Assembly (NCBI RefSeq): GCF_964204865.1
Contig: NC_135255.1
Span: forward strand, 6,696,001-6,760,000
DNA length: 64,000 nucleotides
Direction: 5' to 3'
Origin: Styela clava
Taxonomy: Eukaryota
Both the position numbers and the translations under genes were made by a program. This document shows positions 1-64,000 of the stretch, piece by piece. How positions within the stretch are numbered: position 1 is the first letter of the stretch; each line of letters opens with the position of its first letter. Below the pieces are notes generated by a model. That model ran no database searches. It was not told the origin of the DNA and worked only from the letters and a program-made list of their open reading frames with translations.

Positions 1-1123
1 CAGGAATTATATTAATCAACAGATTGTTTGTTGTGTTGAGAGGTGATAGTGTTGTGTATGTATGTTTACTTGAGTTGTAGATTTAAAAGAACTCTGTTTG
101 GTCTGCTGCTGAAAGTGTAATTAGTGCTAGACGCAGGAGTCTGTAAGGTCGGTTTTTCTCTTTAAGTACAAGGTAATATTGTCGGTTTGAGAAGTTAGGT
201 AGGCTGGACTGCCATTGACAGATTTGAAGAAAAAAATTATTAAAAGTTTCCACAATTTCCACAATAAAAACCAATTACGCCAATAGTTACATAGATTTAC
301 TTTGAGACAGCACTGCCAGTAAATAGCTGTTCACATTATTTACGTCGACAATATCACTTAAACAGCTAGGGGGTGGATGGAATGCTGCAATGTTGATGTT
401 TTTGGAAAAAAACTTTTAGCACAGAAATTTAGTTCATCAGAGCGAATCTTTACAGTTTATGGATTAGCATTAGTGGCTCATCCAGTTGAACGAGCAAAAA
501 CCATTTTTGAGGTTACGAAAGAAAGAATCTCAGATGTTTAAATTCAATCTTAATTTATATCAAATATCAAGTGTGTTCGGCATTTAATCAGTAAGAAGGG
601 ATTTGCAATTATCTATTTTACCGAGCATGTCGGCACTAGTAAAAGCTCACAAACACTGATTTTGCGTTCTCAAGTTAACCACCTCATCCTACGTACATGT
701 CGTTAAAATTAGAATTTCCGTGGGCTAAGCCCATTTGATGCGGCTAATTCTACAGAACCTAATAAACAAAATTCTGGGAAAAATACCAAGAAAGACGTTT
801 CCATATTGAAGACTCTTTGAAAGCTGCCACATTCAAGCTATCATAGTTAACCGAAACGTGAAATTAACCACGAACTCACAGCCTAATCCGATAAGTAGAA
901 AAAAGGGAGGACTGGCTGTGTAAACAAAGTAATTGTTCTTAGTATATATGAACTATAGAATTTTGCTACAGCACCTAAGACACTGCTGTTACAGATCCTT
1001 TTTAAAGAGATGTAAAAAAAAACTTACATAAAAATGCAACTAATTAAAACTATTGTTTTATGATTTTATGTTCTTAGTACAATATACATTTACCAAGCTT
1101 CAACTTTTCAAAATTCTGCTCAG

Positions 1124-4100
1124 ATCAAGTTCTGAGGAATCTGGAAAGAGGGGAAAGAGGGATAAACCAGAAACAAAATCAATCTTAACAAAAGAACGGA
1201 AGTCTACTGCAGACTTGACAATTGGAATCAGTTCGATCAGTCTTCCTGATTCCCAATCCACCTCATCCGATAAATCGATTCTGTCCGAAATGGAAAGAAA
1301 ATCGCCAGAATCTAACGATGAAAACACCATGCGGAGTCATATTGTTGGAAAACCACCGAAGCATGTGCTTCCGCCCCTTCCGAAATTGCCGGATATAAAT
1401 GATGACGACGAGCCTCCATCACCTATTTATCAATCTGCGTTTGGAAAACCAACACCACGTTCATCGGTACTAATTCATTTTATATCATATTTATATTGTT
1501 TTTGAAAACCCATGTATCGTTTTAGTCATCATTTCAGAGTGTTCCAGCCCCAATATTTCATCCTAAATTTTCAAATTTTTATTTTCATTTTCGTGCACAA
1601 TCGGTACATTACGTTAAATCAACAGTTGGATGGAATTTTACTGACATTATGGGGTCCCCGTTGGTCATTTAATTTATCCATACCGTTAGGCAGTTATATG
1701 TGTAACAGTATGTATTTTTTTATTGTTGTCATGTTTATGATAATGTGTGCGAGAATAACTGAAAAGCCAAGAGAATGCAGATATAATTGTGTAATTACCA
1801 GTGAAGGCATTATCCGAAGATGCATAATTTTACCTGATATATATATAAATTTGAAAAAAAAAATCTTCTAGAGCAACGTCATTCATAATCGAACTAGGCT
1901 ATAATCAAGCTAGAGAAGTTATTTCAATACAACATACATCGAAGTGATAATTCGTATTTTTGATATCAAAATATTTTTGGTATCGGATCGTTTTGCTAAG
2001 AGGACTCGACTGTTGTAAAGCGATCGATGACTTGAATTCAGCCAAGTCGATGACAATCGAGTTTCCCCAACGGTAGTAGTGACAATCAATTTCACTTAGA
2101 TTTATATCATCGAATAATTGATTTTTATTTTTATTTTCAGCGTTCAAAAATCCCAATTCTCCCCGAGATGATTGATAATCCAGAGACACAGATGTCTGAA
2201 GAACAAAATAAACTCAAAAAAGAAGTGAGAAGTTATGTTGTAATCAAAATTGTGTTGACAACCGAAATTAATCCTTTTTTTACAAAAACATAGTAGTCAT
2301 TAACAAGCGACTTCTTATTCAGAGCCATGTTCAGAGGAAAAACGTGCATAGTAATTTGATAACCTTGTAATCAATTTTCACCGTATTTTAAAAATCACGT
2401 TTAAGATATAAGCAATATCCAAGAAACTTTGGTACTTTTGATCGTTTTGGTATGTTCTTAAAACTTCGTACATACACTTAGATATACTAATAATGTTACT
2501 AATTGTGTAAGTTGCTGTTTGTTAAGACCAGTCCGAGGCAAATACATGAAAAAATATTTCAGGCAATTTATTATACATTCAAGTGTTATCAACTTCAGTC
2601 ATTTCTTTAGCAAAACTAGAAAAAATGAGCTTCGTTATATTTTTGAATACGTTTTTTTTCATTCATCCATTTTTATTCATTATTTTTTCATTTATAAAAA
2701 AGAAAATACCTACTGTTACTGTTATTTTCTCAGGATGCAGAAAGAATGTTGGAAAATATGAAAAACAAAGGAAAGATGAAAACCAGGTTTTAAATATAAT
2801 CAAAATGTTTTTGTTTTTTATTTAAATTTGATAAAACAACATACAAAGAATTTTTTGATTTTCTAATTGAAAATCAATCAAATATGGATGATAAATATAT
2901 GAGTAGTTGTAATAAAGAAAACAACACTAGAAATGTGGCAAAGTATTTTTTATGTACACACCGGAGATTTTGATAAAATAGATTGATTTTTTTGATGTAT
3001 TCAACATATAGAATCTAATTGGAGGAGATCCCATTATGATATTTATATATATATACCTCAAAGTAATTTTTGTGCATTGTTCAAAGTACGCATTTTGGTT
3101 ACGACGTTTTAAATGAAAATGATAAGAAACCTAATAATATCTATTATCAGATGATTGGAGCTCCGTGTATAAAGTATTTTTGGACCTCCTTGAGTATGCG
3201 CACCAAGATGGCGCAAAACCTGAACTCAGGTTGTGTACCAGGTTAGGGTTCAGGTTGTGAGATATCTTGGTGCGCATACTTCAGGAGTACCGTATTTTTT
3301 GTGTGGAATAAAGACGAATTATCAAGATATATATTTTTTTCTTAATGATAAAACTTTCATTGATAAACCGTTGAGAAGTAGCAATCACACAAAAAATGTT
3401 CAAAAATGTTAGTTGTGTCAGGTTCGGTATCATGAACTTTAAAACTTCGCTCAAATAAAATACCGAACGTCTGCGTCAGTGCAATTAAATAAAAAAACAC
3501 AAAAAAAAACGAAAATTGGTTGTGTAGCCCTAAATGACCTATACGGAGGAAGCCATTCAAATGATAAGCGGACACTGTAACCATGTCCGCTCCTATAATT
3601 ATATATTTATATTTTATTATCTTTATTATTCGAAGACCTTTGACAAGAGGCAAGTCTAACGCTGAAATGCTACTTGATGCTGAAACGCCTGGAAGTGCTG
3701 TTGATGACGTTTTGAAAAAATTTTGCATTATAAGGTAATTGTTTTTCACTTACTTGTAATACTTTGACAATGAGTGTAAAACTGTAAATTATCAAATTTG
3801 TAAAATGTTGTTTAGAGAAATCAGATAGCTACAGGAGAAAAATCAGTGTAAATATATCCTAATTTTGCTTCACATTAAATCCTTATAAAAATATAGTATA
3901 TTTCAAATGTTTTTGTTTGGAATTTTACACATAGTACTACTTTTATATAAGTTAAATGTATAGGTCCAATGTATTTGTAAATATATGTCTGAACTTTTTC
4001 GATTAAACATAATTTGCCTAATTTCTCACGCCGTGGGTGAGATTGTGGGCTTGGATGGAATAATGAAATGAAAAGGGCTTCAGCCTGTGATTTCTACATT

Positions 4101-7100
4101 GTAATACCAACATACAGAACAGCGCTATAATCATGGGATTATTCATTGTAAAGCTACAATGAATAGACTTTAATCAAAGTGAATTTCAGTAAAGAATTTT
4201 AGAATAAATAGTTATGCTCTTGGACACGAAGTGTACATATTGATCGTTTTGTTAAAATGTTGTTGTTGTGTTGTTATTGTTGTGAAATAATCACATTTCA
4301 TGCTACCAATAGACCGATTTTAAGGGCTTGTGAAGCTGTTAGAAAGCTATTTCTCCTATTTTTCAAGCTGTTATGGGACCCCAATATTTCATCCTAACTG
4401 TTTCATTTTAATTCACGGGAACACTTTTATATTACATATTGGAACATTTTTATATGACATTTGAACTTGTTGCTCACTTATTTCCAGAGAGGAAAGCCTT
4501 CCCAGATATCGTCATATATTCGACAAACATCTGATGTTAAAAGAGATGAGATTGAGGGAAAGAGCGATGAAAGCAAAACGAGCGAACAATGAGTTGTTCA
4601 ACGAAGATTCTTTCGAAGATGTTACATTAGGTAAAAGAGAACGTCGCCAATTTTATAACTGTGAATACCTTGGGCCAACAGATAGATTAAAGTGTTTTCT
4701 TACGTAAACAGATGAAAGTTATAGTGGTCCGTGTCCTATACTTCATCGCGGGTCACCAATTCGTTAGATTTTTTTTTTAAGTTTTTTGAATACGTCTTTT
4801 TATTTTCAGAGGAAAGTTACAGGGAAGGACCTGCACATGTTGAATTGAAAAAACTCATGTTTCTGGCTGAATTACTGGCTGATAAAATCGATACAACTGA
4901 ACATGAAATCGTGGTGGCCAAAGGTAAGTTATTAGCTATGTTCTTCATTGCAGAACATGGCTTCGACTTATGAATCGTTTTGCTAAACTTCTGTTGCTGT
5001 TGTTGTTATTGTTGTGGTGGTTAGTATGATTGTTGTTGTTGTGAAATGTTCGATTTCTGTTGGAACAATCGATTTCAAGTTTTTCGTATTTGATGATGGC
5101 AGAAAGGATGCTACTGTTATTTTATTTTCAAATATTCTTCGAGCTCATTATTCAATCTGAATTTTTCTATTTTTGCGTATATTGTTCAACTAAAGTTAGT
5201 CCGTCAACTTCTCGGCAAATCCACTGTAAGGTCTTACCGATATAGATATAAATTGGCCAAGGTTTTGAGATTTGATTTCAAACTTTTGAATGATTAGAAT
5301 TAGATAATATATTTCTGCATAATTGGCATTGGCTACTGCGATTGGTCACTTGGTATCCGTGTCCATATATCTGGGTATTGCTCTCTTGTTCAAAATCTAT
5401 CACTTTTTTGCAGGCATTACAATCTGAATAACGTAATTAATAATCCATTTTCTCTTTCACAATTTACCCAGGATGCTTGGATAGAGCTAAAGCGTTAACA
5501 GCTCGAGAGATTCTCTTCAAAACCCAGCCGTCTCTCGCGACACCTCGTAGACGGAAAACGCCCAAAACACGCCCAACTTCAACATCAGTTTTCGGCAGAA
5601 ACGCAGTCTTAGACGAAGATTTTCAAAACGAGAAAGAAATCATGGAGAACGCCGAAACTGCAATGAGCATTACGCAACAAAAGTATGATTATGACCAGTC
5701 AGCAAGAATTGGGTATGAAAGCAGAAGTGGAACGCCAAGACAAAAAATGCAACAACCAACATTACACCTTCCGGAGATAAGAGCACCGCAAAGTGGAACA
5801 CTGGAAATTCCTTTGGAAGGTAAGTTTAACTGCTGTATATATCATTTGGACCTCCTGAAGTATGCGCACCAAGATTGTGCACAACCTGAACTAAGGTTGT
5901 GTACCAGGTTAGGGTTCAGGTTATGCGACATTTTGATGCGCATAGTTCAGGAGTACCTATCATTTTTCCCATCAAAGAATTATTTGTGTCTGGTATACTT
6001 GGATAGGGCAGGGTATGGAGTTGGAGTCAGAAAATGACTATTTTGCTAGCCATTATCCAAAGTAACATTTGGTCCGCACTAAAAATTCACGGAGTAGGGA
6101 ATTGGTGTATTAATCAGACTTCAATTAAAAAGCTACACTAGTTACTGCTATGTAAGAGGCAATTGTCCGAACTCGTAGACCAGCGGTAAGTCAGAATATT
6201 TGCTGAACTGGAGTAGGAGTCAAAGTTTCGAATGAACGATTGTCGGATCTGTCTTTCTCCAGCTCCCTATCCTTGGCAGCTCCTTAATATACCATACGTC
6301 GGAATATTCTCTCAACGAAATACGATAATGTCTATGGCTTCTTTCATATATTGTAAATGCCTGTGTCAAGTTAAACTTTTTACCTTCTGCTTTTTTCAGA
6401 ACTCAATGATGCACAAGTCTTAAATAAACTTAGTACAAAACATCGTAAAGAAATCGGAATTGATCCAGTGGTAAAACACAACACAGCTGCTTTTCTAGCG
6501 TTGCAAGATAAATTAAAGCGAATGAAAGAAAGACAAAAAAAACTTTTAGGTGAGTACAAATCAAATAACAAAAATATTTTTTATTAATTAGGTTAAAATG
6601 GCAATTGATATAATAGAATTTCCTAGCTCATCAAAATTGCTTCTTAGAGTATTAGGAAGAGAAATAAAGAGTGAGATAGAGATATTCATTGTGTAGTCAA
6701 CCACAAAATAGTAATCGCGACATACAAACATACAGTAACATACACAATGTTGTTTGGTATAAACTGGTAAAAGCGATGCGACCATACGATTATAAAAGTC
6801 AACTTGGCCTGTCCACTTCTGTGTATAAGATTCTCAGGTTATAGTTGACTATATAAGGACACTATATATTATTGTTTTATGTTCATAAAGTACTTATTCA
6901 ATGGTTATTGCGTTATGCAAAGCGTTGATAACACGACATTGCAAATTTACCACATATTTTTTTTTACAAATGCTACATAGGTATGGGTACAGTTTGTCGG
7001 CTTTATTTGTTCCAAATACATAGACTAGGTGGTAGGAGGAATGCACAACCGGCCGGCATACCCTACAACAACAAATTCTCCAACAATCCCCTCGCATTGA

Positions 7101-10100
7101 ATTGAAATCATCGAATACTGTCGAAGTCAAAGATAGATTAGTGACCTCTTGGCTTCTTTTTCTCAATATATTTTATATTAGATTTCCTCTACCTAGAAAA
7201 TCTTTTTAGAACGTTTGGAAAAGCAGAAACTCGAAGCTGAGAGAGAAAGAGGGAATGAAAAACACGAAAAAAGTAAAAAAGAGACTTTCATCAGGCAACA
7301 AAGCGTGGTTTATCAAGTATGTACATTATGAATCCATTATTTGTCTCTTTTTAAAACAATATCCTCTAGGTGGCAAACTTGAGCTCGATTCGATACAAAT
7401 TGACAATGTAAATTTTGTTGGCAACGTCTATCCAGTTAAAAAATGCGAAATATCATAATTTATTTCAATAATTTAATCTTGTACCAAAAAATTTTTTGTA
7501 TCTCTTGTTGATTAGGTATAGTACCGATTGACGCTGTAGAATCAAAGATGTGATCCACACTATTGAATAACTCGTTTTGGAATTGATGACAATTTTGACT
7601 TTGAATCTGGGTTTAAAAAAGCTAACTTCGACTAAGATAACTTCCCACAACCGACATCACGATAACAAAAATTTAACTACAAATTTTTATTCTGTTCCGG
7701 TCAAAAATTTTATCGTGGCTGAAGACTTCCTAAATCTAGAAATTCAAAATTTGATTTTAACCATCATATGAGAAAATAGTCTAATTTTGACTTTGGATCA
7801 AACATATATAATTTTCCACTATACCTTCTAACCAAATATCGTGCATATACTATGTTTAGTCTGTAAATTGTTTTGGCTCCTAATAAAAATACCTGATAAG
7901 ACCAATGTTTAAAAATTTAAATTTCAGAGGCACCCTGTTTGAACGGTTTGTTTTTGGTGTATATATCGGTTTTATGAAGTCTAGTTTGGTGCTTTTATAG
8001 ATTTGTAACAAGAAAATTGGTGCATAGTGTTAAGCATTGACATTAGCATTTAGCAACACGATTGTCTATGGCGGTGTAAGAGTGCGAGTTTGGAGCTCGT
8101 GGGATTTCATTTATGTATTATGGTATTGGGACAATTTGTCTATCGTTTTTATTTAAATTCACTACTCCTCGTCATCGTATGAAATAAGTATAACCACTGG
8201 TCAGTTACAGCTCTCATAAACGATACAACGAGTTGGCTATTCCAGTACCTGGGCTGATAGTCGAGCATGAATCCGTGATCTAAATATGGTTGAACAGTCT
8301 CATCGGTTTTCATTCCCACCTCATAATTTTGAAAAGCCCATTTTTAGTACAAAAGCTGACGTCGGTTGCTATAATGGTTTTTTCCAACTGTTTTCCTTAT
8401 TTTCACGGTACTTTTAGTTTTATAATTTTAAAATTGAACTTTCATTCTATTGCAATTTTAAGAACATTTTTGTCATAGATTAATAATTAATCGAATAAAA
8501 CGTAAATTTGTTTTACTTCAACAAAATTCACCTTTCGCAGTGAAAGAAAGAAAAAGGGGATTGTATTATGTATCCTTTGTTGGTACCCTTAGACAATCAT
8601 TTATATTGTTTACTTCATAATAGGCACTTCATCCAGCAGACGATCCAGTTTTATCTATCGATGACGTACCAGAAGCATTACGTGACGTCAATGGAGAAAT
8701 TTCCAGAGCAGATAGTGCTGTTATTTTCGAGGTATTATGTTATCTGTATGTGATTATAAGGTATCGATTAAAAGATAACTGTTTGTTTAGATGGCTTCGT
8801 ACAATATTAAACTTGCTTCGTTTGAGCATGATTCAATGATGTTCTGTTAATAGATGTTAGATAATACAAACATAATTTGCAAAATCAATACCATTGCTAT
8901 GAAAACACATTTAATGTGTAAATTCAACACATTTAAAAATATGTGCAAAATTTATCAATATTTCGTATTAGCTCGTTTTTTTGCTGTAATACAACAATAC
9001 CACCAAATTTAATTCTGAAAGTCGACGCAAAGAACGTGAATCACACAAACGCTAAAAGCTTAGTTTCCGATACTATTTGACGATGCAACATGGTTGTAAT
9101 TATTAGATTAAGTTCACTATTCTATCCACTATTATTAAGAGCCATTGAGATTTGAATGATCCACAATATAATTCTATGGAATTACTATTGAAAATGAATT
9201 ATCAAAACTAATCTAATATATTAACAAAAATGTAATCCGTTGATAAAGTGTAATAGATCGAAGACTCATTAAAGTTTTTTTGGCCGACTACCTTATAATG
9301 AGAAGCCAATATCATCAATGGCTATCAAAGCAACTAATATCCTGAAAATGTATTTTTAGTAACTTTCCAAAAATATTTAGGATTTTTTTTTTCATCAAAT
9401 TGCTTTATTGAGGCTTCTAATTAACTAAATTCAAGAATCGTGTCATCCGGTATAAAATGATACAGACTTAGATTCAATAATTCCACATGCAGCTACCACT
9501 TTGTCCTATTTGAAGCAATTCTGATCATACATTCGGATCCGAATAGAATTGATGATAGGGCTAGGCCGAAGTTGGACTAGACCCTAGAAACGCAGACTTT
9601 TTCCAAGTCCTGTAATGTAACTCGCTGGAAGTTTGGTATCGTCAGAAAAGTTGTGGAATTTTTGTATGTTTATTTATTTCGTGACAACTTTATAACCACA
9701 AGTTGCTAAGGTATTTATGTAAAAGTGTCATCCAGGGAGAACCGATAGTATTGATTCACTGAATAAATATACAACGATGACTAAACTCATTGTTCACATA
9801 ATATAATCCAAAATATTGAGAAAATAGGAGGTTTTCAGAAAAGGGTGTTGAAAGCTGTGATTCAATTGGAAGAAGTATAGAACAATGGATGCCTCATCGC
9901 GTACGGCGTCGCGGGTTAGAATTCTCGTATCTAGATAGCATGACCACACCATCTACCATATTTTTTTAGGTTTTAATCTTTCGTCGGATTTTTTCCACCA
10001 CGGTACGTCACTAAGTCCTTGAAATCGTGGAAATGGAATTACTTGTGAAATGAAAGTACATATTGATCGTTTTGCTGAATATGTTGTTGTTGCTGGTCTT

Positions 10101-13100
10101 GGGGTTGTTGTTGTTATGATAAATGGCTTTTCTCCTCAATTACTGGATCTTTGATTTCAAATTTTCAGTACTTGATGATGTAAGAAGTTATTGGATGAGC
10201 CGTTACTTCTTATTTTTAATTATTTCTGATGCCCACGAGGCCAGATATGTCACCCTAATTTTGCTCATTTATACTAACTCCCCTTTTTGACATTTGACCT
10301 CCGTTATCATATATTTGAGCATTGCTCACTTTTTTCGCTAGCAAATATTGTAATTCGTGTATATTGAATTATACGTTTGTTATACGCCAAGCATTGTGAA
10401 ATCTGGAGAATTGAATAGCTTTTCTTGTTGCCACGTGTTGTTGTTGGAACACATCCATCTCAATGGTCTGACTACCGGTACTGTAAAAGATTTGATGCAC
10501 CTTCGTTTTGATCTTCGTTCATATATTTGAGCATTGTTCTCTTGTTTGTCGACAGTGTGGTAATTGTCACTATATATAATTTTGTGAACGTGATGAACAT
10601 TGATTTTGCGTTTTTTTAATCTGATTATATTTATGTTAATTTGTCTGATAGAAGAAGAAAATCACTTCAAAATTATGGTTAGATCGCCAGAGGGCAAGAA
10701 TATACATGCGTATTACATGATTTATCATATAAATATATAGCTCTAATGATCTCATTAGTCCGCACAAGGTGAACGCGTGGTTTATGTGAAATCGGTGTTA
10801 CCAACTGTAACGTTACAAACATTTTTCAATGGCTAGTCTTTACTGAGACAATATAGATTGTGTGGGAAATGATATAAATATGTAAAGTTTCTTCAAAGGT
10901 TCGAGTCACAAGATTTTCTCCGAGCTTTTCTGGAATGGGTCGATAATATCTCTCATATCATTGTCCTATACAATTTAAAAGAATTCTAATTTTATTCCAT
11001 AAATAGTAATTCTACAAGCTAACTTTACTATTTTAAAACAAATGTATTATGTCTATATGAAATCCCAATAGACCGCTATACAGATGCTTGAATGGTCATT
11101 GGTCACAATGCTCTAACAACGTTGCGTGGGTGGGTTTCCACAGCAGTATTCTCATGATGGATATATTTACTTCGATGATTCATTATTATTCACTCAGATT
11201 CCGAAACCGAAAACCGGAAATATTCCCGCAAACAACAAATTTCTTCCTTGTGTAACTTTTTTCATTCCGAATAAGGACATGCATAAGAATCCAATGAAAC
11301 GTAAAGAGGTATTATACCTGAAAAGGCCGGAATCTCTTTGCTTAGGCATTGCTAACCGAATTTATTACATCCTAGATTTTCCTAAAATTTTTGGTACTCC
11401 CGTAGTGTGTGTCGTTATTACGATTTTTCTTATTTTAGTTCTATTACGAGTTCAGGGACTGTCTGTGTTAGCCAAGTGAATATACCCCCTGCCCGTAGGC
11501 TTCAGTCCTCTTACACAACTTGACGTAAAGTGGGCGAACAAAATTAGTTATCTCCATATAGGTTCTCACACTTCTGGAGCGCCAAATTTTTAACCTGTGA
11601 TGAAAATATAGTCATGTCTAGCACGCTGATCACAAGGGTCCCTGGCCATTGTTTGTCCTGTTTCGTCATACAGGTAGTTTTAAAACACGCAAGTAATCTG
11701 AACGTCTAGAGCAGGGGTTCTCAAACTTTTGGTGTTGCGGAGCCCTGAAAAGGTTGACTATTATTCGCGGAGCCCCAAAAGAAATGTTAAAATTGTAGCT
11801 TTCCGATAAATATTCCTGAGTAAGTTAAATGTACTTAACTTAATTTAAATGCTAAACTTTTTTTTAATGGGGTTAATGCAAGTCGTAAATAAATCAAAAT
11901 TTCAAAGATAAATTATATATACTCTTACTAAAGCTGTAAATTTGACACTTGACAAACATATTAATAAACTAGGGGTCGAATCTTTTCCCTTTTGACATTT
12001 TCGGAAGACTTAAAAGGCTGCTAATAACGAGCGCGATTGCATTTTGTTACAATCACCGATAGTTTTCGTCAGCATGGCATGTTTTTAAACATCTTTACGC
12101 CGGTGTTTATTCTCCCTAAATCAAAAATTTTCTTCGGCATATACATGTATTGTTCCACATTGACGACGATAAATGCTTTTTTGTTCTCGTGGGGAATTAT
12201 GAGTTCAATGTGAAAAACATGTTCCATATAGTCATCCGCGACGAAATGCTAAAAATAATAATTAATAATAAAGAGGTTAATCCGCAACTCAAATTTCTTG
12301 ATTGAAAAACGGCATTCTAAAATATTAAAACTTAAAATAAAAGATCACACTATAAGTTTGGTTTTAGCAGACTCACGTCAGATTAAAAACGCTTTTATAG
12401 GCATTGTAAATCACAAAATTTGGTGTAATGTTAGGTTTTCTTTGGTTATTCATCATATAGTAACTGCGAAATCGAAACACAGTCAATTGGGTGCGCGATT
12501 TACCTTTTTTTTTATTCTGAAACTACCGACGAAGCCACATGCATTGAAATAAATTTCAATCGTATTTTGCCCAGATCTTGTGATTTTTTAAACGGCGATA
12601 TCTTGCTTAATAATAATCTCGAGTGCAAAAGAACAAATCAAGTTTGACAAATTCCAAGATCGCAAAAATATGACTCCAATTTATTTATATTTGGCAGTTT
12701 ATCACGTATTTTATGTTATTTTAGAATAGTATTCTTTCATTTTAGTAATCCTAATAGTAATCTCGAATGAAACTTGAGTAACTACAATTACAATTGTAGT
12801 AGTTGTAGTACAATTGAATTATTACGACAAGACACTTTAAATGCTCGTATCGGCCATACATTGAATATGTTACGCAACAGAAATCTCGTTATCCGTTTTT
12901 TATAATCGCAAAGAATGTTGCGCGGAGATTTCCGATTCAAATCCCCACCTCTTGAGTATCCAGGCTGCGCCCAGCTTATAAATAATGTCATTTTTCAATT
13001 CCACCTTTTTGCCATATTTCGAGGCTATATTAATGTCAAATTTTATCAAAGCTGTTGTTGTTTCTTTGAACAGCTACAAAACTAGTCATTATTTTGAAAA

Positions 13101-16100
13101 GTAATCGGATAGCTCGCGGAGCCCCTGGGTATCTTTCGCGGAGCCCTGGGGCTCCGTACGGAGCACTTTGAGAACCTATGGTCTAGAGCAGTGGTTCTCA
13201 ACCGGGGGTCGGGGACCCCCAAGGGGGCCACGAAGCAGTCCCAGGAGTGCCACGACACAAGGCTAGTAATTGATCATAAGGCATAATTTCCTTCTAAAAT
13301 CAAATTTTCTGTTTTGGCGTTCAACGCCTTTTCAATACCTAACTAGGTTATTTGCGATCACTGGGTGTATTCACTTTCTTGTGCGTTCATTGTTTGATCA
13401 TAATGGAATTTGGAATCCACCATAAAAATTAGTTTGCCGGTAGGCTAACCTACAGACGGGAAGTTTCACTAGACTGCGAGATAACTTTCGCTATCGCATT
13501 ATAGAGGCAATATCCCATATGTAATATCATAATGCCTAAAACACGAAAATGGAACGACAATTACGTTGGTCACCTACCAAAGTAACTCGAGATGACAGAG
13601 AATGTGTTCAATGCCTGCATTACTGGTATGTAATGAGCAGTCAATCATTACGTCCACCTATACTCCAAAAGCGAAGTGACAAAAATTATACGCAGGTAGA
13701 AGACTTTGTCACAACCTATTTGTGCGGATCTGTTTTTTTCTGATCTTGTTAGCGCCAAACCCGTCTCAATGACGGTCCCTAGAATTAGGAACCTCGTCAG
13801 ACAATCCAAAGCGCAATATACCCATTGGTTGTATACTAAAAAGCTTGGTCTTTTTTGTCTGTGGTTTGTTTTTGCATTCCATAAAAGGTTGTAAAAACAT
13901 ACAATCCAACACGTTTAGTTTTTAGAATGACGTACAGGGGGGCCACAAGAGCAAAAAGGCGCCGGAAGGGGGCCACGAACCATAAACGGTTGAGAACCAC
14001 TGGTCTAGAGAAATATATATATTTAATAATATATATATTTTGCCCACTAAGCGAAAGTTGTAAATGTAAATATGAAAATGTCAATGCATATCTAATATTT
14101 AACTAAGTTCGTACTTTGATGGCATTTAAACAAATATAATATACCGTACATACAGAAACTATTATTTATAGTACTGTGAATATGATTTTAAAATAATTGT
14201 GCTTACGATAGCACTGAGTAAGCGCATGAATTCAAATTCCAAATGGGGTCAGATATTTGTGACCAATATCATGTAACACCCCAATTACGTCACGTAATGT
14301 TGTTAAAAGTTCAGGAAACGAGAATTTCCAGTTGGCTGATATTTTCACCTGAAAATACGTCATGTTTACCCATGCAGAATGATTCTCGCTCCTTGTGGGG
14401 TAAATAGACTTGCTGATGACACATACCACTCTCTACCATAGTCCATAATCGGCTACTTTTGTGAAGGTAGCGAAAGTAAATCAAACCATTTTAAAGACTC
14501 GAAAATTTCAATGAATCAATGAATAATGTTCGCCCTATTACAGATTTGAATGTTTATAAATATACACGTGAACTAGAAATATTATAAAAATACCAACCAG
14601 AAAATATGCGATCCAGAAGTGTGTGTAGCAATATGAAGATTACTAAATTTGTTCGACTGCTTTACATCAAGCTGTGTACGTACAGTGACTGATTACCATG
14701 GGCAGGGGTGTATTCACTTGGCTAACACAGACAGTCCCAGAACTCGTATTAGAACTAAAATAAGCAAAATCGGAACAAAATTGTGGCCTAACCCTAACCT
14801 GGTACACATGCTACGGGAGTAACGAAAATGTTCTACTTGTGTTTAAAACTATGAATTGAATTTATATTTATCATATATTGACAACTGTTCCACGTTTATC
14901 ATGGGTGATTAGAGTGGGAAATAGAATTTATGCGCAACTGGAGATATTTTGGTTTATCAGTTTTGAAATCCAAAATTGAAGATGCAACTTCGGTCTGAGT
15001 TTAGATAAGCCACAGAATCAGTTCATTACATGTACAATATGTGAATATAAATACAATAAAACATGCCAATTCCTTTTAGTTTACTAATATTATCATACTT
15101 TTATCAAATTTATCCGAATGATGTTTTTACTTGTATACAAGTGACAACTTAATCATTCCTCTTACGTTCAACGTAAAACTGTATAATATTGAAAATATAT
15201 TTTAATGTCGTTTAGTTATCTTTAAATGGAGTTTCAATGGATGTTCATTCACAAATGTTTTACTTTCATTTATACTCTATTTAATAACTGTAGACAAACA
15301 ACAATATTGATTTTAATTTTGGCAATTTGAGTTATGAAAATGCGATTACTTGAAAATGTCTCTCAAATGTCTTTAAACCGTCACTTGTTCAAAAGCTATC
15401 ACATACAACGGGTGGTTTTTGAATGACTGTCGTCAGAAATTTCGTAGGATTATGTGACTGAAAATAGAACATTACATTTTACTTAATACAGGAAGTAAAT
15501 ACGATTATACCAGATGTTGCGCAATAGACTAACTAACTCATATCATATATTTACCGACAGACTGGAATTAATACGTTTTACATAATACGTCATCGATACA
15601 CAATGCTGCTTAAGGGTCACTTCAATAGACTTCGGAAATTTTTTTGCTATTTTAATTTTTTCTGTTTCAATATTTCGAAATTACTTGCCATATTGAAAGA
15701 ATGTTAAGGTTGAAACTGTATTTTGTGGGAATAAACCTTACGCGGGAAACTTTCGCGTAGTCAAGAAATATTTTCAGAAAAAAAGTAAAAATGATGCATT
15801 CATTGGAAATATTGAATATTTTCCCTCAATCGTGCCAATCAAGAATTCATCAATGTGCCGTCCATTTTAGATACTGTCAGTTTAAATTGGTTTTAATAAA
15901 TGCCATAATTAATACCGAGATCAAAATAATATGAAAATTGTTTAAAACTACCAAAGCTGGACATAACACAATAAATGTGTTCCGCGGTTCATATGTGGGA
16001 ACTACCAAATTTTAAAAGATGTCGCGTAGTCAATATTATAAATTGTGAATATGAGTATGCATATTGTTTCTACATCTTCATTCATACTAATGCCAATTCC

Positions 16101-19100
16101 AAGAAAAAATATTCAATATACTATACAGTTTTTGCGAGCGCCTGTAAAACACTGACATGAATATTCTTCGTGTGAATCTCAGCTCTGGTGATTCATTACA
16201 AACTATAAAATTCATTAAAAAGAAAATACAAATTTCAAACATTGTATTACATATATATATCATATGTGATAATTAAATGTGTGTGGTGAATTCACAGCGG
16301 CCACCTGCTGAGGTTGTTTATGGATTTCCTTGAAAAGAAAATTGCTTCGCAAAGTATTTTAATTGCACGAGTTGTTGAAAATGCAAGTCGGGCAAATAAG
16401 ATAATTTATCATTCGTAGTATTAAAAATAATGTGAAATTTACTAATATGAGACATAAATTTAGAACTTTATTCTTGGCCAATCACAATGTGTGTAGACAA
16501 AAAGAAGATATGAGAGTTCATGTTCATTATGGGAATAGGGAAACCATCAAGACGACCTAATCCTATGGTAAAGCATCGTATCTCGAACATAGACAAGATC
16601 AGGTAGAGAAATAGTCAACCCGTTAACAATACTAGTTTATTATGCAGAGACATGGACACGTGATATGGGCTAATAGAAATCATATCATTTGCTATTACAG
16701 TGCCTCATGGGAAGTCACATATCTAGTTAAGGCGCTATCATGCTATTGCGCCACAGCCAATTTTTGTTATCTGATTTACCCCAGGTTAGGTAAGGAGGAT
16801 ATGCTAAGTGGGTCAATAACCTAGTATAACCCATTTACTCGAACCTAAATAAACACAATACGAGAAATCAGATTAGAAAATTAGTTGTGGGCCAATACCA
16901 ATATATTACCCTATTAATTGTTACAATCTTACCAATTATTACATCATAATATGTCGCGGCTAAACTCAATTATATCACTAACTTGAAGTGGTTTATTCAA
17001 GCGACTGTTAGGCACTATATTCGCAGCGTTTATGGTCATTTACACAAGTGGTTATACAATATTGGTTTCCTTACGCCCTATGTTAATAGCAGAACGCAGG
17101 TATCTTCAAAATCAAGTTTCTATTTGCGACAACTACTTTTTGATAAACATATATTGTGTAATAGCTGTATCAATGCCTAAATATAATACAGTATGTTATT
17201 ATTCTATTCTTAGTTATTTTTTAATTTTCGTTGAAATTCACTATTTTGGGGTTATTTCCATTCTGAGAATTCATTTGTCAGCCATTTTCGTGATGTCGCA
17301 TATTTCAGTAAATCCTTTTTTTATTTACTCAGTTATTGACCAAACCGAATGACTCATACGCGAACGATCGAACTATTTACCTTCTCGCGGACGAACACGT
17401 TATTTGATACGAAAGACGTCATAATGGTCACGGCTCGTGAGTTCACTTGCGCTTATCACCTTTTTCGGAATTTTTTCAATGTAGTAAAAAAGGGACATAA
17501 AAGTAACTCGCAAATAAAAGTAATTGTTTCGAATTGAGATAGGTGGAGAAATAGTAAATAGTAATCATCCTTATAGCTACGTTTGATTTTGTTTTGTCCG
17601 TGGCAAATTAGCGTGCCCTGGGTAAACCATTATAATATAAAGTTTTAAATGAAGGTCACCATGAGGATCAAGTTATTTTTTTTTTTTGTAATTTCTTGTC
17701 TTAGCGAAAGTGACGTTACCACGGGGTTATCGAGGTATTTTACTTTTCATATCCATCGAATAAAATGTAAAGCAAAGTTCGGGTTTTCTTTTGGGAACTT
17801 TATACGGTATGTCACCATCCCGCGTCAGGGAATGTACCGGGAAAATGACGACTGTGTCGATACATCTATATCGCTTTAGGGCTATAGTTAGATACTATGT
17901 TTATTATTCTCGTTCATTTTCCGTATAGAAATACCCAAGTATTTAATTTCGAGAATAAAATAAGAATTGCCATTTCATTTGTTTTCCACTCAATTCGACT
18001 CTAAGTCGCGGTGACCCATGAAATGTCACTGATAAAAGGTTTACAATAACCCTAAGATATATTGGAAAATTAAGTCTATCTCAGGGCAAGACTTCAAATC
18101 TAGTGTTTGTATATATGACGTTTTCACTTCAAGTAATGTTCTGTACAATGCGAAGCTAACATAATTATGTATGTTAATTCGTTTCGGAGTGGTAATACAC
18201 ATATATATATATATATACGAGATGGCGATCGGAGATCGCCGACCTATCGATCTTACGAAAAAAATAGTAATTAATTAATTAATAACTCGCTAATTATACG
18301 ACATAATTCATCCAATCGATAGGCTTCTAGTCCGAGATATGATGAATATTTGGAGCAGATTCAACCTCGCTTTCGTGAGATATCGTGTAACATACGAAAA
18401 TGTCTAACAAACAGACAGACAGACAAATACCTATCAACATGCTTACCGATCAAGATCGATAAGTGATGAGCTGACAATAATGCTGGGGACGGGATGCATG
18501 CACAAGATCATACTCTAGTCTAATTACGCTTTAATTATCCGGGCATTAGGTCATAGCGCCATATTTTTAGTGCTCGAGTGGATAGCGTTTTTGAAAATTT
18601 GGGCTCTTACTGTGCTGCAGTACATTACTAAATACTGGGCACACAATTTCACCACGCCATCGTCATGTATTGACATTTTCCTTCAATATGTATTTATCCC
18701 GTCACCCACGTATTAATCACGAACGAACCAGAGTACAGAGTTCAAAACTAGAACTTTGTTCTCAGCAATTGTTCAATCCGCCAAGGAATAACAATATAGT
18801 TAATCTCTGAAAAATATCGGTGTCGGTAACCAAAATTTTAACGCTAATCAATTTTTTAAACCTATGCTCTTTTTCATGCTTAAGCAAAATCATTATTAGA
18901 ACCATCCTTAGATTGGAATCAAATTCAGTAATTGAGAAAGTTGGTTAAATTTACTTATGTTTTCAACAGTATGCTTAAATAAATTGACATTGGCCACGAA
19001 GGAAGACTAACACAGCATAGACAAACATTACCAATTGTTTGTTGAATAGTTTAAAATGAGAATTGTAAAGTATTGTAATCTTTTTCACCACGGTGCACAC

Positions 19101-21236
19101 AATATTAATAACTCTGCTCAAACTTGAGACGAAAATGGGTTTATTTTATCATTGATTCTGTCACACACGCAAACATTTCATGTTAATATTCAGCGGTTCC
19201 TGACTGAAAAGAGATCATAGAGGCATAAATTTAACCATTCCCAAACGCTCCAGACATTGAAGGTTTTTTTACATTACAAAATTTCAAAATATTTGCGTCT
19301 TCCATTGTTCAACATAGCAAAAATAGGAAATTTTGATCCGATTAAAGAGCATCAATATCAGAAATCTGAAGCCCTGTACCCTGTGTACAATATCAGTCTG
19401 TGATGATATCAGAATAGCCAAGATGTGTAGATGTGGTCGGAGAAATAATATATGAACAAATAAGTGGTTACGTGAATTACAAAATATAGCTATTTTTTTC
19501 AATGCGAAATTTCTAGCTCAACATACAAATTTTCGATTTTTATTACTTTTGGGGGGGTTATCGAGGCCGAGGGTATCTTGACGAGTGTGTGTCTAATTAT
19601 TAAAACAACCTTTTATTTATTCTATTACCCCCTAGTCATTCAATTGACCGTTGTGTTGTAATTAAATTCTGTGAAAGAGTCAATCTCTAAACATTTTCGA
19701 TTCTTTTCCAGGCTTTGGACTTCCCGCGCCATAGTGAAGAGGTTAATTTCCGAGTGTTTTGTATCCTGGCGGCTCTCAGTGAAAGCGCAGTGTCAATCCA
19801 GCCTTTGGTAAAGAGATTGGTGAAGACCAGAGACGCCAGGGCTCTTAATGTTAAGATGGATAAATGCAAGGCAAGTATCTTTGTTTGTATTATAGTTATT
19901 ATCAATATTGTCTGAAGAATAACAAAGGTAATTTAGACCCAATTAGAAAACGTTTTGTGAACAGTCAAACATGAACATAGATGGATCGCGCCGACGAGGC
20001 GCGGTTCATCTTTGTTCCATGTTTGACAAAGAGCACTTTCTCATATAATACATATAACCCATGCTTGATTGAACATATTACTATATACACAAGCTTTGAC
20101 TTTAGGCTTGCTTATGTCATCATCACCCTTTCTTGTTTCCGTCAGGAAATTTACGGCTTTCTACTTGGCACAAGTCTGGATAATTTACAATCAGAATTGC
20201 GTTCCAGCAGCTTCTCGTCTGCTCAATATCACCAGGTAACTGAGGATTAATATAACGTTGAATAATATTTAAGTTTTTCTTCGTTCGACGCCTTTTTGAC
20301 GTCTGAACCAAATGGGTTGATTATGAAAACAAGAGAGCAATGCTCAAAACATATGGACACGAAAGCCAGAACAAAGGAGTATCCACAGATAATTTTGAAA
20401 TAAATAAAAGTAATAGCTTTCTAGCCACAACAACAAGCTTTCACCACTGAAAATTCCAATGCCAAATGCATTCAGTAGTTGGAGAGTGAAGTTGAAATAT
20501 TTTCATACCTACAACATAATAACAAGACGACCCAAAGTCCCACTTTGTGTTCCATAACAGTTAATTTATAATCACTATCATATGGTGTAGTCTATCGGGC
20601 AAGTCGTTGCACCTATGTTGGCGTCTCAAGCCAATTATGTTAGGCTGAACCCTAATGCCAAACACTTTCCACCGACTGTGGGAAGTTGAGTAGGCAATGC
20701 AAACCGCAAAAATCCTCAGCCTTCAATGCTTTTGCAAAGCCTTGTACAGGGCGGAGGAATGGAAACGCCCCATAGAAAGTAAAAAAAATGCCAAGTTAGT
20801 TTACTCGCATACGAGATTTCGAAAATCCATTGTGAAAATCTGTGTTGCCAATCTTTAGAGTGATGCCCACAAACGACACAAAATACCAGAAACGTACTCT
20901 TTATATTATGTTCTTTAGAGTTCACGTTCGTCTATTATTTTTGCAGACACTTCATGGCCACTTAGTCGTAAACACTTGGTCTTTGGTTCAATAAGTTCAA
21001 CTTCAAACGACTATAATCATTCCAACTCGACATTGTCTGCTTTATATATAACTATCATGTAAAAGCTTTCAATAACCTTATTACATTTTATTTTTTAAAT
21101 TTGCTGGTCTCAATTTCAGGTTCTGAAGAAGCTTACGAGAGACGAAGGAAAACTATCTTTTCTTGACTTCGTAACTTATGTTCCTTTATTTTTGGACATT
21201 CACCAGAAAATAGTAGCAAGTCCTCTGCGTGGTTGA
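1124..21236 (+). CDS. Uncharacterised multi-exon protein (>=637 aa, 5' end not found) with low-complexity/coiled-coil N-terminal part and C-terminal degenerate EF-hand-like motifs
   Basis: Phase-compatible exons with AG acceptors: 1124-1466, 2141-2224, 2734-2786, 3636-3734, 4488-4630, 4810-4923, 5472-5819, 6400-6549, 7210-7316, 8624-8731, 19712-19870 (GC donor), 20146-20235, 21120-21236 (TGA). The joined frame is open and ends ...EEVNFRVFCILAALSE...KLTRDEGKLSFLDFVTYVPLFLDIHQKIVASPLRG*. The first exon found starts in phase 2, so an upstream exon is missing. AATAAA at 21241 and 21689. EF-hand call rests on motif resemblance only. Confidence 0.8.
3182..3291. mobile_element. MITE, ~110 bp, long TIRs, 8-bp TSD
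   Basis: TIR CTCCT(T)GAGTATGCGCACCAAGAT / ATCTTGGTGCGCATACTTCAGGAG; flanked by GTATTTTT on both sides (3174-3181, 3292-3299); internal GGTTAGGGTT. Confidence 0.85.
4226..4480 (+). repeat. Dispersed repeat with (TTG)n microsatellite
   Basis: GTACATATTGATCGTTTTG.T.AA..TGTTGTTGTT...TTGCTCACTT recurs at ~4968-5150 and ~10050-10335, and inverted at ~20330-20540 and ~46430-46600. Confidence 0.6.
5848..5957. mobile_element. MITE, second copy of the 3182-3291 family, 8-bp TSD
   Basis: Near-identical to 3182-3291; TSD TATCATTT at 5840-5847 and 5958-5965. Confidence 0.85.
8020..8325 (+). mobile_element. Old, probably full-length SINE copy (possible tRNA-derived head)
   Basis: The 3' part (CCGTGATCTAAATATGGTTGAACAGTCTCATCGGTTTTCATTCCC) resembles the SINE tail family; the 5' part has weak A/B-box-like motifs. 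Confidence 0.35.
10050..10335 (+). repeat. Copy of the (TTG)n-containing dispersed repeat
   Basis: AAGTACATATTGATCGTTTTGCTGAATATGTTGTTGTT ... CATATATTTGAGCATTGCTCACTTTTT. Confidence 0.6.
11393..11500 (+). mobile_element. Fragment of the 62863 MITE family
   Basis: Shares TTATTTTAGTTCTATTACGAGTT..GGGACT..TAGCCAAGTGA with 62930-62972; an inverted copy lies at 14697-14823. Confidence 0.6.
11712..13180. mobile_element. Non-autonomous hAT (Charlie/Buster-like) DNA transposon
   Basis: Ends CAGGGGTTCTCAAA ... TTTGAGAACCTATG; subterminal GCGGAGCCC repeats at both ends; 8-bp TSD GTCTAGAG at 11704-11711 and 13181-13188; no transposase ORF. Confidence 0.9.
13189..14002. mobile_element. Second non-autonomous hAT element, directly abutting the first
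   Basis: Perfect TIR CAGTGGTTCTCAACC / GGTTGAGAACCACTG; subterminal GGGGCCAC repeats; TSD GTCTAGAG at 13181-13188 and 14003-14010. Confidence 0.9.
14697..14823 (-). mobile_element. Fragment of the 62863 MITE family, inverted relative to 11393-11500
   Basis: Reverse-complement match to 11393-11500; contains CCTAACCCTAACCTGGTACACA. Confidence 0.6.
18217..18464 (-). mobile_element. DINE-1/HINE-like non-autonomous Helentron derivative
   Basis: Clear homolog of 43089-43362; subterminal inverted repeats (ACTTATCGATCTT-like), terminal hairpin and (GTCT)n microsatellite on the minus strand. Confidence 0.6.
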
Positions 21237-22353
21237 GATAAATAAAAAAAAATTTAGTAGCACATATGGAAGGTTTTGAGCACTAGCAAAAAAAATTTAA
21301 CACACGTCACAGCAATCATGTGAATTCGCTGATTGAATGATGCTCGGATCTTATGAGTTTTTGTAACGCTATGATTGCTTTCGAGCATATACCGACCCCA
21401 ACCCAAAAGAAGAGCCAACCTCCGACTTCTCTATCAGTTCATGACCATCGAAATCTCTCTTTATCTTTGTTTATCGTTGGTAATCGCTTGTTATTTGACG
21501 CTGTATTGCACTAGTGAAAAATCTTTAAATAATTGTTAAAAATATTGTCTTGTATTTTTACCATGCACTTTTGTTTGTCATTTAAATCTTGAAAGCCATA
21601 AAATATGCACTGCTTAATTGTGAAGCACATCATCATAGATTTTTTTTTATTGTTGCAGATAATTGTATATATGTATATCATTATTTTTAATAAAATTGCA
21701 CTTAGTATTGAGGTTTGTTGTCATGCAGTAACGACTTTATTATTATTATTATATTATGGGAGGGCATTGATGCCAATGGTATCAAATAAGTCATTATCTA
21801 TTTTATGAATAATAATAACATTGATAATATTTTTCGTTAAAATTTCCCACTTATGTTAGGTCATTTTGTAATTTCAGTTTATTGTAAATTTACATTTGGA
21901 CGTATGTTATGAAAATATGTCACGCTATCACTTTTCCCAGACTTTTCATGCACAATCAAAAATCACTCCATTAGTGCCGTGTGGGTTCTCTCTCAACACT
22001 TGGTGACATAAATTGTTAGAGATAACTGTGTAAGAGAGAGAGAGAGAGAAAGCAAACGAGTGCAAATAGACGTTACTTATTGTGCAGGCCCATTCTTTTG
22101 CTTTGAAAAAAAAAAGCATTGTAATTAAAACTCTGCGACCTGGTACAGGTGGCCTATAAGGCACAAAATATTCGACTTTTAATGTCGAATGAACATTTAT
22201 CTCAGTTCAAAGTTAATTGGTTGATCGAAAGCAAACGTTGCACATCTTTGGTCCTCAAGATCTATAGATCTTACAAATTTGGTTCGATTGTTCTTACATC
22301 CGCTTGTCGGTCAGGATTTTATGCCTCTGAAACGATTAATTCCCAATTTATTG

Positions 22354-22448
22354 CCATAACCAACATGGACTGGTAGCCAAACCAAAGGACGTGGTTCGCC
22401 CTATAATGAAATCGTCTTATCGGCTTTCTTATACCCTGAGATAAATAT
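22354..22448 (+). mobile_element. SINE-like repeat 3' fragment
   Basis: CATAACCAACATGGACTGGTAGCC...GTGGTTCGCC...TCGTCTTATCGGCTTTC...GATAAATAT, same family as 61225-61332. Confidence 0.6.
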
Positions 22449-24061
22449 TACCTTTTCTTTTCTGCATGTATAAAATGTAAATGTTCATAAATTAGCTGAA
22501 AGCACAAATTATTCTTAACATATGCTGTACATACAGGACACATTCATGAGCAAATCTGAATTGCCCAGTGAAGTTACGCCCTAGATATACCAATACAAAC
22601 CCCGACTTTATAAAGTATATATATATATATATATATAATATATGAAAACACATAAAACGCTATATATCACGCGTATCAAAATTTCTGACACGCCAAGTTG
22701 CAACTTAAAACTACAAAACAGCTATTTTCGCAATAACATTTTGCAGAAAAATAAGCCCTTGGCGTTCGTTCGTATAATGATATCCAAAGTACACATTCGA
22801 CATGGAAGATTTAACCAGAAAGTTATTTACGATGCCTTGCGCGCTGCAAAAGTGTTTGCTTAGCAAATAAGTGCTGGTTTGCGTAAAGGAAACGGGGTTG
22901 ACGAAAGGGTAAACAATAAGTGCCGAGTTCAAACCTTTTCAAATCAATATTTATCGGGCGCGAATATGATGCAGTAGCACAGAACCTGAACTTGTTTTTG
23001 TTTTGAATGATAAATAACCTTTTATTATCAATATTTTAATTTTTTGTCGATGTAGCTTGGGATGCTGTGGTTAGCTATATTGTAATATCAAATTATTTGG
23101 CCGCCACTCGGATTATATATGAGAGATTGAAATGAATTCTGAATTTAAATATTTTCATCTTTTTCAAAATATTGATATGAAGAGTCCAATCAAAAAAAAA
23201 TTGAAAGTCGCTGTAGTTTTCTGGGCATGGTATAAATTTCCATTCACGCCACGGTTCTAAATATAGTGGTATGAAAAAATGACAAACGTACTTTTTATGG
23301 AGTCATGAGTGTGTGTATTGGGTTAAAAATACGACGCTTCTTCCATTGAAGTGATTTCATCGTGGATAAGTGGAATAGTTAGAATTTTGAAATTTGATCG
23401 TTTGAATATTTTCGAAAACGAAACTTTTCTGAGAATTCGAGTCAGCAAAAACTTCGATTCGGTAAATAGGTTATTGCGTGATTGAATACTCTTTAGCAAA
23501 AACAGCCTTAGGACCACGAAAAAAATTTCTGTGGCCAAAGTCACTTTTGATAACTGTAATTAACACATGATTCAGTCGAAAATTCTCAGTGGCGACTTTT
23601 TCTGAATATGATGATGACACGATCTGTGGGAATCTGGCTCTTTTGCGAAGTATCGCCACTTTAATAATTCGTGGAATAGTAAGTGGTCATCGATATAAGA
23701 CCGTAACACAATATATGAGTAAGACACGATAAACAAACAAAAATATATTGTTGCTTGGATGACCAAACGATCAAACACCCACCAGGCGATGACGCTCAGC
23801 AAGATGTTGTTTTGCACCCACGCGTCTCCATGTGTGCCAATCGTGATCATCAACATGCATTTGGTATGTTGCCCTTTTGGGTACCGCCCATAATTACACC
23901 GCCAATAATTTATTGCTCTGTTTTTCTCTAATCTTATATGAGATTACTTATCCTAACAGAGTAAAAGAAAACCAACCAGAATTGGGTCAAAACAGGATAG
24001 TGCTGAATTTTGTTGTAGTGTCTCATGCTGATATGTGTATTATTCCATGGTTTTATACACC

Positions 24062-24212
24062 ATGCGGTCAAGCAAACTTCTTCGACTGCTTGATAGCGTT
24101 AAGCAATTCGCCTTCTCACTCATGTAAGGCTTTGGGAAAGCGTTCGGCAATACCGCTTTGTCGATATTTGTTTTTGGTGGATGAGGAATTCGACTTCGTC
24201 GGTCAACCATAG
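24062..24212 (-). pseudogene. Possible decayed LINE ORF2 linker fragment
   Basis: Minus-strand frames give WLTDEVEFLIHQKQISTKRY and, after a frameshift, ELLNAIKQSKK. This resembles the PW.T..I...I..K...YK.Y linker between endonuclease and RT of CR1/L2 LINEs. Weak. Confidence 0.25.
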
Positions 24213-26968
24213 CAGCGCAAGAGCAAAGTTACGAATTTCGTCATATTTATTTTAGTCTTCGAAAATATTTTGATTTGGGTGTACCCGTGATACGTATTCC
24301 GGTATATAAAAACCAATGGTATATTAGGCCAACTTGCCAAGCTTCAATTGGTATAAAAGCTGAGCCGTAAATATTGACTGGAAAAATTCGAAACTTTGTG
24401 ATTTATCTAAATTTGTCATTTATTAGAAATTAGTTGTATATATAAATATATGGTTTAACCACGGCACATATTTTTAGGTTCGTTGTCAACTCATTTCATT
24501 GGCCTATATATCTCCGCGTGTAATTTATGCGATTGCGTAATCGAGGAACAAATATTTACATCCATGTTAATGATATTATATATGACCGATATTTCGATGA
24601 ATTCCAGTTCAGATCTCGATAACAGTCAAATACAAAATATCTATCCAAATTTTATCTTGGAGAACTCGTGAGTGGGAAAACATTAATCTCATTACATAGG
24701 AGTGATACGCTGGGTCACATCTCTCGTCAATTTAATCGATTCGTTCTCGCTTAGAACTTCGCCAGATGTCGACAATTTAATTAGACTGGCTAAGGCTTCC
24801 ACAGATATGGGAATAGTGTAGAATTGATCAAATTACAACAACCCAAACAGCGTCCGAAGCGAGAAAAAAAACTATGTTTGCTCCAAGCAAAGGAAATGTA
24901 CGATCGAGTAAATCAGCGAAATATAAATTGTGGATGTACGAAGCAAATGACAAATGCGATACAACCGCGTAAATTTTAATACTTTTTTAAAGATAGGGCG
25001 AAAGCCAAATACACTTTTAATGCCTCCCAAATGTGTCATGAACTCCCAATAATCATTAATATATTGGGGAAGTGATTTGTGAACGTCTTCAACCTCCGCA
25101 TCTTACTAGGTCAATGCATTCCAGAGGAAAATAGTCTTACATATCTATGACTTGAAAACGATACTAAAACATCACGCGGTGTAGAATCGAATTACTCCCC
25201 TCGGGAACAACGCACGTCTGTTACGGTTAAGCTATCAGAGCCTAGCTTATTGGGGATAATGAACGAGATCAATTCTCGCTACCACGGTTCAATGGTTGCT
25301 TCTATCTGGGGGTCGAAATAGATCCACTTCGGCAATTTGAAAACTCCGGGATAATCTTGAGATGACTGTGGTCGAAATGGGTGATTGGAGTAGTAAACTG
25401 ATTAATCGCAGTCTCGAAAAAAAAAAACAGTTTTTGTTCGTTATACTAACGAAAATTGTGCTCCGCTAGATACATAAAATCATTGCGATAACGTAGTTTT
25501 ATTGCCATATTTGCTCTGCTCGTCGGTTGTCCGTGGTAAAGCTTAAGCGCCAAGTAGCACTCAAAAACTCAAACCCGAAACAATACAAGATTACCTGTCA
25601 ATTCTTGCTGATGTCTAACCTATCGTCCTCAATTAGCGTGTCACACTGGCCATGAAGGAGATATATACGTTAGTTTTGGAGCGTATTTGAGAGCATATAT
25701 TCTGAGATCGCCATGTTTTTACAGCATTCAGGCTGTGCATAAAACACCGGGTGGTTAGTCGACTGGAAAATCTCGAGAATTCGCCAAGTCAAGCACGCGC
25801 ACCGCGTTGACTCCTTATCAATAGGAATATTATTTCGTGAACTCAGCTCGCAAATTTATTACAAAACCGAATTAAATGTGCGGTTGATATTTACTCTGAT
25901 ATAGACCAAGGTGGTGTTGCTATAAGCTGCATTATTGTGTTCTGTGGTTTCCAGTAATCACCAGAGTTATGTAAAATTGTAAAGCCTTTAGCTAGCGCTC
26001 ACACAAAATTATGCTAAAATTACAGGCTTTATTCACCAACATGCGTAGGTACACCACAGACTCGAAAAAGATAATTCCAGCACTTGGAACGGTAGACAAA
26101 ATTAATCATTTTTATTAAAATCAAGAATTATCTATTTTAGGGTTACGTGAACATAACGTTGGTGTCGCCAGCGAAAAGCCGAAACCCTGAAATTTAGCAT
26201 GCCTATCAATCAAACATCAACGGCTTAAGATAAATTAACATTCCGAAGATGACAACTTTATTGACAAACTTGGACAGGATAACGCAGTAATTCTTATAAC
26301 CTCGCAGCGTACACCTGATATCGCGTTCGCTACCCGCAGGCGAAATCAAAATATTGGTTTCCAGTAAAGCTGTCGACTACGTCAGACAAAATATCCTCAA
26401 AAAATGTTTTCGTTATCATGATGCAGACCATATCACATAAATTGTACCGCTCAGGAAAAGCTGAGTTACTGCCAACTTAGTCGCAGTCTATACAAATAAA
26501 AGGCAAATGCCACTTCTGCCCAGGGTGCCAGACGATGAAAATAGAAAATATTGGGAATTGTATTTTGAACTAAGCATACATGGCCCAATACTGAAATATG
26601 CAGCACAGCATATAATCGGGTAAGATTTTCCGGCAATTTCGTTTCGGGAATGTTTTCCGGAACGGTTACGCCTTCGGTTGACCTAATAAAACAGTCATAA
26701 TAATAAGTACCAACTCCGTATAACCAAAAAGACCAATAGTAACAAGAAACTGGCAAAAATTTCAGCCGACTGATGAAAACTGTGGGTGCGCAGCATAAAG
26801 AAATCTACTCCATTTCCTTAAAAAATGACATTATTTTCGTAGCTCAAACCAAATCATAACAAGCTACGCCTCGTTATAACTTACTTGAAGGACCAAGTAC
26901 CGGTTGATGTAACCATATACATTATGTTGATATACCATATAACCTTGAACGCAATTTATCGAATTCAC

Positions 26969-27171
26969 GGTGACCGTACATTTGAACCCATGTACATTTG
27001 AACCCATGCGTATATCCACGGGTTCAATCTATATGCGGGTGCTAAAACCAATGGGTTAGGGTTAGTATGGGTTTAACTATCCGTGAAACAAAAAAAATTC
27101 CATAGGTGCAATAGCATACAGGTGCAATTGTCATGGGTTCAAATGTACGTGGGTTCAAATGTAATGGAACC
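26969..27171. mobile_element. Mutator-like MITE with 9-bp TSD
   Basis: Exact flanking CGAATTCAC at 26960-26968 and 27172-27180; GG...CC termini; TIRs made of tandem TACATTTGAACCCA units; central GGGTTAGGGTTAG. Confidence 0.85.
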
Positions 27172-30100
27172 CGAATTCACCGCCTTAAACAAGAAATGAT
27201 CAAAAAGGAGATGGGTGGGAAGTACGGTAGAAAAGAAAACTTTGGTTGAGCAAACTGGAAATGTAATTATACTGTAATTTACAAATACGTCGAAATGTTG
27301 CAGACGGATCTAGCACCACTCTTCACAACATCGTGCTAACCACATATCATCATTGTTACAGGATGTAACAAGTACATGACAACATTTTAATTGCCACCTA
27401 TAAATGGGATAAGTAGCAATTATTCCAGCCATGAGGTGATTTCGAAACAAACAGGAAAATATCGGGTACTTGACGAAATTACAGTCGTTCAATTTACAAT
27501 CAAAATTCCCACAATAGGCCGCCACCGATGCTCACTAAAATCACCGAGATAAGTTTCAATTTAACTCAAACGAAACTAACAAAAATGACCGAAAGGAAAA
27601 TATATCATGTTACGCTAGACTAGAGAAATGATATCACAAAACCAGAATCTTTGGCGCCGTGATCCATTCAAACTGATATTGCGAAGGCGTGTATGGGAAG
27701 TTGTTATCCCCATCAGAAAATGTACCTATGTTATGCACTGTGTTTGGAAAACGATAGAAGAACGACCGCCCGACTCAAATTCGTCTTCGCAAAGTATAAA
27801 ATTTAGTCCAACGCGGATGAAAAAGGTGTGGGTTGTTTGCACCATATACAACGCTTGACTTATTTTTTTTGGCACGATCGGGATTCAAGATGGTGCGAAA
27901 TTTGAAGTGAACACTGAAGCTGTGAACAAAGGAACTGTAAATTCGTAAAAGACATCGATCTAACAAAACAGCAGAAAAATCGCTCATTCAAGCGAACAAA
28001 TCTTCAAATAAAGCGTGAACCCCTAAGTTCACACTAGAAGCGAGAAGACAAACAAGGCGTAAGAGGGGTGCGAAATCCCACTTTTGTGTTTAACGATTTC
28101 AAGTAACGAAATGATGCAACGTCTAATGCTAAGCGAAATGATCCATGCCGTGGACAAGCAAACATGAATACCGGTAATGTCATAGAATTTAAATGGCTAG
28201 CAACATTACAAAAAAATATTGGCCGGAGGTAAATTTTTCACTCAATTGAATACAACAATCTTTTCGGTGCTGTACGCACGAACCTCCAAAAATCGCATTT
28301 GAAATTCAACACCTCGGTACAAACAATCATAGTTTACGACACACAATACGACAGGTACATTTCAACAATCTAACACATTGTCAAAAAAAACGGTTCAATT
28401 CTAATAAATCATTTGAGTTGTCGAAACGATATCGATGAACTTTAACGAGCAAGGTCTTATTAGCAAAGGTTTGACGTCGTTTTATGTGACCATTATACGA
28501 TTTATTAGTATACCAATAAGGTTTCGTGTAACCACAGAAACCAACCAAACCTATTAACTCAAATCACAAGCAAATATAGGTTCACAGAAATGAGTGCAAA
28601 TAACATGCGAATAACAATATTTTGAATACGATTGTTACGCAACAAACGATAGGGATATCCAACAAAATTTGTACCAGAAATGTAACCAAAATATTTACAG
28701 AGATATTTTCATAAAATTGCAAATAATCGAAAGTTATACGAGAAATCGATTCAAAATGTGGCGAATCTCGATAAATTCAAAGTTTTTACAGGGAAAATAT
28801 GACATATAATGATCTCAATGCACTACGAATGCGAAAAAATTATAGAACACCAATCTATTTTTATTATACAGTATACGTGTCGATTCGTTTGCGTAAAATA
28901 TGGCGAAAACAGAAATCCAATTTTTAGCTCACTGTGGGTTATTACAACTTAACCTAAAAATGCTGTTCTGCGTACAGTGAGGTTTATACGAAAAAGGAAT
29001 TCCGACAAGAGTACGAACGCTGAGGCCACGGTTCAATCACGCATGCCAAACGCGGTACGAGGCTTTCAAATTATAATAAACCCATTGAAGCATAACAAGA
29101 ATAAATTAGCTTATATATGGTTTATGGTAGGTACAACGCACATACAAATTGGCATGACCAAAACGTTGAAGATCGATCGATTCCAAATAAGATAGGCAGA
29201 GCGCAAACTAAAATCGACCGAGCAAATTCATCAATTGGTGTTGGCTGGTAAAGCATCATTCGATATGTACCCACTAGGATTAAAGCATTTCATATTTAAC
29301 AACAACGTTCATGGCGCAAATAATTAATGAAAACGGCTTGCTGTCGACAAGGCCGTCGTCGCTCGCTCGATAAAATCGATAGAAGGGAATCAAATAACTC
29401 GAAGTTTTACTGTTTGGTACCAAATACAAGAATTACAAGTTATGTGCAGATTAAGAACATTGAACAAAAAAATACCATGCGTTTTCATGTTTCTCGCTAT
29501 AGCAATAATCCTTATTCTAAACATTCAGGCCTTACATTTATCCTTGAAAATATAAATATGGCACAAAATAATGAAGATGACCCAACAAAAGATATATTCT
29601 GAGGCCGTCGTGAACGTAATTTCGATTTAGTGTGTACTAAATCGATCCACTCATCCGAATTTTACTTTGTGATATAGACATAATTAGTAATTACACTGAG
29701 AATATGAAAAAGACTATGAATGAAAAACTGTATACATGTGTCGTCATTCTGAATTTCGTTATCTGAATACCAAATGCAGCCAATTTTTGCGCCTCGCGAA
29801 AGGCATTGATAACTATTATAGGGAAAATAGGAGGACCATTCAGACTGGTCGTGGTATTCATAAGAACACTTGACAACATAGCACCCTTTTGTTATCAGAG
29901 TAGTCCGTACGAACAGCGACGGAGAAAGAAGACAATCGGTCCGGGTGGTTGAATAAACACTGATACCTATTTCTGTCAGTTATTACAGACCAGAAATATG
30001 CTGCTTGTTTGTACCAGGCAGTCGCAGAAACAATTTCAAAATATTCCACCGTGTTTTATTACAAAGAATCGCGCACCAAGGTAGTTGAGCCATGCTCCAC

Positions 30101-33100
30101 CTCATTACTATTTATAACCGGATAAACAGTATGCTATTCGATGAAAGAGAAATTCAATTAGGATATTTGCAGAACCACGTTTAAAGTCACCCTTGGCTGA
30201 TTCCGAGAACAGGAATACCATTCATAAAGTCATCAATACAGTGAGGCTTATATGCTGAACAAAAGAATGTCTACAAGTTCGAAAAAATCACGTCAAAATT
30301 TAAAAACAACAGCAGCTGCGTTTTGTTCCATTTAAATATAATATATAAAAATAACAAAATCAAGATTACTATCAAATAACCACAATCACGAAATTAACGA
30401 CTATAGCTTTACAATGCTCCAAATATGGCAAATAAAACCCATTCCGTAATATTTCAACTCATTTGCATAAAATTGGAAAATGTATGCAATATGCCAAAAA
30501 CTATGCCAATATCTTTGAAACGCACAATATTGCGATAATATCATGAAATTAGGAGATCTAAAAGTAAGAATTCTACCGCGGTAAACAAGCGGTTCAAGTT
30601 CACGTACGTTCAAATTTTATGACATACCAAGATGTAACATTATATTTCTCGGATGTTCATGTCGCCGGAGGCTACATTACGCTACAGTAACGTAGAAAAC
30701 AAAATAAAGTAAATTCAATAGATTCGTCTTATCAAAAGCCTTTGTCTGGTTCGCTCGACCGGTCATTTCGGCTTTCGGAAATTACGCAAGGAGTGCTGGA
30801 CAGTCGGAAAATTTTTAAATAGCTTCGTGAGCTATTTATTTTAATATGGTACATATGCATAATTACCATAACAATCGGCGCGAATATAAAGTAGTCTGAA
30901 CTCCAAACACATTTCTATTGAATATTGCGATTTCAGAATTCATGTTTTTACCCCGAAAAATTGCATCGCACTAAAAGCGCACTCCGCCATTTTGACGTGT
31001 CTGGTGGGTTTTTATGTGAGTATAAAAGACCGCGACATTCGTCTATGGAAAAACAAAGAAGTGTTTTTAAATATCCTACGCCGCATAACAGCGGGAGTCT
31101 GTGAGTAAAAGCAATTTTCATTTTGGCTTGATGCTGAACGTAACGAAGTAAATATGCTTGCTGTTGAGAGATACAATAAACAATATAAATCCTCTTTCAG
31201 CACGTAATAAAAATGTATTAAACGGTTTTAGGATCAATATCCGCGTAGGAAATTACATAGATAATAGGACGAGCGCGGAAACACAAGAGGAGGTTGTAAT
31301 ATGTTTTCCATCGAATAATCTGCTCCTTTTAAGATTTAAGAGTCATTCAATTTCACATAAATCGAAGTCTCAAAGCTTTATCAAAGTGAGTCACAAATAG
31401 AAATGATAAATAGCTAAAAATGAAATGAAACTACCATTAGAGCCTAAAGTAGAAAACAATTGGTCAGTCGGTCGTCAGATGAAATGAATACACACCAATA
31501 CGAAAAGTCAATCGAAGCGCACGTAGCCTTGGAAGTACTTATAGATTGCTTTATATAGTGTATATAGCTCTCACAAAAAACGCTTGATAAAACACCGTGA
31601 GAATCATACAAATTATGTACAAATTAAACAAGGAGTTACATAAAATTGCTGACAACTGATAACAACGTAGCGCTTCGCAGAAACTGGTAATTAAGTATAC
31701 AAGGTAGTTCTTGTTTTTGAAATAAGGCAGTGAATATTTTTATCAAGCCCAAAGGTACTTTGCGAATCACTAAGGCAGAAAGATTAAAAATATTTCGAAA
31801 AGCTAGACAGTTATAAATTCAACCTTTACTAACGCTACCTTGAAAGATTTGTGAATGCCAAACAATTTTTTGAAAATTTACGCGGATTGATTTGGAATGA
31901 AACAATCTTAGTAATAAGTACTTCTAATTGCCACATTTTGATGAAATATAGATTTTAGGTGTTTCACTCATATCGAAATAACGGGAAACAGAATAAAAGA
32001 AATAATAAAACGTTTCTTTCAAAAGAATAAATCCTTTCATGTATCATTAAAACAAAAGGCGATGTTACAAAAAGCTATTTATCATCAAAAGTGCCATTCC
32101 CACTAAAGTAAAATAATGCCAAGCTGTGTAACAAATGATAATATAAAGATAGAACAAAGGTGTTCTTGGAGCGAGACAAATGAACAGAAAGAAAAAAAAC
32201 CAATACAAATGAACGACAACCAAACGAGGGTAAACAACGCGATTTTACAACAGCGTAATGGAAATTTGAGTCGCCATTGGAGAAATTATATCAGTGGTGG
32301 AAGGCGACGGATCCTAAAATAGATATCATAAGGGAGGTTACACCAAACTACACGAAAGACCATGACAAAATTTATACTATATAAATGTAGCATATCACAA
32401 ATAACAATTACTGGATATCAAATTAAGTGCACATAAAGGAATATAACAAACTCCATCCATTTTCAACCGCAAATTGGTCAGTGACACAAGCGTAAGCCAA
32501 TTGCTCGATACGCCGTTCCAAAGGTCTAGTTACACATTAACCCAAAGTACACAAAAATATGGTACAGTAAACATATGGACATATAGATAACAGTGTTCTG
32601 AAACACATACCACGGAGTCGTGGTCAAAAATACTTTTGAAATTAGAAGTCACAAATGCGAATTGTGATGATGAATTCTAAACTAGTTCGCGAAAGCGATG
32701 TATCGGCGATACCGAGTTCTCTACAAAATATCATTTAGGTGTTACACAATTTATGAACACAATGTCGCAAAATAGTTGCATGATTGATTAACAGCTGTAT
32801 ATAGGTAACTATAATATTAACAAGACCACATTATCCTTTCATTCAATACAATTCGAATAAATTAATACAGAAAAATTTTATAGCAAGTAGAATAGATTTA
32901 TGTCCGGTTTTTTGAAAATGCTTCAACTGGGATATGTGAAAAAGAATCAATCCTCATTTGAAATCCTTTTGTATCACTAAATATAATATTAATTATTGTG
33001 ACACTGACCAGTCATGCAAGATGACTGTGACAGAAGTAGTGTATTATTCTTGTGGCAAATGAAAATATCAATAGCACATCTACATTTTATTCAACAACTT

Positions 33101-34789
33101 GTACACAAAAATTTTCTGGGTACATAGCAACCACAAAGATATACAAAAATCCTTAAACTAATCTACTATGGTTAAGATGTAGTGCTTCATAAGCATTTAA
33201 TCACATGTTCTGAGAAAATCAAGTTATTCATCATGATTCAAACCATACAATATAATTGAGGCATAATATCTATCAGGTAAAGATAAAACTTTTCGCAACA
33301 AAAGGACCAGAAAGGCAGGGTCTGATGATTTCAATAGAAAAAAATTTAAGTGAATCAGGTCTCGCACGCCAACTCAGAATGGCAGCGAAGCGTTGACACA
33401 ACAAGCCCTCCAGGCATTGATTAAAGGTTAAACATTCGTAAGATAAATAGCAAGTCACGTAGCCCAATAATTTAACTGGCAACCTCCATTACAAAAACCA
33501 AACAACCTACACTTAAGATCTTTATTTATTTTTTTATTAAAAACAATACAGAATAGTGTTCGCTTTTAAACAGTAAAAGAGAAAGTGCTGAATACTTCTA
33601 AATTGTATTGAATAGATCAATTATTACTGTAAATATTCCCCTATCCAGATATGAGTAGATCTATTTGATGCTAAAAGAACGTACCGAACAATTAATGATA
33701 TGCTTAAATGATAATGACTATGGAACTCATTAGTAAAAAAAGCTCCAAACGTAAATACAGTAAAAATTCCCTAAAAGCACTTCCTCATATGGAAAGAGTC
33801 CTAAACTGAATATTAAATAAATACCAAACACTGTGTACAGCATAAGGTACATAAATAATTTCACATTGAGGGTAAATAAAATTGCGAACTGCACGACTTC
33901 AACTACCTCATAAGATTTTATCAATATAAGAATGGGTATTCCTACTGGTAAAATTTATTTTTTCAACATTGAAATTCAACTTAGCACTAATTTGTTGATT
34001 GTAACATTGCGTATAAAACCACTGAAGGTAAGTTGAAAGACCAGTCAAAAATATTCACCCTTATTGTACACAGCTGGGTATGCTATCAGAAATGATCCAT
34101 GTAGAACCTATTCTAAGCAAGAAATATTTTTTAACTGGGATCACCTTATTAAAAACGGTAAGCACAATACTTTATGGACGGCCATTGACCAAGCAATGCG
34201 AATCGCTATGTCTTGAAGAGAGATTTTATACAAGATGTGCGAAAATAATTTTAAACACACAAATGCCACACACATACGTGTGGTCGAGTGTATATAAAAT
34301 TATCAATCTAATCTAATGAAAGCTTAAAAAATATGTACAAGCTCGATACAAGTAAAAATATAGACAACATACAGGGAGAGGTTTCGAATGTTTAACATTT
34401 GTACCATAAATAAGTTGAAGTTGAGACTTGACATCTAACTGCACCCTTTCTACTATTGATCAAGCATGTCTAACTTGTTTAAAGTTAGAACGTATACCAG
34501 TAGGTTAAGAAACCTAGATGTTATATAATAGTTACTATGATCAACTAATATTTTCAGTCCTTGGGTGAACATAGTAATCAGGCATAAAATAGTATTTAAA
34601 CCTCTTTTTTTCAATTGTAGAGAAGAAACAAAAGCTAAAGATCGAAAATAAAAAAAAACTTGAGGGCAGAATCGTTGAGTCAAAATCAAATACAGCAAGT
34701 CTCTTGAATGTTTTTCAGTATACCACTGTTATTTGACACTTTCAGACCATTTATCGCTTTTAACATCCGTAAGACTTTCAGGTTCCACA

Positions 34790-37700
34790 TTATGCAAAAT
34801 ATTCTTTACCACCAGCCACACCTTTAGTGTATTCATAATTTCCCTGTGGCTTCTTTCCGTCCACACCATATTCCAAAGCATAACTGCCCTCATCTTTTTT
34901 TCGCATGCGATACACAAGAAGCATAATGACGCATATTGCGAATAGAAGGCCTATACAGGCCCCAGCAATAATTGCACCCAAAAATGATGGATCTTTGGTT
35001 GGTGAGGCACCAACTGGTTCCATTTCTTCATCCTCTAACTCAGTTGTTTTTACATTCTTCTGCTCTGGTTCATCCTGTTGGGGAAAGAGTTTTATGTCAA
35101 AAATTCATTTAGGATTCCAGCCAGGGAAATATTTTTTTATTTAACAAAACAACAGAAAATTATACCTCCTCGGCTAAGACTCCTTTCGTTCCGACTCCTT
35201 TTGTTCCTTTGTTCAGGTCTTTTGGCAGTTCATGAACCTGAGGAAAACAAAGAGCATTAATAAGTAAAAAATATTGCTCATTACCCAGAAATTGTTACAT
35301 TAGATGAGATGCATCGCTTCATAATAGTTATTCATAAACTCACAGCACAAGTGAGATCAGAATATTCAATAATATAGTATTTAAGTGATACTGATACATA
35401 CAAAAATAAAGTCATATTGAAGTATTGAAGGATATGACAATTTACCTTGATAGGTGTTTTAGCTTTCTCTCCATTTACTTCAGGTTCTTCCTGTAATAAG
35501 AAAAAACTAAAATGAAAACCATTGGAATTCGCAATAAAAAAAGGTTCGACATGTCGCCAAGTTGAAGACAAATTAAGATCAATTAAGTGTTTTAAACAAC
35601 CAGTTACTGGTGAAAAAAAACTTACACCAACATCTATTTCTTCAATGTCAGCATCATCGTCATTTTCACTTGTTGGAATGGGTGCACCTGTTGTAAAAGA
35701 TTTTCATTAATTGAGATTTCAAAATATATGCTTCAAGTATGTCAATGACAAGCACATATCACATATAAAATGTTAGGACTAAAAGCACCTAACAAATGCC
35801 TTCATTCCCACCATTCTAAATATTGAAACAAAATGATAAATGTTATCATAATATAGATTGATAAAAATATATGTTGCTGAAAATTGACAAGTTAATACAA
35901 TGAATAACAAACGTGTGAAATGTAAAAACAATAATCTACATCACCACATCAAATTACTACAGTTCAAAAATCAAAAAACAACGTCATACAAAAATTGATT
36001 AGTGGCGTAAAAGATTAGGTGGCTTGCATTTTTAAATGCCCGTTGAAGCTTAAAACAGTACAATTTCTCATTTATATATCAGTGCCCAAAATAAGACATC
36101 AAATTTAAAAATTTATGTACCGGTAATTGGAACATTTTGTGCTAAAAAATGTCATAAAATACAATATTTATGAAAGATATGAATATTCTTTAAAAAAGCT
36201 AGTTTTATATATATATATATGTGTGTGTAAAATGAAGATGATTCAATTCACACCAAACAAACACATGCTATGAAAAAAATATGAACAAAATAATATAATG
36301 TGAAACTAATTAAACATAACATCATCATTAATAATTAAAACAGCTATTGCTGATGTCTCAATAAGTGCAAAGATGAAAACTTGTTACTTAGCAGTCATGT
36401 AACACTGTTGAGAATCTTAGAGACACTGCCGAGAATTTTCCTTGGTTAAATTTTAGGAAGTATAATTTGTGGTATATCACAATTTTACTTTCACAGTAAA
36501 ACTGAATGGTAAAAGATAAGAGGGCAGGTTGATGCAATTTATTCCATCTAACTTTACCTAAAAGATTGATGAAAGCAATTCATGAATCTAATCGAGTGTA
36601 TTATATATTACTTCTTAGGGCACATGAAATATTGTGGCAGACAGTGGCAACAAAAGTAAATATGTGTGATGAAATATGATAAATATTCTTAGTCAAAAAT
36701 GAAAATTTTCACAAAGAGACAATACCACACAATGTTTCATACTTCAAGCATGCATAGAAACAAAAACAAAAATCCATTCCGATTGAAAACAATAATTTCA
36801 AAATGTATTAGATAGACAAAACTATAAAATGAAACTGTTAATGTAATATCTCACATCAACGTAGAAAAAGTTAAATAAGTTTCATATTCAAGATTTCTTA
36901 ACAAAAAGCTTGATTGTGTTAATTCCATTACTGGTACTTTAATTTAAAGAAATCCAACAAAGCACACTCGATGAGCTTTCGTACCTTTAAATTTATTTTA
37001 TTTCAAAATATACTCTTTCTTGAACATGGACTATTCAAGTACATTTGATAGGCCCGTTTTTTTAATATTTTTAAAACATTTCCAGAAAATACTTATGCAA
37101 CTTTTTGTTCATGGCTATAAATGAAATAAAATCCAGTTTTTTTTTAGCATTCTGTACCCAGTTGAAATTATTTTCAAGTCTAAATATGACCCATGAATCG
37201 AATGTATCATGCATTGTACAACAAGCAACATCGGTTTGTTGTATTGTCTACTAAGACATCACTACCAGTCACTGCTTTAGCACCTGAATCTGTCAAAATG
37301 CTGGATACTTCATGCAACTTCGGAATTTCCGTGCTTGTCATAGAATGTATTTCTCCTTCTTCAGCAAATACAGGTGCGATCGTCTCGGTTATAACAGTAG
37401 AAGACATAGTGGTTGGATGTGTTTCAATAAATGTAGTGGTTGTCGCTTGATCGTCATCAATTGGTATAAAGCCTTGGAATTAATTATATACTGCAAGATG
37501 ACTTCCCAATAGTTTGAGATAAATTAATATCTCCAATACAGTAAAACAACACTTTATATTATTTAACATAATTCACAATTTCAATTGTCACATTAAATTG
37601 GAGTAGCCAGTAAAAGACTATTCAACTATAGAAATAGACATATTATTCTGGAAGATATTAAACTATACTACTGGTACAAACCCACATACCAAAGATATCA

Positions 37701-38759
37701 ATGATAGTAAAACGAGGAGTGGATCAGAATTTATATTGAAAATGCACTGATTGTATACTAGGCAAAGTCTCAATATTATGACAGGCTTTAATGGTGAAAT
37801 ATAATATGGTAATAGAGGAAATGAACTACTTCCTAATCTGGAATTGAAACCATGTCAATCATGGATACAAATTACAACGCTAGTATAAGGATCCATCATC
37901 TAGGCTTGACAGAATTTTCAAAACAATGGCACATGAACGTTATTTCTTGTACAGTAAGCTAAACTGCAGTTATGTACTTGTGTAAACAATGAATAAAAGA
38001 ACTTGAAGTAAATAACAAAAAAGGTATATTATAGATATATAACAATTAAAAATTGGTGCACTAAAGTTTAAAAATATTGAACAACATTGATATTCTAAGC
38101 TAAATGAAATGAATAAAACACCATATGCATGATGCCAAATAAAGTAAGCAAATCAATTTAAAACCTTTTTAAAAATGTGCAGAGAGCAACAGAGGCAAGC
38201 AACATGAATTATTCAGGGGAAAAGAAATATTCAATACACAGGCGGACACAGGGTGCAGGATAATAGCTAATACATATGTATGCTTGTCAATTCAAAATGC
38301 ATCTCAGTACTTACAATCAGAGATAGCACTATATTTCAACAACACCACCAATTTTTCAAGTAATATTAATAACGCAGTCAAATAATGTGGTTGCTCATGC
38401 ATATTTCCTGTTTAAAACCACATTGAATACATTCCAAAATACAGCCTTAAAATTCTGCATACATTGAAAATTGAAAAGAGGCTAACATTACTTCCACTGA
38501 AATTCATACCTGAGCCTTCATCATCATCTGTGTCTTCATCGTCAATAGGCAAGTCTGGATTTACGGTATGTGTCGCTCCATCTCCAGATGATTCTTCAGG
38601 TTCGAAATATAAATCCTGGCAATTGAAATAATAGCCATAAGCTGGGTAAAAGGTAATCAGAGAAACTACTTAAAGTATATAGAATATAGAACTTACCATT
38701 TGGGCATGACTAATGCCTATTAGACAGATACAGAAAATTAATAATTCCACAAACTTCAT
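34790..38759 (-). CDS. SDC: Syndecan (type I transmembrane heparan sulfate proteoglycan)
   Basis: Exons on minus strand: 38759-38697 (signal peptide MKFVELLIFCICLIGISHAQM), 38615-38510 (DLYFEPEESSGDG...DDEDTDDDEGSG, acidic Ser-Gly GAG sites), 37472-37266 (Thr-rich, weaker splice sites), 35687-35626, 35490-35446, 35237-35166, 35074-34790 (TM FLGAIIAGACIGLLFAICVIMLLVY, syndecan C1 motif RMRKKDEGSY, tail KEYFA*). All phases are compatible. Confidence 0.95.
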
Positions 38760-39639
38760 ACTTCCAATTTTTGTGATACCGAATACTTCCACAGATGAAA
38801 TCCGAGAGTAAATGTACGTCCTGAAACCACCTGTTATTATTTATTTGATGGTACCACAAGTATAATCCAAAAAATATAAGTGAACTCTCCAAATCTGGTA
38901 GCAAAACCAATCAAGTGTTAAATATATGCGTTTCAAAGTAGTGCAATGTAGATTCCTTAAATTAAGTGAACTAAAGAAGGGTTGAAAGTGCAAAATAAGT
39001 TATATTACAATATTTTGAGATTTTAGGATAGGGCTGTGCTTGCTACATTTGGTTACCATATTCTAATACTGTACTATAAAGATCAAATTAATAACAATTT
39101 CTGCTGATTTTTTTTTCAATATTATTATTAAGTGTGATTGTTTATAAAAACCGGAACTGAGTACTACTTTTTTTATTCAAAATAGTAAATTGGTAGAACA
39201 CTATGTAGACTTAAATATCAGAATATAGTAGTATTCATAATTAGTTATAGCACGCTGGCATTAGTATATGGTATGATATAGCAGGAATAACACACAATAA
39301 ACGATAATTCCACATGTATATATGGTTATATATCATAACTCTTCCCGATAGTAATCCATCACAGCCCTAATGCTGTAATATTTTGTCATCTTTGCCAATG
39401 TTTATAATACAGCAGCCTACAATAAGCAATACCTGACAAACACTGTAGTATACTTATGACAGCTGGTTTTAAAAAATTTTATTTCTTTTGAACCAGGCTT
39501 CTCACACAGGTGCTAAAACGTTAATAGAATTAAAGATAATGTGAACTAAAAAACTTAATGTCTGAATGTTACTCTACAAAAGCATCACTGCAGTATAACC
39601 GATGCATAATGCTATAATGTTCTCAAATTTATTAAATTT

Positions 39640-40260
39640 TGAAGCGAGCCGCGGGCTAGCCTACCGATACGGCGATCGCCAGCGTCTTTTCGCCAACAGC
39701 CAGACAACCAAAGAACAGTGTCAGCGATAGCCGATTACTCAAATTTATCAATTTACAACACTTATAGTCTGATAGTATACTACAGTAAGGTACTTTTGAG
39801 TAACGTTATCACATTAAGATTAAGATAAAACTATACGCTGATATCTGACGTTATATATCTACTGTATAAGTTAGATATATACAGTACAGCAGTACCCCTA
39901 TACTGCTATAAACTATCGATTTAGATAGATACAGTTACTCAAAAAGCAGATAAGAGCGTACCTAGAGCGTACAGCAATACAGAAACATAACAGACTCTAA
40001 CAGAAAACAATATGAATTCCAATTATTAACCAAGCAACTTAGATATCGAAAAAGAAATACCCCGCCGTAAAAACTCCGAAACTACGGAAGCCGTTTCGGC
40101 GGCGACGAGCGAAAACAATGATCACGCGACGGCTGGCAATTGTATTCATCCGCCAGTTGCGTCACTTTCGACGCTTTTCTCCTTTCTCGTTGACGAGAAC
40201 GTCGCAGATAAGGGGAATATACGCCTGGACATTGGACTGCATACACGATGATTAAATTTT
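39640..40260. promoter_or_regulatory. CpG-rich promoter/first-intron region of syndecan
   Basis: Abrupt rise in CG dinucleotides (e.g. gaagcgagccgcggg at ~39641, ggcggcgacgagcg at ~40098) at the 5' end of an otherwise CpG-poor gene body. Confidence 0.55.
39962..40110 (-). other. Probable non-coding first exon (5' UTR) of syndecan
   Basis: Donor CTAG|GTACGC at 39962/39961 on minus. The ATG-bearing exon has its own acceptor at 38821-38822. The region lies in a CpG-rich island. The 5' limit is a guess. Confidence 0.45.
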
Positions 40261-41805
40261 GAGAACAAATCTCGCCCAAAGAAATGTGCTTTCTATATCT
40301 TTAGTAGTCAAAATGCAATTGTTTGTTTACAACCGCAGCACTTTGCATGGGCATCAGTTCAATTACCATAAAAGGCATCGTCGCGCTATTGTCTTGTGTT
40401 GTAGCCTATTTTATTTAACATTTTACAATGCTTGGCCCGTTAATTGGCACATGTAAAGTGATATGTGTATATCTTTCACTCGCACCCCGCGCGTCGATAT
40501 TAGCTCGAAAAGTGGGGGCACATGGGGCTGCGAAAGAAGAACTGAGATAACAGTCATGCATAACTGATAAGAAGCAAACGATATACTGAAATTGGTAGGC
40601 TACTTTATATTTCGAGATTTGAAAAAAATATATATATTTGAAATTGATGTATCTTAGAGGTGAACTTCCCGTCACATATGTCGCCATTTCGTTTTCAGTG
40701 CTTTTGATGAGTTGGGGGGCTACTAACTTCAAAAACGATTGAACAGTTTTAATTTGGCTTTTCAACACATTAAAATTTGACGACGCCATCAAATGTGTTA
40801 CTGCAATAACGCCACATCTATGAAAGCACCGTCCCATCTGGGTAGTGGATGTGACCAACCTGCTTACGACCGCGATCGACTGAAATCTCGGCTCTGTGGG
40901 CGCATTTTAAACAAAATCGTCACAAAAATTTGTATTCATTATGTTCCATTTAATTTGTTAATTCAATCATGTAATTGTACCCGGAGTAAATTTTCATAAT
41001 TTATTTAATATTTATTCGAATCATACAATTCAGATCTAAGGTCTGCGTAATTTTTAGTCGTAAAAGTTGGAAATTCTCAAAAATCTTTGCCCAGTCGGCT
41101 ATAGGCTAGGGCATAGGCCTACATATTATCTAGACAGCGAAGAGTAAATATTCTCAAATCATGAATGTTACATGACTGCTCAAACTTCAGTATCTAATTT
41201 ATCGTGGCGATCGACGTGTTGGCCATCCCTGTTATATAGGATTTAAACGGCATATTTACAGTCATACTGCATTGCGACTTTAAATTCTGAATTTAAGGCT
41301 ATGCACCCCTGACCACGAGAATTTTGAGAAGGAAAAGTACATGTTGGTTCCCATTTTTCCATCGTTCTACCATATATTAAAGTTATAAAGCACTATGTGG
41401 GCTACCTCATACCTCAGATTTCTACGATCAAAAAATGGATTCTTGAATCTCACATTTTTGATTATTTAATTCTACCTTCTTTCCCACCGTATACACCCCA
41501 AAAAAACAGTCAGAATATTCTGGAAACGAATTTTACAACGAGAAGGAAGTTGCGGCAAATAAATAGAAACATGGATGATAACTATAATAAAAGATTAAAA
41601 AAAAGCAAATACAGTAGTAAAAGAATATTGAAGATAAAGAATAGAAAAGGAGCATCAGCGAATGGCAACGGAAGAAACATTACAAGACAATTTACAGATA
41701 AATAAAAATGCAACGGATGATGTAAATAAAAACAACGCATATTTGTTTTTGTGTAAATGTCACATGACTCGAAAACGAGAAAAATGGAATGAAACATGTT
41801 TATTT

Positions 41806-44800
41806 TCAACAAAAACAAGAATGCCAGCACGATTTTTTGCCCGACTCACTGCCATCTGGAGTAGATTGTCTGCTGCTGCGTAGAATGCTCAGCACCGAGT
41901 CCAACCGTTTTCTGGGTGTTTGCGGCAAAGATTTATTTTTTCCTTTCGATGTTCTTCTGTGTATCACACGAGTAGTCAAATGTTGGAAAACACGATGTAA
42001 TCTGGCAACACTATTATTCGAAACCTCAGCAAAGCCTACACACTCTTGCCAAGAACCAACGATTCCTCGAACATATTCAGAAGAGACTTGCGTCCCTCGC
42101 GATTTATGAGTTTGATTTAGAACTTCGGCCGCTAAAGACATTTGCTTTTGGAATACGTTCCTCCTACGTGACCCATTACTTCGAGGACTAAACGAAAACG
42201 CAGAACTCAGCAAATGATCATTGCTCGCTTTTCTTTCCATAACTGGACTTTCAGACCAAGGGGATGCAGTAGGAGCAGTCACATCCTAAAAAAAAAAAAA
42301 ATATTGTAAATTTGATGGACGTTTTTCCCGCCTTCATCACTGAGAAAATATTTTTAGATGTCATTTATCATATTGGCCAGGTCATTTATTGCACTGAAAT
42401 AATCGGCCTAATTGAAGTTCAAAACTACGTATTGTCTGTCTCCAGGTGTAATTTTATATTCATTTTCAAATCAGTTTTCAGGAACTACATCAACTTACAA
42501 TGTGGGTTCCAACTACTGCAATTGGAGGTAAAGAATCCTCTCCAACTAATCCTGTCATTCGTTTGTTGCTGTTTGTCGCAAGATGATAAGATGGGTCAAC
42601 TCTTTTCTTCCTGCCGTTGTCCGGAGAGGGTGATTGTGACCTCTCCATACTAGCACAAGGGTGCCCTCTGACGGACAAAATTTTATCTCTAATTTGTTGC
42701 ACGGTGTCAAAAGAACGTCCGTCTTGAACTGAGTAAACTAGAATGAATGCGTCGGCAGCTCTAATGGCTTCATCGTGTATTGTAGATTTCCCGTCTTGCT
42801 TCCGATAAATGAACGAAGGTACAACATTCCTGTAAAATGTGGAAAATGTTATTGTCTGAATTTTCCATGCCCCTTTCATGCCATATTACCAAGAGAGCAA
42901 TGCTCAAGTATATGGGCACGAAAGTCAAACATATTAGTACGGGTATACAATTCACACAGAAGACTACGGGTATTGCATTCTTCGCCTGACTATCAGATAG
43001 CAGCAGACATGAGGGCGGAACCACCACAGGGTGCGCAATTTTTAGGTTTGATGCCTTTTTCACACCAATTTTATTTCGCCAATAGTAAAACGAGAATATC
43101 GGTCGGAGATCGAATACTTATCGATCTTAGATCGGTAATTAGTTAATAACTCGCTAATTATACGACATAATTAACCCAAAATCTATAGGCTTCTGGTCCG
43201 AGGTAAGATGCATGCACATGCAAAATTTGGAGCAGATTCAAGCACGCGTTCGCGAGATATCGCGTTCATCTAACAGACACACACACAGACACACAGACAG
43301 ACATACATACATACAGACAAATACCTATCAATATACTTACCGATCTTAAGATCGATAAGTAACAAAAGAGCGCGGTAAAAAGGCGACAATGCTGTGGCAA
43401 CGAAAAAGCGGTGTTTCGACGATGCGTTTCGGACACGTTTATGTGATTTATCTCTTTATTGAATTTATGGATATCATATATATATATATAATGCATATTT
43501 GATGCCATAAAAAATATACACAATCTCATTCTTTTCGGAGAGAAAGGTTTGTTAATTTTATGCGTAATAGTAAAATACGTACAGGGCCGTCACGTATGTA
43601 CGAGTGACGCAAAACATTAAATAAAATTTTCAGGTCACGGAAAGTTGCGCCGATTTATGTACCGCGTGTTAATTTAGCAGTTTCAATCGATATGAGACGC
43701 ATGACGATATGGTATAGAAAATGAAATCCTAATTTTTATGCTAAAATATTTTAGAATCATTTTACATTTCATCCTTCTTATATTTCCCTTTTCATTTCAT
43801 AACTACAGTTTTAGTAGAAAGCCAATCAAGTAAAATGTTTCGTGAACCATTTTTTGAATGTTTCATTGTTACTGACAAGGATACACTGACCACTTCGGCT
43901 TGACCACCGCCGAGTACTAAGGCAACGTAAAACTAAACTGATAGATAATCCTATCTGAATCCGCTGTAATAAAACGGTAACGTAACATGCCATTCAGCCG
44001 AATTGATATCAATAAATCTATTTTGCTGCACGCCTCAATACCGAATATCCAGAAATAGATATTTTTCGCAAAACAATGCAACCGGAAGTAGACGTGTTTT
44101 CTGTTTATTTGACCTTCCGCCGACAAAAATGAGGAAATTTTCAAGCGTAATTCAGCGTTGGTAATATTAGGTCATTGTTATAAAATCGGAATAGGTAATA
44201 GGTGATGAACACGCTATTTAAATATTAACAGCAGTATCAAATAATTTTCACTATGGACTTTCTTAATTTGTTTATAAACTAATAGAGTGTTGCATCCATG
44301 TTAGACATCTTACTTATTCATTTTACATTTATAAAACCTAAATACTTCGGCAATTTATCTCTTGCTGAAACAGCATTAAAAGCTCTGAAGAATTGTTGTT
44401 GTTTTGTATCGTAACTCAGATGCATTTTCACAATGGAGAAGAAACTCCGATGTCACCTATTCTGCATAATGCAGCTAATGCAAACGTGTCAAATTTGCAA
44501 GCATTATACCTAGTGAATAGAATTGGATGAAATTATATATTTCCACAAAACGTTGGATTTGTACAACTACAGGTTGATCTCGTTCGTGACTGAAAGCTGT
44601 TATTTTTGCTATCAGGTCAGACCTTCCTGATTGCTGGAATATCACAAATAAGTTTATGTGTGGATTTTCCATTTAAATTTGTTTTATTTAGAAATAGGAA
44701 TTCTGCTCGTCGAGACTGATTTATTTTGGTAAATTAATGCATTTACATTTGTTACTTATTGAACATCGTACTCATGAAATAAGGTGTAACAAAAAAGTCT

Positions 44801-47427
44801 AAACCTGGGTTTCTCAAACTGGGAACTCGAAAGAAGGGCACGAGCAAATGACCCCGTTAAGTACGTAAATTGACTGCAGTTTGTTCAATTATTTAATTAT
44901 ATTGCGCGCTGTAACAGTAAATGCCAAGCAGGGCCTTTGTCAACACTCGGATTTTCCCCGATCAAATCCTAATCTGACAGTTTATGTTTAAAAAGGTGCT
45001 CACATAATTAAAAATAGACATATTGTTTGTCTGTCAGGTAAGGGTTGCCACAACTTCTGTAAAAGCTGATTTCAACAAACTATGCAAAAACTCGAAATTT
45101 TAATAATCCCACTAAAATGTTAAATCAATAAAATTTTGCGTTGTGAGAACTTTTTAATTCGTTGTGTACACTGAAAAACTAAATTTTATGTGCGGCCCAG
45201 CTAAATGTCTGTTATAAGTTGGTTATATGACCCACCGACAAAGTATGTTGCACACCCCTGGTCTGAACAATCAACAATCTCCGTTGTATATGATTCTAGT
45301 ATTGCATTTCGGGAAAAGAAGATAATTATCTTGATAACACCGCTAAATTAACATAAGGGTTATTATCAATTTATAACAAAATTACTCAAGATCGTATGGG
45401 CGCACTAAGGTCATGAAATCACCATAAATGTATAATGATACTGAGGTATGAGTGTATGCTGAGCATAAACCACGTTAAAAATAAATTGTTGTTACCGTGT
45501 AATCTAAGGTGAAAGTCCACGAAAAACACAGTTTCCTGGTAATCTAGCTCAAAAACAACTCCAATGCGTTTCATACGTGTTTATGTAATCTATATATAAT
45601 CTGTGACGGAAGTCAGATTTAGGTTTCAAGTTTATCTAATTTTACAATAAACCGCTACAAAATAAAACCTCAAATGTTGACAAAATACTAAGCATTTAAA
45701 CTCCATTTTGAACAGAATAATGAATATTAAAATGATCGTCTCATTCACCCATTCTAGTTCATTGCATTTTATTTATTACTTGGATCTTTGAAAATATTTT
45801 AGACGTAGCTTACATGGACTTGTTCGACTCTACAAAATTTTTCTTGTATCTTCTAGTTATGGGACTTTTCAACGTCGATACTGGGGGCCTTCGTCGTGGT
45901 GTCAGTCGTTGGGCAAGCCGTTGCCTCAAAGATTTACGTGGTGCGTACGTTCGTTTAAAACTGAAATTAAGAAATGTAGTAAGTATGGAAGGCTTTGAGC
46001 GCTCTTCAAGTTAAAATAAAATTAGGTATCAAAATTGTTGTATTTCGAAAATACAGTGAGGGGGTTTCCGCATATTGCAAACGACCAAACTTAACTATTA
46101 TCAATGGCCATTGAAAATGTGAAATGAATGATTTGGCAAGTTTCGTATGAATACAGAAAATTCAGCTTAAAAGCATTTTTACATTGAATAGTATGTATGA
46201 TAGATATATATAGGTGTACATACCTTGCAGTATCAGTGACTTTGATCATAGTCTTGAATTCATTGGTGTCTAATTCATTGTTATTTGAATTTTTTCGTTT
46301 ATGATGTTTACCTTGTGCATTACGGAGTAACGTAGAGTTTTGCTGAAAAATTATATTTGAAATATAAGTAATAATAAAATCCCGTTAAACTAATGTAAAT
46401 AGTGAAAATTTTGTATACAATTTTTGTTTGCAATATTTGAAACAAGCAGCATTTGGATTACATCAACTGAAAACATATTTTTAACTTTAACTACTGAAAA
46501 TTTAAAATCAAATGTTCAATGAAAAAAACAGATTTTTTCATAATAACCACAACACAACCAACAACTATAGCAACAAGAACTATTCAGCAAATTGATTGAC
46601 TTGAATTACTTCTAATCTATCGTCAGTCAGCATTTACGAATAATCTCAATGCTGATATTTTAATTTCTAAATTCATTTAATTATGTAAATCTAATATACA
46701 CAATTTTCTTTTAGTTTGGTAGTAGTTGTATTCAATTACACGCCTTTTATGACAAAAACAATCTAATTAGAGACGAGACAGCAAACCTGAATGGCTTTAG
46801 TAATTTAGCACATTTTTAATCTTATTTTGTTCATAATTTCTTGTGAACAAATAATTTATCGATCCCGTAGAAATTGAAATAAACTTACTTGATCAGAAGA
46901 GTTGATGTCCATTTTCCAAAGGCATTCCACGCCTTCTTCTTTTGCTTCCGAATCCCATTTTTCTGATAGTTCTGTCAGATTCAACTCCTTGTAAAAGGAA
47001 GCTTCAATTGTGGGTGGACAACTCCCTCTGTAAGAATTAAAAAAATTGGGTGATTATTGTGACATAACATTACGAGAAAAAAACAGAGCAATGCGCAAAT
47101 AAAGAAAGACAAAATACCGACACCGCACCTGTAGTATATATAAGTTATAGCTTTCATGGAGACCCTTTCATTTTTATTTACTGGAAATTCGGATGGGAGA
47201 ATACGAAGAGAAAATATCTTTTGTTTTAAAAAAATAAACAGAAACAAATTAGCAGTAGACCGACCCTCTTGTAGTCAAATATAATACAATAATCATACTT
47301 ACGCTTCGACTTTCTTCTCGTTTATAAACTGCAGGGTGACTGCGGTCTTCCCCACAGAAGAGCCGCCCAATATGACAATATTTACTGGCAACTTTGCTGC
47401 TTCAATAGATTCCCTGAAGGGCGCCAT
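41806..47427 (-). CDS. Atypical Ras-family small GTPase-like protein (~446 aa; RASD/DIRAS/RASL-like fold with large insertions)
   Basis: Exons on minus strand: 47427-47303 (ATG; IVILGGSSVGKT P-loop), 47027-46889 (CPPTIEASFYK effector loop), 46342-46224 (IKVTDTA), 45960-45814, 42829-42499 (AIRAADAFILVYSVQDGRSFDTVQQIRDKI...PPIAVVGTHI), 42285-41806 (D...FAEVSNN...LHRVFQHL...SCWHSCFC*). All introns are GT-AG and in phase. Confidence 0.85.
43089..43362 (-). mobile_element. DINE-1/HINE-like non-autonomous Helentron derivative in an intron of the Ras-like gene
   Basis: Minus strand begins TTACTTATCGATCTT-AAGATCGGTAAGTA (subTIR plus its inverted copy), then a GTCT/GTAT/GT microsatellite and core, then 3' subTIR AAGATCGATAAGT and a short stem-loop, ending in a T run. 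Confidence 0.65.
44805..45260. mobile_element. Old hAT-type MITE
   Basis: Ends CTGGGTTTCTCAAAC ... GTTGCACACCCCTG; flanks GTCTAAAC / GTCTGAAC (8 bp, 1 mismatch). Confidence 0.6.
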
Positions 47428-48328
47428 TAGTGAAACACGTATTTTGCAAATATTCTTCTCTTTTGTAAAGAGTATGAGAATTTATCCAGTATGAATATCT
47501 GTATAAAAATATTAAAATTTTATAATTCAGATTAAAAATTTTTTTGAACACATCCTTTTCGATATTTTCACATATATATATGTTCAATTTTATATAACCA
47601 CTATTTATTGGCGTCTCAATCGAAATATATATAATAATGTAGCGCATCAGTGAACCTGCTTGCAAATATTGTACTATTTGATTCTCAACATTTAGGAAGG
47701 ATTCGTGTCCTTGGTCTGATCCTTTCCTAACTTAAAAATACTTCATTTCTCCCAAAACTTTTTGTCTATATCACGTTATTGTTTTCCTCTCACTAGGGTA
47801 TGTAAATAGTGTAGTTTATGCAATAGATAACCCCATGTGCTATTAATAATCATGATAATCATGTGCTATTTGTACAGTAACGTCAATTAAAAATAGATAC
47901 AAATTGCAAGTTCATGTTGACCATGTAATGACAATACTTCTATTCTGATAGTTTCCGGTTCAGTCAGTAGGGTTCCATACCTAATAAAGTGATCAGGATA
48001 TTTCATAACATGCAGCCGTACGCGAGTATCAATTAGGAATTGAACAACATATACACTCCTTTCGTTTGACATAGAAGGATAGACAAGGCCAAGTAAAATC
48101 GCAAATCTAACGTGACCTAAGCATGCCATAGCTTTCCCTCGTGTCATGCACATATTGTTACATCTCAAAAAGTGCTTATTATGCCTTTAAGTCTTTTACG
48201 TCTTAAAAGTTCTGTAAATAAAGCGGAAGAATGCATCATGACATTGTTTTAGTCGTTTTTATGCGATTCTGGTGTATTTGTCTTGACAAGTCAGGAATTT
48301 GCGTCATTGAGTCTTTGTTGCCTATTTC

Positions 48329-48450
48329 TCATTTCTACAACAATGTATGGAAATATATTTGATGATCGAAGCCCGGAAAGTCGACGTGAGTCATTTCTAC
48401 AACAATGTATGGAAATATATTTGATGATCGAAGCCTGGAAAGTCGACGTG
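48329..48450. repeat. Direct tandem duplication (62-bp period, 2 copies)
   Basis: TCATTTCTACAACAATGTATGGAAATATATTTGATGATCGAAGCC(C/T)GGAAAGTCGACGTG occurs twice with 1 mismatch. Confidence 0.9.
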
Positions 48451-49371
48451 TTTCGAAGATTATAACTTGGATATTGTGCAAATCATATTCATTTTTCAAA
48501 ACACAGACTGAATAACATGTCTTTAGGTACGTTACGCATATTCGTAATGGCGATTGAACGTAAGTCACGCAACGAAAATCCCATCATGGACAACAATTGC
48601 AGATATAACCTTCCAGTCCGCTACACTAACTTAATCAAATCGACTACAATCACAGCTAAACGTATGAAGCACACCACATATATATATATAAGTTTTCACA
48701 TATAAGTTTTTTCTCGACTGGGCCACAACATACTGATCGGAAACACTGCGGACAACATAACAATTTGCCTCCATACAAGAGAGATCCGTTCCGTCCATCA
48801 TTGCTATATATATAAATGAAGACAAGAACGTGCTATTACCCACAGTGGTGTGATCTGCAGCTATTATTAAGTCATTAATATGTAAATTTATGAATAAGAA
48901 CTGTATGAAATTTGAACCTGTTTTATAACAATCTTAATTACAGTCAACACTCAGATGTGCTTGAAACTGAGCCTGAAATTTACGACTATGCTTATTGATT
49001 GAAATTTCGTCTGAATATGCTTCTTCAGTCACCTGCATAACTGTCAAGACGCTTAATTTCTTAGTAAAACATAAATAAGGAAATCTTTTAATTATAGTTA
49101 CTCATATCACGAGTAATAATGTTGTGAAATGCGCACGAGGTGGTGTAATACGATTTGGAGTCGTTACATGAGTATTTTATCTAAGTTGCGAACTTCTATG
49201 AATTATATAACCCTAGCTATACCTGTTGGTGTTGACTAAATACATCACTGAGTGGATTTTTCATATTTGATTCACAATTTTTGCATTTAATTTAAACCAC
49301 ATGATTGGTCAACTGACTTTATTTAATCATTTCCTGAAAGCCAATATCTAACCAAAATGGCCGTGCTTCAA

Positions 49372-51054
49372 TGACGTCACCAACGAATGAAAACGTCTAG
49401 AAATATCTGCATAATAATAACATCCCTGACTGAGTAGTCACAGCAGACTGCAAAAAATAGAAACTGGTTTTCAAAGTCCAAAAGAAACTAACACAACAAG
49501 AACGGCCTACTTTCATTTTTTTTTTCAATTCTATAGAAAAAATATGATATATTTAAACGTTATTCAATATATGGATGGGTATCATAACTAAATGACAAAA
49601 ATAATGAAACACCGCGATATCGCATCCCCCGTCTTCAAATTTATAGATAAAACGCGCATCTGGTACAATTTATCTTTGGATAATGCTTGGCAATGTCCAG
49701 ATTCTGTTGAATAATATTCTTGAAACTAATTCACGTTGATCGATTAAGAATACCTTGCATCAGGAAATGTGACGTCAGTTGTTTACCACAAGATGTCTGC
49801 AAGAATGAATACCGAGGGTCACAGTTTTACCTGAAAAATCTGAAGATAATGATGTCACACATCCTTAACTTGAATGAATGAAAATTTCACAGGTAATTCA
49901 ACTGTTCTCGCATTTCGAATGAACCAAAGAAAGAAATTTACCCAACAACCATGTTCAATGAAAGCTGGAAATGAATTGATTTTTAACTTGGAGCAGAATA
50001 AGTATGTATATCATACTATTTGATTATTCGCTCATATATATATATGTAGTCTAACTTTTTCAATCTAACATATACTTTCACTACATAAAAAAAATATGGT
50101 CCTACGGTCTTCGTGGCCACTCCGACATTCCACAGTAGCATCATTTTGAAGGGTTATTGCCCAACTTTTCCCCTAAATTTTTAATTGTTGGGTTTTTAGA
50201 ATATTGCTCAACAAAATGAATGTAAAAGACAAATATCTTAATATTCAAAATAGTTTACTTTGATTTTACAAAGTGAATATCTTCCATACCAATATGACAC
50301 CTAGAAACGAGATGCAATTTCACTCTCTTCCCTTTATCGATGTGACTGACAACAAATTAATTTCAGTTTTTTTTTCTTTTTCTATTGACTCTCATCCCTC
50401 GCTTGTAGTTATTTAAAACAGGTCTCATATTAAATTATACACTATTTTATTATTTCTGTCATCTCGGATACAATTTGAGTTTCAACTTGTATCTGACATT
50501 TTAAACTTAATCAAGGTAACTCGAAGATACTTGATTTAAAGCCATGTGGTGACCTAACGGCATAGAATATTTATCTGAATAACCTGCGTATATTGGACCT
50601 TAATTCAAGCGATTCTATTTCGACTCGTATCAAACCAGGTTAAGTTGCGACTATAAACGTTATTAAACGTGCCGCCCTCCACGCACAGGTACGTGTGGCT
50701 TAATGAGCGAAATTTCCCTCGTACAGATTTGACGTCGTTTCGTTAATTTTGATGGGAATAATAGAAAATGGTTACGTGTGTATTTCATCAACCAAGCACA
50801 AAAATTGATAAGCCAAACAGTTTCATTGCCTGTTTCAGAGGCATGGCAAAACTAAATTTGTGCTATATATAACTCTATGTAATATTAGAGGAAATTTCAT
50901 TGGCGTATTTAATTTAATGTTGAAGCAATATTTTGAAAGTTACACGTCAGATGTTAATAACGCACCAAAGCATCCATTATCATAACGTCAAAACTCGATA
51001 TACTAACATAGCAGACATATATTGGTGATGGTAATACCACAAATGATGACGTCA
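49372..51054. promoter_or_regulatory. Cluster of full CRE palindromes upstream of the Ras-like gene
   Basis: TGACGTCA at 49372, 49770 and 51047; the middle site is flanked by CAGGAAAT (ETS-like) and TTGTTTAC (FoxO-like). Confidence 0.4.
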
Positions 51055-53269
51055 TAAATACAAAATTGCAGATAAGTGGAGACTACCGATTGTTCCAGAC
51101 AAAGTTTCAATGTTCTATTTCTTATGTATTTTACCTGGGATTATTTCCAGAAATATCGGTCATTGCACTTTTTGCGAATGACCGCTTTTGAACTTCTTCC
51201 TCCCTTCAAGGCGATTTCAACATCTGTTCGTGGGCAGTAATAGATATGTTGGCTTAAACAAAATCTTCTATTGCCCCTGTTTTTTCTCTCGTTCATACTT
51301 GTTTATTTATTATTTCGGATTTCATGTTGGGAGTTTGCCGTTTAATAAAGTAGTGCTAATTTACTTGTGTTTTAGTTAAATGATAGGGCTTGATTCATAT
51401 TGCGTAATTTAACGTCGCTATTGTTCGCATCTTTTGGAATTAAGTATGTTGTTAACCTGCCTGTACTTGTCGTAAACATCAGCTGCCTTCTATAACAGGG
51501 GTGAGCAATTACTTTCCTGAGTGGGTCAGTCACAGATAATAGACTTGGTTACTGGGCCGAAGGCTCAATATGGAACTATGAATAAAATATGATTTATTCA
51601 CAAATAACTAGCGTAACTGTTGTAGCCTATTTAATGCGTCCAAACGCTTATTAAAATCAGGCTCTAAGCTGCTTGTATTGATTCCTTGGGGCTTATACCA
51701 CTCGTAGGTTTGAATACGTTAGAGAAGACATATTCTTCATAATTTGGAATACTAATTCCGGTGGGTGAGTATGAAATGAAGTACTGTATATGTGGCACGT
51801 TTTATACATCATATTCAAACACTGTATGTATTCATTGGGATGTATTCATTTTAGTCGACGATTCGTTATTTTCCTCTATATTCTCAACAACAACAAAAAA
51901 TATTGTTTTTTAGAAAGCCAAACCTCCAACAGTCGTTTCCGGTGGATTGTCAACTGTAAGCCCTACATCCGCTGTCGAGGTGCACAACTTTGGTCGTCAA
52001 ATTGTACAAAATTTCTAGCAAGTAAGTAATAAGTCAGACGACTGATGTTTTCTTGACTGAAAGAAATAATTGAGAAAACTTCGCCATTGCACCGATCAAT
52101 CATGACTTTCCGCCCTGAGAGGGGAGGGAGGCGCTAGTTCATGTGAATTGCGTGATGTAACAAACATTATGGTAACACAATCATGTAACAATGTGGATGA
52201 CATTCGCTAAATTTATTTCGCATTTTCCCTAAAGCAGGTGTTCCAAAACATTTTGTTCGTGCGGCTCCAAATTATCAGAGAAAAACTCACGGCGCACTCA
52301 CACGAAAAAAAATGCTGACCTCAGATAAAACTCAATTTTGTGATCGTTAATTTGTATATTATGCCTTTTAAAGTTCGTAAACATGTAGACCTAAGGAATA
52401 AAGGCAAACGGTCAACTCTTCCTTTTCTCTCTGCCTGATTATCCTTTGAAATACTGTAAAAATCACTCTTGTTCGCTAAACTCGGTTCAGCAGAAAAATA
52501 AACTGCAGCCTACGAAATTGCAGCTAGTGTCTGCTTTTATTGTTACGTAACAATAGAGGCAGACACTGCGTTACAGAAAATAAACGATGTAGAAAGGTAA
52601 AATGAAGCTGTTGATTTATATATATACAAAACATTCAAAATAAGGAACAATAAAACATTCATAATTAAAATAAATACAATGTGTATAATATTCAATCATT
52701 TATTAGTCATGTTTAACATAATTCTGATAATTTTCGGAGCGCACTCAGCAAATCGCCATAGCGGGCGCCTTGATGTATATTTAGTTGATGATAATTTAAA
52801 AAAGCAAAACAATGCTGAAAGATATAGACACAAAAGTTGTGTATCTGTACCGGTAGGTAAGGCCGGACAGCGTCGAGTTCGATAAAAAGATCGGAAGATG
52901 AGCAACACGAAAATAGTTTAGCAATACGGAAGTAGTGTTCCATTTCAATTTAACAGCAATTTTTTGTTTAGATATCGGGTCCCACTGCATTCACGGAAAA
53001 TTGAAAAGAAAATTAAGGTAATAAGCCTTGTCCCAAGTATTCAAAATTTAAACTCGATTGGTCTATTAATTAATTGCGGAGTAAAGAATCAGTATGTACC
53101 GAGTAGGAATGTGACGGGGTTACTCAGCAATGACCGTTTCTCGTAACTATAACATATTTTATCACGTCACATTTACTAGTATATATCATGTTATTGAGAC
53201 AGAGACATTACAGTTGTGACTTATTTCCAAATTGTAAGTTATTAACGGAATATACTCCCTGATAGTGAA

Positions 53270-53520
53270 AGTAAATTTGCACCCGCAAACTACACCCAGA
53301 ACATTTGTACGTGCACATTTTTCAACCACGGACATTCGCACCCATACAATTCCACCCACAGATTTTTGCACCTGCAAAAAATTGCACCCCGGAAACTTGC
53401 AGTCATACCTTTCTACCCACAGATCTGAGCACCAGCATATAGATTGCACCCGCGTACATTTGCACCCATGGACATCTGCACCCATATACATTCACACATG
53501 GACATTTGCACCCACAGTCA
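53270..53520 (+). repeat. Degenerate ~15-bp tandem array (ACATTTGCACCC core)
   Basis: More than ten imperfect copies, e.g. GGACATTTGCACCCA, GTACATTTGCACCCA, GGACATCTGCACCCA. Confidence 0.75.
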
Positions 53521-54106
53521 TGTTCGCTCTTGAATACCTGAGTTGCAGACAAATTTTAATTACCATGCTAAGAACAGTATAATTATATATTGGAAATGAA
53601 GACAGATTACAAATTTGCATGTATTCTTGATTATGGCGGCTACATTCCATATCTCACTTTTGACGGTCATTTTCTTTCAACAAAATATCGCAAACGTAGT
53701 CGAATACAGTGGTTTTTGATTAATAGACAGTGAAACTGGTCATGGATAAGTTCAATACGTCAGCGTTGAACCAATTGTGCAAGACAAGCGTGACGTTCTT
53801 CGAGAAGGAATATTAGCAGAAAAAAGTAAAAAGCATGAAACGACCTCGACATAGCGGAAGCATAATTTATATGTAGCAAGTTGTTTACAACAACTCGTCA
53901 TAATATTGTCTACCGACGAGGGTTGCCCTTCCCCTGTTTCGAGCTATTGCTCGATCTGAGTTAATGGATGGAAATCTAAATTATTCGCGTGTAGGTTTGC
54001 AGTGAGTTCGTCTTCATTACTATACTAATCAAAACATTATCATATGCGTATTTCGGCGCAAAGGGCAATCAAACCTCTTTTTCCTTCAAATGTCCATGGT
54101 GTAAAT

Positions 54107-55432
54107 CAGTATTTCCCGACCCGAGTCCGTGATCTCAAATGAGTCCGCGAAACGTTTGAATGAGTCCGCAACGAGCCAGAAATTCACTGCGAGCCGCAAA
54201 CGTTTTTGCGAAAGTTGAAAATCAAGTTTATTCACATAACATTATTCAAGTCGATTATTACTAGTAACTGAGTATAGCTGGGCATATATTCGAATATTCA
54301 ACTATTAGAATAGCAATTCACTTTTCGAAAATTTGGTACCAGGTGACGCGACTGGCCAAAGCGATTGGATTTCACAACTCACTAGCGAGTTTCCGATGAA
54401 AACGCGGCCACACGCGTGGTGTTTTTCGCGAGTTCGAACAACATGAATAAATTTTTTCTAGTAGGTGTCAGTGGAGGCAACCGGAATTTTCTAAATTGAA
54501 AAGCGACAATACAAAATACTAAAAATAAAACGGAGAACACCATAACTTTTGTTTTACGATTGTACGCGACCGATGAAAAACGTTTTTTCAGAAATTGCAA
54601 ATCGCAAAAATTTTGGTGATACTGTGGTATTATGTACCAGGGCATTTTCCCTTATAGGCCTCCACATTGGTACGTACCAAATAGTCACTTTGGTAGGTAC
54701 AGTACTGGAGCGCCGTAAGTGTTGTACGAACAGCTCAGATTTGTTGAATCCACGAAAATACGAATCAAAACAAAATATAATCGGGCACTTTACAACGCAT
54801 TTTTGTGTTCACGAATTGTCATGATATTTTATGATTAGTGTTGCTTTTATTTCTTCAACACAGCCGCAGATTAAAAAGATCACCATAAAATTAATAATAA
54901 AGCAAGGCGGTGAATATGTATTTTTGATTTACTAATATACTTTAAAAAATATTTTTAATAAGTAATAAATCAAGTTGTACTTTTGGAAATTTATAGCAGA
55001 TAGTAGGATTTTTTAACAACGATAACAAATTAGCAAGATCTCTAAAAAAAATAAGTAACAAAACTAAATATAATCGTGCAATATGTTAGCAGATTGCCGT
55101 GGCATTTTAAAGAAGTAATGCTATCATCTTGTCATAAGTCGACGCAACCGCGAGTTACCATGAACACAATTAAAATAGAAAGACATTTTAAATTCTCGTC
55201 GTTGTCATGAATTGAATATAGTGCGACAGAAAAGCCATTATACGCAATAAAAAGTCGGCTCTATTAACGGACGCGTAATTGCGTCGAATTTCCGATTTTG
55301 AAATTCGTTTAAATTATGTTGTGTTTGGATTTATTGCACACTGAGTACGGTTGCAATAAACGCACCTTGAGTCCTCAAAGGTTTTCGTCGGTGAGAAATT
55401 AGTCCACGACCAAAAAAGGTAGGGAAACGCTG
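54107..55432. mobile_element. Probable non-autonomous hAT element
   Basis: Ends CAGTATTTCCCGACC ... GGTAGGGAAACGCTG; subterminal GAGTCCGC repeats near both ends; TSD not preserved. Confidence 0.55.
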
Positions 55433-55459
55433 TTTTTATTGCTCATGTAATCGTGGAAA

Positions 55460-55605
55460 CGCTGGTGCAAAAGTACGTGGGTTTAAATGTCCGCGAGTGC
55501 AGTGCCGGGGGTGGAGTACAAATGTTTATGAGTGCAATCTGTATGTTGGTGCTAAAGTCTGCGTGTGCGAACGTCCGTGGGTGCTCAAGTATATAGGTGC
55601 AAAGA
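55460..55605 (-). repeat. Inverted degenerate array of the same ~15-bp unit
   Basis: GGTGCAAAAGT, GGGTTTAAATGTCC, GAGTGCAATCTG and GGTGCAAAGAT are reverse complements of the 53270-53520 unit. Confidence 0.55.
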
Positions 55606-57319
55606 TAATAGAACCCTGCCTGAGGAGAATATGAAATAAAGTTTGTAAATATCATTCATTCTATTATGTCATGAGCGCCTCAATCACCAACGCTTGGCGC
55701 GCTGTTCGACTCGGAAAAGCGATTAAACCTACTGCTACCATTCCGTTCTGACACTCTTGAAATCTATTACTGGACTCTGGCTGCCAGTTGGATGGGAAAT
55801 TCAATGACCTACCCTCATTCCTCTCTTTTCAAAAAAACTAGATGGTGACATTCGACTTCGATGGCCAAGGTACCATTACCATATAAAGGCGTTTCTGACC
55901 TAAAGCTCTTAGAATGGTACTATTGACTGAAGTTGACATGATTTGGATGCAAAAACAGTTTCTATTACAAGATTAAAATTATTAGGATTACGTTTTAAGC
56001 ATTTAAGGTGAACTTAGCTCAAGTTACATACTTGCAACAACAATGATTAGCTACACTAGCTTGGTCATACAATGTTTTTCTTTGCATGTTGTATGGTGAG
56101 GTAACAACAATGTTTAATTGTATAACTCCCACCCAATTTATAATGGCAAATCGGGCAAGGGTCTTGATTATTATACTCAATGTATTTTTTGTGTAGATGC
56201 GAATTAAATGAAGAATAGACATGTATGGTTGGATGCAAGATTGAGCAAACAAAGCTCTCTTCTACTTCAGATCTTCTTCGCAATAATTCTGTATGTTTGA
56301 AGTTTGATTATGCGTTTTTTTTAGGTCAGTGGCGTCCTTAAACATACTTTTCGGATAGTTGGTCCGCCATATTTCCGTCCGTTATTTGCGATCACTGGGT
56401 GTATTCACTTTCTTGTGCGCTCATTGTTTGATCATAATGGAATCCACTAATCAAATCATTATACGCTGAAAAGCCAGCTCTAGCACTTAATCGCCGTGAC
56501 TGTTACACACGGTAATTGGAATTTCCGATTTTGAAACCCCTCCCTTTTGAAAGTCCTGGCTGCGCGCCTGATTACGTAACACCATCGTTCTCAAACTGGG
56601 CGTCGCAAAACTTTTCTTCTTTTGCGGATATGTACCTGCGGTGCGTGGAAAAAGTCAAAATTTTCGTTAGTCTCGTTAAAATCATACTTGAAAACAGGAA
56701 ATAACAATATATTTTTTATTGTAACGATCGAAAATAACAAGCGCCCGTGCTTGAATAAGGGCCGGTTTGAATAAAGGCCCGGTTAAGGAGTTGGTTGAAA
56801 AACATATGGGCCAGGGCTACATAACGAGCATATGTATTTTTACCCATGCATGAATAATGGGGGAAACTTAGCAGTTATGCGAATTGGCGAGACGCTCTGC
56901 GTCCAGTCCAACAGCTGAATCTTGTTTACCACCAAAGCAATACTAACCCCGAATTCTAATGACGATGTACCCACAGTCTAGCCAACTAATTAGCCGAAAA
57001 CCGCCGATAAAATTAGTCATACTGCATATTATAACCAATGTATTTATCTGAAGTTGAATTACAAATATTGCTCAAATTGTTGATGAACTTGCATAACAAA
57101 CCCAATTATGTATGAAATATCTCCAAAACGCCACCGGTATAGCGCCAGCAGTTCATTTTACCAAAGGCTGTTTCATATACCCTCAGATAAGCAATAAAAC
57201 AAAATTACCCTCTCCCGTTCATCGATTTTAAAACAATTATACCATAGCATACGCGTAAGAAACGCTTTCATACGTCGCGGCAATACGACTGAAATTCCTC
57301 CTTTGAAAAATCTTGACTA

Positions 57320-60300
57320 TCAACTAGTTTTAACGTTATTTTTTCGAAGTTCAGTCAAAACTTTATCCAATCTTTTCACAAATAAATCAACATCTCCTTT
57401 AGTCATTCCTATTGCAGCTGCTGCAGTTAAATAAGCTGTTCTGTAATTGTTACAATGAGATCCATATCCCTGGAACAGATACCCCTCAATGTCCTTTGTT
57501 GCATTGGTAGCCACAACCCTATAAAATAATCATACCTGTTTCCCTGTACTAATAGAGGGGAAGTTATAAACAAAATGGTAATGAGGAAATGAAGTGGTGT
57601 ATACCAGAGGACCTAATCCTCGAGTCGCAATGAGTCCTGGATCATTGGGTCTCAAGTCAGGCCCGACCAAACTGATCGCATGGTAAATCGTTTTCACTGG
57701 AATTGATTCCATTCAGCGACTTGTTCGAAATCATTTTCACAAACAAAGTTCCTCAATAAGCCATTTTTTGGGGGGCCCGAGATTCCCAACAGTGGTTACT
57801 ACAAAGAAATAACCAATAATATCCTTTCGAATGATTCAAAATATGTATGCTATTTGTGATGATTTTGTTACAGGTTTGGATTTTCATATACCGGTATATC
57901 TTGGTTGAGAAATTGGCCGAGAATCATCAGCTCAGGTAGGATAATAGTTATGATGATTATAGTCGATAAAATTTAAATGTTCCTAATGCATGGACTGAAG
58001 AGATTTGATATAGGTTATGAATTTTATTGATTGAAAAATATTTTTGATGGCCACAAATAAGAAAATGATGGGGCGACCATTAAAAGAAAACCCCTTTCTT
58101 TTCACCTACATATACGAAAGGGTGAAATAACAAAGGGATTCAAATGCAATCAGTCAAAAAAGTCGAATTAAGTGTGTACAAGGAGTTTGACAGCTTTTAA
58201 GATAACATTACATACTTTTCTTATTACAGCTCTACCCTGAAACAACGATTTATGTCGAATTTTATGAAATAATACAAATAAAGTTGAAATTCTCTTACCT
58301 TGTTCCACTGACACACCTTGTGAACAACATAGAGCCCAATTCTGTGACGTCTTTTTTCTGACTGTTCACCAGGTTTTGTGAGACAGACATTGCTAAAAAG
58401 GATGAATTGTTTTAATATCAACAGCCAAAATAGAGGCTTAAAGCCAGCCTATATTAACAATACAGAGCTAATAATATCTACGGGAGGGTTGGGGGATTCA
58501 CATCTCTTAAAAATTACAGCTGGTTTATTACAATCCATAAATTCATGTCGAAAAAACATAGCAATAAAGTGGAAACGCTACATCTTTATGCTACATGATT
58601 CACATTTCTCAACCTCCGAATATCACTTTTATGTGTTAATAACACAACACTTTCTCAAATGATGTAGAATGGTACGATTCATTAATAATAAAAATTATTT
58701 TCTATATACACAATTCCCAGAATCAAAAAAGGAGTTTTGTGTGTGGCAACAAAAAATTGCATTATTACAACTAATACCCATTGATATAGGATTATGTGGA
58801 GTTTCCAGCACAACTTCACCGTGCTTTGTAGCAACCTTGGTTAATTCTTCCTTTAGGTACTTGTAGTTCTCCTGAAGTAAAGAAAACCCAAGTATAAAAT
58901 AGGAGCTTAATTGGACATTACTACAAACCTACAGAATAATAAGACCTAAGAATATTATAGTGCCTGTGAGGCTCATAAGTGTTGGAAATAACTATGGTGA
59001 AATATTAATTAGATATGAAATATGAAGTTTCTATCCTACAGCTGGAGCCACTGTGATTTCAAACCAGCTTCCTAGCCCTGGTAGAACAACCATTAATCCG
59101 TTAATATTTTCAGTAACATAAAAGTAGCAGTGTTTTATCTTTTGCAACATTCAGTCTCTTTCTCTTAGATTAGCAGGAGACAACGCAAGATAGTGTAATA
59201 TTTTTTGCCTCAAGGTCATGAGAACTCACTCAGAAGAAAAAAAGATACCTCTCTCAGCAAAGGTATGAGTGACCAATGAAATGCCAAGAGTTCCTGAAAC
59301 TAAATATGGTGACTAATTACACACTAGTAAATGCTTGGATTACAATCAAACAATAGTAACCACAGGGAAAGGCGATCATACAGAATTCTAACAATCGTAG
59401 TAACAATAAAATTAATTTTACCTTTCTTTCTTTCAACAAAGCTTCATATTTATTCATTCCCATTTCTAGTAAGGTTATTAAAACATCAAGTGAAGGGGCT
59501 GCTGATGCCCGACCTGCGTAAGTCTTAGCGATTTTATCACCAAAATTTTTGTTCATGACACCGATTACTGCTCCACCCACTGGAACCATGAGATTTTTAT
59601 CACAACTTTGAACAAAAGCATCAAGTCTTCCAACTCTGCTCGCCTAAATTGAATGAAGGATATAAACCTAGAAAATATACACTTTAGGCTTGAGTTAAGC
59701 ATCAGGAACGAACGTCTGGTTCACAGTATTGTAATTTGAAACATCAGGAGATAATTGTCTGTAGGTCGATTGCCGGCAATACTGTGGGGTCAAAATTAGA
59801 GTTTGGTATATTATTATTGATATTGAATTCAAGTTGTATTTTTAAACCCCGGTACCCGCCAAAGTATAAAGTCAGATTTGAAATCTTCTTAGTCGGAACT
59901 CCAGATTTCTAATTGTAGTAATTGAAGCTAAATATCCTGACGAAAACCAGAAGCATTAAATTTACTGAGCATTCCTAATAGATAATTAAAGAAGGATTGC
60001 TTACATCGAAGTTTTTGGGACAAGATTTTTTTTTAGAATTGGAATCGGGAACCAGACTGTAAACTTCCATCAACCCGAAATTAAACCCAAATTTTCGTCA
60101 AGCACGAATCAAAGCTGTTTTTTTTTAGTGCCACAACAATGTTTGTTGAGAAGGATATCAATTTTTCCAGAGTCCGGAAATTGAATAACTTCTGGTCAGG
60201 CGCAGCTCCCTTAACCATTCAATTCTGAGAAACTGAGATGAGGAACACTTTGCTAAACATTCAGGTGCCTATCAATAGTTACTCAATACAGAGGCAAATA

Positions 60301-63300
60301 AACAATTGAGAAGCTCAATTAGTAATTTTCACAGCTCTATGTATCAGTAGAATAAAAAGGGAACACACCAAATGAGTATTGTAATATAAATTTCAGATAA
60401 AAATATGACTCACTTGCTGTATTAAATGAGTACATTTTGATGATTGTAAACCATAGGCATTATTGACTATATGTGGAATATCATGCGATTTGCAGATTTT
60501 TGCAAGCTCTTCTAACCTGAAAATAATAGATAAATATTGGCTATCTTTGTCAAGTATCAAATTGAGGAATTTTATTTCATGAAAATATTAGAACCATATT
60601 ACCGATCCTATACCAGCGAATGATCAATCACCATAATCATTGAAATATAGATACCGGTATATACATATTGGTGATTTCTGTATCTAAAATATTCTAGAAT
60701 TCTAGCGTTGTTCACAAAACCGCTGGTCAACTATAGATTCCTCCACCATCAAGTCTATGCATAAGAAACAAAAAAACTGGTACTGCTCAACTATTTTCAT
60801 ACCCGACATGAACTAGCAACTGAAAGAGAGGTGTCAACTATAGATTCCTCCACCATCAAGTCTATGCATAAGAAACAAAAAAACTGGTACTGCTCAACTA
60901 TTTTCATACCCGACATGAACTAGCAACTGAAAGAGAGGTGTCAACTATAGATTCCTCCACCATCAAGTCTATGCATAAGAAACAAAAAAACTGGTACTGC
61001 TCAACTATTTTCATACCCGACATGAACTAGCAACTGAAAGAGAGGTGTCAACTATAGATTCCTCCACCATCAAGTCTATGCATAAGAAACAAAAAAACTG
61101 GTACTGCTCAACTATTTTCATACCCGACATGAACTAGCAACTGAAAGAGAGGTGTCAACTATAGATTCCTCCACCATCAAGTCTATGCATAAGAAACAAA
61201 AAAACTGGTACTGCTCAACTATTTTCATACCCGACATGAACTAGCAACTGAAAGAGAGGTCATGGTTCACCATATGTGTAAGCCATCTTATCTTCCTCTC
61301 CCCCAGGAAAAATACACAAATCCTATCCTATATATCTAAGAATCAACTTCATTTTGAACATTTATATGTTTCTACATATAACAGTGGTCGACTTTATGTA
61401 CTTTGTGTACTACTGAGCCAAATATACACATTTCAGGTAGCAAGAGGGTCGCACTAATTTTCGCCTAAAAAAACTATTGCCACATTAAACATCATATTTT
61501 GACGCACCTGCAACTTTATTTTCTGTGTTAAATAACCAACAGTAGCGATATTTGACTAATTACTACAAGACAAACAACAGCGCAGATAACAATAAATTCA
61601 TGAGCAACTTTTATCTTTAAAAGTAAAGTCGCTCGAAGACCACAAAAAATTTGATTGCAGCCAGTGGGCTGCAGTTTGCCGAACACTGATATATAACATT
61701 GAATCATCATTTCATTTCACACGATGACAATTTCTATCCGAATTCCTAATATTTATTTTTTTGCCTATTCATTTCAAATTTCCCAACGTCTAGTAAATAC
61801 AAATTTTTTAGAAGGGAAGTAACTGCAGAACTTGTTCGTTGATACAAAAAATAATACCTGTCTGGTACTCGTGGTGCGAAACACGACGTTGTTGAAAATA
61901 CACATAATATTTTTTCAGCACCATATTCCGCGATTGCCTTTTCAACTCCATCAAGATCTGTTCTCAACTCATCTCCTTCTAATTGATTTTCAATGATTAT
62001 TGGTTTAAATCCAGCAGATATAATGGACTGAAATTAAGACAATAATTCATACCAATATGTATCATAATCAGAAATAGATAAGGTTTGATTTGAGAGTTTC
62101 TGGTCTACTTAGTTATTAATTGGGATCACAGTGCAGCAACTGCTGACAGTTTGGTGTGTGCCCATAATGGGGTCCAGGTGAGAGCTATGATTATATATAT
62201 TAGGTTCATAAGCATTAAAAAATATTATTTAGTTTTATGTATACTAAAAGTGTTGTAGTCAAATAAGCTCAGAGTTAAAAGTTAATATTTCCAAATAACC
62301 CAGACGTGCAAAAGGGCGGAATTTTGCTAAAGATAGATGATATCTTATTGTGTAAGTCATCTTCAATGATATAGAACCATGGATTATTCGACTTTCGGGG
62401 TGATTTAGGATTATACCCAGACCCAGCCAGAATGTTTCAAATATTAAAAACTCTTTTGATATCCCAAACCTCATCTGTCTCATTGAAACACCATGATTTA
62501 GAATTGAAGGGAGAAAAAAGTGTTGTAAAGGGACGGCAGAAGGGAGCATAGTAAGATTTATTTTACATAAAACACACAACATGTTACAGTTCTTTGCAAG
62601 TAATCCTAGAATAGAATTTACCTTAAAACATGATTTTTGATCGATACGAGGCCATATAATATATTCTGCCCCAGGTCTTAGACTTCTCAAAGTAAGAAAA
62701 CACAAAGTGAGAGTCATTCCAGTTGCCATAGGAACAATAATACAATCTGATGTAGACTTCACACCTAGACTGACGAAAACGTAATATAAACTGTATTTAA
62801 CAAAGTTGAATAAAAACTTATAAGCCTTGAAAGAACGAAACTATGAAGAGGATTAATTAATAACCACTCCTGTAGTATGCGAACCAAGATGGCGGACACC
62901 GAAGTGTAGTACTATTTTATTCCAATTTTCCTTATTTTAGTTCTATTACGAGTTTGGGGACTAGCCAAGTGACTCCCGTAGTATTTGTAACTGAAATTAT
63001 GGCCTAACCTGGTACACATACTTCGTTACAGTGTCCGCCATCTTGGTTCACATACTACAGGAATACCAATTATTAAGACACACTTCCTTTTTATTTATGA
63101 TTATTTTTTAATCAGTTGGATATATAATGATATTAATCTCATTGATAGTCTTATGAAAAACATTAGCGAAGGGGTGTACTGGCTTGTAACTCATTAAATC
63201 TTGAAATAAAAGTTGGAAAGATTTGTGCAGACAAGATTCTTAGTCACAAGAATCTATAAAAATATTTTATAAAGCCAGAATCTTACTGATTAAGGATTGC

Positions 63301-63562
63301 CAACACCTATTCCAATATAGACGTAAGGTTCATGTAAAAATAATTGACCAGGAATTAAACCAAGATCTTAAATAAATACTAAACAAGAAAATGTATAATT
63401 ATTTGAGGTCATTCTTTATATAGAACACAGCTGCGGTGCCTACCTGATGCACGGATTAGATCAAGCATAAGACTTGTACACAGTTGATTTAAAATACTTG
63501 ATCCTGCTGCTTTTGGTTGGATAGCTGTCACATCACCTGATCTGCCAATACCATGAGCAAAC
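57320..63562 (-). CDS. SEPSECS: O-phosphoseryl-tRNA(Sec) selenium transferase (selenocysteine synthase), 3' eight exons; 5' exons outside window
   Basis: Exons on minus strand: 63562-63444 ([22 protein letters not shown]), 62764-62622 (VPMATGMTL...[11 protein letters not shown]), 62027-61858 ([11 protein letters not shown]), 60516-60414 ([10 protein letters not shown]), 59643-59422 ([15 protein letters not shown] with the PLP lysine; YAGRAS), 58871-58778 (HNPISM), 58392-58299 ([14 protein letters not shown]), 57518-57320 ([24 protein letters not shown]). These motifs are diagnostic for SepSecS. Confidence 0.97.
60700..61332 (+). mobile_element. SINE-like interspersed repeat copy hosting the 107-bp array
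   Basis: CATACCCGACATGAACT...GAGAGG.CATGGTTCACCATATG...TCTTATC.TTCCTCTCCCCC.GG...ATCCTATCCTAT matches 22354-22448 and the reverse complement of 63882-64000; ends in a (CCTAT)n tail. Confidence 0.65.
60726..61260. repeat. Tandem repeat, 5 x 107 bp, apparently identical copies, in a SEPSECS intron
   Basis: Unit GTCAACTATAGATTCC...CTGAAAGAGAGGT starts at 60726, 60833, 60940, 61047 and 61154. Confidence 0.97.
62863..63067. mobile_element. MITE related to the 3182 family, in a SEPSECS intron
   Basis: TIR CTCCTGTAGTATGCGAACCAAGATGGCGGACAC / GTGTCCGCCATCTTGGTTCACATACTACAGGA; flanks AATTAATA / AATTATTA (8 bp, 1 mismatch). Confidence 0.75.
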
Positions 63563-63881
63563 CTATATAAATGGAAAAATTGATCGTACATCCATGCATA
63601 AGTCATTTAATACTAGGGGTTTTCATAGCAGAAAAGCCTGTTAAATATTGAACCAGTACATACCCATCTTCACTATATAGTCTATATATTTATATATATT
63701 CTTAAAATGTATTATATATAAAAATGAACCAAATATAAAATATTTAAATATTATAAATAAATATTTTACAAAATAAAATGAAAAAAAAATCATTTTGGTA
63801 ACTTCAGCAAATTGCTTCATCTCAGGACTAAGAGAGACTGATCTCTGAGAAAGATTACATGCTATTGAACTATTGAAGTGT

Positions 63882-64000
63882 ATAGGATAGTATTAACATA
63901 TTTATCTCGGGGGAGAGGAAAAAATAACACGATTTAATCATATGGCAAACAACGAACGGCCTCTCGTCTGGTTACCAGTCAATGTCGGGTATGGGATTAG
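63882..64000 (-). mobile_element. SINE-like repeat 3' end (truncated by window edge)
   Basis: Reverse complement of the family at 61225-61332 and 22354-22448. Confidence 0.65.

Follow-up and report, generated by a model that had tools for sequence, protein, structure and literature searches.

An apparently undescribed ascidian subfamily of atypical Ras proteins with a THxD G4 motif, including Styela clava LOC120331203

Small GTPases that depart from the consensus nucleotide-binding motifs have been described in several families. According to one source, the G3 glycine varies more than the G3 aspartate, G5 is variable, with many non-SAK boxes in nucleotide-bound structures, Rad and Rem2 read DIWE at G3, and the nucleotide-bound Roc structure of LRRK2 (2ZEJ) has THLD as its G4, the LRRK2 G5 being NAT (10.1101/2019.12.24.888222). 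With both THLD and non-SAK G5 boxes known from structures that contain nucleotide, lost binding cannot be deduced from these motifs by themselves. RGK proteins diverge at several motifs, yet PMC5593906 classes them as retaining catalysis. Rnd, RhoH and RhoBTB, with changes at positions 12, 59 and 61, are described as GTP-bound proteins that are deficient in GTPase activity and under the control of phosphorylation or transcription; the same source gives F28L as fast-cycling (PMC9029563). In KRAS, changes at G12, Q61, N116, K117, S145 and A146 are activating and G60S is moderately transforming, the G4/G5 changes acting through faster exchange (10.1101/2024.10.22.618529). The RERG/RASL11/RASL12 branch is described as cytosolic and lacking lipid signals (PMC2186344), and RGK in Ciona is a separate accession, XP_002128442 (PMC4081519).

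Gene structure, transcripts and constraint

The Styela clava gene LOC120331203, which lies within a window of 64,000 nucleotides (the whole stretch of DNA that was analysed), has six minus-strand exons, GT..AG boundaries at all introns and an open frame of 446 aa whose predicted product is identical to NCBI XP_039254205.2. The coding part of exon 1 (47303..47427) carries the start codon, beta1, the G1 P-loop GGSSVGKT (47367-47344) and alpha1, and beyond it the spliced contigs add about 60-70 nt on the upstream side, reaching about 47485-47500. Exon 2 (46889..47027) encodes a switch I without an aromatic residue, the G2 threonine Thr48 (47011-47009), beta2 and the start of insertion 1, the remainder of which lies in exon 3 (46224..46342) together with beta3, the D-T-A of G3 and the AG that opens the serine codon. 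Exon 4 (45814..45960; 147 nt, frame-preserving) finishes G3 as DTAS, places Phe at the Gln61 position (45959-45957) and encodes a basic switch II insertion with 15 K/R in 55 aa. Exon 5 (42499..42829), which matches Pfam Ras at 8.8e-5, provides alpha2, beta4, alpha3, insertion 3, beta5 and the T-H-I of G4; the coding part of exon 6 (41806..42285) adds the G4 Asp, insertion 4, alpha4, beta6, the G5 SNN (42021-42013) and alpha5, and ends with a conserved PRKRxxS helix (41916-41893), the Cys-rich CWHSCFC (41829-41809) and the stop codon. Spliced-contig coverage continues over a minus-strand 3' untranslated region (41518..41805) whose end is not defined, and a high-copy repeat without assigned strand, with 15-nt perfect inverted arms, lies in intron 4 (43086..43366), outside the coding chain.

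Of seven runs that we classed as RNA by guess rather than by record, six, from three studies, showed all five exon joints in spliced contigs; the seventh gave a single joint, exon 4 to 5, and a DNA-like run covered the introns and contained none of the five joints. Together with the 446-aa frame, these joints confirm the six-exon in-phase chain and the motif states of the original prediction. Exon 4 was present in every contig spanning its position, and the exon-4-skipping joint, giving the DTAR form, is absent from the joints listed for the seven RNA-like runs, in contigs that drop rare variants. Moreover, the last two bases of exon 3 are AG and open the codon at the G3 glycine position, so that whichever exon follows can supply only Ser or Arg, never Gly; this excludes an alternative exon restoring DTAG, and with exon 4 included the motif reads DTAS. 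With regard to a second copy in the Styela genome, one DNA pattern of the gene gave 1 match; own-genome searches with the family proteins P0006 and P0059 returned no matches and missed the Styela gene itself too, and the gene is not among the 150 matches listed from an own-genome Pfam Ras search.

Coding variants in the RNA-like contigs comprised seven synonymous and four non-synonymous changes, three of the latter outside the core (pN/pS 0.17, binomial p 0.004, from 11 sites in assembled contigs, some at low depth). The Styela gene is under purifying selection, and the view that it is a maintained gene and not a pseudogene is borne out by this ratio and by splicing in three studies. The Styela protein is 31% identical to its Ciona relative and 35% to its Clavelina relative within the core, falling to 12% and 9% outside it.

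Family members, motifs and predicted fold

The family consists of four full-length members plus fragments, with relatives in Ciona, Clavelina and further database records, and relatives with the same motifs span three ascidian orders. This range is a lower bound, in that the profile search found 6 proteins among 7,996 candidates scored, and the full-library search used one protein instead of a profile and does not show absence outside ascidians; a word-indexed search with the full Styela protein returned itself only. No description of the family was found in the literature covered by accession and topic queries, a scope outside which most subscription journals and ANISEED/KH ids fall, in agreement with the original prediction, which had recognised no described subfamily.

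The four full-length members form one clade (support 100/100) on a stem of 0.79 changes per column. The family falls inside the Ras clade at 97/83 (94 SH-aLRT in an earlier tree, from an unfinished run), and all 60 listed PDB profile matches are Ras-family proteins. AU tests do not reject a Rho grouping (p 0.31), an RGK sister (p 0.57) or a RERG/RASL11/RASL12 clade (p 0.58), and the power of these trees and tests is weak, as even the Rho grouping passes and the second-tree bootstrap is not fully settled. Both trees are without the fragments P0004, P0005/P0051, P0007 and P0056-59 and one RASD-like paralogue, and the second is also without Arf, AGAP, RhoBTB and most Rabs. The Ras family is the favoured placement, with the sister group within it left unsettled by the trees. 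Language-model neighbours of the Styela protein include RASD1-like and RASL10B clusters (0.93), which is not so for P0006; RASD-like and DIRAS-like genes exist separately in Styela and do not group with the family in the trees, which include no RASL10 reference. A phase-0 intron inside G4, between THx and D, is common to the Styela gene and locus L096 of the other branch. The ascidian family is apparently an undescribed subfamily of a known kind, the atypical Ras proteins.

In the Styela protein the motifs read GGSSVGKT at G1 (aa 21-28), PPTIE at G2, DTAS at G3 (125-128), THID at G4 (285-288) and SNN at G5 (376-378). All four full-length members have the G1 GxxxxGK[ST] and the G2 Thr and retain the equivalents of the P-loop Lys/Thr, Thr35, Asp57 and Asp119, and Ala59 is also kept in the family. 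G4 is THxD in all four, with its Asp retained also in L096, and G5 is non-SAK throughout (SNN, TNN, TSR and TSR in the full-length members). Set against the small G-domain consensus, DxxG at G3 is present in two members, and NKxD at G4 and SAx at G5 in none. The Gln61 equivalent is replaced by Phe/Tyr in every member (F, Y, F, Y), three of four lack Gly at position 12, and at the equivalent of the guanine-stacking Phe28 three of four have no aromatic residue between alpha1 and G2, Ciona having Tyr. The altered pocket that had been predicted is thus real as regards the motif changes, but the G3 change is limited to one branch, Ciona and Clavelina keeping DTAG and the loss of Gly being confined to the Styela branch; the rewriting of G4 and G5 is family-wide, but the G4 Asp is kept in all members read. 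Nor is the loss of the G3 Gly rare within the Styela genome, where three other Ras-family genes also lack it. The Styela Rap2 and DIRAS-like genes are likewise without Gln61. Stronger arguments, namely the losses of the Gln61 and Phe28 equivalents and the four large insertions, had not been mentioned by the earlier reader.

Structure modelling, which had been suggested as a check, gave a complete G-domain: the AlphaFold model has all elements of the six-strand, five-helix domain in order and the motifs on the expected loops, with pLDDT about 90 in the core and <50 in the insertions. RASL12-GDP is a top structural match (Z 20.5, rmsd 2.5 Å over 162 residues), tied with Rab and NRAS rows, and Ras-family chains in general give Z about 20 and rmsd 2.5 Å over 160-165 aligned residues; structure searches of this kind do not discriminate among small-GTPase subfamilies. 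Four low-confidence insertions of 42-61 aa more than double the domain, in proteins of 339-448 aa. The C-terminus is Cys-rich in the Styela branch; the Ciona and Clavelina proteins end without such a Cys tail, and membrane tethering may therefore differ by branch. A Cys at -7 occurs in two of the six ends read (the Styela protein and fragment P0004) and is absent in P0003, P0005, P0006 and P0010.

Proposed mechanism and rival readings

On balance, and with modest confidence, we lean towards a spliced, conserved ascidian Ras-family protein that would bind guanine nucleotide loosely, hydrolyse GTP poorly and act as a mostly GTP-loaded, predicted membrane-tethered scaffold in place of an on/off switch. 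Lys27/Thr28, Thr48 and Asp125 would hold the phosphates and Mg2+, and Asp288 would read the guanine. Loss of the Phe28, Asn116, Lys117, Ala146 and Lys147 equivalents would loosen the base pocket and permit faster, GEF-free exchange, and the aromatic residue at 61 and Ser at 12, plus Ser at 60 in the Styela branch, would remove both normal and GAP-assisted hydrolysis. The predicted G-domain, a complete fold with four flexible insertions, might be controlled through its expression, through lipidation of the Cys cluster and through phosphorylation, both in the insertions, which are rich in Ser/Thr and Arg/Lys, and in the PRKRxxS tail. The cases in the literature are single substitutions in other proteins; the family changes five pocket residues together, which could abolish binding.

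Since RGK proteins hydrolyse despite their divergence and the Rap2- and DIRAS-like genes lack Gln61, its loss does not prove lost hydrolysis, and the G4 His, which does not vary, could be an innovation that compensates for the changes or takes part in catalysis. A slow working GTPase with non-canonical, RGK-, Rap- or Roc-like catalysis, with THxD serving as a working G4 and a catalytic residue contributed or brought in by the insertions, would agree with the Mg2+/phosphate ligands and G4 Asp retained in all four members, with DTAG in two, with THLD as a structurally observed G4, with the catalytic classing of RGK in PMC5593906 and with the Gln61-less genes of the same genome. It is nonetheless unlikely, as the Styela branch has lost the Gly12, Gly60 and Gln61 equivalents together and has a 55-aa basic insertion in place of a normal switch II. 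A nucleotide-free class i pseudoGTPase, with the fold an interaction platform only and the kept residues structural, is a poorer prospect: five guanine-pocket positions unlike Ras at once and the long stem branch (0.79 changes per column) argue for it, but described domains such as p190RhoGAP pG1 lack switch I or have their P-loop blocked, and here the GxxxxGKT, Thr35, Asp57 and Asp119 equivalents are invariant across three ascidian orders.

The phosphate-side motifs are intact and the base-side motifs most changed, which would suit NTPase-like binding, perhaps with turnover, and relaxed base specificity, as reported for the AGAP/centaurin-gamma G-like domain (a centaurin gamma-1 NTPase report is cited in PMC5593906); retention of the guanine-reading G4 Asp in all four full-length members and L096 makes this very unlikely. 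The idea of a decaying duplicate or mis-annotated pseudogene has nothing in its favour beyond the unusual motifs and the low scores in database searches (best PDB E 2e-7), and is hardly credible against the open frame, the canonical splicing, the low pN/pS and the relatives in three orders that share the motifs. A bolder form of the scaffold reading, which we put forward tentatively and regard as rather doubtful, is that an ascidian-wide subfamily, with its invariant THxD, remodelled the guanine pocket convergently after the Roc/LRRK2 pattern, yielding a GEF/GAP-independent, always-loaded scaffold whose Cys anchor changed place between the C-terminus, in the Styela branch, and an internal loop, in Ciona, Clavelina and L096. 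If true, the two branches, DTAG and DTAS, would form a natural pair that records the stepwise loss of a switch.

Comparison with described GTPases

Atypical Ras proteins are common, and the family does not represent a new type of system. It is a conserved and apparently undescribed subfamily from the vertebrates' sister group, one that human-centred surveys would miss; in PMC3265948 only orthologues of human sequences were retrieved. In one small protein that stands alone, it combines switch I of the Ras type with a G4 of the Roc type. Ciona, a tractable model, has a member, and the two branches permit testing to what extent nucleotide binding depends on the G4/G5 consensus and what follows from the further loss of Gly60.

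Canonical Ras proteins (Rap1/Rap2, M-Ras, RIT1, K/H-Ras) are the closest PDB sequence matches (Rap2A profile E 2e-16, M-Ras 2e-7) and share the fold and the Ras-type G2, PTIE(D/A)S/I(F/Y); the family differs in its G4 THxD, G5 [ST][NS]x, aromatic 61, missing Phe28 and four insertions. Slow-evolving subfamilies win sequence searches, so the top rank of Rap and M-Ras does not show ancestry. In the structural comparisons of two family models RASL12 ranks first or second, at Z 20.5 and 20.2, level with other proteins. The Styela genes that we assign to RERG/RASL11/RASL12 by their motifs resemble the family in lacking the G3 Gly and in a non-SAK G5, two of them having long switch II insertions, but they keep NKxD and the Trp of (R/Q/N)W(A/C)D, both absent from the family. 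The Ciona and Clavelina ends match this lipid-signal-free branch, whereas the Styela branch differs by its Cys-rich tail. In the tree, placement with RERG/RASL11/RASL12 is a polytomy, the references being these motif-assigned genes and one named Ptychodera RERG-like protein.

The family resembles RGK (Gem, Rad, Rem) in a degenerate G3, a basic C-terminal helix and Ser-Cys at -8/-7 in two of four tails read. In contrast to RGK, it keeps the G2 Thr and the DTA of G3, reading DTAS/DTAG with no DxWE-type motif, has THxD at G4, and the residues after the Cys do not match C-7. Orthology was rejected, as Styela has a separate RGK gene bearing a true C-7 tail; the comparison drawn in the original prediction holds only as an analogy. 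Its other comparison, of THxD with LRRK2 Roc, is supported by the THLD given in 10.1101/2019.12.24.888222, and G5 is non-SAK in both. Roc identity was rejected, since Pfam Roc scores 19-25 bits against a cut-off of 27 and Pfam Ras 39-46 against 21.6 in all four members, the family protein stands alone with no COR or other domain, and LRRK2 gives Z 15.3 compared with about 20 for small GTPases. The THxD likeness is likely convergent.

With atypical Rho proteins (Rnd, RhoH, RhoBTB; class ii pseudoGTPases) the family shares changes at 12 and 61 with the binding motifs kept, and a G4 Thr followed by an insertion is also Rho-like, but it keeps Ala59, has a Ras-type G2 and groups with Ras in the tree. 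Class i differs in that the P-loop and G2, blocked or degraded in the description of pG1, appear intact here. The pattern of the family, as read from its sequences, fits pseudoGTPase class ii, which would bind nucleotide without hydrolysing it.

A spliced and maintained Ras-like gene

In this study, we show that LOC120331203 is a real, maintained gene. The window sequence reads as six exons on the minus strand (41806..47427) with GT..AG introns and an open 446-aa frame, the translation of which is identical to NCBI XP_039254205.2 (LOC120331203, Styela clava), named merely 'uncharacterized' in the database. The translation bears out the motifs read in the original prediction, namely GGSSVGKT (G1), PPTIE (G2), DTAS (G3), THID (G4) and SNN (G5). 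The predicted six-exon chain, for which RNA-seq had been proposed as a check, was compared with assembled contigs of seven out of nine RNA-like runs (RNA type presumed) and one DNA-like run. All five exon joints are present in six of the seven RNA-like runs, across three studies, and the seventh has the exon 4-5 joint; in the DNA-like run the introns are covered and none of these joints occurs. Exon 4 (45814..45960) is retained in every contig crossing that region, and no joint skipping it is listed in the contigs of the seven RNA-like runs, from which rare forms get dropped. The possibility that another exon restores DTAG is excluded, since AG, the last bases of exon 3 (46224..46342), lie within the codon of the G3 glycine and permit only Ser or Arg. 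Coding variants in the RNA-like contigs, a small sample drawn from assembled sequence, comprise seven synonymous and four non-synonymous changes (n=11; pN/pS 0.17, p 0.004 vs neutrality), three of the four amino-acid changes falling outside the G-domain core. This ratio is consistent with the conservation of the gene between species.

Contigs with long loose ends occur at 46357 near exon 3 (run X6) and at 46662 in intron 2 (runs X2 and X6); an alternative upstream exon, a repeat or chance similarity could each explain them. A high-copy repeat occupies 43086-43366, within intron 4, its contig depth running into the thousands whether the run is RNA-like or DNA-like. Its 15-nt inverted arms (43115-43129 and 43347-43361) match perfectly, and it is probably a MITE- or SINE-like element. 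Another repeat, a weaker one, is found around 44960-45260, and upstream of the gene, at 48340-48450, about 55 nt are directly duplicated (by eye). The window also holds a syndecan gene (34790-38669, minus strand; last exon Pfam Syndecan 4.6e-22, upstream exons in the ORF list), SepSecS (selenocysteine synthase) exons (59317-62840, minus strand; Pfam 1e-15 to 1e-23) and exon-like open frames of a gene on the plus strand (1044-8839, including 1044-1505 and 5444-6037); the two frames compared with Pfam gave no match.

A family with two branches in ascidians

A HMMER search of the full library with the single protein returned 49 proteins, five at E 1e-10 or better. The family comprises P0003 (448 aa, 48% identity), the fragments P0004, P0005 and P0007, and members in Clavelina lepadiformis (LOC143470034, P0006 cluster) and Ciona intestinalis (LOC113475749, P0010 cluster). 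A profile search brought in four more fragments, all of the last exon, and the four near-identical loci from a metagenome scan represent one further family gene. The named hosts (Styela, Ciona, Clavelina) are spread over three ascidian orders. In the trees, the four full-length members form one clade (100/100) on a long stem, with a Styela branch (the studied protein P0001 and P0003; 98/94) and a Ciona/Clavelina branch (99/97). The intron inside G4 has the same position and phase in the Styela gene and in L096, a locus of the other branch, and a single DNA pattern describing the beta6 motif common to the family matches solely LOC120331203 in the Styela genome; together with the clade, this makes one-to-one orthology of the branches the simplest reading.

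All four full-length members retain the P-loop GKT, G2 Thr, G3 Asp and G4 Asp, read THxD at G4 and carry Phe or Tyr at Ras position 61. TH at G4 is absent from all 34 non-family matches with a readable G4 (42 examined). G5 reads SNN, TNN, TSR and TSR. Position 12 is not Gly in three of the four, and the alpha1-G2 stretch, the Ras counterpart of which carries Phe28 and Tyr32, has no aromatic residue in three, Ciona having Tyr. The predicted G3 degeneracy holds for the Styela branch (DTAS), but DTAG is kept in the Ciona/Clavelina branch, and the Gly is also missing in three other Styela Ras-family genes (DSIR, DSAI, DTSE); its loss is nothing special in this genome.

The original prediction recognized no described subfamily. 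Literature searches by family accession found no paper, and topic searches covering few subscription journals gave no such description among the matches listed. The available text of two Ras surveys including Ciona does not mention the family (PMC3265948; PMC3141262), the supplementary gene tables of which could carry the Ciona gene under another id. LOC120331203 belongs to an apparently undescribed ascidian subfamily within the already known class of atypical Ras GTPases.

Predicted structure and nucleotide handling

AlphaFold predicts a complete G-domain for the Styela protein (pLDDT near 90) and four insertions below 50: 56 aa at beta2-beta3, 55 aa in switch II (15 Lys/Arg), 42 aa at alpha3-beta5 and 61 aa after G4. 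The Clavelina model is similar (mean pLDDT 76); ordinary Ras proteins stand in both models' alignments and can bias them toward the Ras fold. The Styela branch has an extra tail that carries the motif [ST]PRKRxxS, present in four of four tails, as well as a Cys cluster; the Ciona/Clavelina branch stops at alpha5, and its Cys cluster lies instead in the alpha3-beta5 insertion (P0006, P0010, L096).

According to the available text of the cited work, phosphate and Mg2+ are handled by G1 Lys/Ser, G2 Thr and G3 Asp, guanine specificity comes from G4 Asp, and G3 Gly is more variable and G5 widely so (10.1101/2019.12.24.888222). In KRAS, G12 and Q61 changes impair hydrolysis, G4/G5 changes activate by speeding up exchange, and G60S transforms moderately (10.1101/2024.10.22.618529); F28L is fast-cycling (PMC9029563). 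By analogy, each of the family's pocket changes would favor loose binding, fast exchange or weak hydrolysis, and the invariance of the residues indispensable for binding suggests that nucleotide may still be held. We therefore favor, from sequence and analogy, an effectively GTP-loaded scaffold over a slow working GTPase, a nucleotide-free domain, an NTPase and a pseudogene; this is somewhat the more probable reading, and the combination of changes in this family goes beyond any cited study.

A slow but working GTPase would equally keep the binding residues, and with positions 12 and 61 altered we regard it as unlikely. A nucleotide-free domain would suit a loosened pocket; it would also require loss of nucleotide despite the invariant GKT, Thr and Asp residues, and seems rather improbable. 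Still less probable, judged from the motifs, is an NTPase of relaxed specificity, for which the rewritten G4 could speak and against which the retained G4 Asp would count. A pseudogene is scarcely credible: the open frame, spliced contigs, pN/pS and between-species conservation uphold the prediction of a maintained protein.

Relation to known GTPases

The PDB profile search gave Ras-family chains only among the 60 rows listed, Rap2A first, and the trees nest the family in Ras (97/83), inside a polytomy. AU tests rejected neither an RGK (p 0.57) nor a RERG (0.58) nor a Rho grouping (0.31); since even Rho passes, they have little power. In structure searches with both models, small GTPases scored Z about 20, RASL12 being one of several tied at the top; Gem reached 18.4-18.7 and LRRK2 14-15.

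Insertion-laden atypical Ras genes turn up repeatedly in the Styela genome. Four genes that we take to be RERG/RASL11-like (L037, L041/L088, L042, L044) lack the G3 Gly in the three cases read, and in L041 and L042 switch II holds a Ser-rich insertion of about 90 aa. Of four presumably RASD-like paralogues (L061, L062, L063, L072), two are in tandem on C8 and three have an altered G2 context. At G000:C10:13933000-13960000 (L040), about four Rab-like genes are clustered in tandem, and their exons match repeatedly.

The RGK comparison made originally holds as an analogy only. Orthology to RGK is ruled out: a C-7 tail marks another Styela gene as RGK (L093/L094; G000:C13, about 3723500-3728322), the tail ending in a Gln-for-His variant and the gene having an acidic insertion after alpha1, and the Ciona accession listed as RGK differs from the family member (PMC4081519, available text). 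RGK proteins are classed as still catalytic among three classes of pseudo-GTPases, in which Rnd binds without hydrolysis (PMC5593906). Rnd, RhoH and RhoBTB, altered at positions 12, 59 and 61, remain GTP-bound and are controlled by phosphorylation or transcription (PMC9029563). The likeness of THxD to LRRK2 was correctly predicted, as the LRRK2 G4 is THLD (10.1101/2019.12.24.888222); Roc identity is nevertheless ruled out, with the Pfam Roc match below cut-off and a COR domain absent from the family proteins.
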